Positions 1 through 56,224 of a stretch of DNA of 56,224 nt are shown here, piece after piece. The position numbers and the translations under genes are program-made. This stretch comes from a virus (Duplodnaviria; Caudoviricetes). The stretch lies in IMG/VR virus record IMGVR_UViG_3300020045_004866, positions 1 to 56,224 of that record; one strand, written 5' to 3'. The notes under the pieces were generated by a model. That model had not been told where the DNA came from and did not search any database. It saw only the letters and a program-made list of their open reading frames with translations. The stretch's first letter is position 1. The number at the start of each line of letters is the position of its first letter.

Positions 1-2
1 TT

Positions 3-323
3 GAGACAGCTTTGGCACATTATCAAGACACTAAAATAGCCACTTGGGGATTAGACAATGCAAATAATATGGAACATTTTGAATGCCCAAAGGACGTTAA
101 ACACCTGATAATACTACCAGATATGGATTCCTCTTTTGTCGGTCAAGCTGCCGCGTATAACTTGGCAAAAAAAGCCAGTGCGTTAATTAGAAAAGATGGC
201 TATCAGCTTGAAAAAGTAGACGTGAACTTACTACTAAGATTTCAACATGACTGGGAAAAATTACCAGATCATGGCGTAAAATGCGATTATTTAGACTACT
301 TAAACGAACAGGAACAGGAATGA
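3..323 (+). CDS. C-terminal part of Toprim-domain phage primase (5' truncated by window)
   Basis: Frame open from nt 3 (ETALA...), then LIILPDMD..GQAAA, matching Toprim ETAL and DxD motifs. Confidence 0.7.
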   Translation, partial: ETALAHYQDTKIATWGLDNANNMEHFECPKDVKHLIILPDMDSSFVGQAAAYNLAKKASALIRKDGYQLEKVDVNLLLRFQHDWEKLPDHGVKCDYLDYLNEQEQE

Positions 324-811
324 AACCACGCACACCAAAACCAAGCCTAAAAGAAACCATTGCAAAAAACCGTGCTGACCTAACAGGTATGGCGCGGCTA
401 TTCGGTAATAAGCCGCCAGTATTTAGCGAACTATCAACCGACAAACCAAAGCGCACTAGAACCGTGAAACCAAAAGACACAAACGCAGCGATCACGCCTT
501 CAGAGTCCGATATTCAAAAAACGATTATGGCATATTTACGCGCTCACCCAAGCGTAGGCATAGTAATCAGAATAAACTCTGGTGTCATGGAGCAAGATGG
601 ACGCTACACGGCATTTAATAGCCAAAAGGGAATGAGCGATATTATGGGCGTTATGAAGACAGGAAAGGCGTTTTTTATTGAAGTAAAAAGCAAAACAGGT
701 AAACCAACGCAAGCTCAGGACGATTTCTTAGCAAAAGCATTATTTACAAATGCGTATGCAGGGATCGCCCGAAGCATTGAAGATGTCGATAAAATTCTAG
801 GGTTTAATTAG
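320..811 (+). CDS. VRR-NUC domain nuclease (Holliday junction resolvase-like)
   Basis: ESDIQ..I, GMSDI, FIEVKSKTGKPTQAQ PD-(D/E)xK motifs; ATG at 320 overlaps primase TGA. Confidence 0.85.
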   Translation: MKPRTPKPSLKETIAKNRADLTGMARLFGNKPPVFSELSTDKPKRTRTVKPKDTNAAITPSESDIQKTIMAYLRAHPSVGIVIRINSGVMEQDGRYTAFNSQKGMSDIMGVMKTGKAFFIEVKSKTGKPTQAQDDFLAKALFTNAYAGIARSIEDVDKILGFN

Positions 812-857
812 CTGATTTGTACGCTGGAAGCTAACGATTTAGAAAGTTTTAGGCAAT

Positions 858-895
858 AAAAAACCAGCTAACAGTTGCCGGTTGCTGGTTTAGTT
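858..895. terminator. Intrinsic terminator between convergent genes
   Basis: AACCAGC/GCTGGTT stem; minus-strand tail TTTTTTATTGCCT. Confidence 0.7.
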
Positions 896-917
896 TATAA
901 GCGACTAATTTTATTAT

Positions 918-1109
918 TCACTTAGATATTTTTATGTTCAACGGGTCGCTAATATCAACACAACATCCGTGCTTTGTGATTGCATCTGTTAATCCGATAA
1001 ATAGCAAGGATAGTGCATTGTTTTTGTCTTCTTGACTGGCACAATGAAGATGATTAACAGTTGAGATAATAACTTCATTTTCTGGCGGTAACTTAATTAA
1101 CTCGCTCAT
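918..1109 (-). CDS. Hypothetical protein
   Basis: ATG ORF closely packed behind upstream gene. Confidence 0.6.
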   Translation of the reverse strand: MSELIKLPPENEVIISTVNHLHCASQEDKNNALSLLFIGLTDAITKHGCCVDISDPLNIKISK

Positions 1110-1111
1110 TC

Positions 1112-1498
1112 CTAACCATCGCTAATTGCATTATCTAAATAACCCAACGCCAACATCACACGGTGGGCGGATGCTTTGCGTCTGTATTTTAAAGGGAGAT
1201 TAAAGTCTAATGTTATGGTGCAGTTTATCCAGTAATAATCCCCGTTATTTTCATTATATTCATGCGATAATTGCCACATCTGATAAGCATTATCACCATA
1301 AATTTTGACATCGTGCGCGAATAATTCAGGCATGGGTTTTAATTTGACAACAACAGATTCATCACTTAACGAAATAATAAGAAATCTGTTGCTAGGTAAA
1401 TTTATAGTTTCTATACCGTCCGATTCTTCAAACCGCTCAAACGCTAATTCGCCAAACTCATCAATCGCCGCTTTTACTAATTCTTCGATATTATTCAT
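1112..1498 (-). CDS. Hypothetical protein with WQ..W.NC..YR domain
   Basis: ATG ORF with GGTGA SD; C-terminal motif shared with ORF 4809-5543. Confidence 0.7.
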   Translation of the reverse strand: MNNIEELVKAAIDEFGELAFERFEESDGIETINLPSNRFLIISLSDESVVVKLKPMPELFAHDVKIYGDNAYQMWQLSHEYNENNGDYYWINCTITLDFNLPLKYRRKASAHRVMLALGYLDNAISDG

Positions 1499-1577
1499 AA
1501 ATCACCATCCCACCCAATCCAAACAACAAATACAGTCATGATTACAAAAAACTCCCAAACGTGTGCTAAGCTATCCA

Positions 1578-1808
1578 TTACATATCCCCTCTCAAGTCAA
1601 ATTCTTCAATATCCCAGCCCTTATCCCGTGCCGCTTGAACAAGCGCGGCTCGGTGCTTTGCTGGCACATTATTATTTCGCCATGCCCAAATCACTTGGTA
1701 GCATGGTTTGCCGCCTAGTGCGCGAGAAATCCCCTTATACCCATCAAAAATTATCTCTGCTAGTTGTTTACCTTTGTATCTATTTAGTATCGTTTCTTTA
1801 TCCATCAT
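1578..1808 (-). CDS. Cro/YdaS-like HTH transcriptional regulator
   Basis: FDGYKGISRALG..YQVIWAWRNNNVPAKH resembles Cro-like HTH. Confidence 0.6.
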   Translation of the reverse strand: MMDKETILNRYKGKQLAEIIFDGYKGISRALGGKPCYQVIWAWRNNNVPAKHRAALVQAARDKGWDIEEFDLRGDM

Positions 1809-2419
1809 CTATTTACCTTAAAAAATTCATTAGCAAAGCCTTGTGAGCATAAACTTCTAAAACCCATATCATCCTCAACTTCAATTCCATCAAAAGCGCG
1901 GATATGCTTTATCGCGCTTTTGTGTAAAAAAGCCAGTGATGGTTTTGCGCGATTCGGTCGAATATACAGCTCTGGTATTTTTGGTACATCTTCCCATTTT
2001 TCGAATAACCGCTGCGGATTATTAAAATTGCCCCATAACGCCGTTTTTTTAGTCCACGGGTCTCCGAAGTGCCACGGCTCATAAGTAAAGTCAGGTTTTC
2101 CTAAAAAGTCTTTTAGACGTCCCGTAGCTGGGTTTTCAATAGCCCACCATTCAGGATTGCACTCTCTAATAATCCTATGGCAGTGGCGAACTAAAAACAA
2201 GCCTTTTTCGTGATCGCCAACGCCGCCGTTATTTGCATACTTGGCAAAGCTAAACTCAGTGCAAACGGGATTAGCGATAATTCCATGTATTTTTTCGGTT
2301 GTACTGAAATTTTCAACGCCGATTTCCTTGCCTATCTTCACAACTCGATAGCCGTTTTTTGCATATATCAGTGTATCGCTACCGATGTCAGCGCATAAAT
2401 GTAAAATTGTCTTAGTCAT
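1805..2419 (-). CDS. Short phage DNA cytosine methyltransferase-like protein
   Basis: ILHLCADIGS (motif I-like), IIANPVCTEFS (motif IV-like), WAIENP (motif VI-like). Confidence 0.75.
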   Translation of the reverse strand: MTKTILHLCADIGSDTLIYAKNGYRVVKIGKEIGVENFSTTEKIHGIIANPVCTEFSFAKYANNGGVGDHEKGLFLVRHCHRIIRECNPEWWAIENPATGRLKDFLGKPDFTYEPWHFGDPWTKKTALWGNFNNPQRLFEKWEDVPKIPELYIRPNRAKPSLAFLHKSAIKHIRAFDGIEVEDDMGFRSLCSQGFANEFFKVNR

Positions 2420-2516
2420 CCTCAGCCCCTCGTTTATTTAAACGAGGGCTCATTATTGCATATATAGAGAAATTATAAAACAATTATATTTTCATTATAA
2501 AATAATTAAAAAGCTG

Positions 2517-2544
2517 TTGACATTATTTTAAATCAGCGTATATT
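2517..2544 (+). promoter_or_regulatory. Sigma70-like promoter of rightward early operon
   Basis: TTGACA-16 bp-TATATT with AT-rich UP-like region, in divergent intergenic gap. Confidence 0.7.
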
Positions 2545-2636
2545 TCTCAGCCAAGGAAGCAAGAAAATACGGAAAACGCCCAAACGGGGCAAAGCTAAGC
2601 AAGCGGCTTAAATGCTTGTAATTATTGGAGAGTGTC

Positions 2637-3320
2637 ATGAGTAAATTTATCGTAATCAACACTAGCAACGGAATCGTAGCTAGCACACATGAAACGCAAG
2701 AATTAGCTGATAAAGGCGCAAAAAAAATCAAAGGCATGGGTTATGTCGTCGAAACGTCACGGGATGTTAAAAAAGGCGACTTGTGGACTGATTTAAACGA
2801 ATCAACTAACGATACCGAAACATTTGAAGTCGAGCAAGAACTGGCTGAATGTGATGAAAAAGCATTCCCCGTACTTGACGATTTAGCAACGCTAGACATC
2901 GAAAAATGGGCTGCTGAAGTACAGCCCACCGTCACATACATCGCCAAGCCACAAGACATCCGCTGCTCATGGTGGTGCGTACAAATTCCCGAAGAACAAA
3001 AGCTGGACGGCACAAGAATCAACGCGCCATTTCTAAAGAGAGGTGCAGACTTAGAGCTAAAATCTGGCGACATGCTTGTCGATTCAGAAGCGCATCATCA
3101 CCGCAAAAATCGCGGGTACAGTGTCGTGCTTATCGTGTGCGACGGCGAGAAAATCCAACATCTGCACCCAATGGCGCAACGCAAAGCCTTTATCAAAGCA
3201 CACGGCGGTCAGGATTTGATGCACGAAAGCGGTGATGTGAACGGGTGCATAAGAATGGCGGTGTGGTTGCGTAGACAGCCAGATTTTAAAGCCGCTGTTA
3301 GTCAATTGTTAGAGTGTTAA
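2637..3320 (+). CDS. Hypothetical early protein
   Basis: Long ORF, GGAG SD before ATG 2637, first gene after promoter. Confidence 0.8.
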   Translation: MSKFIVINTSNGIVASTHETQELADKGAKKIKGMGYVVETSRDVKKGDLWTDLNESTNDTETFEVEQELAECDEKAFPVLDDLATLDIEKWAAEVQPTVTYIAKPQDIRCSWWCVQIPEEQKLDGTRINAPFLKRGADLELKSGDMLVDSEAHHHRKNRGYSVVLIVCDGEKIQHLHPMAQRKAFIKAHGGQDLMHESGDVNGCIRMAVWLRRQPDFKAAVSQLLEC

Positions 3321-3375
3321 GTATTAAAAAACGCTAAGCGGTCGGCGAATAGACCGCAATAATCTGGAGTTACAA

Positions 3376-3507
3376 ATGAAAAACCCATCATCAACTAAAA
3401 AAGGCACGGGTCGTCGTCATGTGTCTGGTATCGAAAAGAAAGAAGTACGTTTTGACCGTTCGCATTGGAGCTTTTTAGCGTATCAAGCTGGTCGCGGCAA
3501 AGTTTAA
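3376..3507 (+). CDS. Small basic protein (43 aa), not in ORF track
   Basis: CTGGAG SD, MKNPSSTKKGTGRRH...GRGKV. Confidence 0.6.
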   Translation: MKNPSSTKKGTGRRHVSGIEKKEVRFDRSHWSFLAYQAGRGKV

Positions 3508-3513
3508 CCATTA

Positions 3514-3540
3514 GCCCACTGTAATGGTGGGCGTTTTTTA
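3514..3540 (+). terminator. Intrinsic terminator/attenuator
   Basis: GCCCAC/GTGGGC stem followed by GTTTTTTA. Confidence 0.6.
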
Positions 3541-3555
3541 CAACTGGAGAAGGTC

Positions 3556-3669
3556 ATGAAAAAAGCAAGAAAGCAAAACCGCCTAAGCTGTCATGAGGCG
3601 ATAAAATCAGGTCTTAGTTTTTGGCTAAGTCATTTGATGAATGTTGGTGAATGGGGACGGATGTCGTGA
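3556..3669 (+). CDS. Small hypothetical protein (37 aa)
   Basis: CTGGAGA SD; stop overlaps next GTG start. Confidence 0.5.
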   Translation: MKKARKQNRLSCHEAIKSGLSFWLSHLMNVGEWGRMS

Positions 3670-3779
3670 GCGATTTTACAGAAACATCACAAAAAGTAAT
3701 TGAAGTTTTGAGTGATTCAAAAATAAGCCCTGCGGGGATCGAAGTTCAGCCGTTTTACCATCGGGGTGCGCACAAATGA
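3666..3779 (+). CDS. Small hypothetical protein (37 aa)
   Basis: GTGA and ATGA overlaps on both sides. Confidence 0.45.
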   Translation: MSDFTETSQKVIEVLSDSKISPAGIEVQPFYHRGAHK

Positions 3780-3919
3780 AAGATATTTTGTATGCTTGTA
3801 GGATAATAAGCGTAATTTCAGCAGTTTGTTTTATGATTATTGGCGCAACTATGGATATAGTGCAATTGTGTTTTTTAGTTGCGATTTTAAGCGGACAAGT
3901 AGCTGGACAGTTTAAATGA
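3776..3919 (+). CDS. Small membrane protein (47 aa)
   Basis: Two hydrophobic stretches; ATGA translational coupling. Confidence 0.5.
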   Translation: MKDILYACRIISVISAVCFMIIGATMDIVQLCFLVAILSGQVAGQFK

Positions 3920-4017
3920 AAACACCCGTCCAAATCGCCGCAGACAAACGCGCACCACACAGCCAAGTAGTAATTGCGCCGCGTAGAAGCCAATTATTAC
4001 CGCACTGGAACTGAACG

Positions 4018-4209
4018 ATGGAAAATAAATTACCCGAAGGCGTTGTTCTTGAAATGAAAGAATTCGATAACTGCTTAGGTTGTTATTTTATTTTGGATAA
4101 AGGAAAGTGTCCTAGAGAGCGAGACAAACATAATTTTAATCGCCTGTCGTGCATCAACGGCAGAAAAATAATTTTTAAGCAAGCTGGAGAAGAAGATGAA
4201 AGCGAATAA
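4018..4209 (+). CDS. Small Cys-containing hypothetical protein
   Basis: CxxC..C..C..IIFK pattern typical of small phage proteins. Confidence 0.6.
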   Translation: MENKLPEGVVLEMKEFDNCLGCYFILDKGKCPRERDKHNFNRLSCINGRKIIFKQAGEEDESE

Positions 4210-4360
4210 AGTTGGTCAGGATTTTAATCACATCGGAACAAAATATCCGATGGCAACCAACACCCAGCCTTATCCAAGCTGGATAGCATGGGTATTTTGG
4301 GGAGGTGTCGCGGCTGTTTTTGCACTGTCGATTTTTGGATTTATGCAAATTGGAAAATAA
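4196..4360 (+). CDS. Small membrane protein (54 aa)
   Basis: GGAG SD; C-terminal TM segment WIAWVFWGGVAAVFALSIFGF. Confidence 0.55.
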   Translation: MKANKVGQDFNHIGTKYPMATNTQPYPSWIAWVFWGGVAAVFALSIFGFMQIGK

Positions 4361-4366
4361 TCAATC

Positions 4367-4390
4367 AGCCCCGTAGTCGCGGAGCGTAAC
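4367..4390 (+). repeat. 24-bp intergenic hairpin repeat, copy 1
   Basis: AGCCCCGTAGTCGCGGAGCGTAAC; 1 mismatch to 5682-5705. Confidence 0.85.
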
Positions 4391-4399
4391 CTAGAGAAC

Positions 4400-4621
4400 G
4401 TGATGGAAGAAAATAACAATCAAGTCGCTGAAAAGCGAGAATGTGAAAATTGCGGTGCAACGCATAGAATTGGAGAAAATACCTTGTGTGATGATATGGT
4501 GACAATTCCACGCGCCGAATATGAACGGCTTTTGATGCTAGATATTGCAGCGCAAAGAAAGGCTATGGCAACGCTAACAGGCGGTCACATTAAAGAAATT
4601 GCAGAGTTTGCTGGTTTTTAG
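4400..4621 (+). CDS. Hypothetical protein
   Basis: ORF with CxxC and VTIPRAEYERLL motif. Confidence 0.65.
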   Translation: MMEENNNQVAEKRECENCGATHRIGENTLCDDMVTIPRAEYERLLMLDIAAQRKAMATLTGGHIKEIAEFAGF

Positions 4622-4630
4622 GTTGCCGAT

Positions 4631-4795
4631 ATGACTGACGTTGAAGATCACCTTGAAATCGAATATGACATTTATGAATACCCGAACACAAAGATGCTTG
4701 ATGATGACGGCAATGTTTCGATGTTTGAGTTTTCTATATGTGTAAGCGAATACCCAGAAGAAGGTTATATGCCTATAGGCGTTGAAATTTTATAA
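4631..4795 (+). CDS. Small acidic protein (54 aa)
   Basis: Fills gap in operon; MTDVEDHLEIEYD... Confidence 0.5.
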   Translation: MTDVEDHLEIEYDIYEYPNTKMLDDDGNVSMFEFSICVSEYPEEGYMPIGVEIL

Positions 4796-4808
4796 AAATA
4801 GGTGAATT

Positions 4809-5543
4809 ATGAACGATAAAACAAAAGCAATACTGCAAATTACCGCGCCAGATGGGCAAGAGTTTGTCGAGAAAGGCGCGATAATTAATCAAACAAAAGG
4901 GCTAAACGGGATTTGCGTTGAGCTTTATATTCCGACAAAATCCATTCAAAACCCTGTTGACACCAATTCTATTAAAGCCCAAATCGCACAAGCCGAAGCC
5001 GATAAAGAGGCTTATCCTGATTTTTGTTGGGAGCTGTGGCAATATGAAGTTTATGACGGTAAAAGAGGGCTAGATTGGGACACCGTGATAGATAATAATC
5101 ATATTTTTAGTAACACTTTAATATACCGCCAACACCCGCACCGCGAAAACATTATCCAGTTTAACAAGTGCAGCGAGGCGGATAAAAATCGTTGGCAATG
5201 GCGCGTAAATGACGGGTGTAACTGGACTAATTGCAGTGATTCAAAAGTCGGTGAATTTTATCCGATTTGGGAAAATGGAATTTACTACCGCCTGCGTCCA
5301 CGCGCTTGCTTCATTACCATGCAAGACGGCACAAAGATGGAATATCCTGAGCCAGTTCGGGAGGCTTTGGAAGTTGGGCAGGATTATTGTTGCGTGACGT
5401 GGTCGGGTGTGATTTGTACATATTGGAATGATGATGACTCGGATTATGAAAGATTAAGACAAGGCTCTATTCATTTAACCGAAGAAGCTGCGCAACAACA
5501 CCGGTCAGCACTGCGAACCATGAACGCGCAGGTGGCAGCGTGA
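4809..5543 (+). CDS. Hypothetical protein with duplicated WQ..W..YR domain
   Basis: 244-aa ORF, AGGTGA SD. Confidence 0.8.
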   Translation: MNDKTKAILQITAPDGQEFVEKGAIINQTKGLNGICVELYIPTKSIQNPVDTNSIKAQIAQAEADKEAYPDFCWELWQYEVYDGKRGLDWDTVIDNNHIFSNTLIYRQHPHRENIIQFNKCSEADKNRWQWRVNDGCNWTNCSDSKVGEFYPIWENGIYYRLRPRACFITMQDGTKMEYPEPVREALEVGQDYCCVTWSGVICTYWNDDDSDYERLRQGSIHLTEEAAQQHRSALRTMNAQVAA

Positions 5544-5681
5544 AAAGTTTACTAGAAAGACTGCTATCACACACGATGAAACCAGAGGAAATTACTGGCG
5601 ATATTGAAACAAAGAATGCCAGAGTTGAGGAGCTTGTCCGCTGGATAGCAAGATACAATTAGGGGCATAAAATAACACCCA

Positions 5682-5705
5682 AGCCCCGTAGTCGCGGGGC
5701 GTAAC
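5682..5705 (+). repeat. 24-bp intergenic hairpin repeat, copy 2
   Basis: AGCCCCGTAGTCGCGGGGCGTAAC; GCCCCG/CGGGGC stem. Confidence 0.85.
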
Positions 5706-5718
5706 TTTGGAGATTGAA

Positions 5719-5850
5719 ATGAAAAAGAATTTTTCACTTTTATCAAGACGAGAGTTTTTTAACGCGGGATATTGGGTTCGTGTGGGTAATAAACACATCG
5801 GGAGGTCGTACAAGCGTTTTTTAGAAAATTTAGCAGATAAACGGATATGA
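5719..5850 (+). CDS. Small basic protein (43 aa)
   Basis: GGAG SD; ATGA overlap with next gene. Confidence 0.5.
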   Translation: MKKNFSLLSRREFFNAGYWVRVGNKHIGRSYKRFLENLADKRI

Positions 5851-6176
5851 AAACAAAAATTGAAGATTTAACAGACGAACAGCTTGACTATTTTTGTGCC
5901 ATTGCGCAGGGGTGGAATCAAAAATACGGGTACTGGTTTAATGAAAAAAATAAAAGAGTCTCTGCTTTTTTTGGCTACCACCCAACAACCAACGCCACGC
6001 AGTGCTATGAGATTATGGAGCGCGAGAAGATGGAAGTTAAGCAGAAAGGTGGTCGTTGGTTTGCGAAAATAGACAATGAAGCCGTGTTTTCATCAGCATT
6101 TGGCGCAACCGCAAAACAAGCAATAATACGCTGTTTTGTTAAAAGTAAGTTGGGCGAGGAGGTTGATTGTGGATAG
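5847..6176 (+). CDS. NinX-family / DUF2591-like phage protein
   Basis: LTDEQLDYFCAIAQG..YHPTTN..IMERE..AIIRCFVKSKLGEEV pattern. Confidence 0.75.
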   Translation: MKTKIEDLTDEQLDYFCAIAQGWNQKYGYWFNEKNKRVSAFFGYHPTTNATQCYEIMEREKMEVKQKGGRWFAKIDNEAVFSSAFGATAKQAIIRCFVKSKLGEEVDCG

Positions 6177-6561
6177 ACCATTTTCAGAGAAAGATATGGT
6201 AGTTTCAAAATTATACGGCGTTGGGATCATTACATTTATGAATGCTAAAAATGGTAATTTTGTAGCTGACTTTAAACTAGCAAAAAATGTTTATATACCA
6301 AGCGGGGAAGTGAGCCACCCGATTACATTTGAATGGGTACTTGATATTATAACAATCCGCAAGCCCCGCAAAGGAGCAAAAGAGGCGCGGGATATTGTGG
6401 CAATGTTGGCGAATGCCAGAAGGCATGGACTAAATGACTTATTAATAATTTGCGGGAAGGATAAAAAGCTAAGATGCAAATTTAAAAGGATATTTGAGAT
6501 GGGAATGTCGCATATCCTATATGTAAAAGCAAAATCAATGTTAGGGGCATCAAATGAGTAA
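6169..6561 (+). CDS. Hypothetical protein
   Basis: GTG at 6169 after GAGGAGG SD. Confidence 0.65.
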   Translation: MDRPFSEKDMVVSKLYGVGIITFMNAKNGNFVADFKLAKNVYIPSGEVSHPITFEWVLDIITIRKPRKGAKEARDIVAMLANARRHGLNDLLIICGKDKKLRCKFKRIFEMGMSHILYVKAKSMLGASNE

Positions 6562-6922
6562 AGAATGGCACGAAAATATACCTGAAAATGGGGTGCTGTG
6601 TTACGCGCCTAACGGAATTATGACAAATATAATCTTAGTCACGTCAGACGGGAGAGCGTGGAACGGAGATTCAAATTGGTTTAATGTTGACCAATTAATA
6701 CCACTAACCGCCGAAGAATGGTGGGATTTTGCGCCTTGGCAGGATATGGATAAGCCAGTCACAGCAAACAATAACTTTTTAGTTATGACTAGACATAGAG
6801 AGATTGTTACTGTTTATCTATCAAAGCATGGCGCGATTCGACGAGAGCATTCTGGAAGCGAGATTTTAATAAAAGATTGTTTGAAATGGCTACCACTGCC
6901 AACAAACAAGGGTGATTTATGA
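6554..6922 (+). CDS. Hypothetical protein, DUF551-like C-terminus
   Basis: WQDMDKP....KWLPLP. Confidence 0.65.
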   Translation: MSKEWHENIPENGVLCYAPNGIMTNIILVTSDGRAWNGDSNWFNVDQLIPLTAEEWWDFAPWQDMDKPVTANNNFLVMTRHREIVTVYLSKHGAIRREHSGSEILIKDCLKWLPLPTNKGDL

Positions 6923-7116
6923 GCAATAAAGACTTAGTTTTAAATAAATACCCGCTAGCAAAATACCTCAAAGATGAGCCGTGCCATCAAAAAGATATTC
7001 CGTATTTTATGATTATGACAAGTAGTGATGATGGTGGTATTGATGTTCTTGGCTATTCTTGCGAGTCAGAAGATGATGCTTGGAGCGACGCATGGATCAA
7101 TATAGGTGATTTATGA
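6919..7116 (+). CDS. Hypothetical protein
   Basis: ATGA-coupled; EDDAWSDAW motif. Confidence 0.65.
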   Translation: MSNKDLVLNKYPLAKYLKDEPCHQKDIPYFMIMTSSDDGGIDVLGYSCESEDDAWSDAWINIGDL

Positions 7117-7256
7117 GCGTTAAAAAAATGCTAGAAGCAATGCGAATGCTGAAAGACCGCTTGGCTTTCAACGAAGTTATAACGCAAAGAGAGCTTGATG
7201 AGCTTGACGACTTGCTTGAAGAAATACGCAATGCAAGGGCGGAATTTAACCCATAA
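7113..7256 (+). CDS. Small hypothetical protein (47 aa)
   Basis: ATGA-coupled, ends just before terminator. Confidence 0.55.
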   Translation: MSVKKMLEAMRMLKDRLAFNEVITQRELDELDDLLEEIRNARAEFNP

Positions 7257-7257
7257 A

Positions 7258-7290
7258 CAAAAGCCGCTAGTGATAGCGGCTTTTTATTGC
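7258..7290. terminator. Bidirectional intrinsic terminator
   Basis: AAGCCGCTA/TAGCGGCTT stem, TTTTTATTGCC tail, at convergence of early operon and tail fibre. Confidence 0.85.
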
Positions 7291-7415
7291 CAAAAATTAA
7301 GCGATTTTAGCTATCCAGTCAAAAGCAAATTACCAATATCAAAAAGCAATCGGCTCTTGGTGCATAGCCGCCATGCCTAGTTCGTAAAGATGGTTTTTAG
7401 TTACCTGATTATCCA

Positions 7416-9899
7416 TTAAGCTGCCTCGTACATCATTGTGATGCTGATTGTATCGCCTGTCGCCCAAGTATGCGGACTTGTTGCTGTTATTGTTGTCGGC
7501 ACTCCTGACAATACTGACAATAACTGCGCACCTGCCGTACTCGCCCACCATGCCGCCAGCTCATAGCGTGTTGATGACGTTTTTAATCGCCCAGCAACTG
7601 ATATTTCAAATTGCGAACTTGGGGTTGCTGCGCTGGTAACTGGAAAGGTGATTGACGGCGCAGTACCCATGCTTGACGTGCTGCCAAGTGTCACAAAAAC
7701 CCGCACAAAAACAATCTTTCTAATCGGGTCATAATTGTATTTTGCTGATTGTGTGCCGTTTCCGATGGTGAAGTTAGTCCACGACGGCGTAAAACTTACC
7801 CACGCCGACTGGTCTGCACCGCCATTAACCACTGCTAAAACACCAGTCACGCCTGTTGTTAAATTTAGCCCTACCGCGTTAGTTAAATTAATTGCGCTTG
7901 GTGTGCCTAAAGCTGGTGTAACTAAAGTACAGTTTGCAGCAAAAACATTCGCGCCGGTTCCAGTTTCGTCCGTCAACGCCGCTGCTAATTGCGCAGACGT
8001 TGTGCCATTCGCGGTTAGTGTTGTTACGCCGATAGTATTTGCCGTCACTACTCCAGAAATCGGGTATCCAGTACAGTTGGTTAGGTTTCCGCTCTGTGGA
8101 GTTCCTAATATTGGCGTTGTTAAATTAGGACTTGTCGATAAAACTACGCTACCACTCCCAGTTGATGTGGTTGTGTTTGTACCGCCATTCAAAACAGGTA
8201 AAATTCCAGTCATTTGCGTGGATAGGTTGACCCCCGTTAAGTTGCCGCCTAGCGTCAAATTTCCGTTGCTTGTGACATTGCCATCCAAAGTTATCCCATT
8301 AACCGTACCATTTCCCTGTACATACGTCACATTACTATTAGCCGAAGTCTGGTTTATTTTGGACAGCATGGAATCAGTGACATAATTCTTGTCGGTAGAT
8401 GCTGTAATGTTAGCCGTGGTTAAACTAACCGTCCCAACTTGACCATTTACACTGATAATCTTGTCGGTGTAATCTTCTTTTAGCCAGTTACCCGCATACG
8501 TTGTAGCTGAAGCATTATCGAGTATTGACAATAATCTGTCTGTTGCAACAAAATCAATCCCATCAACGGTACCATCAACAGTCACAGAATACACATACCC
8601 AGCTTCTGTGCTTGCTGGAAAAGCCCCAGTGCTTGCGTCCCATCCGCCGATGTACCGCATTGCAGAATTTAAAGCGTTAACATCAGTTGTTAAGTTCGTA
8701 ACATTACCCTGTAAAGTCGTAATATTTGAGACTGCTCCTGCCCCTAACGCGCCATCGAAAGCTGTACCAGTGGTATTACCAACTGTTATGTTTGAAGTTC
8801 CTTTTTCAAAAAACGCATTCCAGTCAGAAGAAGTAAGTAATCCGCCTACGCTAGTATTTGCTGTTGGTATCGTACTATTCGATACGCTTGTTGCAAGCCC
8901 TTTACCATTGAATACAATTGTTGGAACTATTGTTGCATTGCCAAACGATCCGATATTGCTATTTACAGTCGCTAAGGTAGCCGTTATGTTCCCAGTGCCA
9001 GCTCCGGATATGTCGCCACTTAGGGTTATGGTTTGATCGCCCGTGTTTGTATTGCTGGTCTGATTCAATACCGTTAGCTTTGCATCGGTCACATAGTTTT
9101 TATCAGTCGATACAGTAACGTCGGCGGTAGTCGCATTACCTTTCAGCGCGGTTGTTCCTGTGCTGCCAAGTGTTAAATTACTCGTTCCCTTATTTTCCCA
9201 GTCCGTGAATTTACCCGATGCTATCTGACCATCTTGCGTAGCATTGGCATATTGCATAGCAAGAGACAAGTTGTTGTTAGTAACCGTTCCTGTAAAGCCT
9301 CCGCTATCAGTAAATCCAGCGATACCGCTAATATTCCCGTCTCCTGTGACAACCATATCCCCACTACCCAATATCGACACGCCGTTGATGGTCTTGATAT
9401 TGGTAGCTGAAACAAGCGTGGCTTGTTTGCTGTTTAAAGCCGCTTGTGTGGCATTGCTTATCGGTAACTCAAGCGGCGCGACATCGGTTACATTAGATAA
9501 TCCGATTTGTGATTTAGTTACGTTATGTGGGTTTGATGTGTTAGCAGTGTGGTTTTGCAGTGTCGCAATATTGCTTGTGGCATTGCCAATCTCAACAAAT
9601 TTAGCTGATGTTAGTTGCCCGTCTTGAGTGGCATTAGCGTATTGTAATGTCAGTGATAGATTGTTGTTGGCGACATTGCCCGTAAACCCTCCGCCGTTGG
9701 TAAAATTAACTATCCCAGTAAAATTGCCACTACTGCTTATGTTGGCAACAGCATCTTGCAAGGCTGTAATCTCAGTTGCCGCAGTCTGTAGTCCGTTTTT
9801 TATTGCTACCCTGCTATTTCTTTCGTCAGAAGCTGACATTCGAGTCCCGACAACTGGGGCAGTGGTATTTATTGCTGAAACATTGATATTGGAGGTCAT
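7416..9899 (-). CDS. Tail fibre / receptor-binding protein
   Basis: T/G/S/N-rich; NPHNVTKSQIGLSNV, ISVNGQVG, LPVLNGGT, TDETGTG fibre motifs; internal duplications; distinct C-terminal tip. Confidence 0.85.
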   Translation of the reverse strand: MTSNINVSAINTTAPVVGTRMSASDERNSRVAIKNGLQTAATEITALQDAVANISSSGNFTGIVNFTNGGGFTGNVANNNLSLTLQYANATQDGQLTSAKFVEIGNATSNIATLQNHTANTSNPHNVTKSQIGLSNVTDVAPLELPISNATQAALNSKQATLVSATNIKTINGVSILGSGDMVVTGDGNISGIAGFTDSGGFTGTVTNNNLSLAMQYANATQDGQIASGKFTDWENKGTSNLTLGSTGTTALKGNATTADVTVSTDKNYVTDAKLTVLNQTSNTNTGDQTITLSGDISGAGTGNITATLATVNSNIGSFGNATIVPTIVFNGKGLATSVSNSTIPTANTSVGGLLTSSDWNAFFEKGTSNITVGNTTGTAFDGALGAGAVSNITTLQGNVTNLTTDVNALNSAMRYIGGWDASTGAFPASTEAGYVYSVTVDGTVDGIDFVATDRLLSILDNASATTYAGNWLKEDYTDKIISVNGQVGTVSLTTANITASTDKNYVTDSMLSKINQTSANSNVTYVQGNGTVNGITLDGNVTSNGNLTLGGNLTGVNLSTQMTGILPVLNGGTNTTTSTGSGSVVLSTSPNLTTPILGTPQSGNLTNCTGYPISGVVTANTIGVTTLTANGTTSAQLAAALTDETGTGANVFAANCTLVTPALGTPSAINLTNAVGLNLTTGVTGVLAVVNGGADQSAWVSFTPSWTNFTIGNGTQSAKYNYDPIRKIVFVRVFVTLGSTSSMGTAPSITFPVTSAATPSSQFEISVAGRLKTSSTRYELAAWWASTAGAQLLSVLSGVPTTITATSPHTWATGDTISITMMYEAA

Positions 9900-9932
9900 G
9901 ACTATTCACTGGGAATATTGAAATTATTGCCG

Positions 9933-9941
9933 ATTGTAACA
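9933..9941 (-). promoter_or_regulatory. Extended -10 promoter for tail fibre
   Basis: TGtTACAAT ~35 bp upstream of ATG. Confidence 0.5.
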
Positions 9942-9956
9942 CTTTTCTTTAGGCAA

Positions 9957-9986
9957 TAAAAAACCCCGTTCTTGCGTTCGGGGTTT
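9957..9986 (-). terminator. Intrinsic terminator
   Basis: AACCCG...CGGGGTT stem, TTTTTTATTGCCT tail. Confidence 0.7.
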
Positions 9987-10048
9987 GTTGTATCGGCTGG
10001 CTGTCAGTTTACAGTTTGATTAAGTATTTTTAAGCAACCCATTACATC

Positions 10049-10240
10049 TTATCTTCTAAAATACCCATGCTTATATGCAGTAATATGTTGATAATTTAAC
10101 CGGTTTGGAAATTCCATTTTCCACCACTTCCTACCATCACCATATCTTTCAGTTACTTCTTTAGAGTCAATAAATTCATTGGTATCAAGGTCTAAATTTC
10201 TGTACTCAATTGGCTTAAGTGGGTCAATGCGTTCAATCAT
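10049..10240 (-). CDS. Hypothetical protein (moron)
   Basis: GGTGA SD, ATG ORF. Confidence 0.6.
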   Translation of the reverse strand: MIERIDPLKPIEYRNLDLDTNEFIDSKEVTERYGDGRKWWKMEFPNRLNYQHITAYKHGYFRR

Positions 10241-10251
10241 TTTTCACCACC

Positions 10252-11121
10252 CTACTCCCACACCATCATAATTAAATCGTTAGCTGAATTTCCTATTGAC
10301 ACGCAACCATCAGTCGCGTTAAAAAACGTAAATTTACCAGCTTTGTCGGTTGGTAGCTTGCCAACAACTTGTTTTTCATGATGATTAAGATAGCCAGTCA
10401 AAAACACCTGTTCATGTGATTCACGGGTAAAATACAACGCCCCATCACAAGGGTACTGGAACGGATTTTGTACCAATGCTGGTTGTTTGCTGCTAATCAG
10501 GTCATTCATTTTTTTGGTGGCGCATTGATATTGCAAATCACCAACTGGATCAGTAATGTCTTTTACTATCTCACTATACATTTCCGCATCAAAGAATTGA
10601 TGATTAGTGACACCTGTACCAGTTGATAGCATATCTTGAATTGCAGATAGTGCGTTGTTTCTAATTGGTTGTTCTGGCGTTGGCTGTTGCCAGTCCCCGC
10701 TTAATTCGCCATCATTGGGTGTGGCGATCAAATCAAGTAACAATTCTTTGGCTTTGCGCCGCTTATCTTTGTCGGCAACAATGTCTTGACTAGCAATTAC
10801 GTTATTTAATCTTAACAGGAGCGTTTTAATTGACGTACCAGCTCTATTTACTCCACCGCCTATTTTAATGTCACAAGGCAATTTACGGTTTAAAAAATCT
10901 TCTTCAGTTTCTGGTTGCTGCCAGTCTTCACCTTTAGTCTCGTTATCGTCGTACCAATCAAGATTTTCAATAATAGGAGAGCTATCATCAAGTAATTTAA
11001 TACTTAATCCATCGCTTCTAAGCCAAAATAGACTATTTAGCGGACTAACACAACTCCAATGCCCCAGCCCATTATTACGGGCTAATTCGTCCATTTCTGG
11101 ATTTATTCCAAGTTGTTTCAT
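10252..11121 (-). CDS. Hypothetical mosaic protein (moron)
   Basis: 289-aa ORF, repeated DWQQP. Confidence 0.75.
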   Translation of the reverse strand: MKQLGINPEMDELARNNGLGHWSCVSPLNSLFWLRSDGLSIKLLDDSSPIIENLDWYDDNETKGEDWQQPETEEDFLNRKLPCDIKIGGGVNRAGTSIKTLLLRLNNVIASQDIVADKDKRRKAKELLLDLIATPNDGELSGDWQQPTPEQPIRNNALSAIQDMLSTGTGVTNHQFFDAEMYSEIVKDITDPVGDLQYQCATKKMNDLISSKQPALVQNPFQYPCDGALYFTRESHEQVFLTGYLNHHEKQVVGKLPTDKAGKFTFFNATDGCVSIGNSANDLIMMVWE

Positions 11122-11927
11122 GATTGCACCTTATACTGTTTATCGATAACGCCGTTTTCTTTGTTTCCAACAACGCAGGAATTAACCCAGATATTGCCAG
11201 ATTCAATGCGCCTAACATGACCTCTCCTTAAGTGTTGTCTTGGGCTTGCATGACTGCATTTTATGCCAGCGACAATGCCAGAAGATTCTTTTTTACCAGC
11301 CTTAATGGTCAATACTTTTGTTTCGTAAATAGGTAGCTTATGCGATTTTATGCGCTGTTCATTCTTTTGGCTGGCTGGCTGGTGCGTGGATATTTCTACG
11401 TTGGTACATGACAGGGCTTCTAGTAGCTCGAATAAATAAACAATTCCACTTTGCATCATTCCATGAAGTTTAATTGACGCTTCCTCTGGAACACCATGAA
11501 CTATTGTTGTTGACTTTAATCTTTGTGCTATTTTACCACTGCTGTTTTTCTCTAAGTATGAGGTAAGCAATAATGGAACTACAGCCCATAGCTCATTTGG
11601 CGATTGCATCATCAAAATATGAGAAATCATTCCATCTTCTTCTTGTTTGAATAGCAATAAAAACTTATGTCCTTCATTCATAAACTCTAGTGTTATTTTT
11701 TGGAATGGCAATTTTATTAAGTCAGGATTATTGTAAATAATGCCTTTTAGCCCGTCATTAAAAATCTTTCCGCCATCTGGCATAACGAAATGAACAGACT
11801 GCGAAAGGTCTTTTTTTATATTCACAAGTGAATAATTCTTAAAAGCTAAATCATTCATGCCGTATAGTGCTTTCTCAGCCTGTGCCGCGTAGTTCTTTGC
11901 AGTAATCATTTGAAAATCCTTGAACAT
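11118..11927 (-). CDS. Conserved phage hypothetical protein with C-terminal HxRRGHxR motif
   Basis: SPRQHLRRGHVRR..IWV...VG. Confidence 0.8.
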   Translation of the reverse strand: MFKDFQMITAKNYAAQAEKALYGMNDLAFKNYSLVNIKKDLSQSVHFVMPDGGKIFNDGLKGIIYNNPDLIKLPFQKITLEFMNEGHKFLLLFKQEEDGMISHILMMQSPNELWAVVPLLLTSYLEKNSSGKIAQRLKSTTIVHGVPEEASIKLHGMMQSGIVYLFELLEALSCTNVEISTHQPASQKNEQRIKSHKLPIYETKVLTIKAGKKESSGIVAGIKCSHASPRQHLRRGHVRRIESGNIWVNSCVVGNKENGVIDKQYKVQS

Positions 11928-11954
11928 GGATAAAGTGATTTGAACGAATTTGAA

Positions 11955-12015
11955 GTCGTGGCAATGGGTGTTCAGTCCACTTTAATACGGTGATCAATCC
12001 GCATACAGCCACAAC
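11955..12015 (-). ncRNA. Candidate C4/CI-like three-way-junction regulatory RNA
   Basis: 8-bp closing stem plus two hairpins with related loops ggATTGATCAcc and ggACTGAACAcc. Confidence 0.45.
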
Positions 12016-12096
12016 ATTTAAAAACTGTCACTAAAGACCGCCACGAAACAACCGCAAACTTCAAGAGCCGCTCTTATTGAATACCGTGGCGAAGTG

Positions 12097-12105
12097 ATTA
12101 TATCA
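12097..12105 (-). promoter_or_regulatory. Extended -10 promoter of moron
   Basis: TGaTATAAT inside palindrome AGTGAT-tat-ATCACT. Confidence 0.6.
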
Positions 12106-12131
12106 CTATCTAAAACTATTAAAAAACACTA

Positions 12132-15100
12132 TTAACTCTCAATTGCATGCACAGTTCTAAAAGCATAATCCATCTGCTTATTTCTCATTGCATCAGCCTG
12201 TTTGCGCAATGATTCAGCACGTTTTAAATGCCCTGCTTTCTCTGCCTTGGTAGCCGCCGCCATCTTGCCGCGTGTCGAACCCTCAAGCTTTTTCAGTTTA
12301 TCGCCAAGATTAGCCATCTTCTTTTCACTAGGCGATAAGGTATCGCCATTGCTTTCTCGCACATTCAATTCATTCATGCGATCACGCGCACGGTAATAAA
12401 GCCTTTGCTTAAGGCTATCATCGTTTGTTTGCAGCACATAGCGGTCAATTAAAGGGATAGACGTACTCAAGCCGCGCGATTTTTTAGCTGGGTTTTCAAC
12501 CGCCCATTTTAGAATCTCATTACCCGCACCTGCCCCGTAATCACGAATAAATTCACGCGCCTGTTCAGGGTAAAAATCAATGCCATTTTGTGCAAATACC
12601 TGAGCAATATCTTTGTAAATTTGTGGCGTATCGCGCCGTCCTTGCAACGCCTTAGCGGTATCTTGTCTTTCGTAACGCGAGTTAGTCAGTGGTGCGCCGA
12701 ATGAATTAACGTCTAACGCGATGTTAACTAAGGGCTTAGCCGCTTGAGGGCTAAATGTTTGCGCTAACCATACCATAGGATTTTTTAACATCGATGTTTC
12801 GGCAGGAGCAACAGGCATACCGGAACGCGCCCACAATGATGCTGATTCTGCTACCGCTTCACCTGCTGTCATATCGCCGCGCATGGTACGAATAGCATTA
12901 ACGCCATGACTCCACGCTAGTTGTTGCATACCAAAACCCACGGGTATTTTAAAGTACTGTCCATTTCCCATAGGAACAAGGATGTTTCGGTACAGGTTAA
13001 AGTTTCCCGCCTCATCCATTTTATTAACACCAATATCATCATCGTCATCGCCCGCGCTAAGCATGGCATACAGCATCATAGCCGCTACAGTATAAGCCGC
13101 AAATCTAGCCTGTCCGCGCCGTGTTGATAGCGTCATTGCCATTTGGTGTCCACCCGTGGCGATAGGCTGAGCAAACATATAAAGGGCGCGTAACGGACTC
13201 ATTACCTTGCCGCGCTTTCTAAAGTTCATGAGGTTTAATGCCGATGCTGCCGCGTCCTTATCGCTAACGCCATTGGTTACCAATGACTTATAAATAGAAA
13301 ATCCGCTTATCATTTCAAAGCTGTTATTCCATAGCTCAATCGCGTCCATTGCCTTATCGGTTATCGTGCCTGTCTTGCGTAGTTTTTCGGCAAGTGATTT
13401 GCTATCACCGCTTAGCATATCGCCATAAGTCGAGCTACCGCCCAAGGCTAAAAACTGCTTAAGCATAATCACATCTTGATTAGTGCTATCAACTGGGAAC
13501 GCTTTAGCTAGTGGTGTATTTTCGGCTAACACGCCCATCATGACGGGCTTTAACTGTATGAGTAGTTTTGCTGATTCACCGATGGCTTGATTGGCTACCT
13601 TGTTCATATCTAAATCTGCATAGCCCTGAATTTTTCGGGTGCGAATATTCTCGCTACGCTCTGCAACGTCACGCAACATATTAGTTGGCGCAAACAATGG
13701 CATTAGCTGAGTCACCATTCGCGCTTGAAAGCGGGTAAAGAACGCTATTGGCTTTAAAATACTTGGCACGTCTTCATTATTCACGCTGCGTAAGGCTTCC
13801 ATTGCGGCTTGGTTGTTGATGGTGTAAATCATGCCTTTACCGTCTTTGCGGACAATAATATCGTTTTCACTTGCTGGTATCATGCCTGTTTCTGGTCGGC
13901 GTTTAATATCGAACTCATCAAATACTGCTTGCTCGGCTTCTTTCTGAGTCATGCCAGTAGCGACTTTATCAGCAATTAATGAATTGTAAGTATCGGTTAA
14001 GGCAGTCTTAAAATCATTCCAACCGTGATAACGCGCGGATTTTTCCAGTTGTTCAAAAGAAGCATCAATGCCATTTTGAGCAATAGAGCCTGTGCGTCCA
14101 CCTAGTTGTTTATCGCTGGCTTGGTTCACGCTACCCGTAGAAAAATAATCTTCCACGCTGTCATCGGTACGCGGGTCACCTGTCAATGGCACATAGATTT
14201 TTGACTTCGGAAACTTATCCGCCGTGGCTTTGCTGATTTTTCCGTCCTTAATATCGTTCTTCAGCTTCCACGCATTCATGTCATAAGTTGGATTTGCTAC
14301 CGCGTCCAGCATTGCACGAGGTATCTTGGCTTCAATATCTGCCATGAGCTTAGCGGCTGTGGCTTTATTAAACCCACCTGCCACACCAGCGTCGGTTTTT
14401 TGTTCGGTCGGGTCAATGATGTTCGGGTCGTTAATGGCGGCAATGCGTTTAGTTTGGTCGCTGGTTGTCTTAGCTAACTGCTTATTGAGTGCCTTTAATT
14501 CGTCTGGGTCTGTGGTTACAGCAATATCTGCATTAATTGTATCAATAGCATTTTGGTCTTTGGTCATTAGCCAGTCGTTAGCTTCTGCTGAATACCGCGC
14601 ACTCATCCAATAACCCGTTAAATCCTTGGCTGTTTTATAATCCATTTTGGTTTCTTTCACAATGTCGCGTATGCCATCGGCTATGGGTCTGCCAAACAGG
14701 TTCATTGCGTCTTTTTCGTAAGCGGCTTTCATGCCTAGTGCGCGGTCTGCCCCACTCAATAGTTTGCTGGCTTGCTCACTGTCAAACGTGTCTTGTACAA
14801 AACGTGCAAACGGTCTGGTGGAGTCGGTGAAAGTGGTAACAGCTTTGTCAAAATAATACTGCCAACCTAGTTTATCGGTGGGCTGTTTGCCAGTGTTTAT
14901 CATAGTATCTATGTCTGACAGGCTAGTGGTTCTGCGTGGTTTTCCTGTGAAAAAGTCAGTTGCCGCACTAGCCATTGAATACATAATGCCACTTGCATTG
15001 TCATCACTAAAGACGTTAGCCGATACTGCGCTATCACCATTCAAAATAGCATGGGATATTCTATGATGACCGTCAGATACATAATACTTGCCATCTTTTA

Positions 15101-18100
15101 GTATCAGGTTTACTGGCTCATCCTTATATTTCTTTGTGCTTTTTAAATTGTGGGTAGTTATATTTCTTTGGGTTGGCACAATATCTTTTATGCTTACTTG
15201 TTGCGATATTGTGTCGCCAGACTCAAAGGCATCATCGGCTTTTATCCGTAAATCCTGCGACACATCACCAACACCATTTGAGAATATATTTCCAGATGGT
15301 ATTTTTGGTAAAGTGTAGCGATTCTCTAATTCAAGTTGCTTTAGTGTTTTTGCACCACTGCCTGCATTAGCAGGTGTTGAGTTTGATCGCTTGCCATTGG
15401 GAGCGAGTAGCGGACTGGTTACAGTGTCTTTTTTGCTTGCCAATAAATTAGGGCTATCCGCGTAGTCGGGGTCGAATGCGGCGTTGACATTTCTTATCTT
15501 GCTTCCTTTTGGCGCAAAATAGCTTGTTCCATGCTCATCATTCATAGATACAATGTCATAACCCAATTGTTTAGCTAGTCTCCCTCTGTCATTCTGAAAT
15601 TGCCAGCTAGCTTCCCCCAAGTCATCAACTCCAGTTAATTCAAGTATTTCACCTTCATCAGAATAATCCCAAGGATTAAAATTATCCTCAACTATTGCAG
15701 GAAACAATATTTCATTAATTTGGTCTTCTGTAGCATCTGGATAGCGGTCTTTTATTAAATCAGTTAATTGCTCTCTATCGTGCTTATATTCAAAATCACC
15801 ATCAAATACTTTATCTGTTGAGATAAATTCATTTAACACTCCAGTACCATGAGATGACGCATTATCCTCACTTTCACTCAAAAACAAGCCATCAAAAATA
15901 TTTCCAAAGCCTATTTTCTTTATAATCTCTGAGCTTCCATGATACCAAACCTTATCAACATCAAACCCCATAGCCTTAGCTCTAGCCATACGCGCCTTTT
16001 GCGACATATCCAAGCCCTTAGCAACAGCTCGTAGCCATTCCTCTGCTTCGCCTGTGCTACTACCCTCATAGCCTTTGGCTTTAGCAAGCTTAATTGCATC
16101 ACCACTACGCCCAACAGAATCAAACAGTAAATCATTCGGCGCAACTCTCAATGCACTAATCGCCATACCCACTAAATCACTCTCATTAAGTGCGGTCACT
16201 TTTCTAAACCACTCAGTACGTTGCACAGGGGGCAGTGCTTTACCGATAGCGCGTAGTTTGCTTCTGAACCAGTTTAGGAATTTTTGAACTAGGGTAAGGC
16301 GTGGATGGTTCTCAACAAGGTACGCCAATACTTCTTCGGTAACGTGTTCAGGCTTGGTATTCGCCTCTTTAGCCCGTGCCAGTGCCTTTTTAATCGCTGT
16401 GCTGGAGTTAGCGGTAATCATGCTTTCGACTTCTGACAGAATTGCTTTGAAGTTTTTGTCGTCTTTGCCTAATTGCAGTGCGTGTACGCCTAACTCATGC
16501 GCGGCTAAGCCTAACAGGTCTTTGTTTTTGTCGATATTTTCAGCGACAAAGTAGGTGGTGTCGTTAGCTGGATTGTAGAATGCTTGGACTTTGCCGTTTT
16601 TGCTGTATTGTGCGTCAATATCCGATTCAAAGAAATAAGGCTTATTTTTATCAAAAGGTGTAAACGCAACTGCATCATCAACGTATATTTCTGCGCCAGC
16701 CGCTGCACTACCCAATAAGTCTTTTTTTATTCTAACTTTCAGTATTACTGGGTTTTTAATTCTGCCTGTAACGTGCTTCAAAGTTGAGTTTGCATTAGGC
16801 TCAAAAAAAGAACCCGCTTGAAATACTCCTGATTTTAATATCTTATTAGCATTGGCTTTGCTTGTTGCGTGATAAACAATAGCATTGCCGTCTTTATCTA
16901 TTTCATACGGTACGTTTTCTTCTTCATCGTAAATCTCTTGTTTTGCTGATTTTTTCTTTTTTAGTGTTGCTAGTAATTCTGGCAAATCATCACTATCTGC
17001 ATTGATTCCTACCCAATCCCTTTTAATGCCTAAATCATCTGTATTGAACCATTTTTCACCTTTCCCAGTATCAACGAGTATTCGGCTTATATCGTCATTG
17101 TAATCAAGTATTATGGGCTTAAAGCTAAACAACTCCCCGCCACTAATAACCCTATCAGCCTCCTCGTTACTAACCACCTTAACCTTGCCCGTAGCCATCA
17201 ACAACTTAGTCCACCCATGCCCGAACTGCTTATCAAGCTGTATGGTGAATGCTTTGGAGAATGAATCTTTGGTGTGGGAGTTGGTTGGCTTATCGCTTCG
17301 TGATTCAAATACGCCTGTTCTATCTTGTAACTCAGGGTAATCAGCAAGGACTTTATCAGGAACGGATAACCCCTCTTTTAGCGCATCATTAACTAATGCC
17401 CTATGCAGAAAGTCCACTGAGAAGTTGGCATGGTCAAAATCCTTAAACGTAGCTTTTCCACCCTGTTTAGGATTTGAAGTAGGCTTATGCCCTTCTTTCT
17501 TCCCTCTTGCATAGTCGATAGCGTGTTCTATTTCATGACGAAGTATTGATGGCGTGGACAAATCAACGCCACCGCCTTTTTGATTCCAGTCCTTTAATTC
17601 CTGTTCTGAGAATTTTGGGGTAAGCCATATTGTTTTTATAATAGCCACTACCTCCCCAGTATCAGTATTTGTCCCAGTTTTTACGTCAAACGACGATCTT
17701 GTTGGGAACGGCGAAGGCAGTATTTGAATATCAACATCACCTAATTCATCCGGATAAAGCCCTTGGTAGTACTCAAATATCTTTTTTGGGTCATTGCTAC
17801 CAGCCTTTTCAATAATTCTTTTATCAAGGTCTGGGTTTGTTGCGACCCTTTGTAGTGGGTCGGGGTATAACTCCCTAAACTCAGATTGAGTTAGCAAGTG
17901 TGGCTGTTTGTTACTGGGTAGCGCAGCGTTGGTTGGCTTGGTGGATTGTGATGGTTTGATTTCAGTGCTTTCTAAAAATTCCTTGCCTTTTTCTTTGCTA
18001 ATTGGCTGTAATTTCCCCGCTATTGGGTAAAGTATATCCAGAACTGAGCCTAGCGATTCCTTGTTAAAAGTACCTACCATTTCATTGCCGCGTTTTACAA

Positions 18101-21100
18101 AGTTTTCACCTTCTACGACGCTAGTTAGACGTGGATTAAGGAAGTATTGACCGCCTTGCGCTTTTGATGCTGGAACACGAATAGAATAATTACCCTGCTG
18201 AGGAATAATCCTTAGCTGATTATCCGCCGACCTAATACCAAAAGCGGGGTCAATAGTCGAGTTGCCAATAAATGACTGAGCAATACGCGCTGTTTGAAAT
18301 ACAACAGGCTTATCATCCAGTGCTTTTGCAAGGTCAAACTTTTTGGGCATTAAGATACCCTGCTTAGTGTCGCCTTGGTTGTTTGTGTAATTGACTATTT
18401 GCCCTGATTTATCGAACGCATACGCGGCAAGCATATTGCCAGTTAAGATGGTTCTTTCTTCTCTGGATTCTGAACTACCTTCTTCAATCGCTTTTTTGAT
18501 GTCCTGTGATGTTGGTTCTATAGACCACTTCCCTTCCGTGACGCTTCCAGCGGTAATTCTTGATAATGGAATTGTAAAGTTTTTGGCGGCATCAGCAACA
18601 TAAACGGTTAGCTTCCAGTTTCCCATTGCAAAGAAATTCTTTGCATCGCCTTTGCGCTCTAAGTTTCCAACAAAACCTAGGTATTGTCCGCCTGTAGGAG
18701 AGAATATTAAAACTCCTTTAGTCGGGCTAAAATCATTAAAAAACTTTATGATTTTAGTAGACCATGCGTCAAGCATATCCGTTGCGCCGCGCTTCTGTTT
18801 TATGTCTTGGTCATCCTCAGTAGGCATGGCATTTATTTCATCCATTCGTGCTTTATAGGCTTCATGAACTTTGGCTATCTGAATAGCTCGCCATTCACGC
18901 AAACTAGCACTATCGGTAATGCCAGTTTTACCCTTAATCAATCCCAATATCTGCTCTATAGTGTACGGCTTACCAAGTCGTTTAGCGTCCACTATTTCAG
19001 CATTAACGCCCTCGGCAAAAGGCGAATCACTTCCGCTAGTTGGCTTGACAACTTGTGTAGTCGATACGGTTTTTGCGTCCAACGCCATTGCTTTTGCTTC
19101 AAGCTGGTTTTGTCCAGTTTTGTTAAGCATATCAATGTATTCGTCATAAGCGTCTTCAAGCATCGTGTAGACTTTTTCTTGGTCTGCTAATGATAGGACT
19201 GGAATACGCCCAGTAACCCTGCGCATTGCGCCATCAGTATCAAAACCTGTAGTGTCTTTTTCTTTTAATGGGACACCAAGCAACGCATGAATATCGCGGT
19301 TATCGTTCATGACCGCTGCGGCAACCTCGTCGCCATAATCGTTCATAAAGTCTGGTACGTCTTTAGCCTTTACTGCTGAATCCTTACCTGCGGTTGTGGC
19401 TGCGTTAAGCCCTGCCATTTTCTTAGCAAGGATTGCCGAAGGTCTTTTTTCTGCGGGAATGTTCGCCGTTAATTGCCCGTAACTTGGTAGATTAGATTGC
19501 CCAGTACGATTAACTCGCCCTAACATTTGCATGTGCGTATCAATGTTCAATTCAGGCTGGGCGATAATCATGTGTCGCTTTCGGGTGTCAGTTCCGACTT
19601 TAGGACTTGAATGTAACGATAACCCTGTTGCGCCCGACTGATTCAAGATAACAGCATCAATCATGCCGTTATTGAAGTCACTGATAGTTTTGCGTTTGCC
19701 CGCTGAGTTTTTCTGACTGGCAGGGCGTTTTTTGTAGACGGGAATGCTTTCAGAATAATCAATAATTGAATTTCTTCCTGTTATCTCGCCTGTCTTGTAA
19801 CCTGCTTCATGCAGTGCGTTATGAATGGCATCAATAGGAGATACTGGATATTTGTCAAAACCGTACCGGTCTATTTTATCCATCACGTCTTTATAGAATT
19901 GGGCGGCTACCACTCCTAATTCCTCATCATTTAAGTAACGCGATTCTTTTTTACCATACATATCACCTTCAATGACACGGCGTGACTTGCTCAAATATCG
20001 CGCCAACAAATCGCCAAAGTGTAGACCAATAGCATCACCTACATTAAGCCCCGCATCTTCTGCGTATTCATCAATCGCTGAACCCATTGTATTTGATAGC
20101 GTGATAACAGGTTTTTCTCCACGCTTTAACGCGGCAAGTGCCTCATCAATAGCGGGTTGAACCTTTAGCATCAACAGCATTTGCCCAATCATGTTGTGCA
20201 TAACACTGGTAAAATTTGAGGACGATGCGCCAGCCGCGCCAGTAGACCTGTCGCTGGACATTTTACGCGCATCAGCTTTAAGCTCTTTATCAAGACCTTT
20301 TATGCTCGAAGCCTTTAAAACATCAAACTGCATGATGTCACGCATAATCTCAGAAGCGCGTTCGGCAAACTTCCTATCAACATCAACAAAAACGGTATCA
20401 TAAACAATACCATCAAAAGACTTTTCTCGGCGTATGTATTGCCCTGCTTGGGCAAGCATAGACGCTACGGCTTGCTGCAATGGAACGCCACCTGCTTGTA
20501 ATGAGTCTTTTAATTGTTGCGGGTCAGCAATCAATCCCATATCGGTTTTGGAGTACAAATCCAGAACATCAGGACGTTTTGCGTAGGTTGCCGATGAATA
20601 GAATACGCCTTGTGAATTTTGCACTAGTTGACGGGTAAATCCAGCTCTGCCGCCTTTTGTGCCTTCCTCGACTGTTGCACCACTACCGCCATTAGCCGCG
20701 CCTTTGCGTGAGGCAACACTTGTTCCACCCGCATTATGGCTTTCATCCAGTATCAGCAATGCACCTTTTGATACAGCTTCAATAAAATCCATTCTATCGG
20801 TTTGTGCGCCCTTGATAGTTTGCATTTGGCTGTAAGTGGTAAAAACAGCATCATAACCAGATAATTTACCGTCATACACCATTTGCGCCATTTCTTTTGC
20901 TTTTTGGGTATCGCCTACTTTTGCAAAAATAGCATCACTGGGTATTTTTGGTGCGGGGAGGTTGTTTTCTTTTGCGTTGGAATTTTCAATATCCCACTCT
21001 AACGCGGCTTTATTTAATGGGATAACGCCATCACTGCCGCTGTTGGTAGCAAATGGCATAACACTACCCATACCAATATCATTCAGGTCTCGAATCATAT

Positions 21101-24100
21101 CACTGTAAAGGTTAGGCTTTTCAGTGACGAAAATAGGTGTGATATTATTCAGGATTGCGTAGCGAATCATCGCCGCGTTTACCCTGCCTTTGCCAACGCC
21201 CGTCTGATCGCCGATGATAAAGCCCTTGCCATTGATGATATTGTCTAAGGCTAAGGCGATTGCATCAACCTGTTCTGCGCTGAAGTACTTACCTAAATCA
21301 TCAGCTTCATAATTCAACTGACTTGCGACAAAGTTATCAACGCTGGTGTATTTATCGTTTAGTTTTGCAAGTGCGGAATTAATAGCCGATTGCATATTAA
21401 TAGGTACAAGCGTGCCGATAGAATTAACCCCGCTTGATGGCGTGTATTCTGCTTGAAAGGAGTTTTCTATTCGCTGTGGTGCAGTAGTGCGGGTATCACT
21501 GAGTTTAGTAGTTCCATTGGGTCTTGATACCGCGCTATTTCCGAGTTGGTTATTGGTTGCATCATTCCCGCGTACTGTTTCAGTATCGTTTCTAAGTCCA
21601 GACTGAAAGACATTATCCCCTCGTCCGTTCTTATCGGCGATTGAATCTCTTGATTGCTTAGCATTTGTTCCACTTGCAACATCGTTTGTTGTTGTTCCTG
21701 TGGTGGCTGTTTGTTTAGTAGCTTCTCTACTTTCCTGCAAAGAAACTCTATTGTCTTGGAGTTCATTTTTTAATTCCTCGGTTGATTGAATTACTCTAGG
21801 TAGACCTGCTGCTGGCAATAAAAGTTCAGATTTTCCTTTACCATTTATCACAATTACATCAACTGGATAACCTGCGCCCTGTTTAGCGTACAAATCACCT
21901 GATACAGTGAAATGGTCAACTACATTATATTCGTTGTACAGTGTGCCGTAAAATGCTCGTTTCGCCGCGCCATTATATTTATCTTCCCGTGCCGTATCTG
22001 ATAGGTTGGTCATAACACCACCAACAATTAACACCGCCTTGCCATCGTCTTTCATGGCTTTAAGTGCGTTAAATGCTATGGCGTGGTCTATTTCGTTGGT
22101 TTTATACCGTGAAGTGATAGGGAATGTTTGAGTATTGCCGTTTTCATCTTTTACTGTGCCGAAAGGAGGATTGGCGATAACCACATCACTGTCTGCATTG
22201 CCAAATCCATAATTAGCCGCGTTGTTTGTGGTTACTGTGAATCCTTGTGACTCTAACGCCTTTGCTCTGCCTTTGTTTAACTCATTAACAATTGCGTTAT
22301 CGGGATTAACAGCAATTAATAGCGCACCATTACCCGCTGTTGGTTCGACTACGGAGGTGTTACTGTCAATTCCAGCGCGTACCGATGCAACATAAGCCAG
22401 TGCTAATGGTGTTGAGTAGGCTTGTTCTGCAATGCTTGTGCTGGTTCTAACATTCAATGACGGCATTTGTTCGGCTAAAGCACTAAGCGCGTCAAAGGTA
22501 TTTTCTTTGCTCATGCCTTTAGCGACAATCTGTCTTGCGGCAATAACGCCTGCCAGTTCAATTGCTTCGTCGGCTTGTTTAGCTTGAACTGTACCCGCTT
22601 GAATTGGTGTGTCACTTAATTCTTTTCGTGCTTGAACAATGGTTTTAAGCGAATCACCGTTTAGTAGTTTTTCTGAGAAAGCCGTAACATTGAAACCGTT
22701 TAAAATAATTGGTTTTGATATTTGTTTAGTGGCTTTATCGCCCAACAAACTATCCCCAACCATCAACAAAGCCGATAGTGCGGTTTCTTGTTCTTGGTTA
22801 AGTTCAATACCCAATAACTTAGCGATCGCATGAACAAACTGAGTCCATGCTGTTTTATCTTTGCCCATTTTAATATCGGCAAGCATCTTCTGGAATACTG
22901 GTTCAGTTAATCCGTAGGTGATAAGTTCGCGTAGGTTTTCAGTAGCTAATTCCGATACTTTCTTTAAATCGCCCGTTACGTTATTTTCCTTAATGTGCTT
23001 ATTAATCAAGTTGGCTATAAGTTTAAGTTGAGTACGCGCTACTTTTTCGTCTCTAGTTAGCGTGGATTCATCCGTGTTACCCATGATGGCGTTAATCTTT
23101 TCGCCAGTTACCGCGTGAATCAGCTCATGAATAAATCCTTTTTCAGTGGCACTTTCTTTTAACTTCGGAATGACTGCCAAATTAACTGAAACAGTTTTAG
23201 TATTGTAGTCATAGTTCATTACCCCCTCGGTGCCGCGCTTATTTTTTAGCGTATCGACAACGGATATGTTGATGCCATCTGGAAGCTGACCAATTAGCTT
23301 ATTGGCTAGAATTGGGTGTAGCGGGGTTGCACTATTAGCTATAATGTGCTCTAGGACTTCGTTTACGTTGCCACTAGCTATAAGTGAATGCAGTGTTTTC
23401 GTAGCTGGCTTAGATTGCTTGGCTTCTGGCTTAATTTTGTCTTTTCCCGCCAGATTAGAGTCGGTATTATCCGCAATCGGCTCAGACTTATCCTGTTTAG
23501 CGGGTTCGGATTTGGATTCAGTTTTAACACTGTCGAATTCGACAGAATTAGAATCGGCTTTAGGTTCTACAAGTAGGTCTTCAAGTGATTTAATCTCGCT
23601 CATACCAACAAAGTCCTTGCCACCTGCCGAAGCATACCCGCCTAACAAATGCTCAAGGGTAAATTTATCGGCTGTTTCTTTGTCGGCAAGCTCTCTAATC
23701 TGCTCCATTACATAGCTTGCGGTTTCTTTGAACTTAATAAAGCCCATTTTTGCGGCAATACGAAAAATCTTAGCCATGATAGGAACAAGTTTAGTTTCTT
23801 CTTCCTCGGTCATGTTCATCTTGCCACCAAGCAAAGATACAGCCTCGCCTATGGCTTGCCCCATTTGAGCCTTAAGATCTTCCATTTCGCTCAATGGTTT
23901 TTTGCTGCCTTGCTTGGCTACCTCGCTTTCAATAGGCTCAGCATCATAACCCTCATACTCGGTTTTATCCTGCGACTCCCAGACACCATTCTCATTCTTT
24001 GCCACTGGTACACTATCACCATCATCATTAACGGTGTGTGTAGGGTTAAATTGTGTAGCGGGTTCAGCGTTAGCATCACCCGCTTCATTTAGCACTTCGG

Positions 24101-27100
24101 TTTTGGTGGACGTTTTTTCGCCATTGTCACTTGCTCCTGTGGTTGATGGTGTTACCGCTTGCGTGTCGGTTTCTTGCGCGGCTTGTGACTTCACATAGTT
24201 AGTATGAGCATTAACCACGTCCTCATAAGTTGGACGGTTATTTATCACCTCCATAACATTATAAAGCTCATCTTTTGATATTTTTATCTTGCCATCCTTT
24301 GCATCTTTTAGCTTATCTTGTGCGTTTTCAATATCTTTCGCGTAATACCCTAAAAGCCTTTTATTCTCTATTACCCTTAAAGTTGCTTGGTTTGCACTTG
24401 GCTTTCCCGCACTTCCAAAGGTCTCCGCCCTTTGTGCATCCCTTTGTTTTTCCCACTCTTGCTTTGTTAGCTCATGAGGCTCTTTATGACTATTTTCTTG
24501 TGTTGTCGATTGCGCTGTATCTGTTGGTTTATTTGTTTTTGTATCATTGGTTAATGGGGTTTGATTTCTAATAACCAAGCCGCGTGACTTAGCATTGGAT
24601 ATGGCTTCGTTATGAGCTTCACGGGAATTATTAGATGGTTGCAATGGTGCTCTAAATTCCTCAATCGTTAGCCCGTGGTCTGGAATTTCGGTTTTTGCAC
24701 TTAACTTTTCACCATTGTTTAACGCCGTAACAATGCGGTTATCGTATTCATCCTGTGCTTGTCTGGTAAATTCCGTTGTGTCTCGATGTTGCTCGGTAGC
24801 AGTTCTAGTTTTTTTACCAGCCTTTCTGTTTTCGGTATTTACCCACGCCTTAACGAAAGCATCCTTATTGTCTTTAGGTGTTTTACCGCTAGGTTTTACC
24901 GCTGTTGGCTGCGTAGAAACCGTGGCATCACCGGGCGGTACACTCGGTACTTCTGCCGCTTGTTGTGCGCTAGATGTCTTATTCTGTCCTGTACGAACCT
25001 TGGAAACCTTAGTTGGCTCGTCCTGCGTAACAGTTGGTGCTTGAGTGGGTTCTGCGGGTATGTTTGCATTTACAACGTTCTCAACTTCATTATGAATTTC
25101 AGGAATAGTTTTGTCGGCAACATCAACGCCAACAGCCGGCGCGATACGAAGTAAATCATCGGCGTGTTTTGGGCTAAGTGTTTTTGTTTCTATTGCTTTG
25201 TCGATTTCTGCCAGTGTAACCGCTGCTTGTTGTACGTCTTCTGGCTTTGGCGCGGGTAATAGTTTTTGATTTCCGATTCTGTCACGGACAACCTCACCAT
25301 TAATTGCATCACTGCCTAATAACTTCTGATTTACTGGATTGCCAACTTCTTTGTTATCGACTAATTCGCCTGTTAATGTTGGGCTATCTAGCTGTGCATT
25401 TTGTGCAGCTTGACCATTTAGAGCATTACCTATAATTGGTTGCAATGTTGGTGCAGTATCAAGATTAACTGGGCTTGGTTGTGCGTCTTGTGCCGTGTCG
25501 TACTGGCTTGCTTGTTGTGTTGGCTGTTCAGTAGTATTGGCATTATTGCTGCCACCCGCGCCACCTGCATTACCAGAATCACCGCCTGTATTAGGAGTGC
25601 TGGGTTTAGGTGTAGGCTGCGCCATTGCTCCAGCCGCTAAAGCCGCTTGCAAAATATCACCACGCGCTCTGGCATCGGCAAACGACTTAGCCTGTGCCGC
25701 TGCTTTCGCTGCATTGGCATTATCAATAATAAGCTGGTTAGCTTGATCTGTTTCGAGCGATTGACGGGTAGCTTTATCATAAGCTCTACCAGCCCCGCCG
25801 CCAACACCACCACTAAGCAAACCCATTGCTCCGCCGCTTGCCGCTTGTTCGACAACGCCTTTCATTGGATCAACGTCAGTGTAAGGTTGCATTGCTACGT
25901 TTTGGGCATATTGACCACTCGCGCCTTGTATTGTTTCCTCTGAAAATTCTTTTCCACCGCCCGTTAATATCCCGCCGCCAACGGCTTTTAATGTTGGAGC
26001 AACCCCGCTTGCAATTGCATTGGTACCCGCTTTACCAGCTAAGCGATTAAATAGCGCACCCTCTAGTCCACCGCCTGTCACCAATGACGCGCCTGCACCA
26101 ACTAACGCCGCTGGTGCAAACGCGTCACTACCCGTCATTTCCGCCGTTATGCGTACCGCTTCATCAAAACCTTTTTCATTCGCCAGTTGTGCGAATTGTG
26201 GGTTTTTCATTAACTGGTCTGGGTTATTTTTAGCTAACCCTAAAAACTCATCACGCGCCGCATTGGACGCGCCCGCACCCTCAAGGGTAGCATTGCCTAA
26301 ACCCATGATTGCCGCGTTTTGAACTTTATCGGCTATTGCTGCTTTTGCTTTGAGTGCTTCGGCTTCGGCTGCTTTGGTCGCGCTAAACGCTCTTGCTTTT
26401 GTTGCAGTGTCGATTAAGTTATCAGCTTCTTTAGACGCTTTTGTTGCTAGTTTTGGCAATCCATCAGCTGCTAATCTTTCGCCATTGGCTGCCGCTATAT
26501 TCGCGCTGGATATTCGCGCTTCTGCTTTAGCCGCTTCTTGAGCCGCTCTTGAGGTTGCGTTGGCTGCCTTGGCTGTCAATTCCTCAGCCTTGCCAACACC
26601 AGCTAAGCCCTCTGCAACTTTTGCGCCTTTCGATAAAGCCGCCACTGCCATAAACTGAGGGATAGACTCAATCAATGATGGTGATGTGCCGCGTGGGTTT
26701 TCAATAGTCGCGCCGAATGCTTTGCCAGCTTTTTGACCAATACTAAGCGACTCATCGCCCATGACTGCCTCAAGGTCTGTGCCAAGTTTAGCCTGTGCGT
26801 CCTGTGTGCCTTGTGAATAAGGCATTGTTTCTTCTGCCCAATCAGCAAGTGGGCGAGTCGTGTAATCCCTTACCATGCCGACTCCTGAATTTACAGAGTT
26901 TTCAATCGCACCGCCTTGACCAGCATTCTCGTTTCCCACTGCTAAGTCGGCAATTTTTGCATAACCACCTAACGCGGTTTGTGCGGTTGATTCTAAGGCG
27001 TCTGGCAAGCCGATTAAACCACGCGCCACACCTTTTGGCAGGTCTAACGCGCCGCTTGCTGTGTTGGCTAATTGTGGCGGCTGACTAGGTTGTAAAAACT

Positions 27101-27206
27101 CATCAAACATACCAGTTCCAGCTCGTTCCTCCTTAGCTGGAATAGCGGGTAATTTATTAGCTTTATCGCTCGTTTGTTTTGGCAAAAACTCATCAAACAT
27201 TCCCAT
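12132..27206 (-). CDS. Giant polyvalent (DarB-like) internal virion protein: N6-adenine MTase, Strawberry-notch SF2 helicase, zincin peptidases, ART-like, ParB-like and LPD38-like domains
   Basis: EPTAGNG and NPPF; GDQTGVGKGR, DESH, SAT, QMLGRVNRTGQ; HELIH, HEIEH, HELGVH; YHAT and YHGS; DGHHR. Confidence 0.9.
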   Translation of the reverse strand: MGMFDEFLPKQTSDKANKLPAIPAKEERAGTGMFDEFLQPSQPPQLANTASGALDLPKGVARGLIGLPDALESTAQTALGGYAKIADLAVGNENAGQGGAIENSVNSGVGMVRDYTTRPLADWAEETMPYSQGTQDAQAKLGTDLEAVMGDESLSIGQKAGKAFGATIENPRGTSPSLIESIPQFMAVAALSKGAKVAEGLAGVGKAEELTAKAANATSRAAQEAAKAEARISSANIAAANGERLAADGLPKLATKASKEADNLIDTATKARAFSATKAAEAEALKAKAAIADKVQNAAIMGLGNATLEGAGASNAARDEFLGLAKNNPDQLMKNPQFAQLANEKGFDEAVRITAEMTGSDAFAPAALVGAGASLVTGGGLEGALFNRLAGKAGTNAIASGVAPTLKAVGGGILTGGGKEFSEETIQGASGQYAQNVAMQPYTDVDPMKGVVEQAASGGAMGLLSGGVGGGAGRAYDKATRQSLETDQANQLIIDNANAAKAAAQAKSFADARARGDILQAALAAGAMAQPTPKPSTPNTGGDSGNAGGAGGSNNANTTEQPTQQASQYDTAQDAQPSPVNLDTAPTLQPIIGNALNGQAAQNAQLDSPTLTGELVDNKEVGNPVNQKLLGSDAINGEVVRDRIGNQKLLPAPKPEDVQQAAVTLAEIDKAIETKTLSPKHADDLLRIAPAVGVDVADKTIPEIHNEVENVVNANIPAEPTQAPTVTQDEPTKVSKVRTGQNKTSSAQQAAEVPSVPPGDATVSTQPTAVKPSGKTPKDNKDAFVKAWVNTENRKAGKKTRTATEQHRDTTEFTRQAQDEYDNRIVTALNNGEKLSAKTEIPDHGLTIEEFRAPLQPSNNSREAHNEAISNAKSRGLVIRNQTPLTNDTKTNKPTDTAQSTTQENSHKEPHELTKQEWEKQRDAQRAETFGSAGKPSANQATLRVIENKRLLGYYAKDIENAQDKLKDAKDGKIKISKDELYNVMEVINNRPTYEDVVNAHTNYVKSQAAQETDTQAVTPSTTGASDNGEKTSTKTEVLNEAGDANAEPATQFNPTHTVNDDGDSVPVAKNENGVWESQDKTEYEGYDAEPIESEVAKQGSKKPLSEMEDLKAQMGQAIGEAVSLLGGKMNMTEEEETKLVPIMAKIFRIAAKMGFIKFKETASYVMEQIRELADKETADKFTLEHLLGGYASAGGKDFVGMSEIKSLEDLLVEPKADSNSVEFDSVKTESKSEPAKQDKSEPIADNTDSNLAGKDKIKPEAKQSKPATKTLHSLIASGNVNEVLEHIIANSATPLHPILANKLIGQLPDGINISVVDTLKNKRGTEGVMNYDYNTKTVSVNLAVIPKLKESATEKGFIHELIHAVTGEKINAIMGNTDESTLTRDEKVARTQLKLIANLINKHIKENNVTGDLKKVSELATENLRELITYGLTEPVFQKMLADIKMGKDKTAWTQFVHAIAKLLGIELNQEQETALSALLMVGDSLLGDKATKQISKPIILNGFNVTAFSEKLLNGDSLKTIVQARKELSDTPIQAGTVQAKQADEAIELAGVIAARQIVAKGMSKENTFDALSALAEQMPSLNVRTSTSIAEQAYSTPLALAYVASVRAGIDSNTSVVEPTAGNGALLIAVNPDNAIVNELNKGRAKALESQGFTVTTNNAANYGFGNADSDVVIANPPFGTVKDENGNTQTFPITSRYKTNEIDHAIAFNALKAMKDDGKAVLIVGGVMTNLSDTAREDKYNGAAKRAFYGTLYNEYNVVDHFTVSGDLYAKQGAGYPVDVIVINGKGKSELLLPAAGLPRVIQSTEELKNELQDNRVSLQESREATKQTATTGTTTNDVASGTNAKQSRDSIADKNGRGDNVFQSGLRNDTETVRGNDATNNQLGNSAVSRPNGTTKLSDTRTTAPQRIENSFQAEYTPSSGVNSIGTLVPINMQSAINSALAKLNDKYTSVDNFVASQLNYEADDLGKYFSAEQVDAIALALDNIINGKGFIIGDQTGVGKGRVNAAMIRYAILNNITPIFVTEKPNLYSDMIRDLNDIGMGSVMPFATNSGSDGVIPLNKAALEWDIENSNAKENNLPAPKIPSDAIFAKVGDTQKAKEMAQMVYDGKLSGYDAVFTTYSQMQTIKGAQTDRMDFIEAVSKGALLILDESHNAGGTSVASRKGAANGGSGATVEEGTKGGRAGFTRQLVQNSQGVFYSSATYAKRPDVLDLYSKTDMGLIADPQQLKDSLQAGGVPLQQAVASMLAQAGQYIRREKSFDGIVYDTVFVDVDRKFAERASEIMRDIMQFDVLKASSIKGLDKELKADARKMSSDRSTGAAGASSSNFTSVMHNMIGQMLLMLKVQPAIDEALAALKRGEKPVITLSNTMGSAIDEYAEDAGLNVGDAIGLHFGDLLARYLSKSRRVIEGDMYGKKESRYLNDEELGVVAAQFYKDVMDKIDRYGFDKYPVSPIDAIHNALHEAGYKTGEITGRNSIIDYSESIPVYKKRPASQKNSAGKRKTISDFNNGMIDAVILNQSGATGLSLHSSPKVGTDTRKRHMIIAQPELNIDTHMQMLGRVNRTGQSNLPSYGQLTANIPAEKRPSAILAKKMAGLNAATTAGKDSAVKAKDVPDFMNDYGDEVAAAVMNDNRDIHALLGVPLKEKDTTGFDTDGAMRRVTGRIPVLSLADQEKVYTMLEDAYDEYIDMLNKTGQNQLEAKAMALDAKTVSTTQVVKPTSGSDSPFAEGVNAEIVDAKRLGKPYTIEQILGLIKGKTGITDSASLREWRAIQIAKVHEAYKARMDEINAMPTEDDQDIKQKRGATDMLDAWSTKIIKFFNDFSPTKGVLIFSPTGGQYLGFVGNLERKGDAKNFFAMGNWKLTVYVADAAKNFTIPLSRITAGSVTEGKWSIEPTSQDIKKAIEEGSSESREERTILTGNMLAAYAFDKSGQIVNYTNNQGDTKQGILMPKKFDLAKALDDKPVVFQTARIAQSFIGNSTIDPAFGIRSADNQLRIIPQQGNYSIRVPASKAQGGQYFLNPRLTSVVEGENFVKRGNEMVGTFNKESLGSVLDILYPIAGKLQPISKEKGKEFLESTEIKPSQSTKPTNAALPSNKQPHLLTQSEFRELYPDPLQRVATNPDLDKRIIEKAGSNDPKKIFEYYQGLYPDELGDVDIQILPSPFPTRSSFDVKTGTNTDTGEVVAIIKTIWLTPKFSEQELKDWNQKGGGVDLSTPSILRHEIEHAIDYARGKKEGHKPTSNPKQGGKATFKDFDHANFSVDFLHRALVNDALKEGLSVPDKVLADYPELQDRTGVFESRSDKPTNSHTKDSFSKAFTIQLDKQFGHGWTKLLMATGKVKVVSNEEADRVISGGELFSFKPIILDYNDDISRILVDTGKGEKWFNTDDLGIKRDWVGINADSDDLPELLATLKKKKSAKQEIYDEEENVPYEIDKDGNAIVYHATSKANANKILKSGVFQAGSFFEPNANSTLKHVTGRIKNPVILKVRIKKDLLGSAAAGAEIYVDDAVAFTPFDKNKPYFFESDIDAQYSKNGKVQAFYNPANDTTYFVAENIDKNKDLLGLAAHELGVHALQLGKDDKNFKAILSEVESMITANSSTAIKKALARAKEANTKPEHVTEEVLAYLVENHPRLTLVQKFLNWFRSKLRAIGKALPPVQRTEWFRKVTALNESDLVGMAISALRVAPNDLLFDSVGRSGDAIKLAKAKGYEGSSTGEAEEWLRAVAKGLDMSQKARMARAKAMGFDVDKVWYHGSSEIIKKIGFGNIFDGLFLSESEDNASSHGTGVLNEFISTDKVFDGDFEYKHDREQLTDLIKDRYPDATEDQINEILFPAIVEDNFNPWDYSDEGEILELTGVDDLGEASWQFQNDRGRLAKQLGYDIVSMNDEHGTSYFAPKGSKIRNVNAAFDPDYADSPNLLASKKDTVTSPLLAPNGKRSNSTPANAGSGAKTLKQLELENRYTLPKIPSGNIFSNGVGDVSQDLRIKADDAFESGDTISQQVSIKDIVPTQRNITTHNLKSTKKYKDEPVNLILKDGKYYVSDGHHRISHAILNGDSAVSANVFSDDNASGIMYSMASAATDFFTGKPRRTTSLSDIDTMINTGKQPTDKLGWQYYFDKAVTTFTDSTRPFARFVQDTFDSEQASKLLSGADRALGMKAAYEKDAMNLFGRPIADGIRDIVKETKMDYKTAKDLTGYWMSARYSAEANDWLMTKDQNAIDTINADIAVTTDPDELKALNKQLAKTTSDQTKRIAAINDPNIIDPTEQKTDAGVAGGFNKATAAKLMADIEAKIPRAMLDAVANPTYDMNAWKLKNDIKDGKISKATADKFPKSKIYVPLTGDPRTDDSVEDYFSTGSVNQASDKQLGGRTGSIAQNGIDASFEQLEKSARYHGWNDFKTALTDTYNSLIADKVATGMTQKEAEQAVFDEFDIKRRPETGMIPASENDIIVRKDGKGMIYTINNQAAMEALRSVNNEDVPSILKPIAFFTRFQARMVTQLMPLFAPTNMLRDVAERSENIRTRKIQGYADLDMNKVANQAIGESAKLLIQLKPVMMGVLAENTPLAKAFPVDSTNQDVIMLKQFLALGGSSTYGDMLSGDSKSLAEKLRKTGTITDKAMDAIELWNNSFEMISGFSIYKSLVTNGVSDKDAAASALNLMNFRKRGKVMSPLRALYMFAQPIATGGHQMAMTLSTRRGQARFAAYTVAAMMLYAMLSAGDDDDDIGVNKMDEAGNFNLYRNILVPMGNGQYFKIPVGFGMQQLAWSHGVNAIRTMRGDMTAGEAVAESASLWARSGMPVAPAETSMLKNPMVWLAQTFSPQAAKPLVNIALDVNSFGAPLTNSRYERQDTAKALQGRRDTPQIYKDIAQVFAQNGIDFYPEQAREFIRDYGAGAGNEILKWAVENPAKKSRGLSTSIPLIDRYVLQTNDDSLKQRLYYRARDRMNELNVRESNGDTLSPSEKKMANLGDKLKKLEGSTRGKMAAATKAEKAGHLKRAESLRKQADAMRNKQMDYAFRTVHAIES

Positions 27207-29047
27207 TAGTTAAATCCTCTTAATGCCATTTTTTCTTTTATTTTAGCTATCATCTCTGGATTATCCTTGTGTATCTCTAAAGCTCTAAGTGCATCGTTAT
27301 AATCAGACTCATACGATTTTAGTTGCTTAGGTGTCATCGTTCTTGACCGTTGCTCGCCTGATTCATTAATCGACTTATAATCAACTGGAGCGTTTTCTTT
27401 TTGGGCTTGTTCGCGTTCAAAATTAGCTTGTTTTTGCGCTTCTTTCACAGCATCAAACTCTAATTGTCTTTTCCCTGTAGCTAGTGATTGCTGGTCTTTC
27501 ATCTTGCCATAATTAGACGCATCAGACTGTAATAACTGATTCCACGCTTCTTCACTCTGTCTCTGTTTAGCGGTGCGCTGGTACTGACTTTCATCTTGCG
27601 CCTGATTATTGTTCGCCTGACCTGCCGAACGGTCTTGTGTGTCTTTACCTAGAATAGTATCCATGCTCTTTTGGGCGTACTTTGTTGCAAGGGCATCGCT
27701 CATATTGCCAGTCCCTCGATTCATGGTAAGAAGATTACGCGATACCTGCTCATTCAATGCCGCCTGATTTTCTGGGCTAAGAATACCCTGTATTTGCGGG
27801 GCAACAAATCCGCGTTGCTTTGGCTGTGGTGCTAGGGGTGTTAATAACGGTGGTGCTGGTTGCTGTACAAGCCTTCCATTATTGATAGACGGGGGCGGTG
27901 TTTCAGTTTGTTGTGACTGCGTGGAAGCAGGTGCAGGCTGTGATTGTGATGCAGGTGCTTCTGACTTACCTGCTAAAGTTGGAGCTGATTGACCTTCGTC
28001 GCCCATACCAAAACCACTACCTTGACCGCTGGAACCATTTGCTGATCTTGGCTGAATAGTCGCAGATTGGTTACTAGGCTGTGATTCACCAGTGACAGGC
28101 AAGCCTTGCTGCATACGCAATTGCATTTCTGGGGTAATTATCGATGGTTCTTGCTGGGTTTGATATTGCGCCTCGGGCTGAACTGGATCGACTCCCGCGA
28201 ATCGTGACTGTGGCGTAGGGTTGTTTGCGCCCGATAACATTACAGGCGCGTCCGCTGTTGTCATCGGTCTGTCGCTGTACGATATGTTGCCGTTTTTTTG
28301 AACCTGTTTAGTAAAGCCAGCTGGCATAGTTTCGTAATCCAACTTACTTGGGTTATTTATTTTTGCAGTCGGAAGCAACGACGGGGCTGCGCTTGTCGCT
28401 GGCTGTTGTTCGCCAGTTGCTACATTTGACCGCACACCGCCTGTAGGGGTAAATTCTGGAATATTAGCTACAGGATTAGGAAGTCCGCGTATTGTGTTCG
28501 CTACTTCGTCATTGGTTGCTACTGACTTAGGTGCGCTTACTTGATTTGTTGGTGGTAAAATAGATGGTGCAGGTGATGGAGACAACGCCTTACTAATTAA
28601 TGCCGGGGAGCTATTATCAATTACAGCTCCTATTGTGTCACCCACACCCTCTCTTACTTTATTCGTTACATCTTGTCCCATTAATGACAATGGGGTTAAG
28701 TTTGTTTTGGCTAAAGGCTCAATGATGTTTCTTGAAGCCGCATCAACAATTTTATTACCTGCATTATCATGACCACCATAATACCAGTCTTTAATCCCAC
28801 TTGCACCAGCCGCCGCATGAACCACTCCATTAACAACCTTGGTCTCCGCGCCTTTAGGCGCATAAATAGCATTAAATTCATTAATACTCATACCAATGAG
28901 CTTTGCGAACGCTTCCGCCGCACCTGCATTGAGAATCGCCTCCTTGTTGGCTACCAGTGCGGGGTATTTATCTTTGGTCACAGAACCGCTACCGTCAATA
29001 GTGCCTGTGCGTGAGGTTGCCAATTGTGGTGCGCGTTGAGTTTTCAT
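27206..29047 (-). CDS. Putative internal virion / DNA ejection protein
   Basis: 613 aa, Q/P/A-rich low complexity, coupled to giant protein. Confidence 0.6.
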   Translation of the reverse strand: MKTQRAPQLATSRTGTIDGSGSVTKDKYPALVANKEAILNAGAAEAFAKLIGMSINEFNAIYAPKGAETKVVNGVVHAAAGASGIKDWYYGGHDNAGNKIVDAASRNIIEPLAKTNLTPLSLMGQDVTNKVREGVGDTIGAVIDNSSPALISKALSPSPAPSILPPTNQVSAPKSVATNDEVANTIRGLPNPVANIPEFTPTGGVRSNVATGEQQPATSAAPSLLPTAKINNPSKLDYETMPAGFTKQVQKNGNISYSDRPMTTADAPVMLSGANNPTPQSRFAGVDPVQPEAQYQTQQEPSIITPEMQLRMQQGLPVTGESQPSNQSATIQPRSANGSSGQGSGFGMGDEGQSAPTLAGKSEAPASQSQPAPASTQSQQTETPPPSINNGRLVQQPAPPLLTPLAPQPKQRGFVAPQIQGILSPENQAALNEQVSRNLLTMNRGTGNMSDALATKYAQKSMDTILGKDTQDRSAGQANNNQAQDESQYQRTAKQRQSEEAWNQLLQSDASNYGKMKDQQSLATGKRQLEFDAVKEAQKQANFEREQAQKENAPVDYKSINESGEQRSRTMTPKQLKSYESDYNDALRALEIHKDNPEMIAKIKEKMALRGFN

Positions 29048-29078
29048 AGCTAAATTTCCAGTGTTTTATTTATCTGTG

Positions 29079-29109
29079 ATTTTAGCATTATTTGTGATAT
29101 GGCAGGCAA
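29079..29109 (-). promoter_or_regulatory. Promoter for internal virion protein genes
   Basis: TTGCCT-19-TAAAAT with TGn extension. Confidence 0.5.
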
Positions 29110-29141
29110 TAAAAAACCCGCTTTCGTGAGATTGCGGGTTT
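29110..29141 (-). terminator. Intrinsic terminator after tRNAs
   Basis: AACCCGC/GCGGGTT stem, TTTTTTATTGCCT tail. Confidence 0.75.
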
Positions 29142-29158
29142 AATTTTTATCTAAAAAC

Positions 29159-29228
29159 ACTGTGCAGTAGGATTCGAACCTACAACTTTGGTTATGAAGC
29201 AACATTCAGCCATTTGAACTATACACAG
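29159..29228 (-). pseudogene. Degenerate tRNA-like element, anticodon CAT
   Basis: 7-bp acceptor CTGTGTA/TGCACAG, D arm, perfect T arm GTAGG-TTCGAAT-CCTAC; anticodon stem only 3 bp; no CCA. Confidence 0.7.
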
Positions 29229-29277
29229 TTTACTGCATCCAACATACCCAATCCGCAGTCTGTCCCGCTGTCAAAAC

Positions 29278-29353
29278 TGGTGCGCCCCACTGGGTTCGAA
29301 CCAGTAACCCCAGACTTATGAGGTCTGCGCTCTACCGATTGAGCTAAAGGCGC
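29278..29353 (-). tRNA. tRNA with CAT anticodon (likely Ile2, alternatively Met)
   Basis: 76-nt cloverleaf, loop CTCATAA, GGTTCGAACCC, encoded CCA; C4:G69 and C5:G68 as in Ile2. Confidence 0.92.
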
Positions 29354-29439
29354 GTGATGCAATGAAAATAGTCGAAGCTAATATAAGTCATTCAAGCTGT
29401 TTCCGTGACTAGCGGACTCGTTATTTTCAATGCAATAAA

Positions 29440-29468
29440 ATTATACTTCACTGTTAATAAATTGCCAA
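29440..29468 (-). promoter_or_regulatory. Sigma70-like promoter for tRNA cassette
   Basis: TTGGCA-17-TATAAT. Confidence 0.7.
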
Positions 29469-29585
29469 ACTTTTAAAGTCGCTTGCTGTCAATAGCTCAT
29501 CGCGCTGTTGCTTTGTTAGTTCGTTTTGAAGGTAGGCATTAATCACCGCTTCAATATAATCTGGGTTTGCTCTAAGGTCTTGCAT
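29454..29585 (-). CDS. Small hypothetical protein (43 aa)
   Basis: AGGA SD, MQDLRANPDYIEAVI... Confidence 0.45.
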   Translation of the reverse strand: MQDLRANPDYIEAVINAYLQNELTKQQRDELLTASDFKSLAIY

Positions 29586-29602
29586 TGTTCCTGTTGTTCA
29601 TA

Positions 29603-29875
29603 CTAATTCCAACAATTCATAACGCCATTAACAATCTGGCACCATTGTCCAGTAGACGGCACATATTGAGGAACGGTGTTAATTTGTTGCGGATCTTGCT
29701 CTTGTTGTCGAACCTGACTTCCACCGTTGCACTGGGAATTGTACAAATCAGTTGCGTAGTTACGCTCCTGTTTATCGGCAATTCCCTGTACTTGTGTAGC
29801 GAATAAATCGCAGTCTACCGCGATAACTGGCATTGATGGTAATGTGATTGCGGCGATTAAAAATAGCTTTTTCAT
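29603..29875 (-). CDS. Exported protein with signal peptide
   Basis: MKKLFLIAAITL..VIA; four Cys. Confidence 0.7.
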   Translation of the reverse strand: MKKLFLIAAITLPSMPVIAVDCDLFATQVQGIADKQERNYATDLYNSQCNGGSQVRQQEQDPQQINTVPQYVPSTGQWCQIVNGVMNCWN

Positions 29876-30096
29876 AGTTGAATTGCCCCTTTAATTAAAT
29901 CAGTGATTTCCTCGCGCGTTTCTTTCGTAAGAAAAATAGTTTTCCCGCAATAAACTACACACTTATGTTTTGCGCTATGGCTAACATTAAGCGCATCAGA
30001 CAAAGCTGTTATTTTGCTAACTACTATTGATGTTTGTGCCTCAAGATGACCCTTAGTTTCAACATGTCTAATTGATGTAACATTTATGATCTTCAT
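29872..30096 (-). CDS. Hypothetical protein
   Basis: ATG ORF coupled to next gene. Confidence 0.65.
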   Translation of the reverse strand: MKIINVTSIRHVETKGHLEAQTSIVVSKITALSDALNVSHSAKHKCVVYCGKTIFLTKETREEITDLIKGAIQL

Positions 30097-30197
30097 TTCT
30101 TTACCCTAAGTTAAGTTAATAAAATAGGCTAATAAGGTTCTGCGCGTTTGGTTGTGCCGCCTAAGCCAACAGGCGATAATGTGATTATACTCTTTTT

Positions 30198-30917
30198 TTA
30201 TTTTCTGATTCCTGCTAAGCCTTTTTCAAGTATATGTTGCTCTAGTGCAATTAAGTAAGCTGGTGTTTTAGGTTTGATTTCATCGTCTAAAAACAAATCA
30301 GCATTATCGCATGATAACTTTTCCCGATATTCGCTAACAGCTTCAATAATTAAGTCATGATACTTGGGTTTAAATCTCACGATGTCATGATGCGAGGTTT
30401 TGACATAATCAAGACCCTTTGCTGTGGGCAGGTAAACGCGCTTGTAAATAATTTTTGTGTGTGCTTCGAGCAGACCAGCTTCAATTAACGCCTTGTAGTT
30501 TTCGCGCACTTCATTGTTGTTACGACTGCCAGTGATTGCTTTTAGGCAGTTGGGATTTATGCGAGTGAGTTTGAGCATTTGCTCATCGGCTTGTGACATT
30601 TGCAATTGACCAGTAACAACTGAGTCATAAGTTTTAATGACGTGGTGATAAAATTCAGCACTAATCCACATGGCATAAGCGTAGACTAATTCCTTGCTAA
30701 CATACGTTCCACGCATCTCACCACCATTAACAACCACTAGCGGATTTTCGCTAGTGGAACAAACCGCGATTAAATCCTTTGTGCGATTATTTTTTAACCA
30801 GTAACGCGGTTGGTCTTTTTGCAATCCACCGCTTGCCTTGTGCAAATCATTCAAGCAATACAAGCCGTTTTCGTTTTTGCGAATTAAAGTATTCGCCACT
30901 GTTAAATCGTTACTCAT
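30198..30917 (-). CDS. KilA-N domain DNA-binding protein (antirepressor-like)
   Basis: GLYCLNDLHKASGG..P.YWL..GTYVSKELVYAYAMWISAEF. Confidence 0.9.
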   Translation of the reverse strand: MSNDLTVANTLIRKNENGLYCLNDLHKASGGLQKDQPRYWLKNNRTKDLIAVCSTSENPLVVVNGGEMRGTYVSKELVYAYAMWISAEFYHHVIKTYDSVVTGQLQMSQADEQMLKLTRINPNCLKAITGSRNNNEVRENYKALIEAGLLEAHTKIIYKRVYLPTAKGLDYVKTSHHDIVRFKPKYHDLIIEAVSEYREKLSCDNADLFLDDEIKPKTPAYLIALEQHILEKGLAGIRK

Positions 30918-31123
30918 GATTTTATCTCCAACATTGTGGCATCAAACGCAACCACTTCATAACCATTGTGTTTACGCATTTTCGCAACCGCATGATGCTT
31001 ATGCGTATAAATCGCAACACTTGCATTGCCATCAAGTAAGCTAGAACACCCATACGCTGATTGAATCATAAATTCATTAGTGCCAATGCGCCTAATAAGC
31101 CATAATCTTATTTTGTGTTCCAT
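30914..31123 (-). CDS. Hypothetical protein
   Basis: ATG 31123 after GGAG, overlapping upstream stop. Confidence 0.6.
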   Translation of the reverse strand: MEHKIRLWLIRRIGTNEFMIQSAYGCSSLLDGNASVAIYTHKHHAVAKMRKHNGYEVVAFDATMLEIKS

Positions 31124-31308
31124 TATTTTATCTCCACAGATATTGCTTGAGTTTTTAGCGGACAGTGACAAGGTATTTTATATTTTCTCTCTTCAAAATC
31201 TGGCAAATCTTTTCTGGAAAATGCACACCAGTCAGGTTCTCTAAACGGGCATCCTGTTTTTCCATTGTATGGCTTGCACGTCTTTACTATGATGCCATGA
31301 GCTTTCAT
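31123..31308 (-). CDS. Small Cys-rich protein
   Basis: C..GCPF..WC..IP.HCPL pattern. Confidence 0.6.
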   Translation of the reverse strand: MKAHGIIVKTCKPYNGKTGCPFREPDWCAFSRKDLPDFEERKYKIPCHCPLKTQAISVEIK

Positions 31309-31321
31309 AAAATTTTATCCA

Positions 31322-31371
31322 ATAAAAAACCCCGCGAACCCAAGCCGTGAACAAGGATAAGAAGCGAGGTT
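31322..31371 (-). terminator. Leader terminator (attenuator) upstream of KilA-N cassette
   Basis: AACCTCGC/GCGGGGTT stem with large loop, then T tract and ATTGG. Confidence 0.6.
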
Positions 31372-31430
31372 AGTAATAACATAGTTATTGATTTAATGCT
31401 TCACGGGCAATACATCAATAACGTGCGTTC

Positions 31431-31459
31431 ATTATAACCGAACGCTGGAGGTTTTGCGA
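31431..31459 (-). promoter_or_regulatory. Promoter of KilA-N moron
   Basis: TCGCAA-17-TATAAT. Confidence 0.55.
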
Positions 31460-31490
31460 TAATTACCACCAAAATAATGTCAGCTAAAAT

Positions 31491-32552
31491 TTAAGCAGAA
31501 ATCGACTCACCATAACTCCAAGATTTACCAGTGCTAAACGACTGACTCAAGTTTATGCCATTCATCCAGTTTGCCCCGACCTGACCATTCACGGCGGCAA
31601 TAGATTTTATCTTCTCAATACCAAGCTGCGCATTGCTTGTGTAATGCGCTTCAATCAATTTGATTTTTTCCAGTGAGATATTGGTTAGCTGGATATTCAT
31701 TTGATTGACTTGCTTGTATTGCTCCATTCTAAACTCGGCTTCTTTTATAGTGACTCCAGCTAGTGAGGAGTACGCTTGAATCTCACTTGCGTAGATGTCA
31801 ATAAAGCCCTTGTTAATATCGATGTAGAGTCTTGCCGTATCGATAACAGTTTTTTTCTGTGAGTCATACAGGCTTAGTTCGTTGCCTTCACTGGCTTGTT
31901 TTAAGTCAAGCAATCTGGCATTGAGCGATAGCAATTGATCCAATGCTTTTTGTTTAATCGCCAACTCGGTATCAATTTGTTTAACCATGATGTCACGGTT
32001 AATGTCCGATAGCTTACCCTTCTTTTCCAGTTCAAACCGCATGAACGCCGCTTGGTCTTGACCGCTTGCCGCCTCAAACCCCATTGATAAGTTATTGGCT
32101 AGGTAGTTTTGATAGCCAGTTCGTTGCAACTTAGTTTCACGGTCAACGCCTTTCGCATAGATAGCATCAAACATTGCGCCCATTACGCCGTAAGGATTAG
32201 CGAGTAGCGATTCAATCTCAGAGATTAGGCGAGCGATAACCCCAATAATCATATCCTTATCGGCAATTACCGTAGTCCACAAATAAGGCGCGGCGGGCAT
32301 TTGCCCAATTGGCACATCTAGCAATAACGGCTTTGTTGGGATAGCGGGCAAGGCACCCAGTGCAATATCGGACGGGTTTATTAATGTAGTGGTTAGTCCT
32401 GAAAAATCGGGGAAAGGCGTTAATTCCGCCGTCATCCCATTAACTGCATTTGTTGCCGCTGTTAGTGCTTTGACCGCCTCATCGAATAGCCTATCTAGGT
32501 ACGAATCGTTTACCGACGTGATGGCATTTAAAAATGGGTGTTGTGCTGACAT
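31491..32552 (-). CDS. Putative virion protein (helical)
   Basis: 353 aa at end of structural operon. Confidence 0.6.
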   Translation of the reverse strand: MSAQHPFLNAITSVNDSYLDRLFDEAVKALTAATNAVNGMTAELTPFPDFSGLTTTLINPSDIALGALPAIPTKPLLLDVPIGQMPAAPYLWTTVIADKDMIIGVIARLISEIESLLANPYGVMGAMFDAIYAKGVDRETKLQRTGYQNYLANNLSMGFEAASGQDQAAFMRFELEKKGKLSDINRDIMVKQIDTELAIKQKALDQLLSLNARLLDLKQASEGNELSLYDSQKKTVIDTARLYIDINKGFIDIYASEIQAYSSLAGVTIKEAEFRMEQYKQVNQMNIQLTNISLEKIKLIEAHYTSNAQLGIEKIKSIAAVNGQVGANWMNGINLSQSFSTGKSWSYGESISA

Positions 32553-32637
32553 TATCGTTCACCACTATTTAATTTATCAAAACACGCCTTGATAACCTTA
32601 GCATCATACTCGTCGTCTAAAAATTTTTTTGTTCTCA

Positions 32638-32841
32638 TTAGTTATTCAATGCCCAGTTCTTTGCTAGTTCAGCAAGCCAAAAAGCGGTCTTTATATCCAT
32701 TTTTGAAGACCTGATAAATAAATCGCCATCTTTATATCTACCAACAATAAGCACTTCGTCTAGTTCGACTTGAAGTGAACTATTTAAGGCTTGCTCAACT
32801 GTTAAGCTTGTTGATGCTGGTAACTTAACTACATTTGTCAC
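32638..32841 (-). CDS. Hypothetical protein
   Basis: MTNVVKLP..LDEVLIVG small phage protein pattern. Confidence 0.6.
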   Translation of the reverse strand: MTNVVKLPASTSLTVEQALNSSLQVELDEVLIVGRYKDGDLFIRSSKMDIKTAFWLAELAKNWALNN

Positions 32842-34148
32842 TATCGCTCACTCCTAACATTCTCAACAGGATTATATTCAATGGAGCTAATATCAAGATG
32901 TGCGCATCCTGTACCAATCACTTCAAGCTGAACATAGTTAAATTTTATACCGCGCCCTATCGGTACGCGGTGAGTAGCAAAGCCGCTATGACTAATTGCA
33001 TTTGCGTATAGTAAAGGCGCATTTTCGTCCGCTGTGACATTTACCGTCACTTCTCCACCTGATTTGTCACAATCAATGACAATTTTTGCATCGGGTATGC
33101 GCTTAATTTTGTTGCTTGGGTAAACGCCATTCCTGCCCATTACGCCATTCATCTTACCCGTCTTTATGCTGGCAACTATAGCTATTCCGTTGTCAGACTC
33201 GCCGCCATACTCGAATATCCCGGTATCATTTATAAGCAAGGTTTTTCCGTTAAACACGCATGACCCAGTAAAGTTAAAATTACTGTAATTGGTTATAGCT
33301 TTGGTTTCTGTGCCGTAGGCATAGCCTAGGTAGTTTGCATCATTAACTGCAAGACTAGGTGTACTGTAAAGCGGGTAGGCACTAACAATATTAATCACAC
33401 CCACACTTGGGTTATTAATAGTAGGCGTAGAAAACAGTGGCACAGCATCAACACGCTGTACCGACATGGCAGTAGGGTTGTTTAGCGTTGGTGTTGCCGT
33501 TAATACGGTTATTGGTGTTTTTGCTATTATGCCAACTGTAGGCACATTTAATGTGGGCGAGGACGTTAACGCCGTTGCCGGTATGTCCTGAATGTAATTT
33601 ACAGCTGGAGAGCTTAGGCTTGGTGTTGATGTTAATGCGGTCGCGGTCGCGTTTATTACAACATTGGCAGTTGGATTGTTTAATGTTGGAGCTGACGTTA
33701 ACGCTGTTGCTGGTATGTCTACGACACCGACATTAAATAACCGTGTAAGTGATGCAAAAACAATTCCTGTTTGCGTTGATACTGTTGTCCACGCCACGCC
33801 ATCGTCAGAATAAATTAAATTCCAGCTCTTAGGGTTATCATCAGTTCCAATACCAATAACTGTTACCGAATATCCAACAATATCAACAGCCGAGGCAAAG
33901 TGATAAATGAGTTTTTGTGGTGGCGATAAAGGTTGAGCTGAGTTCCAATAAAGGGCTGTGGAGTCAAAAGCATTGGCTGCTACATAACTAGGATCATATT
34001 CGGATGTGGCAGAAGATGTGCCGCCAGTACATAAATCAGCACCGCCGACAGTGCCGAACATCTTAAGCTCGTCAATAGCGACTCCGAAAGTCAGTGGATC
34101 GCCTGATACGTCTGTAACTTCTATTGCCCAATAAGCGTGCGCAGTCAT
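32841..34148 (-). CDS. Virion protein with discoidin/F5-8C-like N-terminal domain and 22-aa repeats
   Basis: SATSEY..AANAFD..W, PKSW.L.YSDDG..W; six T/P-rich repeats. Confidence 0.7.
   Translation of the reverse strand: MTAHAYWAIEVTDVSGDPLTFGVAIDELKMFGTVGGADLCTGGTSSATSEYDPSYVAANAFDSTALYWNSAQPLSPPQKLIYHFASAVDIVGYSVTVIGIGTDDNPKSWNLIYSDDGVAWTTVSTQTGIVFASLTRLFNVGVVDIPATALTSAPTLNNPTANVVINATATALTSTPSLSSPAVNYIQDIPATALTSSPTLNVPTVGIIAKTPITVLTATPTLNNPTAMSVQRVDAVPLFSTPTINNPSVGVINIVSAYPLYSTPSLAVNDANYLGYAYGTETKAITNYSNFNFTGSCVFNGKTLLINDTGIFEYGGESDNGIAIVASIKTGKMNGVMGRNGVYPSNKIKRIPDAKIVIDCDKSGGEVTVNVTADENAPLLYANAISHSGFATHRVPIGRGIKFNYVQLEVIGTGCAHLDISSIEYNPVENVRSER
33335..33719 (-). repeat. ~6 degenerate 66-bp (22-aa) coding repeats
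   Basis: DIPATALTSAPTLNNPTANVVI-type units. Confidence 0.8.
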
Positions 34149-34156
34149 TTTTATCC

Positions 34157-35878
34157 TTAAATTTTTGGTAATTTAGTAAGAGAGATACAGGATGTCGGGC
34201 GGGTTAATATCTTGCGCTTTTTATCTTTAAAATCTGCAATAAGTGTAAATGATTTATTGGTTTCGTTGTTTTGCGAATCATACTCAAACGCCGATATTGA
34301 CGCTACCAACTTGTCTTTAGTGTACGAATAATCGTCTACAGTTGAGCCACTACCTAATGATAATGTGGTCGAATATAACTCACCTGCATTTTTTGAATTA
34401 ATTGTTTTGCTTGATGTTGAGCTTGATTGTTCGCTTATTTGCCCATAGCTTCCATTCGGCAAAGTCCCTGTTTCACCTGACGAGGTAACCAATAAAAGAG
34501 TGTTGGAATAAATACATTCATTTTGTTTTTTTAAATATAGATGGATGCTTGTATATTCACTGCTAGTCTGTGAGTTACTAATGTATCCAGTTGCCGTCGC
34601 TGATGTTGTTGTTTCAGTGCTTAATATTGATAAAGCCAGTAACGTTCTTTTTAATCCACCGCCCTTTGACCATGCGATTAAATAATTCTCAGAGGTTGTG
34701 TTTTCACTTTGATAGGGAGAGTAGTTTTCTCCCTGCCTTCCAGCGTGGTTTCCAGAAGTAGAGAATGTAATTTCACTGACAACTTTTTCCGCTCCGAATG
34801 AAATATAATCCCCCCTAACGTCTATGAAATCACATGACACTCGTTCTATTGGCACTACCAGAGATAGTGTGCCACCATCTTTCCTGTAATTATGTACATC
34901 CGATACAAGCGGCAATTCCTCATAAACAATATCGTCATTTACGATTGCTGAGAAACCGCCATTAAAATCAATAACATTTATTGTATTAACAGGAATATTA
35001 ACATCATATTGATTGTCTGGGTCAACCGTCTGCCAGTTAGTACCTTGATAATTTCGCTCTACAGTGCTTCGTATAGCCAGTCGCTTAGCATCTCCGAAAA
35101 AGCCTATTAATGTGTTTGTGCCGTAGCCAAGTGCGGTAAAATCAATCTTTGTAATTTCAGATAAATAAATCTCAGGGGCGGCTGTATCAAACTGATAGTC
35201 GTACACCGCAATCCATCTATTATTACCACTCCCAGCGTAATTAACCCTATCAACATAAATAATCACTATGCGCTTAACAGGTAAGCCATCAGCATCCTTG
35301 TCGATTAACGCACATACCAACGGCTCTAAAAACTTACCCCATGCTATGCCAGTTTCTATGCCGCTTATCGCTATTTTGCCGTACTTTCTTTTTCTATTGG
35401 CATGACCAATAGGGAGGCTTTCATTTAGGTATTCAACATAGTCCCAGCTAACCGTCGCATTTTCCTTGTCATTTACCCAGTAATTTGTTCTCGCGCTGTA
35501 AGTCGGTGTTGGTAGCACTAAATAATTCGGGTTATCATTGGCTAAAATCAAATCGCCTTGTTTTTTAGCAGGGTATGGTGCTTTATAGATTTGAGTACCT
35601 AGGTCGGTATCATTAAATGATGTAGGAAAAAGAACTGCCTCGCCATCACTACTAACCTCCGCTACATAAATCTTAACAACCCCATGCTTCGTGCCATACG
35701 CCGAAGTCCACACCGTAACTTGCATAGCGGAAGTATCACCATCACGCTTTTCACGCTGGATAGATTGCACCTTGCCCATTGAACTACAAACGAACTGATA
35801 AAAAGCCAGTGCTGCACCTTTCAGTGTACTGGCTTTTTCAATGTCCCCGTAATACTCAAGGCGCGGCGGGTTAAGCAT
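34157..35878 (-). CDS. Putative tail/virion protein (beta-rich)
   Basis: 573 aa in structural operon. Confidence 0.6.
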   Translation of the reverse strand: MLNPPRLEYYGDIEKASTLKGAALAFYQFVCSSMGKVQSIQREKRDGDTSAMQVTVWTSAYGTKHGVVKIYVAEVSSDGEAVLFPTSFNDTDLGTQIYKAPYPAKKQGDLILANDNPNYLVLPTPTYSARTNYWVNDKENATVSWDYVEYLNESLPIGHANRKRKYGKIAISGIETGIAWGKFLEPLVCALIDKDADGLPVKRIVIIYVDRVNYAGSGNNRWIAVYDYQFDTAAPEIYLSEITKIDFTALGYGTNTLIGFFGDAKRLAIRSTVERNYQGTNWQTVDPDNQYDVNIPVNTINVIDFNGGFSAIVNDDIVYEELPLVSDVHNYRKDGGTLSLVVPIERVSCDFIDVRGDYISFGAEKVVSEITFSTSGNHAGRQGENYSPYQSENTTSENYLIAWSKGGGLKRTLLALSILSTETTTSATATGYISNSQTSSEYTSIHLYLKKQNECIYSNTLLLVTSSGETGTLPNGSYGQISEQSSSTSSKTINSKNAGELYSTTLSLGSGSTVDDYSYTKDKLVASISAFEYDSQNNETNKSFTLIADFKDKKRKILTRPTSCISLTKLPKI

Positions 35879-36300
35879 TAGCCTGTTGGCTGATTCATGT
35901 TAAAAATCAAATCAGGAAATAACACTGGGTCTCCTGAAACAATAACGCGGTCTACCGACACATCCCATACTGCCAACACCTCAGAACCAACGGTATCAAG
36001 AGCTGCGTATTTCAGATAACCCGCGCTACCACTCGATGTCTTGACTGCGGTAGGGTTTGAAGCTGGCGCGGCTATGGTAGCCTTTCGACCATTTGTTCCT
36101 TGTGCCGCTAGTGTAATATCAGTTGATACAATGCCAGTGCGTTCAGCAATGATATTTACATCCGCTGTACCGCGTACCGCTGCATAACTGTCACCTGCTG
36201 CATAGACATAATCGACTAATACGACACTGTTACACTTTGTTTTTAAATAAGCTAGACCATTGTCTAGTACGTTTGTTGAAGACCATACGGGTGCCGTCAT
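35878..36300 (-). CDS. Putative virion structural protein
   Basis: VLDNGL.YL small structural protein pattern; position. Confidence 0.6.
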   Translation of the reverse strand: MTAPVWSSTNVLDNGLAYLKTKCNSVVLVDYVYAAGDSYAAVRGTADVNIIAERTGIVSTDITLAAQGTNGRKATIAAPASNPTAVKTSSGSAGYLKYAALDTVGSEVLAVWDVSVDRVIVSGDPVLFPDLIFNMNQPTG

Positions 36301-36328
36301 TTGTGTATCCTGTTAATGAAAATAATTG

Positions 36329-37609
36329 TTACTCGCCCCAAACGCCGTTATCCCACACAGGGACATACGGTTGTAATTCATAGCCACGCGCTGGAACTTT
36401 TGCCCCTGACACGATGGCTACATAATTGAATGCGTCTTGATGTTTTATGACTGCACTGGCACAAGCATTGAACTCTGGTAATAACACATTTTGTTGTGAA
36501 ACATTAGCGAACTGTCCGCCATCCATGAGTAAAATCATGCCATCGTGCGCCGTGACCATGTAGCCATACTGACCAGTGCCACCGGCAATAAACTCCGCTG
36601 GTATAAGTTGTTGACTGCCAAGCAAAGGGCATGAAGTGTGCTGTTTTTTTGCTTGTGAAAAGTCGCCCAGTGCTTCTGCACCGTGACTTGGTTGTCTGCC
36701 ACTAATCCAGAATAATCCGTCTTTCTCTGTGCCTACCCATAGCCCAGACTCGTACGGACATAGTGCCGTGATGTTACTTGGGTATTGGTAGTTATCGAAT
36801 GGGTTCCAACGCTCGTATTGCTTTGGTAGCGAGTAAAACAGTGTTTTACCTTGGGCAATAAACAAATGACTGTAATGGTGAGTAATCAATTGTCCTGTCG
36901 GTGCAGGGAAAATTCCTACGGTGTCCAATGGCTTGGTATGAGCGTCAATTTCATAAATGGTCACTTCTGACGTGCCAGTGGCGATAACACCCTGTCTAAA
37001 TAATTCGCTACCGTCTCGCTGACTAACGTAGATTGCTAAATACGTTGACCGCGCATCATGAGGGACAAACATATCAGTGAGCCTAATCGCTTTATTGTCT
37101 GCCGATAGCGTGATTAGGCGCGGCTCTGCCGTGCCTGACTCCATGCCATTATCATCCAATAGTGCGACTGCCACTAGATACTTACCTGCCAGTAACACGC
37201 CACCATTAGCTTCGGTTAGTGTTGGTTGTCGCATTACTATTTCTTGTCCAAATATCTTTGCAACGCTCCCAGAAATAACGCCATTAACTGAGCTGCCGAC
37301 ATAATAATAATTGCCATTAGCGCGAGTGAAATCAAGGCGTATTCGCCCAATCCCAGCTCGTAATGTTGATACCGTGTAATCACTAAACACCTCTTTTAAA
37401 TCGCCGTCTATCACTGCAAAACAACGTAAATCATCACTCCAGATAGAGGTCACTTCCCCCGCTATCACCTCACCAAACCCATTGCGCTGACTAGCGATAC
37501 CCGAACTATCGACATTCAAGTTAGTCATTTCACGCACAAAACCATCTGGCAAGCGTTCAAGACGTGCTGTGTTGTTTATGCCTTTGGTGAAGGGGATGGT
37601 GATTGGCAT
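36329..37609 (-). CDS. Tail nozzle / stabilisation protein (tail tubular B-like)
   Basis: FTKGINN..N.NVD..G...R.G N-terminus, beta-propeller-like, follows adaptor. Confidence 0.6.
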   Translation of the reverse strand: MPITIPFTKGINNTARLERLPDGFVREMTNLNVDSSGIASQRNGFGEVIAGEVTSIWSDDLRCFAVIDGDLKEVFSDYTVSTLRAGIGRIRLDFTRANGNYYYVGSSVNGVISGSVAKIFGQEIVMRQPTLTEANGGVLLAGKYLVAVALLDDNGMESGTAEPRLITLSADNKAIRLTDMFVPHDARSTYLAIYVSQRDGSELFRQGVIATGTSEVTIYEIDAHTKPLDTVGIFPAPTGQLITHHYSHLFIAQGKTLFYSLPKQYERWNPFDNYQYPSNITALCPYESGLWVGTEKDGLFWISGRQPSHGAEALGDFSQAKKQHTSCPLLGSQQLIPAEFIAGGTGQYGYMVTAHDGMILLMDGGQFANVSQQNVLLPEFNACASAVIKHQDAFNYVAIVSGAKVPARGYELQPYVPVWDNGVWGE

Positions 37610-37611
37610 GG

Positions 37612-37995
37612 CTACACTAAAGTAGTATTGGTATTAACGGAATAAGTAATGCTATCAGTATCACCATGCGTCATGACAATGCGCCAGTTTTTAGGGATAA
37701 AGTCATTAGCCGTTAAGTTTGTCGCGTCCGTTGCGTTTGGAAATACCCGTAAAACCGTTGTACCAGTGCCAGTAATCGCCGCGCCAACAAGAATATCATA
37801 ATAATTTCCGCTTGCGTCCTTGCCTTGAATCTTTGGCACTACGCTAGGGGTAGCGGTCACTGCTGACACAACAATAGATATATGAACACCATTGTAATCA
37901 ACATTAACTTGGTCGTCACTGGTAACTGTTGCAGTTCTTGCCGCAGATGCTAAAACAACAAATGAGCCAGCATTATTTAATAATTGTGTGTACAT
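37612..37995 (-). CDS. Putative virion protein
   Basis: LASAARTAT..IQGKD.SG.YYDIL. Confidence 0.55.
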   Translation of the reverse strand: MYTQLLNNAGSFVVLASAARTATVTSDDQVNVDYNGVHISIVVSAVTATPSVVPKIQGKDASGNYYDILVGAAITGTGTTVLRVFPNATDATNLTANDFIPKNWRIVMTHGDTDSITYSVNTNTTLV

Positions 37996-37998
37996 GGA

Positions 37999-38649
37999 TT
38001 ATCTCTGATTAGTTTCAAATTGATGTTGACGCACAGTGGAAGGAACAGGTTTTCCGAATGTTTGATTAAACAAAGCAAGATGTTCTGCTGACCTGCGTTC
38101 ATCCTTAACTGCCATGTGTTCATCGGATGCCACCTCGCTACTGTAGGCTTTATGACAAACCCAGTGAATAAGCTTTTCATGGTATTCAATTGGGATAACA
38201 GGCGTATCTGTGGTAAGAGTAAAGTCCGCCGATGGATAGATAAAGCCCTCGATATATACCTTTAGTCCTGTATCGGTAGCGTTTGGCTTAGGAGTAAAAG
38301 TAACTAAGTTTCCGCGCACGATGTAATTTATATCGATGCTTTCGCTAAATCCTGATCGTGTACGCCAGTCTTGTGCTAATTGTTCTGGCAATGATTTTTT
38401 TAATTCTCTGTCCTCGAAAGTTAAAAAAAGCAATCTGGTTAAATTTATTGGTAAAACGTAACTCCCTGTATCAGCCGCAAGGGTTAAATACAGGGAATCG
38501 GTAAAAATAAAGTCCGTGCGATTGCAAGCTTGACGTTGTGCCTCTGAAAAATTACGCAGAAACCACGCATCATCCCAAGTTTGACCGGGTGTAGTTGCAT
38601 CGTTTAAGTAATCACGTCTAGCAATAGTTATCAGGCTTGCAATGTTCAT
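37999..38649 (-). CDS. Head-tail adaptor (tail tubular A-like)
   Basis: W.D...R..SEAQRQAC, P.IP.EYHE.L..W..KAY. Confidence 0.7.
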   Translation of the reverse strand: MNIASLITIARRDYLNDATTPGQTWDDAWFLRNFSEAQRQACNRTDFIFTDSLYLTLAADTGSYVLPINLTRLLFLTFEDRELKKSLPEQLAQDWRTRSGFSESIDINYIVRGNLVTFTPKPNATDTGLKVYIEGFIYPSADFTLTTDTPVIPIEYHEKLIHWVCHKAYSSEVASDEHMAVKDERRSAEHLALFNQTFGKPVPSTVRQHQFETNQR

Positions 38650-39315
38650 TTATACGCCTACCATCTTAGCATTAGTAGACGCATCAACAGCCATCCAGAC
38701 AATAACTTCTGAACCGTCTAACGCACTGGTAAACGCAATCGTGCCGCGCTTATCAGCATCGGCACTCGTTGAACCAATGACAACAGTTAATCCGCCGCCA
38801 TCTAATACCGCACCAAACCACGCTTGAAGTAAATCAGGTCTTGCATTGAGCTTTACTGGCAAGCCAAGTTTTGAACCTGTGCCAACTGTTACATCCGTCG
38901 CGCCTAAGCCAGTACCGCCAGCAGGGGTGATTGATGTAATTGTCTTGAACGCCTTAGCACCTTGAATGGTTGCTGTGCCGTTTAACGTAATGGTTTCTGT
39001 GATGACATTGCCATACACGTCAGTACCGATAACATTAAGGATTGCGTCCGCACCACTTGCGCCCGTTGCCGTGATGTTGCGCGGTACGTCTAGCGTAGTA
39101 TGTGCCAGCGTTAAGGCAGTAACCGCTGCGTCTACGATAGCCTGTGATTCGGCGATATAATTAACATCTGCTACGACAGGACTACCTAAGCTAATTTTGC
39201 TGATTAGATTCACTGGATAACCAGCTACGCCATCTTTATTGTCATTGATAGGTGCGTAGTAAGCATCACCGAACATCAGTGTTACTAATCGCCCTAGGGA
39301 TTGAAAAAGTGCCAT
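38650..39315 (-). CDS. Putative minor capsid / head protein
   Basis: DVPRNITAT..GTDVYG..ETI..GAKAFKTITSI; directly after MCP. Confidence 0.6.
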   Translation of the reverse strand: MALFQSLGRLVTLMFGDAYYAPINDNKDGVAGYPVNLISKISLGSPVVADVNYIAESQAIVDAAVTALTLAHTTLDVPRNITATGASGADAILNVIGTDVYGNVITETITLNGTATIQGAKAFKTITSITPAGGTGLGATDVTVGTGSKLGLPVKLNARPDLLQAWFGAVLDGGGLTVVIGSTSADADKRGTIAFTSALDGSEVIVWMAVDASTNAKMVGV

Positions 39316-39331
39316 TTATATTTTCCTGTTC

Positions 39332-39365
39332 AAAAATCTGGAACGGGGATTTTCCCGTTCCAGAT
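39332..39365 (-). terminator. Terminator/attenuator after major capsid gene
   Basis: Perfect 12-bp stem ATCTGGAACGGG/CCCGTTCCAGAT followed by TTTT. Confidence 0.75.
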
Positions 39366-39384
39366 ATACGATTAACTGCTATTG

Positions 39385-40299
39385 CTAACTTCCCAAACTT
39401 CCCCAGATACAGCGTGGGTTGAAGTGTCCGAATGAATAGCGTTCACTGGCATAGCCTTGGAATGAACGGGTATTAGCATCAAACTCAGTTTCAAAGCTAA
39501 ATGCACGGCGTTTGTAATGAATCAAACCTTTCGGTGCATCCGTTTTGATAAACCACGCATCAGGGTCGATGATGCGGTTCATTTTGATAGGAGGCTTACC
39601 GAATAACCCCATGTCCTTAATCCAGTTTGCATCATTGTTGTTCGTACCCGGTCTTAGCGTACTTTGCAACAACCGATGAGCAACAGTAACTAAATCAGGC
39701 GGGATAATTAGGTCTTGTGGATTCAAGGCAATCTGCAAACCCTTTTCATCAACAGCGCGTTCAATCATTATTCGCGCCGTGTCTAATGAGGTTTCAGACA
39801 ACTGCATCCCGGACAGGAAGTTGCTGTATGTCGAGCCATTAGCCAATGGGTGCGCAGTGGATAACAACGCCACACCATCACCGCCTTTAAAATCACGGCT
39901 TGTTGATGTCGCATTATTGAACAATGCCGCGCCCTGAATCTCTTTAGTTTCCCAAAAAGAATTGGACAACTGCTTACCTGAGTCCTTGCCAATGTCCTCA
40001 TACTGCCCATCCTCAATAGCGATACGGGAAATAGAGAAGCCTAGCGCGTACTCTTTATGGATAAATTGCTTTAACCATTCGTCTTTGCCGCCATCCATCG
40101 GGGTAGCCGCTGATTCACTAACTTGGTACGCTGTACCCATGCCAGAAGTCATCAGCATTTCTTCTTTGTACTTTGTTGAGTTACGGGTTTCGTACACTTG
40201 TTGCCATTGAATAGGCTTTTTCGCGTACTCTGCGTTCATCACAAAATCAATACCAACACGCAGTCTATGCTGTTGGGCTGTGCTTAATAAAATAGCCAT
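39385..40299 (-). CDS. Major capsid protein (Mu gpT-like family)
   Basis: YALGFSISR.AIED, GGDGVALLSTAHP, LIIPPDL, DAWFIKTD, ERYSFG. Confidence 0.9.
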   Translation of the reverse strand: MAILLSTAQQHRLRVGIDFVMNAEYAKKPIQWQQVYETRNSTKYKEEMLMTSGMGTAYQVSESAATPMDGGKDEWLKQFIHKEYALGFSISRIAIEDGQYEDIGKDSGKQLSNSFWETKEIQGAALFNNATSTSRDFKGGDGVALLSTAHPLANGSTYSNFLSGMQLSETSLDTARIMIERAVDEKGLQIALNPQDLIIPPDLVTVAHRLLQSTLRPGTNNNDANWIKDMGLFGKPPIKMNRIIDPDAWFIKTDAPKGLIHYKRRAFSFETEFDANTRSFQGYASERYSFGHFNPRCIWGSLGS

Positions 40300-40838
40300 T
40301 AGATACCACCTACGCCAGCGGAAACACCGCGTAATGCGTGTTCGATGAAAATACCAGTGACAATGCGAGTGTTATCACCTACTCGTTTCGACAAGCCAGT
40401 AATACGGAATGCCTTGTCAGTTGTCGCCAGCGAAGAAATGCCTAGTGTCACGCCGCTTGTTCCACTAACTGAACTGCCAGCCGCGTACACAAAATCGTAC
40501 AACGCACCAACATTAGCTTCGGTAACAGCATCATCCGCCAAAACCTCAAACACGATGTTTGGGTCATCAAATACCAGTGCCTTAATGTCTGACTCACCGC
40601 TAGGCGCGTCATAATTTGGGACAACTTGATACATACCCTTGGCATCTGTATAGCTGCAACCTGCAAAAATACCGATAATTAAATCACCTGCCGCTGCTAC
40701 CGTAATACTGCCATCAGTCACTTGTTTGACTGGATCCCCGTAATAGATGGCTGCCGCCGATGTGCCTACACTGTACTCAGTGGGTGCAATGCACTCATCC
40801 TGCGACACAGTTTTTAATGGTTTAAATCCAAAAGCCAT
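40299..40838 (-). CDS. Capsid cement/decoration protein
   Basis: FGFKP..IYYGDPV..GIFAGC..DDPNIVFEV; directly before MCP. Confidence 0.7.
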   Translation of the reverse strand: MAFGFKPLKTVSQDECIAPTEYSVGTSAAAIYYGDPVKQVTDGSITVAAAGDLIIGIFAGCSYTDAKGMYQVVPNYDAPSGESDIKALVFDDPNIVFEVLADDAVTEANVGALYDFVYAAGSSVSGTSGVTLGISSLATTDKAFRITGLSKRVGDNTRIVTGIFIEHALRGVSAGVGGI

Positions 40839-40855
40839 GATGGCTCTCCTTAAAA

Positions 40856-41377
40856 TTAATCGTCAATAATCGGAATGTCGCCGCGCTTCATTGGCGAGAC
40901 AAAAGCCGAAGGAATGTTCTTGTTGAGACTGTCGTTAAAGATTGTCTCCTGTGATTGTTGTTGTAAATCAACGCGTTTTTGAAGTGAACGTTTGTAAGCG
41001 TCAAAATGCGCCTGTGGAATTGCCATTAGAATAAGGTCATGCGTACCGACAACACCCTCTTGTTCGCTAAATTTAGTTGTCGGCAAGTACGGCGTATCAA
41101 AACCGTTCTCTTTTGCCGCCTGATTTAGCGTATCAATCATGACTGGTCGCCAACCTTTGCTAATCGACTTCATGACGTTTTTGGTATCATCTTCACCCAT
41201 ATTCTTGACACGATGCCATTGTAAAACCATGCCTTCAATCTTTGGCAGTTTTTCAATTGCATACGGGTTCATGACATCAAAAAATTCATTAATCTTTTCG
41301 ATGCTACGGGTATCGATATGGGCTTCTCTTTGTCCGCGAGTATCAGACGATGATACTGCTGTTTTATGCTCTGCCAT
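40856..41377 (-). CDS. Conserved head-module protein
   Basis: W.R..GW.PV..LILM.IP; between scaffold and cement. Confidence 0.65.
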   Translation of the reverse strand: MAEHKTAVSSSDTRGQREAHIDTRSIEKINEFFDVMNPYAIEKLPKIEGMVLQWHRVKNMGEDDTKNVMKSISKGWRPVMIDTLNQAAKENGFDTPYLPTTKFSEQEGVVGTHDLILMAIPQAHFDAYKRSLQKRVDLQQQSQETIFNDSLNKNIPSAFVSPMKRGDIPIIDD

Positions 41378-42143
41378 TTGCCGCGCTCCGTTTTGATTTT
41401 AAATAGTTTTGTTGAACCGATTTGTCTTTGTAGTCGTAGCCAAGTTCTTTAATGTGTTCTATGTCCGCACGGGTTAAGCCCTGCGTAGAATTATTGCCGA
41501 CTTCTGAGCTACCAACACCGTTGCCAGCTTGTGCCGGAGGTCTAACGCGATGGATATTTTTATCCAATTGTTTCCACAACGCTTCGTCTCTAAATCCGTT
41601 GTCATGCAATTGCTTAATGATTCTATCGGTTTTCGCTACCTTATCAGGGTCATTGATAATATCCTGATTTCTAGCCATCCATGCCGCTTGCGCTGGTGGA
41701 ATTTCTGGCTGTGTGGGTTGCTGTACTTGTTGCTGTACTGGCTGTTGTTGTACCGGTTGCCTTTGGCTATTTAGCCTAGCATCCATAAGCGCGTCGTCAA
41801 TTTCAGTAACGCGGTCATAATCGCCAATTTCTAACGCTTCTTTCTTTTCTGCGCGTAATGCTGCGACTTGTTCGGTGTTCTTAGCTTCGTTGATCTCAGC
41901 TAAACGCTTAGCGAGTTCGCTTGCTGTTTGCTCGGCTATTGCCGCCCGTTCTTCTGCCGATTTAGCTTTCCACGTTAATTCATTAATCCGCTTTTCAGCG
42001 CGTGTAGGCTTTTTTTCGGCTTGCTGTTCAGGTTCAGCTACATCAATAACGGTATCGTCACCGTCATACTGGTCATCGTCCGATGAATCAACCGACAAAT
42101 CAAGGTTGTCTAGGTCGTCATCGTAGTCTTCATTAAAACTCAT
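41364..42143 (-). CDS. Scaffolding protein
   Basis: Acidic N-terminus, KRINELT coiled coil, C-terminal YLKSK. Confidence 0.7.
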   Translation of the reverse strand: MSFNEDYDDDLDNLDLSVDSSDDDQYDGDDTVIDVAEPEQQAEKKPTRAEKRINELTWKAKSAEERAAIAEQTASELAKRLAEINEAKNTEQVAALRAEKKEALEIGDYDRVTEIDDALMDARLNSQRQPVQQQPVQQQVQQPTQPEIPPAQAAWMARNQDIINDPDKVAKTDRIIKQLHDNGFRDEALWKQLDKNIHRVRPPAQAGNGVGSSEVGNNSTQGLTRADIEHIKELGYDYKDKSVQQNYLKSKRSAANGRA

Positions 42144-42463
42144 GGAATTAATCCTCTTAAATTAATCATTGGGTACGTTGCAAGTCTAAATGAACCAGTA
42201 TAAGTCGTTGCCTCTCCGGCAGTATGCGGTTCAAACCAAATTGACGGCTTCTTACGCCAATAGATAATACGATTCTCCCCATCTTCCACATTTGATTCAT
42301 TCAATAAATTTCTTATCGACTGAATATATGATGCTAATTTTTGAGCGACTTCAAATTGACTATCTGACCGATAAATAAAATTTACATACTCAGAAATATT
42401 TCCATTTTTATCGTGAAAATATCCTTTAGATGCACCGTCTATTTCAAATATGCCGTCACTCAT
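42140..42463 (-). CDS. Hypothetical protein inserted in head module
   Basis: AT-rich ORF with ATGA overlaps both sides. Confidence 0.6.
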   Translation of the reverse strand: MSDGIFEIDGASKGYFHDKNGNISEYVNFIYRSDSQFEVAQKLASYIQSIRNLLNESNVEDGENRIIYWRKKPSIWFEPHTAGEATTYTGSFRLATYPMINLRGLIP

Positions 42464-42858
42464 AAAAGTGCCTCGATAACCGCAGTATCGTTGATAACAC
42501 TCACTACGTTGCGGTCATTGATAAACCGTAGCTTATGCTGTTGTTTGTTGTGCGAGATAGTCAGGTTAACGCCATCGTGACATTGATAATGAATAATATC
42601 GCCAACTTTACACCATGCTTGTGATGTTCCAGTTTCACGACCACCGCGAAAAGACGGGTCATCATAACCAGAATCACCAATAGCAAGAACTTTACCTATG
42701 TTTCTGAAATGTTCAGCCGCCTTCACGCTGTCATCCAATAGGGCTATGCCGCCTTCACTTTCTTTACGCATTTTCACGGGCGCGATTAGTACCCGCCAGC
42801 CCGTAGGCTTGGGTAATAACTCAACTGGTACGCCGTCCGCTTCAAAATTTAAAGCCAT
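42460..42858 (-). CDS. groES: Co-chaperonin GroES-like
   Basis: PTGWRVLI, SEGGIAL mobile loop, GKVLAIG, WCKVGD, INDRNV. Confidence 0.85.
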   Translation of the reverse strand: MALNFEADGVPVELLPKPTGWRVLIAPVKMRKESEGGIALLDDSVKAAEHFRNIGKVLAIGDSGYDDPSFRGGRETGTSQAWCKVGDIIHYQCHDGVNLTISHNKQQHKLRFINDRNVVSVINDTAVIEALL

Positions 42859-42860
42859 CT

Positions 42861-43061
42861 TTAATCCCTCGTTTGGATTTTTTTCAAACATTTACCGATG
42901 ATTTCAAGGGAATCATCGTAACCCTTTATCTTTCCTGTCATAGACTTGTAGTTGTCAAAAGAAGAACAGCTTCCGCTTGACAGGGTAGCAACACATTCGG
43001 AACGTAGTTTTTTAATCTCATTTGCCGCTAGGAATAGCGCGTCTTCTGTGTCGTCACGCAT
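42861..43061 (-). CDS. Conserved small protein between portal and GroES
   Basis: L.SG..FDNYK..G.IKG pattern. Confidence 0.65.
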   Translation of the reverse strand: MRDDTEDALFLAANEIKKLRSECVATLSSGSCSSFDNYKSMTGKIKGYDDSLEIIGKCLKKIQTRD

Positions 43062-43075
43062 GATTATAATCCAAT

Positions 43076-43095
43076 TGTTACGTTATAACATAACA
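43076..43095. promoter_or_regulatory. 20-bp palindrome abutting portal stop
   Basis: TGTTACGTTATAACATAACA. Confidence 0.65.
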
Positions 43096-45309
43096 TTATT
43101 GTATCGGCTCGTTTCGCATGGTTTCAATGCCCGCTTTTGGCGTTGCCATCATGGGCGGTTGTTGCTCTGGTTGCGGCTGTTCTGGCATTGCTGATTCTGA
43201 TTCTTGTTGTGGGATTGGCGGGAATTGTGGACTGGTATTTTGTGGTGGAATTGCCGCAGGGTTCACCGTGCCATCACTAACCGCTGTTATAGGTGCGCCG
43301 TTCTGGTCAACAAAACCCGCTGATTTCATTAGTTCGTCAGATATTGGGATAACACCTGATTGTGTCGCAACTGCTGCACCAGCCTGAACGCCACTAAAAA
43401 TGGTCTGCATATTTTTATTAGCAATATTCGCCACCGATTCATTAGCAAGACCTTGTAAACGATTAACCTCTGCTTCCAACTTAGCCACCTGAGCATCACG
43501 CAATGGGTCTGATTTGTTTTGCTCTATCCACTTATCTTCTGGCACTGTAATACGCATTGCATTTAATACCTGTTCAAGCACCCAGCGCGGATCTACCAAT
43601 CCATCATACTTGCCAGTTATTTCTGCCAGTGCGTTAGCTTGCATGATTCTGTGCGATTTGCTTGCCGCGTCAGGCGTACTAACTGGCACAATGTCTACGC
43701 GCTCATCAAAATCACTAGCCATAATTACCGCGCTCTTGCCTTCCATGCGGTACGGATAGCCTTCGTCTGGGATATTTTCGGCGATAACATCCGCTAATAT
43801 TCTAAATTCCTGAGTCTGTGCATTGTGCAGTCGTGAATAAATCGCGCTGAATTGTATGCTTGCTTGTTCGACTAATGCCAGCACCGTGCCAACTGGCGCG
43901 TTAGACATAGCCTTATCGCCAGTCAGCACGCCGCTTGTGCCAGCCATCGATTGACCGCGTCCGTCCAAATACTCTAATGCTCTCATGAGTGCTGGGCTTG
44001 GCTCTTTAGTTGGAATTGGATAAAAGGCTTTTGCCAAGTCTTCGGGTGAGCTATCTACCTCTTGCCATGTTCCAGCGGCAGGACTCTTGCTTTTTTTATT
44101 TAGGTTTAGCTTATCGACCGCCAGCTTTGCCTCACGCGATACAAAACCACCGCCACGAGTAGATATGTTGCCGCCGTCAATGATAGTGCGCAGTATTTCT
44201 GTGTTAGCATCAATACAGCCACTTAAAAGATGATATATGCCATAGCCATAAAAACCTAAGCCTTGGGCGTAGCGATAATGTACATCGCGGACAATACGCC
44301 GCTGTTGCTCATCATCTGGCTTCCAGTTGCGCTGCAATCTCACGACTTTTTGTGTTTCACGCTCTACCCATACCATGTATGGCAAGGCGTATGGGTACCC
44401 GTCTTCCAGCTCCAAATCGCATGAACATTTATAAATCTGGTGTTGGTGTGTGCCTTGCAATGAGTTTTCTTGACTACCCTCAATCTCAATAATCGTTTTT
44501 TTAATATCGCTTATCAGTTCTTGGCTAGGCTCTGAAATATCATCATCAATGTAAAAGCCGCTGGATTGATTGCGCTGGAATATCGAGCGTGACTCGTAGT
44601 ACCACTGAGTGTATCGTGGGGTAGTTTCTAAGTCGGTAGCGTTCCACGGCACAATAAACTGGCTTGGCTCGATAAATTTTGCATGGAATGTTTTGGTGCG
44701 TTCGCAATAAAAAATAGTCTTAAAACAACTGCCTGAAATTGGAAGCCTGAAAAGTAGCCGATCCATTTCATTGAACTCGTCTGGTATTGCTTGCGTGTAT
44801 TGATAGTTCATAAAACCCTCAACACGCTCAGCCTGACTACGCACACCTTGGTCTTCTTCACCCATGATGATAGTCTTAACGATTTTACCGTTTGGAGGGC
44901 GTAACTCGATTAATGCGCGATTATGCACCTGCTCAACTGCTTCAATAAACAATGGATGTGTTGCATTAGTCGCTCCTTCATATTCGGTTTCATGCGCTTC
45001 TTTGCTGATACCAAGTGCCTTTAACGCTTTCTTTTCCATGTCAATCCACGGCTTACGCGCCGCTTCATCATCACGCACCCACGTTAAAACATCCTGTCCT
45101 AGACGTGCTACTAGCTGCTGGTCAATTTCCGGATTACCAACTAAATTATCATAATGCCCGCCGCCACTGGACAAATCCAGCCCGGTTAAATCAATACCCA
45201 TTGCTTCTAGTTCTGCGATTTCATCGGGCGTTAGAACTGATAGCGGATCTATTCCGCCTTGTTGTGCCGCTTCTAGGATGTCGAGTGCGTTCATTTTTTG
45301 ATGTGCCAA
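43096..45309 (-). CDS. Portal protein
   Basis: HPLF.EAV, FMNYQ, GLGFYGYG, APVGT.LAL.E, FSAIY.RLH, DFDERVDI.PVS; follows TerL; start codon uncertain. Confidence 0.9.
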   Translation of the reverse strand: MAHQKMNALDILEAAQQGGIDPLSVLTPDEIAELEAMGIDLTGLDLSSGGGHYDNLVGNPEIDQQLVARLGQDVLTWVRDDEAARKPWIDMEKKALKALGISKEAHETEYEGATNATHPLFIEAVEQVHNRALIELRPPNGKIVKTIIMGEEDQGVRSQAERVEGFMNYQYTQAIPDEFNEMDRLLFRLPISGSCFKTIFYCERTKTFHAKFIEPSQFIVPWNATDLETTPRYTQWYYESRSIFQRNQSSGFYIDDDISEPSQELISDIKKTIIEIEGSQENSLQGTHQHQIYKCSCDLELEDGYPYALPYMVWVERETQKVVRLQRNWKPDDEQQRRIVRDVHYRYAQGLGFYGYGIYHLLSGCIDANTEILRTIIDGGNISTRGGGFVSREAKLAVDKLNLNKKSKSPAAGTWQEVDSSPEDLAKAFYPIPTKEPSPALMRALEYLDGRGQSMAGTSGVLTGDKAMSNAPVGTVLALVEQASIQFSAIYSRLHNAQTQEFRILADVIAENIPDEGYPYRMEGKSAVIMASDFDERVDIVPVSTPDAASKSHRIMQANALAEITGKYDGLVDPRWVLEQVLNAMRITVPEDKWIEQNKSDPLRDAQVAKLEAEVNRLQGLANESVANIANKNMQTIFSGVQAGAAVATQSGVIPISDELMKSAGFVDQNGAPITAVSDGTVNPAAIPPQNTSPQFPPIPQQESESAMPEQPQPEQQPPMMATPKAGIETMRNEPIQ

Positions 45310-45317
45310 TATGCTAA

Positions 45318-45337
45318 TGTTATGTTATATCATAACA
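45318..45337. promoter_or_regulatory. 20-bp palindrome upstream of portal start
   Basis: TGTTATGTTATATCATAACA; contains TGtTATGAT on minus strand. Confidence 0.65.
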
Positions 45338-45342
45338 CAATG

Positions 45343-46902
45343 TTAATCTCTGTTTTCTTCTGCGTATCTATCGCGCTCTTTGCGTTCATTTTCCAGCGTT
45401 TCATCATCATGGTTTTCAAACCAACGGGCTTTTCGTAGGTATATCAGGGCTTGGGTCACTGTGTCGGTTAAATCTGCCGATGGCGGCGCACCGTGTGGGA
45501 ATGATGCAACATAGTCAATCAGTTCATGCGCCCATTTTTTTGGCGGCACATAGACCAGCCCCATTTCCAGTATCGGCGTGACTGAGTGAGCGCGGCTTAT
45601 CTTGTCCTCGCCTTTCCCCGGCGAATATGCCTTTAGTGTGCCGTCAATTGCATCTTGTAAATCCTGCAACAGACTAATTCCAGTAGCCTTTTTTTCTATA
45701 AGATTAACATCTGGCTTATACTTTTTATCTATTTCCTGAACTTTTTCGCGCAATTCTTTGTATGCCACTTGACCAAACCATACGCCCAATAACATTACAC
45801 AATAACGCTCACGTTTTGAGTGCCAGAATACGCCCCATCGAGTACACGCGCTAAATGCGTTTTTCCCTGACTGGCTGTCTTTCTCGCTAAATGCCGTATC
45901 GTAGCTAGTGAATATGTGCTGACATTTTGGCAACGGAACATCATCAGCCCAGTAACGCCATGTGTGCTTTTTGATTATGCCGCCGCCTGTTGGCACTGGT
46001 CTTTGCTGTAACTGCCCAGCAATACCATACTCGCCCAAATCTTCTTCAAGAATTTCAACCGCTTTTTTAGGAAACTTTCCTAAAAATAACAGTTCGCCTT
46101 TTTTAGTGCGCGGGTCGTTAAGCTCTGGTCGCCCAATATCATGCGCTGCATCAAAAGATTCGACTCCCTCATAACGCATTGGTATTTTTAAGTGAGTCCA
46201 ATTAGACTTAACTTTTTTTAGTAAATGCCCTGTAATGTCTGACTCGTGCAATCTTTGCATAATAAGTATCACACCAGAGTACGTTAAATCGTTTAGCCGT
46301 GATGTAAGCGATTGATCCCAAGTATCATTGACGGACTGTCGTATCACGTCAGAAAACGCGTGTTTAGCATCAATCAAATCGTCCAAAATAAGAACATCTC
46401 CGCGCTTTCCAGTTGCACAGCCCGTAATGCCTTGACTTTGCCTAAATCCGCGCTTTGAGTTCACAAACAGGGTTTTTTCGTTCTGGTCTGGCTGTAGCCC
46501 TATTGCCCAGTTTCGCTGATACCATGTACTTGTGATTATCTGCTTCATGCGTAATGAGTCGCGTGTAGCTAATCCGCCCTCATTTGATATTGCCAAAAAC
46601 CTTAAATGGGGTTGCTCAATCCATGACCACGCTGAATACATGGTTACGATAATTGATTTCATCGTACCGGGTGGAATATTAATTATCAGACGTTTATCTG
46701 GCAACTCATCACGATGGAATGCTTCCAAATACCCAGCTACGGTATCTAAGTGCCAGTTCCACTGTAATTTCGTACCGGGTTCAATGATGTGCCATGCGCT
46801 TTTGATAAAAGCCGCCAGTGATTGCTCACACTCCAGTTTTTCCTCATCTAAATCAAGTTCGAGAAGCCTTAGCTCATCACTAGCGGACAGTTCTCCTAGC
46901 AT
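45343..46902 (-). CDS. terL: Terminase large subunit
   Basis: LIINIPPGTMKS, LILDD, IMQRLHE.D, SYDTAF, IEKKATG, D.TD..TQAL. Confidence 0.95.
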   Translation of the reverse strand: MLGELSASDELRLLELDLDEEKLECEQSLAAFIKSAWHIIEPGTKLQWNWHLDTVAGYLEAFHRDELPDKRLIINIPPGTMKSIIVTMYSAWSWIEQPHLRFLAISNEGGLATRDSLRMKQIITSTWYQRNWAIGLQPDQNEKTLFVNSKRGFRQSQGITGCATGKRGDVLILDDLIDAKHAFSDVIRQSVNDTWDQSLTSRLNDLTYSGVILIMQRLHESDITGHLLKKVKSNWTHLKIPMRYEGVESFDAAHDIGRPELNDPRTKKGELLFLGKFPKKAVEILEEDLGEYGIAGQLQQRPVPTGGGIIKKHTWRYWADDVPLPKCQHIFTSYDTAFSEKDSQSGKNAFSACTRWGVFWHSKRERYCVMLLGVWFGQVAYKELREKVQEIDKKYKPDVNLIEKKATGISLLQDLQDAIDGTLKAYSPGKGEDKISRAHSVTPILEMGLVYVPPKKWAHELIDYVASFPHGAPPSADLTDTVTQALIYLRKARWFENHDDETLENERKERDRYAEENRD

Positions 46903-47458
46903 TTATCGCATCTCGCTCTCGTTGTATATCATCAATTGTCATGGCAGAAGATACCCCGTTCTTTTTATCAGCATCCCCATTAGCATTGTCATTAATACCA
47001 TAGTTCCTGCGACGCATATTAAAAACCTTATCGCGTGACTCAATCAGGGTTTTATTTATACGCGCTTTTTTCTCTAAATCCTCCGCGCTTTCTTTATCAT
47101 CCGCGATCAACTCTAACTGCTTTTCAAGCGACTCGCATATCTTAGCTAATCGCTTAACGTCTTCTCTTTCCTCAAGAATAACAGTTGCTTGGATGGTTGC
47201 CGCACTCTCGATTATTTCTTTTTCAGTAATCTTGCTTGTCTGCGCAGTTGATTTGCGCAGTTCGTCTTTGCGCAGTAGCGATTCCTTTTTTGCTTTTATT
47301 TTTTCTTCTAAGTTCCTTTCCCAGCCGTATCTTTTTGCCCTATCTCTAATAGCTGATTCTGCGATACCAAACTGATTAGCAATATCCCTAAGTGAGCGGA
47401 TAGCTGGTATGTACTCGCGCTCAATAGACTCCCAGTCAATTACTCGTTTTTCAGTCAT
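46880..47458 (-). CDS. terS: Terminase small subunit
   Basis: DWESIEREY..SLRDIA..AIR.RAKR.GW HTH; overlaps terL. Confidence 0.8.
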   Translation of the reverse strand: MTEKRVIDWESIEREYIPAIRSLRDIANQFGIAESAIRDRAKRYGWERNLEEKIKAKKESLLRKDELRKSTAQTSKITEKEIIESAATIQATVILEEREDVKRLAKICESLEKQLELIADDKESAEDLEKKARINKTLIESRDKVFNMRRRNYGINDNANGDADKKNGVSSAMTIDDIQRERDAINARRTVR

Positions 47459-47464
47459 GACTAA

Positions 47465-47884
47465 TTACATTATCCCGCCAGTCTCAATCAAAACCAAATC
47501 TGCAATAATCGAAATAGCCCGTGCTAAATGCTGCCGACGCTCAGGCAATCCGCAAGTATTAGCGAAAACTATATGCCGCATTATTTCAGCCTTCATGGCA
47601 TCAGGCTCGGCAGACAGTACCAAGTTGAAATTGTCAATTATCAACGACGGCTTTAAATGAATGGGCTGCTCAATGGTCAATTCTTTTTCAATCCATTTCA
47701 CCGCTTTTTCTAAATTCTGAATGCCACCTTTGTCATCGAATCGCCAAATGTACTGGAACGCCTGCGCTAGTGATCCGCTCAAATGGCAACTAATGTCCCA
47801 ACACTCAACGCCGCTCGGATGATTTACATAGTGAGCAGGGCTTTCAACGTCGTCGTATTCTATAAAAACTTGGTCAGTTGTCAT
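47465..47884 (-). CDS. DUF3310-domain protein (T7 gp1.7-like nucleotide kinase family)
   Basis: V.SPAHY..GVECWDI..YIWR..KGG..LEKA. Confidence 0.8.
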   Translation of the reverse strand: MTTDQVFIEYDDVESPAHYVNHPSGVECWDISCHLSGSLAQAFQYIWRFDDKGGIQNLEKAVKWIEKELTIEQPIHLKPSLIIDNFNLVLSAEPDAMKAEIMRHIVFANTCGLPERRQHLARAISIIADLVLIETGGIM

Positions 47885-48039
47885 TTGCATTCCACATCTT
47901 TAATACATTCCGCCTCGCCTTCATCCCAGCAAAATCCAGTTAATCTATCGACAATATCGGAAACACGACAGGCACACATAACTGAGATTGCTGATAGCAG
48001 ATGATAAATTACTGCGTACTCCATTTCTTTAGCTGTCAT
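47881..48039 (-). CDS. Small hypothetical protein (52 aa)
   Basis: ATGA overlaps at both ends. Confidence 0.5.
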   Translation of the reverse strand: MTAKEMEYAVIYHLLSAISVMCACRVSDIVDRLTGFCWDEGEAECIKDVECK

Positions 48040-48500
48040 TCGTAGTCTCTCACTGATTTGTCTTGCACTAATAGGATTAGTCGATTAACTCTATTTGGCG
48101 TTTGCTTGTACCACTTGCTGGCTTTCATACCATCAATAACCGCCAAGTATCTATCATCAGCCATTGCTTTGAGGGTATTTTTAAAAGCCAATGCGCCCCC
48201 GATACCCATCTGAAACACCATGTTGATGATGACAGGCTTGTACTTTTCTTCAAGTCCATCAAAAAACGGAATTTTTCGCTTGATGGACGCGTAGACGTTT
48301 TTAAGGTCTCGCTCGAAAAGTGCGGTACATTCTGCTTCGGTGATTTTGTCGTGTAGTTTGACGTGGCGTTTCAGAATGTCTAATGCGCTATCGGCTTCTA
48401 AATTGTGACCAATGCCAATCGTAAGAATCCCTTTTGTGTCGAGATAAGCGTCGAGTCGATACCCCTCCTCGAAAGCAATCATTTTTTGAATGTTGACCAT
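48036..48500 (-). CDS. Endolysin, GH24 T4-like lysozyme
   Basis: EG.RL.AY.DT.G..TIGIGH (E-x8-D-x5-T), NMVFQMG, SKW..QTPNR. Confidence 0.92.
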   Translation of the reverse strand: MVNIQKMIAFEEGYRLDAYLDTKGILTIGIGHNLEADSALDILKRHVKLHDKITEAECTALFERDLKNVYASIKRKIPFFDGLEEKYKPVIINMVFQMGIGGALAFKNTLKAMADDRYLAVIDGMKASKWYKQTPNRVNRLILLVQDKSVRDYE

Positions 48501-48913
48501 TATTTTGTAGCCCCGTTAGCTTTATCGTAAGACCGCATACCTGCCAATCCAAGCATACCAAGCAAGACCTGTAATGTGATTTCAGTGCTGATAACTGGAA
48601 AAGTTCCAGTGTATGCAAAAATAACCACGGAAATAAAACGCGCTAATGGCTCAATGATAGAAACATAAGCAAGTCCAGCCCCACAAGTCCATCCGATAAA
48701 TGGTCTCCATCCCGATACAAAAACGCTTGAGCTTGCCGCCTCAGTTTTGTTCACATCAACCTGCGAAAGCATAAGTGCGTACTGGCTCTGCATTTCTGTC
48801 AGTGCCGCAGTTATCTTACCTTGTTCTTCAATATTTGCGTCGGGTGCGATTTTATCAACAATCGTCTTAATCAGATTGCTACCTGCTGTTATTGCGTCAT
48901 CTATTCCGAGCAT
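48500..48913 (-). CDS. Holin (3TM GTA-type family)
   Basis: VN..EA....SGWRPFIGW, LLGMLGL.G.RS.DK. Confidence 0.85.
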   Translation of the reverse strand: MLGIDDAITAGSNLIKTIVDKIAPDANIEEQGKITAALTEMQSQYALMLSQVDVNKTEAASSSVFVSGWRPFIGWTCGAGLAYVSIIEPLARFISVVIFAYTGTFPVISTEITLQVLLGMLGLAGMRSYDKANGATK

Positions 48914-49203
48914 CCTATCTCTCCGCGTCTAACAGGTAATTGAGCTTCATAAACATCTTGATTAGTTCCATCTAATGATTGTTCGATGTTTTTTAGAATT
49001 TTGTACATTTCATAAAAAATAGGTGACATCAACGGATGCGGATCATCTAGCCTTTCTTTACCAATTGGACGAGGAGTTATCACACATGCTAATTTATCCG
49101 CCGTGTTCATGCGTAGAATCTCGGCTTGGCTTCGTATACACTCAAGCAAGTGCATTATTTCTTCCGCGTCGGTTGTTTTTTGTTCGCAGTTAATTTCGCT
49201 CAT
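48901..49203 (-). CDS. Hypothetical protein
   Basis: Coupled ORF in lysis cluster. Confidence 0.6.
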   Translation of the reverse strand: MSEINCEQKTTDAEEIMHLLECIRSQAEILRMNTADKLACVITPRPIGKERLDDPHPLMSPIFYEMYKILKNIEQSLDGTNQDVYEAQLPVRRGEIGCSE

Positions 49204-49463
49204 GTTCTGTCCGCCTTATGTGCTAATTCGTAATTTGTTTGAGAAACTTTATCTTCAATTTTATCAAGCTTGTGAAAAATAGGCTTCATTGCTTCTTTCA
49301 AGTCTTCTTTTTTTACGCACTGGTTGGCGACATATAAAGCCAGCGCATCTTGTGATTCTTCTGCTGAATCTAGTCTTTTGCTAAAGCCCTGAAAAACAAA
49401 ACCAATTAACGCAACAATCCCGCCGCCGACTAAACCCGCTAACTGCTCCATACTGAAATTCAT
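49200..49463 (-). CDS. Single-TM protein with coiled coil (lysis-associated)
   Basis: N-terminal TM, IFHKLDKIEDK. Confidence 0.65.
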   Translation of the reverse strand: MNFSMEQLAGLVGGGIVALIGFVFQGFSKRLDSAEESQDALALYVANQCVKKEDLKEAMKPIFHKLDKIEDKVSQTNYELAHKADRT

Positions 49464-49486
49464 ACTGAAATCCCGAAAATAAATTG

Positions 49487-49514
49487 ATAATACCATATCT
49501 TGAATTTTAGGCAA
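49487..49514 (-). promoter_or_regulatory. Putative late promoter
   Basis: TTGCCT-16-TATTAT with TGn extension. Confidence 0.55.
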
Positions 49515-49543
49515 AAAAAGCCGTCATTGATAACGGCTTTTTT
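49513..49543. terminator. Bidirectional terminator
   Basis: AAAAAAAGCCGT...ACGGCTTTTTT. Confidence 0.8.
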
Positions 49544-49586
49544 GTTATTTCTTAATTTATTTAAATTTTGGACCTGGGTATTTGTT

Positions 49587-49601
49587 TTATCGTAATTTCA
49601 T
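49587..49601 (-). other. Minigene ATG AAA TTA CGA TAA (MKLR) behind perfect SD
   Basis: TAAGGAGGT at 49605-49613; own promoter and terminator. Confidence 0.5.
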
Positions 49602-49648
49602 ATTACCTCCTTAATTATTGTGGTTTACGGGAAGAAATAAAGAAATTT

Positions 49649-49678
49649 ATTGTAACACAAAACAAAATCATGAAGCAA
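49649..49678 (-). promoter_or_regulatory. Promoter for short transcript
   Basis: TTGCTT-18-TACAAT with TGn extension. Confidence 0.6.
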
Positions 49679-49706
49679 AAAAACCACGCTTTTTTACGGC
49701 GTGGTC
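49677..49706 (-). terminator. Terminator of leftward early operon
   Basis: ACCACGC/GCGTGGT stem with T tract. Confidence 0.75.
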
Positions 49707-49764
49707 AATTTAGGAGAAAGCATATTATAGAGAAAAGCAACAACATGAGAAATGTTAGGTATAT

Positions 49765-50025
49765 TTAAGCATTTCTAGCGTCAGGTGTCAACTCCCAAAT
49801 ACAATACTCAATACCGTCGAACTCAAAACCTCCGCACTTGCGACACTGCTTTTCATCTTCCCCGTGGACGTGCGTGAAGTGACAGACTAAGCACTCAAAG
49901 CTTTCGCAGTCATGGAAAACCGTTTTTGGATGCAAAAATTTCGCATTTTGACCGTCCCGCATGGGCTGTCCTTTTTTGCATTTAGTGCGCTCTTGACATG
50001 ACTCGTTTGTGCAGTGTGTGGTCAT
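49765..50025 (-). CDS. Cys-rich hypothetical protein
   Basis: Multiple CxxC. Confidence 0.6.
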   Translation of the reverse strand: MTTHCTNESCQERTKCKKGQPMRDGQNAKFLHPKTVFHDCESFECLVCHFTHVHGEDEKQCRKCGGFEFDGIEYCIWELTPDARNA

Positions 50026-50438
50026 AGTCCCGTACTACCAAAGCCACCAGCTCCGCGTTCAGTTGTCGATAATTCATCGGCTTCTTCAAATTCAATTTGC
50101 GGGTAAGGCATGATTATAATTTGGGCGATTTTGTCGCCGATTGCATAATCGTTTGCGCCAAACGTGCGATTGAACGTAGCCGATATTTCACCGCGATAAC
50201 CACTATCAATTACGCCGACCGCATTTGATAAGGATAAGTCTTTATTACGAATTGATGAACGCGGAAAAATAAGACCAACATATCCAGCTGGTATTTCAAC
50301 TGCTATGCCAGTGCCATAACTTACTTGGTATTTACTGCCTGATACCGATACTGCTACCAAATCCATGCCAGCATCACCCGCTTTTGCGTAGGTTGGGATA
50401 ACTGCATTTTTGTTTAGACGTTTAATTCTTACTTTCAT
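50022..50438 (-). CDS. dut: dUTPase (trimeric)
   Basis: AGMDL, PRSS, GVIDSGYRGE, IAQ, RGAGGFGSTG. Confidence 0.97.
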   Translation of the reverse strand: MKVRIKRLNKNAVIPTYAKAGDAGMDLVAVSVSGSKYQVSYGTGIAVEIPAGYVGLIFPRSSIRNKDLSLSNAVGVIDSGYRGEISATFNRTFGANDYAIGDKIAQIIIMPYPQIEFEEADELSTTERGAGGFGSTGL

Positions 50439-50616
50439 TCTTTTTCTCCAAATTACTAATTAACTCTCTCAGCTCTGAGTTCTTTGACACTATAAAATAC
50501 GCGCCAGTTGTTTTATTATGCACCCGATAACTACCCGCCGCGCCTAAGTTCTCGATTCGATGACCAACTTCATGGGCGCGGGCATTTAAAAGCTGTTGTT
50601 CGTTAGGCTTTGCCAT
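50422..50616 (-). CDS. Hypothetical protein
   Basis: ATG 50616 after AGGA. Confidence 0.55.
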   Translation of the reverse strand: MAKPNEQQLLNARAHEVGHRIENLGAAGSYRVHNKTTGAYFIVSKNSELRELISNLEKKNESKN

Positions 50617-51103
50617 GATACAAATCCTGATTTTCAAACACGCTTCCAATAACTTCAGTTTCAAATACACTACCTGGCATTAAATCTGATAATCTGTAGC
50701 ACGCATAAAACATTGCATCACTAAACGTCACTTTTGCAATTGCATATTCTTTCTTTCCAATGCCTCTGTATTTAATAATATCGCCCTCAAAAATCTTTGT
50801 GCCTTTTTTGTCTATAAGCCCTGTGTACTGACCGACTGACTCAGGGAATACTTGAATCCATCCCCCTAAAAATAAATCAGTTCCGTATTCAATAACGTCT
50901 TCGCCATCTTCGTCTACATCTTCGCTTATTTCTATCAATCCAGCCGTGTAACAATGTGGCATTATGTAAGCACCGATGCCCTCAATTCCTGTTGAAAAAC
51001 TACCATAAACCCATTCATTCTGTTTTTCTAATTCGTTAAATAAATCAATATTTTTAGATTGAAGTTTAGTTCGTTTCTTTCCTCTAAATTCAATTACTCT
51101 CAT
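50603..51103 (-). CDS. YopX-family protein
   Basis: IEFRGK..WVYG..VGQYTGL.DK.G.KIFEGDI..EVIG. Confidence 0.85.
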   Translation of the reverse strand: MRVIEFRGKKRTKLQSKNIDLFNELEKQNEWVYGSFSTGIEGIGAYIMPHCYTAGLIEISEDVDEDGEDVIEYGTDLFLGGWIQVFPESVGQYTGLIDKKGTKIFEGDIIKYRGIGKKEYAIAKVTFSDAMFYACYRLSDLMPGSVFETEVIGSVFENQDLYHGKA

Positions 51104-51104
51104 A

Positions 51105-51335
51105 TTATCCCCTTGTGTATTTAATTTGCACGCTATCATCGTTTAGCGGCTTAACCGCGTGGCACACATGGCACTCACGACATTTAAAGTCGGTATGCTT
51201 TATCCAAATGTGTTTACATTCCCAGCAATACGGCTTTGCGCCAAGCTGTGTATGCGGTGGATATGCTTCGCGTCCTGTGCCGTGTTTGTTGCGATTATCA
51301 CAACTGTTCCAGTGGCTGCATTTTGAGCAGTTCAT
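51105..51335 (-). CDS. Cys-rich putative Zn-binding protein
   Basis: Three CxxC motifs. Confidence 0.55.
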   Translation of the reverse strand: MNCSKCSHWNSCDNRNKHGTGREAYPPHTQLGAKPYCWECKHIWIKHTDFKCRECHVCHAVKPLNDDSVQIKYTRG

Positions 51336-51568
51336 GGTTTAACCATAAATTTTGGAAGTTCCATAAAATGGCTTGGATTAAAATCAGTCGGACAAAGAGA
51401 GTCTTTTTTTGTTAAATCAGACACGCATAACTCCTCTTCTGCCGTCCACCACACACCATCGCCATCAACCGTAAAAAGTATATTTTGCACAACTCCATTC
51501 CAGACTACGATTAACGGCGTATCAAGTGGTGCATACTGTATTAGCTTCCAATCTCTAATTTCATTCAT
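51332..51568 (-). CDS. DUF551-like protein
   Basis: W..I..AP.D..PSHFMELP. Confidence 0.65.
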   Translation of the reverse strand: MNEIRDWKLIQYAPLDTPLIVVWNGVVQNILFTVDGDGVWWTAEEELCVSDLTKKDSLCPTDFNPSHFMELPKFMVKP

Positions 51569-52023
51569 GATTTCACCCTAAATTTATCAAGATGCGCATT
51601 GCACTCTTTTACCGTTGCACTAGCCCACATTACATGGTTTTTTAGAGATATTGCATTGCCGTACAATTGAATATGGGAAAATGATTTTATATAAATTTTA
51701 GCTCCTCTGAAAACAGCAAAATATCTATCATCCATGTGGCGCGACAATCGAGTTACCGAAACCCCCATAGTCTCAGCTATTTCGCTTACAGAGAAAAGCT
51801 CTCGTCCTCTTTTGTCTTTTAAAAAATTATCTTTGTCTAGCAAAAACTCGGCAAACAGGTTTTTGTAATAATTATCAGTGTCTTCAAAAGTCGATTTTTG
51901 GCGCGGCGGTTCTCGCTTTGCACTGTCGATTTCATCATAAGTGCAAATTGTACCCACATAGATGATGTGACTATGCTTGCCCCCGCTTTTACTTGGTCTT
52001 CTTGTTTCGTATGTCTGTATCAT
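51565..52023 (-). CDS. Hypothetical protein with HTH-like segment
   Basis: SVSEIAETMGVSVTRLSRH. Confidence 0.6.
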   Translation of the reverse strand: MIQTYETRRPSKSGGKHSHIIYVGTICTYDEIDSAKREPPRQKSTFEDTDNYYKNLFAEFLLDKDNFLKDKRGRELFSVSEIAETMGVSVTRLSRHMDDRYFAVFRGAKIYIKSFSHIQLYGNAISLKNHVMWASATVKECNAHLDKFRVKS

Positions 52024-52295
52024 AATTTCACCTTGTTCTTCCAGCTCTCAATCGTTAAAAATCCAGGTTCGTTTGCATCATCATCCCAGATAATCCAGCC
52101 TCCTGCTCTGTTTTTAGCCGCTTCAAGTTCTTTGCGTTGATCATCGGTAATATTGTAATTTCCATTGCCTTCATTGTTTAACTGCCTCCATAGCCAATCT
52201 TCACAGCCGCAAATCCAGCCAGCGAAGAAATATTCCTCGGACAAGTCGGACATTAGGTCGTAAAGTGCTTGCTGGTCTTCTGTAAATTCATTCAT
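52020..52295 (-). CDS. Hypothetical protein
   Basis: L..LMSDLSEE..AGW..GGW. Confidence 0.7.
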   Translation of the reverse strand: MNEFTEDQQALYDLMSDLSEEYFFAGWICGCEDWLWRQLNNEGNGNYNITDDQRKELEAAKNRAGGWIIWDDDANEPGFLTIESWKNKVKL

Positions 52296-52476
52296 TTCAG
52301 TTTTCCTATTTTCGGGAACGAATCATAATAGCCTTTGTACATCATGACTTTCATTTTTGAGCGACAAAACGGGCATATTGGTGTCATGTAGCGCCCTTTT
52401 AGCCCTTTTATTTTATCGACTTCTGATTTTTTTTAATAACCATCGTGATAATTTTCCAGTTCAGCGGCTTGTGCAA

Positions 52477-52815
52477 TTATGTCTTTGTTTGATTCCATTC
52501 TTGCCCAGATTCCATTCTTGCCCAGATTGCATTTAGCCAGCGGTTCGTGCTTGATTCGCTTACGCCGTCGAACCAGCCAAGCTCTGTAAGTCCTTTAATC
52601 ACAGCTTCATAACTGCTAAATTTTTTCGTAAATTCATTAACCCAATAGCTCATTTGCCCCAAATTCCCCAAAATCGAACAGCGCGGGCTGCACCATTCTT
52701 GGAATTGAAAGCTTCCATTATGATGATTATTGCAGTGTGAGCATTGTGGGCGCGTGTCTTCTTGTTCATCGGCTTGGCATAAATCACCAAAGCCTAGTTT
52801 AGTATAATTACTCAT
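52477..52815 (-). CDS. Hypothetical protein, C-terminus altered by 17-bp duplication
   Basis: ATG 52815 after GGAGG; CxxC. Confidence 0.65.
   Translation of the reverse strand: MSNYTKLGFGDLCQADEQEDTRPQCSHCNNHHNGSFQFQEWCSPRCSILGNLGQMSYWVNEFTKKFSSYEAVIKGLTELGWFDGVSESSTNRWLNAIWARMESGQEWNQTKT
52491..52528. repeat. Perfect 17-bp tandem duplication
   Basis: GATTCCATTCTTGCCCA x2 plus GATT. Confidence 0.95.
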
Positions 52816-53113
52816 AAATACCTCCCTCGTTATCTTCATTTATTTCAGTTATTTCTGACACTATTTTCATGTAATAAATGTCAGAAAATTTATTTTCTTG
52901 AGAGCCTTGTGAGAATATTCCATTGTAATTTGAAGGAATGCCTTCGTCGTCCAGAAACCCAGTGTAAAAAATCGATCTGTGAATAACATTTACTGATGAA
53001 TAAGCCACATCAACAATGTAGTGAGTCGATGACTTTAACGCCACTTCACTAACTAACCCTTTGTATTGAAGTCCTTTTTCTTTTAATGATGTAGGTGTCT
53101 CCATTGCCATCAC
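52808..53113 (-). CDS. Hypothetical protein
   Basis: Coupled ORF. Confidence 0.6.
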   Translation of the reverse strand: MMAMETPTSLKEKGLQYKGLVSEVALKSSTHYIVDVAYSSVNVIHRSIFYTGFLDDEGIPSNYNGIFSQGSQENKFSDIYYMKIVSEITEINEDNEGGIYE

Positions 53114-53277
53114 GCGCCTGCCTTATGTCCATAACTCACCGCCCGACGCACTAAACGTTTATCTGCTTTTTTGATGATAATAAGCAAACGGCTGTAATCG
53201 CCTTGTTCGGCTATTGCCGTGCTTATCGCTTCGATTAAAGTCTTGTGGAGCTTTAATGCTTGGTTAAATAGTTCCAT
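53110..53277 (-). CDS. Small hypothetical protein (55 aa)
   Basis: CTGGAGA SD, MELFNQALKLHK... Confidence 0.6.
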   Translation of the reverse strand: MELFNQALKLHKTLIEAISTAIAEQGDYSRLLIIIKKADKRLVRRAVSYGHKAGA

Positions 53278-53324
53278 TTTGTTCTCCAGTTTATTATGCG
53301 CGTCCTTGCGCTGGTTATTACTGT

Positions 53325-53702
53325 CTAAAATAAAATATCATCGTCGTAAGGCGCGTCGTCAGGTGCTTGTGGTGCGTTAGTTGTTGTAGACGCGCTTGAT
53401 TCTGATTCGCCACGCTTGCCGACAAAATCAAACTGAGATACGTTAATTTCAAGGTACTGTTTACCTTCATATTCCCGCTGTGATAGCTCGCCAGATACCC
53501 ATATTTGGTTGCCTTTTAAAATGTACTGCGCTGACTTTGTGCCACGATCACCAAAAATAGTACAGTTAAACCATAGCGTCTGTTGCTTATCACCCCACCC
53601 AACATTACACGCGCCACTAAAACCTGTTGCAGTTGTGCTGCCAGCTTGGCGTGTTACTGCGTCTTTCCCTACTCTTAAAACTCCAGAAAAATTGTTGCTC
53701 AT
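53325..53702 (-). CDS. ssb: Single-stranded DNA-binding protein
   Basis: G.VGKDA..T.WFNC..FG..KG..V.GEL; acidic tail DDDILF. Confidence 0.92.
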   Translation of the reverse strand: MSNNFSGVLRVGKDAVTRQAGSTTATGFSGACNVGWGDKQQTLWFNCTIFGDRGTKSAQYILKGNQIWVSGELSQREYEGKQYLEINVSQFDFVGKRGESESSASTTTNAPQAPDDAPYDDDILF

Positions 53703-53714
53703 GCTTTTAACTCC

Positions 53715-55256
53715 TTAAAATTTAATTGTCATTGCGCCTAAACTGCCTTTGCAAGCCAGTTGTACGATTAAAATCGATTGTTCCTCACTAATTCCAAAAT
53801 CGATAAGCAGTTTTTTAACCTCAGATTTTATCGCTGTTCTGTGCGCGGTATTTGCGGCACGTTCTTTTTCGATAGCGGCTTGCTTATCGGCTTCTGCTTG
53901 TACTCGTTTGCGTTCGTCTTCAACGGCTTGCAATCTGTCTTTTTCTGCTTTTTCCAGTGCGGCAACACGTTTATTTTCATCATCAATCAACCGCTTTTTT
54001 TCCAGTTGTTCAGCTTGTTCTTTAGCAATCCGTGCTGATTCAATCGCCTGTTGTTCGCGCTGTTCGGCTTCGGCTTTCTCACGTTCTGCTTTTTCCAGTG
54101 CGTATTTGCTTTCCTGTTCAGCGGCTAAACGACCTTGTTCAATCAATTCGGCTTCACGCGCTAAACGGTCTTTTTCGTCTTGCTCAGCTTGCTTGGCTTT
54201 TGCTGCTTCGGCTTTTTCTTTATCAAAATCAAACTTGTCATTCAAAAAATGAGCTTCATCCCACAATAATGAAAAAAACCGTTCATTTTCTATTCGTTCG
54301 ACTTCCGCGCGGTCATCACGCTCTTTTTTGTCTGCAATATCTTTTTGCACTTGCTCGTACTCTGTAAGCGGTGCGCGGTGCATTGCCGCAATTTCACGAA
54401 CCCCAGCTTCAAACTGCTTTCTAAAATTAAGGTCATCGGCGATTACTTTCTTTGCTGATGATGCAAGGTTTTTGCTTTCATTAAGCGCAGGGGAAATGCA
54501 CTTTATGATTGTTGCAGCGTGACTTCTGCAAGCTTCACGCCCTTTTTCAGTAGACATATCGAACACACCAACATTCGCTGCTTGCGCTCTGATTTTATCA
54601 ACCAGATTTTCAGGAGTGTGCAGATTTAACGCTACTTCGCTAATATCCAGCGTGATAGCGGGTAGGTTAATAATCGGTGTGATAACGTGGCTTTGCAAGT
54701 CAATATCAAATTGTTTCCAACCATCAATTAGTGCGTTTTTATCATTGTCATTAAGGTAAAACTCACACTGCTCCTTATTTTCTTCCGTGCCGTCCGATAC
54801 CACGAAAATTACTTTTTCGGCTTTTGTGACTAGCAATTGCTGTACTAATTGCCATTTGTGACTATCTGGAACAAGACCGTCTTTTACTAAACCAGCTAGG
54901 CTTTCATTCCACAGTTTATGTTCAAAAAGTGTCTTGCCATCGTTAGTTAAGCCGTCCAGTGATGCCAACAAATAAACTCCGTCCATTGTCTCAGACACAG
55001 TAAGCGGATAAAGCTCATCGCCAATTTGCTCCTCGATAATCTTACGCGCTAGTTCTTCTGTGGCGTGTCCACGGTCAAATAATCGTTGATGGAACTCTGA
55101 GACTGGTTGTGGACTGCCTGATTTTTTCAAATCAAGCAATTGTGAGCGAGTCATATATCCTACACCCATCATTGCCCCAGCTTCGCTTGCGGTTCGGGCA
55201 GTGGTGCGTAGCTTTAACCACTCGTCAGTTCCTTGTTGCTCTTCATGTATTCTCAT
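53715..55256 (-). CDS. YqaJ / lambda-exonuclease-like recombinase with long coiled-coil C-terminus
   Basis: QGTDEW..R..TASE, RGH..E, ASLDGL, EHK, QLVQQL. Confidence 0.9.
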   Translation of the reverse strand: MRIHEEQQGTDEWLKLRTTARTASEAGAMMGVGYMTRSQLLDLKKSGSPQPVSEFHQRLFDRGHATEELARKIIEEQIGDELYPLTVSETMDGVYLLASLDGLTNDGKTLFEHKLWNESLAGLVKDGLVPDSHKWQLVQQLLVTKAEKVIFVVSDGTEENKEQCEFYLNDNDKNALIDGWKQFDIDLQSHVITPIINLPAITLDISEVALNLHTPENLVDKIRAQAANVGVFDMSTEKGREACRSHAATIIKCISPALNESKNLASSAKKVIADDLNFRKQFEAGVREIAAMHRAPLTEYEQVQKDIADKKERDDRAEVERIENERFFSLLWDEAHFLNDKFDFDKEKAEAAKAKQAEQDEKDRLAREAELIEQGRLAAEQESKYALEKAEREKAEAEQREQQAIESARIAKEQAEQLEKKRLIDDENKRVAALEKAEKDRLQAVEDERKRVQAEADKQAAIEKERAANTAHRTAIKSEVKKLLIDFGISEEQSILIVQLACKGSLGAMTIKF

Positions 55257-55257
55257 T

Positions 55258-55935
55258 TTATTTACTCCAGTTATTTAAAATGTGTTTCTCAACTTCATCT
55301 GTCACGATGTATTGAGTTTTTATTTTATTTATTACCGCCGTTGCTGGTGCTACGCCGTTGCGCCATTTGCTAATATTAGCGTCAACTTGCTCAGTCGTGT
55401 AGACAGGCAATGGCACAAGTGACGAATCAGCCCCATAATTTACCGTGTCTTTGCGGTTTAAGTTTGAACCGAACAGCGTGCCGAAATGGTCGCAAGCATC
55501 TTTAATTGCAACGGTCTTGGCAATCGGAAACGCCATTGATAACGCGCCGTTGTTGATGTTAGCTAAATCAGCAGGGCTAGTGCCTTTCGCGGTTTGTAGC
55601 TGTGCCGCGCCGATGCCGTCATGAAACAACCACTCTTGAGTTATCGGGTTTTTGTAGTGGATTCTAACCGTTACCCATACGCCATTGAACGCTGTCCCCT
55701 GACCAGTGATCTCAATTTTGTATTCCTTGAAAATCGCTTTTAACAGGTATTCAACCTTATCAGCTGGTAAATACAGGTAGTCACGAATAAACGGATGTTT
55801 TTTTACCCACTCAGGTTTGGGTTGCTGATTTAATAAAACCGTGTATTGCTCAAGCCGTGCGGCAGTCTCTAAATTATCGCTGTACAGGTCGGCAAGCGTG
55901 GGTAATGCGTTTTGCTGTGTTACCATTTCGTTCAT
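55258..55935 (-). CDS. Single-strand annealing protein (Rad52/Sak-like)
   Basis: YLP..VE.LL..IF, VTVR, DGIGA, A.T.AIKDA..FG..FG..LN; next to exonuclease and ssb. Confidence 0.7.
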   Translation of the reverse strand: MNEMVTQQNALPTLADLYSDNLETAARLEQYTVLLNQQPKPEWVKKHPFIRDYLYLPADKVEYLLKAIFKEYKIEITGQGTAFNGVWVTVRIHYKNPITQEWLFHDGIGAAQLQTAKGTSPADLANINNGALSMAFPIAKTVAIKDACDHFGTLFGSNLNRKDTVNYGADSSLVPLPVYTTEQVDANISKWRNGVAPATAVINKIKTQYIVTDEVEKHILNNWSK

Positions 55936-56123
55936 TTCGCCACCTCGTTTCTGTCAAGAAATTCACTAACCGCCAATGCGACAACGTGCATCTTTACCAA
56001 GTCAAACTTTTTACAGTGATTGTCGAGTCTGTCGAAGTCTTCATGGGTCAATGCCCCCATTACTTTTTTTGTCGGAATAAACCGTAATTTAGGTCTACCC
56101 GCGCCTTTTTTGTGTTCTGCCAT
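55932..56123 (-). CDS. Ribbon-helix-helix (Arc/CopG-like) regulator
   Basis: GAGRPK then strand-helix-helix ending AVSEFLDR; GGAG SD. Confidence 0.65.
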   Translation of the reverse strand: MAEHKKGAGRPKLRFIPTKKVMGALTHEDFDRLDNHCKKFDLVKMHVVALAVSEFLDRNEVAK

Positions 56124-56224
56124 TTTATAAACTCCCATGTTACCCGCCAGAATTTGACGGCATGGATAGCTTAACACAATGGCGATAATTATCAATAAAT
56201 ATATTTAATTATATTTAATTATCC

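Follow-up and report, generated by a model that had tools for sequence, protein, structure and literature searches.

Four reports (PMC3012730, PMC6318927, PMC10507012, bioRxiv 10.1101/2020.09.10.281741) describe soluble N-glycosyltransferases (NGTs) that use UDP-hexose to modify, in the cytoplasm, the sequon N-X(not P)-S/T, are semi-processive on multi-site substrates and hyperglycosylate fibrous adhesins at many close-set sites. NGTs are named in these papers only from animal-associated Gram-negative bacteria (PMC3012730). According to the four reports, the HMW1/HMW2 and AtaC-type adhesins (HMW1C/NGT, CAZy GT41) are long extracellular attachment proteins with dense N-X(not P)-S/T, as is the phage tail fibre studied here. 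The adhesin NGTs work from UDP-hexose in the cytoplasm (same four sources), which is the only compartment of a tailed-phage fibre before lysis. The fibre is encoded in a 56,224-nt stretch of tailed-phage DNA (Caudoviricetes; IMG/VR record IMGVR_UViG_3300020045_004866), which was analysed as a whole and is called the window below. Unlike the HMW adhesins, it is a phage virion protein and not a secreted bacterial adhesin. Moreover, a GT41 gene was found neither in the window nor in any of 10 related phage records, and the phages concerned look aquatic or environmental rather than animal-associated.

Among enveloped animal viruses, attachment proteins carry glycan shields in which a high density of sequons is maintained although individual positions change, the surface that binds the receptor being left free. 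These proteins are glycosylated along the ER/Golgi route by a membrane oligosaccharyltransferase, whereas the assembly of a tailed phage takes place in the cytoplasm of its bacterium. The fibre resembles the enveloped-virus shields in its maintained density, its positional turnover and its spared receptor-binding part. For mycobacteriophages, Freeman et al. are said to have described, in 2023 in Cell Host Microbe, O-linked glycans on capsid and tail-tube subunits, added by phage-encoded glycosyltransferases. Here, in contrast, the sequon is of the N-linked type and is carried by the shaft of the fibre, and the phage records searched yielded no glycosyltransferase. The mycobacteriophages are nevertheless a precedent for the glycosylation of tailed-phage structural proteins inside the host; PMC12582341 cites this study and speaks of "extensive glycosylation".

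The fibre gene (7416..9899, minus strand) is an ORF of 827 aa that closes the late minus-strand block: the genes for the portal, the capsid, the adaptor and a giant internal protein lie upstream and the fibre gene comes last. Two PHROG families match the ORF, tail collar fiber protein with an E-value of 1e-5 and minor tail protein with one of 0.003. Its annotated relatives and its position at the end of the virion block agree with a tail fibre, and we identify it as the distal fibre of an uncultured, SU10-like aquatic podophage. Fibre homologues are present in 10 phage records, and the long start MTSNINVS... is also kept in three relatives (P0004, P0005 and P0010). The protein is predicted to begin with an N-terminal anchor, to continue as a long, modular shaft of the trimer type and to end in a C-terminal beta-sandwich head that would bind the receptor. 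The anchor (aa 1-56; 9732..9899, minus strand) is predicted as a long helix, placed at aa 26-56 by a low-confidence AlphaFold2 model, and 3 of its 6 Asn lie in sequons. The shaft (aa 57-691; 7827..9731, minus strand) is modular, as seen in alignment A1, and internally repeated, and it holds 42 of its 73 Asn in sequons, i.e. 6.6 sequons per 100 aa. It includes a conserved core module (aa 570-690; 7830..8192, minus strand) that is homologous to the widespread ...SPTLVTPxLGTPxSGxLTNxTGLP... fibre repeat and contains 8 sequons, against typically 2 in the wider family. The head (aa 692-827; 7419..7826, minus strand) contains 4 Asn, 2 of them in sequons.

The monomer AlphaFold2 model has a mean pLDDT of 53.9, with values of 70-83 in the head over much of aa 701-750 that drop to 50-64 at aa 751-810. 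By VIA-align, the head matches the Dettilon tailspike 6f7k (Z 8.4, rmsd 3.7, 121 aligned residues) and Listeria phage PSA gp15 6r5w (Z 7.3, rmsd 2.9, 101 aligned residues), both with middling Z values of a size common among unrelated beta-sandwiches. Lower-ranked matches include lactococcal RBP, reovirus sigma1 and adenovirus knob heads, and a PDB search with the fibre gave no sequence relative. The head is, on this model, a likely candidate for the receptor-binding domain. A first-pass annotation of the window had already described the gene product as a tail fibre with a predicted receptor-binding tip, in line with the PHROG match and these head matches.

That annotation had counted by hand about 47 of about 83 Asn in sequons, none with Pro at X, and about 23 occurrences of the reverse pattern. 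These counts prove exact: 47 of the 83 Asn of the fibre lie in N-X(not P)-S/T (38 NXT and 9 NXS), N-P-S/T does not occur and S/T-X-N occurs 23 times. S/T is enriched at offset +2 of Asn only (47/83 = 0.57), the nine other offsets from -5 to +5 giving 0.17-0.32 for an S+T background of 0.267. The excess is therefore directional rather than compositional, as had been claimed. Sequons do recur every few residues, for instance in the run GNVTSNGNLTLGGNLTGVNLS (fibre residues 540-560). The last Asn is residue 722, so that the final 105 aa are Asn-free, where the annotation had put the figure at about 100. The shuffle test of the sequon count that it had proposed gave a mean of 21.7 (SD 3.8, maximum 39) over 20,000 whole-protein shuffles, none of which reached 47 (z about 6.6). 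The fibre thus possesses, as NGT substrates do, many potential acceptor sites beyond chance, in an Asn-specific manner.

T (16.8%), N (10.0%) and S (9.9%) are abundant in the protein, which also contains internal repeats, and the lineage to which it belongs is higher in Asn than the rest of the family (10.2% vs. 6.3%). The motif might on these grounds have arisen as a by-product, whether of composition, of a mutation bias, of internal duplication or of a motif in the DNA, e.g. of AT-driven Thr-to-Asn drift in a Thr-rich protein or of a diversity-generating retroelement that targets AAY codons. However, shuffling inside 30-aa blocks (5,000 shuffles; mean 21.5, maximum 39) never reaches 47 either, and the reversed sequence has 22 sequons. 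With 167 later-copy residues of internal repeats masked, 35 of 62 Asn remain in sequons (shuffle mean 16.5, maximum 32 of 5,000, z 5.5). Drift predicts T-X-N to be as frequent as N-X-T, which the counts of 23 and 47 contradict. Moreover, three low-GC members of the family (L038, L041 and L043; GC 0.39-0.41) show no enrichment (z 0.9-1.5). The 47 sequons are spelled by 42 distinct 9-nt words, and the usage of Asn and Thr codons is the same inside and outside sequons. These shuffle, repeat, drift, GC and codon controls effectively refute a by-product, which we regard as extremely improbable. The retroelement was also rejected as a candidate on its own account: no reverse transcriptase is present among the Pfam matches of 56 ORFs, and the Asn-rich part is the shaft and not a C-terminal variable region, the end of the fibre being devoid of Asn.

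Then, we considered how the sequon-rich state is distributed in the fibre family, which has 16,236 representatives at E<=0.001 and no Pfam model; a separate homologue search with the fibre returned 790 at the same threshold. This state is found in one lineage of about 20 close relatives. In the core module (121 aa), the density of sequons is 6.8 per 100 aa for the rich lineage (18 segments) and 1.9 per 100 aa for the other members (99 segments); these others, i.e. the repeat-module fibre family, share homology, the core module and the N-X-T at residue 608 with the query and differ from it in having no Asn-specific excess. A tree of the core module places the rich rows together on one side of a branch (SH-aLRT 96, or 85 when the 16 sequon columns are removed). 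Among 135 further representatives at 50% identity, the median z is 0.69 and the sole z above 4 belongs to a close relative of the query. Similarly, only 4 of 80 viral-contig ORFs with the GNLTNC motif exceed a z of 4; the 3 of them that were inspected bear rich-lineage motifs and the fourth has counts nearly identical to those of one of these. The rich fibres are found on several phage backbones (56-60 kb, 95 kb and fragments), and on each of them only the fibre is enriched.

Outside the 20 rich fibres, z values above 3 were observed for P0043 (4.1), P0075 (3.7), P0079 (3.5) and P0120 (3.1), and the distant representatives P0308 and P0301 each have a z of 3.2.

Within the rich lineage, sequons are concentrated in the shaft (861 of 1567 Asn in all 20 fibres, 6.1 per 100 aa), with head types that differ, and less so in the last 130 aa (45 of 143 Asn, 1.7 per 100 aa). 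S/T occurs at +2 of 909 of the 1710 Asn (0.53) and at +2 of 174 of the 654 Asp (0.27), for a background of 0.258. In the 100 other homologues, the excess is mild and equal for both residues (0.35 for Asn, 0.36 for Asp; background 0.288). In the rich fibres, Pro is found at X in 3 of 909 cases instead of the 22.7 expected, and the enrichment at +2 is stronger for Thr (2.4x) than for Ser (1.4x). Specificity for Asn, depletion of Pro and preference for Thr, the three hallmarks of a sequon, are all present in these fibres. At X, 56% of the sequons have L, V or I, and 26% have G at -1.

These last preferences are those expected of a turn-to-strand G-N-phi-T, and an unmodified structural motif has to be weighed here: such turn-to-strand caps, or inter-chain pairs of hydrogen-bonded Asn and Thr, would stabilise or solubilise the trimer, and the resemblance to sequons would be a coincidence of beta-structure preferences. 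A beta-strand explanation could cover several features at once, namely the L/V/I at X, the G at -1, the exclusion of Pro and the preference for beta-branched Thr over Ser. The mild Asx-X-S/T excess of the whole family also speaks for it, as does the absence of an enzyme from the phage records searched, and an idiosyncratic structural solution is possible since a single lineage is concerned. However, Asp makes the same Asx-turn, yet it is not enriched in the rich lineage. Nor is there an excess of T-X-N, with which identical side chains would point to the same face of the strand (23 vs. 47 in the query). Furthermore, predicted coiled-coil-like helices hold sequons too: by predicted class in the low-confidence model, 6 of 13 Asn are in sequons in helix, 7 of 10 in strand and 34 of 60 in coil.

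The alignment of the core module bears on the same alternative, as about 100 homologues fold this module without these Asn. In this wider family, site 575 is G in 58 and A in 24 homologues, site 592 is T in 79 (with V at +2 in 78), site 605 is T in 72, site 631 is T in 65 (with P at +2 in 65), site 656 is S in 86, site 671 is T in 67 and site 679 is P in 80. Sequons at these seven sites, i.e. all those of the core module except N608, occur in 0-7 of about 100 poor homologues, and two of the seven required changes at both the Asn and the +2 positions. Since seven of the eight sites are occupied by other residues outside the rich lineage, the fold does not require these Asn. Of the core-module sequons, only the exception, N608 (NCT), is also conserved among poor fibres (82 of 100 distant homologues); some N-X-T is therefore structural, which counts in favour of an unmodified motif. 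A beta-helix with a conserved ladder of buried Asn is contradicted indirectly, in that T, S, G, A or P replaces the sequon Asn at seven of eight sites in 58-86 of the approximately 100 homologues.

S/T is present at +2 in 427 of 456 alignment cells where the Asn is kept (0.94) against 102 of 177 where it is lost (0.58), although such cells, like the Asn and Asp counts above, are not phylogenetically independent and represent statistically one evolutionary episode. The tracking of Asn by +2 S/T that the annotation had proposed to look for in homologues is thus observed. In addition, the +2 S/T of sequons is conserved in 532 of 644 cells, compared with 1540 of 2386 for other S/T. The sequon Asn itself is kept in 456 of 633 cells, barely above the non-sequon Asn (343 of 505), and this was counted against glycosylation. 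In P0048, for example, only 13 of the 53 sequons (z 7.1) lie at sequon sites of the query. Sequon positions turn over while their density is maintained, which does not sit well with a structural role. Lineage specificity, replacement by T/S/G/P, the preference for Asn over Asp and the tracking at +2 favour a presumed selection on the sequon itself over a requirement of the fold. An unmodified structural motif is in our opinion a serious rival explanation, though the less likely one.

We also examined the other proteins of the window, in which 72 ORFs were called, none besides the fibre being comparable in sequon excess. The T/N-rich virion protein at 32841-34148 has 5 of its 33 Asn in sequons and shows no excess, as the first-pass annotation had stated. 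A 127-aa ORF of the head-tail module (37612..37995, minus strand) has 3 of 11. In a complete sister phage (G002), whose structural proteins are 80-97% identical to those of the window, the slot of this ORF is occupied, by synteny, by an unrelated 217-aa virion-module orphan (G002:43907-44560, minus strand) without detectable homologue in our search. This orphan has 14 of 23 Asn in sequons (z 4.9), an equal saturation in an unrelated protein that also argues against a motif specific to the structure of the fibre.

The searches for an enzyme covered phage records and gave no candidate. The GT41 profile PF13844 has no match in 11 phage records (G000-G010, the window in six frames), i.e. no phage-encoded HMW1C-like enzyme was detected there, and PF00535 and PF00534 are absent from the 5 phage records searched. 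Pfam identified 21 families in 56 ORFs of the window and the giant protein, none of them a glycosyltransferase, in accordance with the annotation, and no glycosyltransferase was returned by the PHROG scans or, in G006 and G002, among the Pfam matches listed (25 of 48 families). What recurs alongside the rich fibres on the various backbones is a NinX-like early cassette and an endolysin gene, not a glycosyltransferase.

Concerning the host, the closest phages in culture are those of Roseobacter (43% identity in TerL), Pelagibacter and Caulobacter. A search with alignment A1 in 185,579 species genomes detected no related fibre. A degenerate DNA pattern for LGTPxSGNLTNC retrieved 7 MAG contigs; 6 have a motif-bearing ORF that is not sequon-rich (z 0.2-2.3) and 1 has none. 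Megablast of the fibre region against phage records gave no match, the protein atlas search with TerL returned viral clusters alone, the 65 endolysin matches contained no pointer to a host, and the contigs from the metagenome scan were all short or distant. In Mannheimia phage PHL101, a single example from an NGT-bearing host genus, the fibre has 11 of 75 Asn in sequons and shows no excess (z 0.5); this one control gives no sign of a general link between sequon enrichment and NGT hosts.

The absence of a glycosyltransferase from the phage records searched is also compatible with a reader of N-X-S/T other than a glycosyltransferase: another modification of Asn or Thr, a phage or host chaperone, or a host-surface ligand, the shaft then being a multivalent array of peptide motifs. 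The statistics reveal selection on a polar tripeptide and are silent on what reads it. However, the confinement to the shaft and the absence from the receptor-binding head argue against receptor recognition. Apart from the N-glycosylation enzymes, no protein is known to us that reads N-X(not P)-S/T, and we consider this explanation unlikely.

The motif statistics, the lineage specificity and the substitution pattern are direct observations on the sequences. We infer that the motif serves in glycosylation. The threefold gain of sequons in the rich lineage relative to the rest of the family suggests that asparagines of the shaft might be sugar-coated inside the host cell. According to the scenario that we propose, the shaft, but not the head, would have been driven to N-X(not Pro)-T/S saturation in one lineage of a large family. 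Its Asn would be glycosylated in the host cytoplasm, during or after synthesis of the fibre, by a soluble sugar-nucleotide-dependent N-glycosyltransferase, resulting in a glycan-coated shaft and a bare head. We regard this glycosylation of the shaft as the most likely of the explanations, at close to an even chance, on the lower side. The enzyme would presumably be an NGT/HMW1C-like enzyme of the host or an unrecognised one. The benefit might lie in solubility, folding, shielding against proteases or predators, or adhesion, the receptor-binding head being left bare. The annotation had proposed an NGT-glycosylated shaft: the tail fibre, the directional excess and the lack of a glycosyltransferase in the window on which it was built all hold, while nothing found here ties the host to gammaproteobacteria or to an HMW1C/NGT enzyme. 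More broadly, we tentatively propose, while holding it somewhat less probable than its contrary, that these are phages of uncultured aquatic hosts with Asn-glycosylated fibres, of which some 40-60 sequons per subunit are decorated to give a "glycan shield" on the shaft that turns over, with a bare head, the enzyme being a soluble N-glycosyltransferase of the host or an unrecognised one of the phage. Our full-text literature search returned no description of an N-glycosylated phage fibre, nor of an NGT with phage proteins as substrates. Since none was found published, this fibre may be the first N-linked tailed-phage glycoprotein.

If the sequons are used, N-linked protein glycosylation would be extended to tailed-phage virions. 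It would also imply cytoplasmic N-glycosylation in an uncultured environmental host, well outside the known animal-associated bacteria, and would provide a natural glycan coat on a phage, of interest for phage stability, host recognition and engineering. Should they not be used, the family still offers a clean natural experiment, since one and the same module comes in versions with about 2 and with about 7 sequons per 100 aa. Because these matched rich and poor versions of the same module exist, the question is directly testable.

The IMG/VR virus record, which is the entire window (56,224 bp), has an estimated completeness of 94%. The fibre gene (7416-9899, minus strand) is a single ORF of 827 aa, whose long start is supported because its first 20 residues are conserved in three homologues (P0004, P0005 and P0010). 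It is the final gene of a late block that also holds TerL, a portal and adaptor of SU10 type, a capsid protein, tail proteins and a polyvalent internal protein of 5,024 aa. The closest cultured phages are the Roseobacter phages CRP-901/902 (43% identity for TerL, 36% for the portal), followed by Pelagibacter and Caulobacter phages. The fibre protein has no match in Pfam and only weak ones in PHROG (tail collar fiber protein, E = 1e-5; minor tail protein, E = 0.003). Its monomer AlphaFold2 model is poor overall (mean pLDDT 53.9). Partly from this prediction, we read the layout as a putative anchor (aa 1-56), a modular shaft (57-691) and a C-terminal head (692-827), the head having a pLDDT of 70-83 over residues 701-750 and of 50-64 for the remainder. 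The modelled head aligns with the receptor-binding heads of the Dettilon tailspike (6f7k; a middling Z of 8.4, rmsd 3.7, 121 residues aligned) and of Listeria phage PSA gp15 (Z 7.3, also middling), and with lactococcal, reovirus and adenovirus heads.

Several other genes of the window were recorded. The 5,024-aa ORF (12132-27206, minus strand), which lies immediately upstream of the fibre block, is classed as a large polyvalent protein by its LPD38 and its helicase domains of Sno type (AAA_34, Helicase_C_4), and is probably an injected internal virion protein. Its homologue in the sister phage G002 has 5,750 aa, and the homologous sequence in G006, a 95-kb relative, is split into several separate ORFs. 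A cassette of small genes of early type (4809-7116, plus strand; a phrog_18768 protein, a NinX-like protein and two others) runs convergently towards the fibre gene's 3' end, and also adjoins the fibre in G002, G006 and a third phage, G001. Two neighbouring tRNA-Met (CAT) genes (29158-29353, minus strand) lie between the virion block and a KilA-N gene, and the Pfam matches of the window ORFs include an F5/8 type C (discoidin) domain (E = 1.8e-7) and a GTA-type 3-TM holin.

The first-pass annotation had described the fibre as saturated with N-X-S/T sequons, and its count is exact: 47 of the 83 Asn lie in sequons (38 NXT and 9 NXS), none with Pro at X, for 23 occurrences of the reverse pattern S/T-X-N. 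The directional excess that it described holds, S/T being enriched at +2 only (0.57; the nine other offsets from -5 to +5 give 0.17-0.32, background 0.267). In the shuffle test that it proposed, none of 20,000 whole-protein shuffles reached 47 (mean 21.7, SD 3.8, maximum 39); shuffles within 30-aa blocks had the same outcome, and the reversed sequence holds 22 sequons. The fibre contains internal repeats, and masking 167 residues of the later copies left 35 of 62 Asn in sequons, with an excess over shuffled sequences (z) of 5.5. With no shuffle reaching 47 and z still at this level after masking, composition or an artefact is a very improbable source of the excess. A DNA-level motif was ruled out, since the 47 sequons are written in 42 distinct 9-nt words with ordinary codon usage. 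By region, 42 of 73 Asn are in sequons in the shaft and 2 of 4 in the head; the last 105 aa are free of Asn, as had been noted. None of the other ORFs of the window (72 called) has a comparable excess, including the T/N-rich protein at 32841-34148 (5 of 33 Asn), for which none had been claimed.

The fibre family is very large (790 matches at E ≤ 0.001 among the scored candidates; 16,236 representatives at 50% identity). Among the 120 best matches (median z 1.5), the 20 closest (P0001-P0017, P0020, P0025 and P0048), hereafter the rich group, have 46-64% of their Asn in sequons (z 4.2-8.6), and among the remaining 100, z is above 3 for four (P0043, P0075, P0079 and P0120). A further 135 representatives have medians of 0.69 for z and 0.30 for the sequon fraction; z is above 3 in five of them, comprising three close relatives of the query (P0194, P0297 and P0254) and two at z 3.2 (P0308 and P0301). 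In the 121-aa core module of the shaft, the segment common to nearly all family members compared, each of the 18 rich-group segments holds 5-12 sequons (6.8 per 100 aa), and the 99 segments of the rest mostly hold 2 (1.9 per 100 aa). Its sole family-wide sequon is N608-C-T (82 of 100 homologues). At the seven other query sites, sequons occur in 0-7 of about 100 homologues, and the wider family has G/A at 575, T at 592 (V at +2), T at 605, T at 631 (P at +2), S at 656, T at 671 and P at 679. From these residues, five query sequons would have arisen by a single change to Asn ahead of an existing Thr, and two would have needed a change at both positions. In the core-module tree, all 19 rich rows fall on one side of a branch (SH-aLRT 96), which is retained without the 16 sequon columns (SH-aLRT 85). 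Sequon saturation is thus a property of one lineage and not of the fold, and sequon richness represents a single evolutionary episode in which many sites were gained; counts of alignment cells within the lineage are therefore not independent events.

In the rich group, S/T occupies +2 of Asn in 909 of 1710 cases (0.53) and +2 of Asp in 174 of 654 (0.27; background 0.258). Pro is found at X 3 times for 22.7 expected, and enrichment at +2 is 2.4-fold for Thr and 1.4-fold for Ser. Asn makes up 10.2% of residues versus 6.3% in the rest, nearly all of the extra Asn being within sequons. In the other 100 homologues, S/T follows Asn (0.35) and Asp (0.36) equally (background 0.288), the pattern given by a structural Asx-turn preference. 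Within the lineage, with cells that are not independent, +2 is S/T in 427 of 456 cells where Asn is kept and 102 of 177 where it is lost; S/T is more conserved at sequon +2 (532/644) than elsewhere (1540/2386), and sequon Asn (456/633) hardly more than other Asn (343/505). Sequon positions turn over with their density kept: P0048 has 53 sequons, 13 of them at query sites. All 20 rich fibres, with several head types, share the distribution (6.1 sequons per 100 aa in the shaft, 1.7 in the last 130 aa). At the level of sequence, these statistics show that the polar tripeptide Asn-X(not Pro)-Thr/Ser is itself under selection: it is Asn-specific, renewed at shifting positions across the fibrous shaft and spared from the predicted receptor-binding head. 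An unmodified structural motif particular to this lineage is a possible explanation, which we place second: 56% of sequons have L, V or I at X and 26% have G at -1, which also fits a turn-to-strand G-N-phi-T, and Pro exclusion and Thr preference come free with such a turn. However, a generic Asx-turn does not agree with Asp +2 being at background in the rich group.

The same feature was found in other phages. The complete sister phage G002 (60,483 bp), with structural proteins 80-97% identical to those of the window, has a fibre in which sequons account for 48 of the 75 Asn (z 8.6). Its head-tail module also encodes a 217-aa orphan (G002:43907-44560, minus strand; L008:3907-4560) in which 14 of the 23 Asn belong to sequons (z 4.9), in the slot of the window's 127-aa ORF (37612-37995). 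This orphan is not significantly similar to the fibre, and neither 5.8 billion clusters nor phage records contain a homologue of it. Rich fibres are carried by other backbones, namely G006 (94,892 bp, 39% GC; 57/114), G007 (38/80), G008 (22/46), G001 (23/45) and G003 (18/32), and in each record the fibre alone is conspicuous, the other ORFs having a median z of about 0. The genes travelling with rich fibres are the NinX-like early cassette and an endolysin. Among 80 viral-contig ORFs chosen solely by the motif GNLTNC, four exceed z 4; the three inspected bear the motifs of the rich lineage, and the counts of the fourth are near-identical to those of one of them. G006 (L029-L033), which has an SU10-type portal and adaptor, encodes PhoH, ferritin-like, RdgC, DnaB, a GmrSD N-terminal domain and an IS605 OrfB/TnpB-like protein. 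Fibres of other lineages on two viral contigs (L049 and L125; phage GC 38% and 54%) carry pure sequon arrays near their C-terminal part, in the form of tandem (Asn-Ala-Thr)n runs with 4 to 7 units. One MAG contig (L041, 104 kb), labelled Nitrosarchaeum sp. and binned with this ammonia-oxidising archaeon, encodes a member of the fibre family that exceeds 1,100 aa and has 25 of its 80 Asn in sequons (z 0.9); the contig may represent a provirus or have been binned wrongly.

Finally, we searched for an enzyme and a host. As the first-pass annotation had stated, no glycosyltransferase was recognised in the window: all 56 ORFs of at least 70 aa, together with the giant protein, matched 21 Pfam families, none of this kind. 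None of the 11 phage records has a match to PF13844 (GT41), GT2 and GT1 models are absent from the five records searched with them, and no glycosyltransferase is among the matches listed for G006 and G002 (25 of 48 families). No route tried gave a match for the host. The fibre of Mannheimia phage PHL101, a single phage whose host genus is said to bear an HMW1C homologue, is ordinary (11 of 75 Asn, z 0.5). Our literature search turned up no account of N-glycosylation on the fibre of a tailed phage; mycobacteriophage work is reportedly a precedent for glycosylated phage virions. Soluble NGTs are the known readers of Asn-X(not Pro)-Thr/Ser in the bacterial cytoplasm, use a UDP-hexose donor and hyperglycosylate fibrous adhesins (PMC3012730, PMC6318927, PMC10507012, bioRxiv 10.1101/2020.09.10.281741). 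Another reader of the motif is unlikely. Because selection appears to act on the sequon itself and soluble NGTs are its known cytoplasmic readers, we tentatively rank Asn-glycosylation first: the fibre shaft would be glycosylated on Asn in the host cytoplasm, probably by a host-encoded enzyme.
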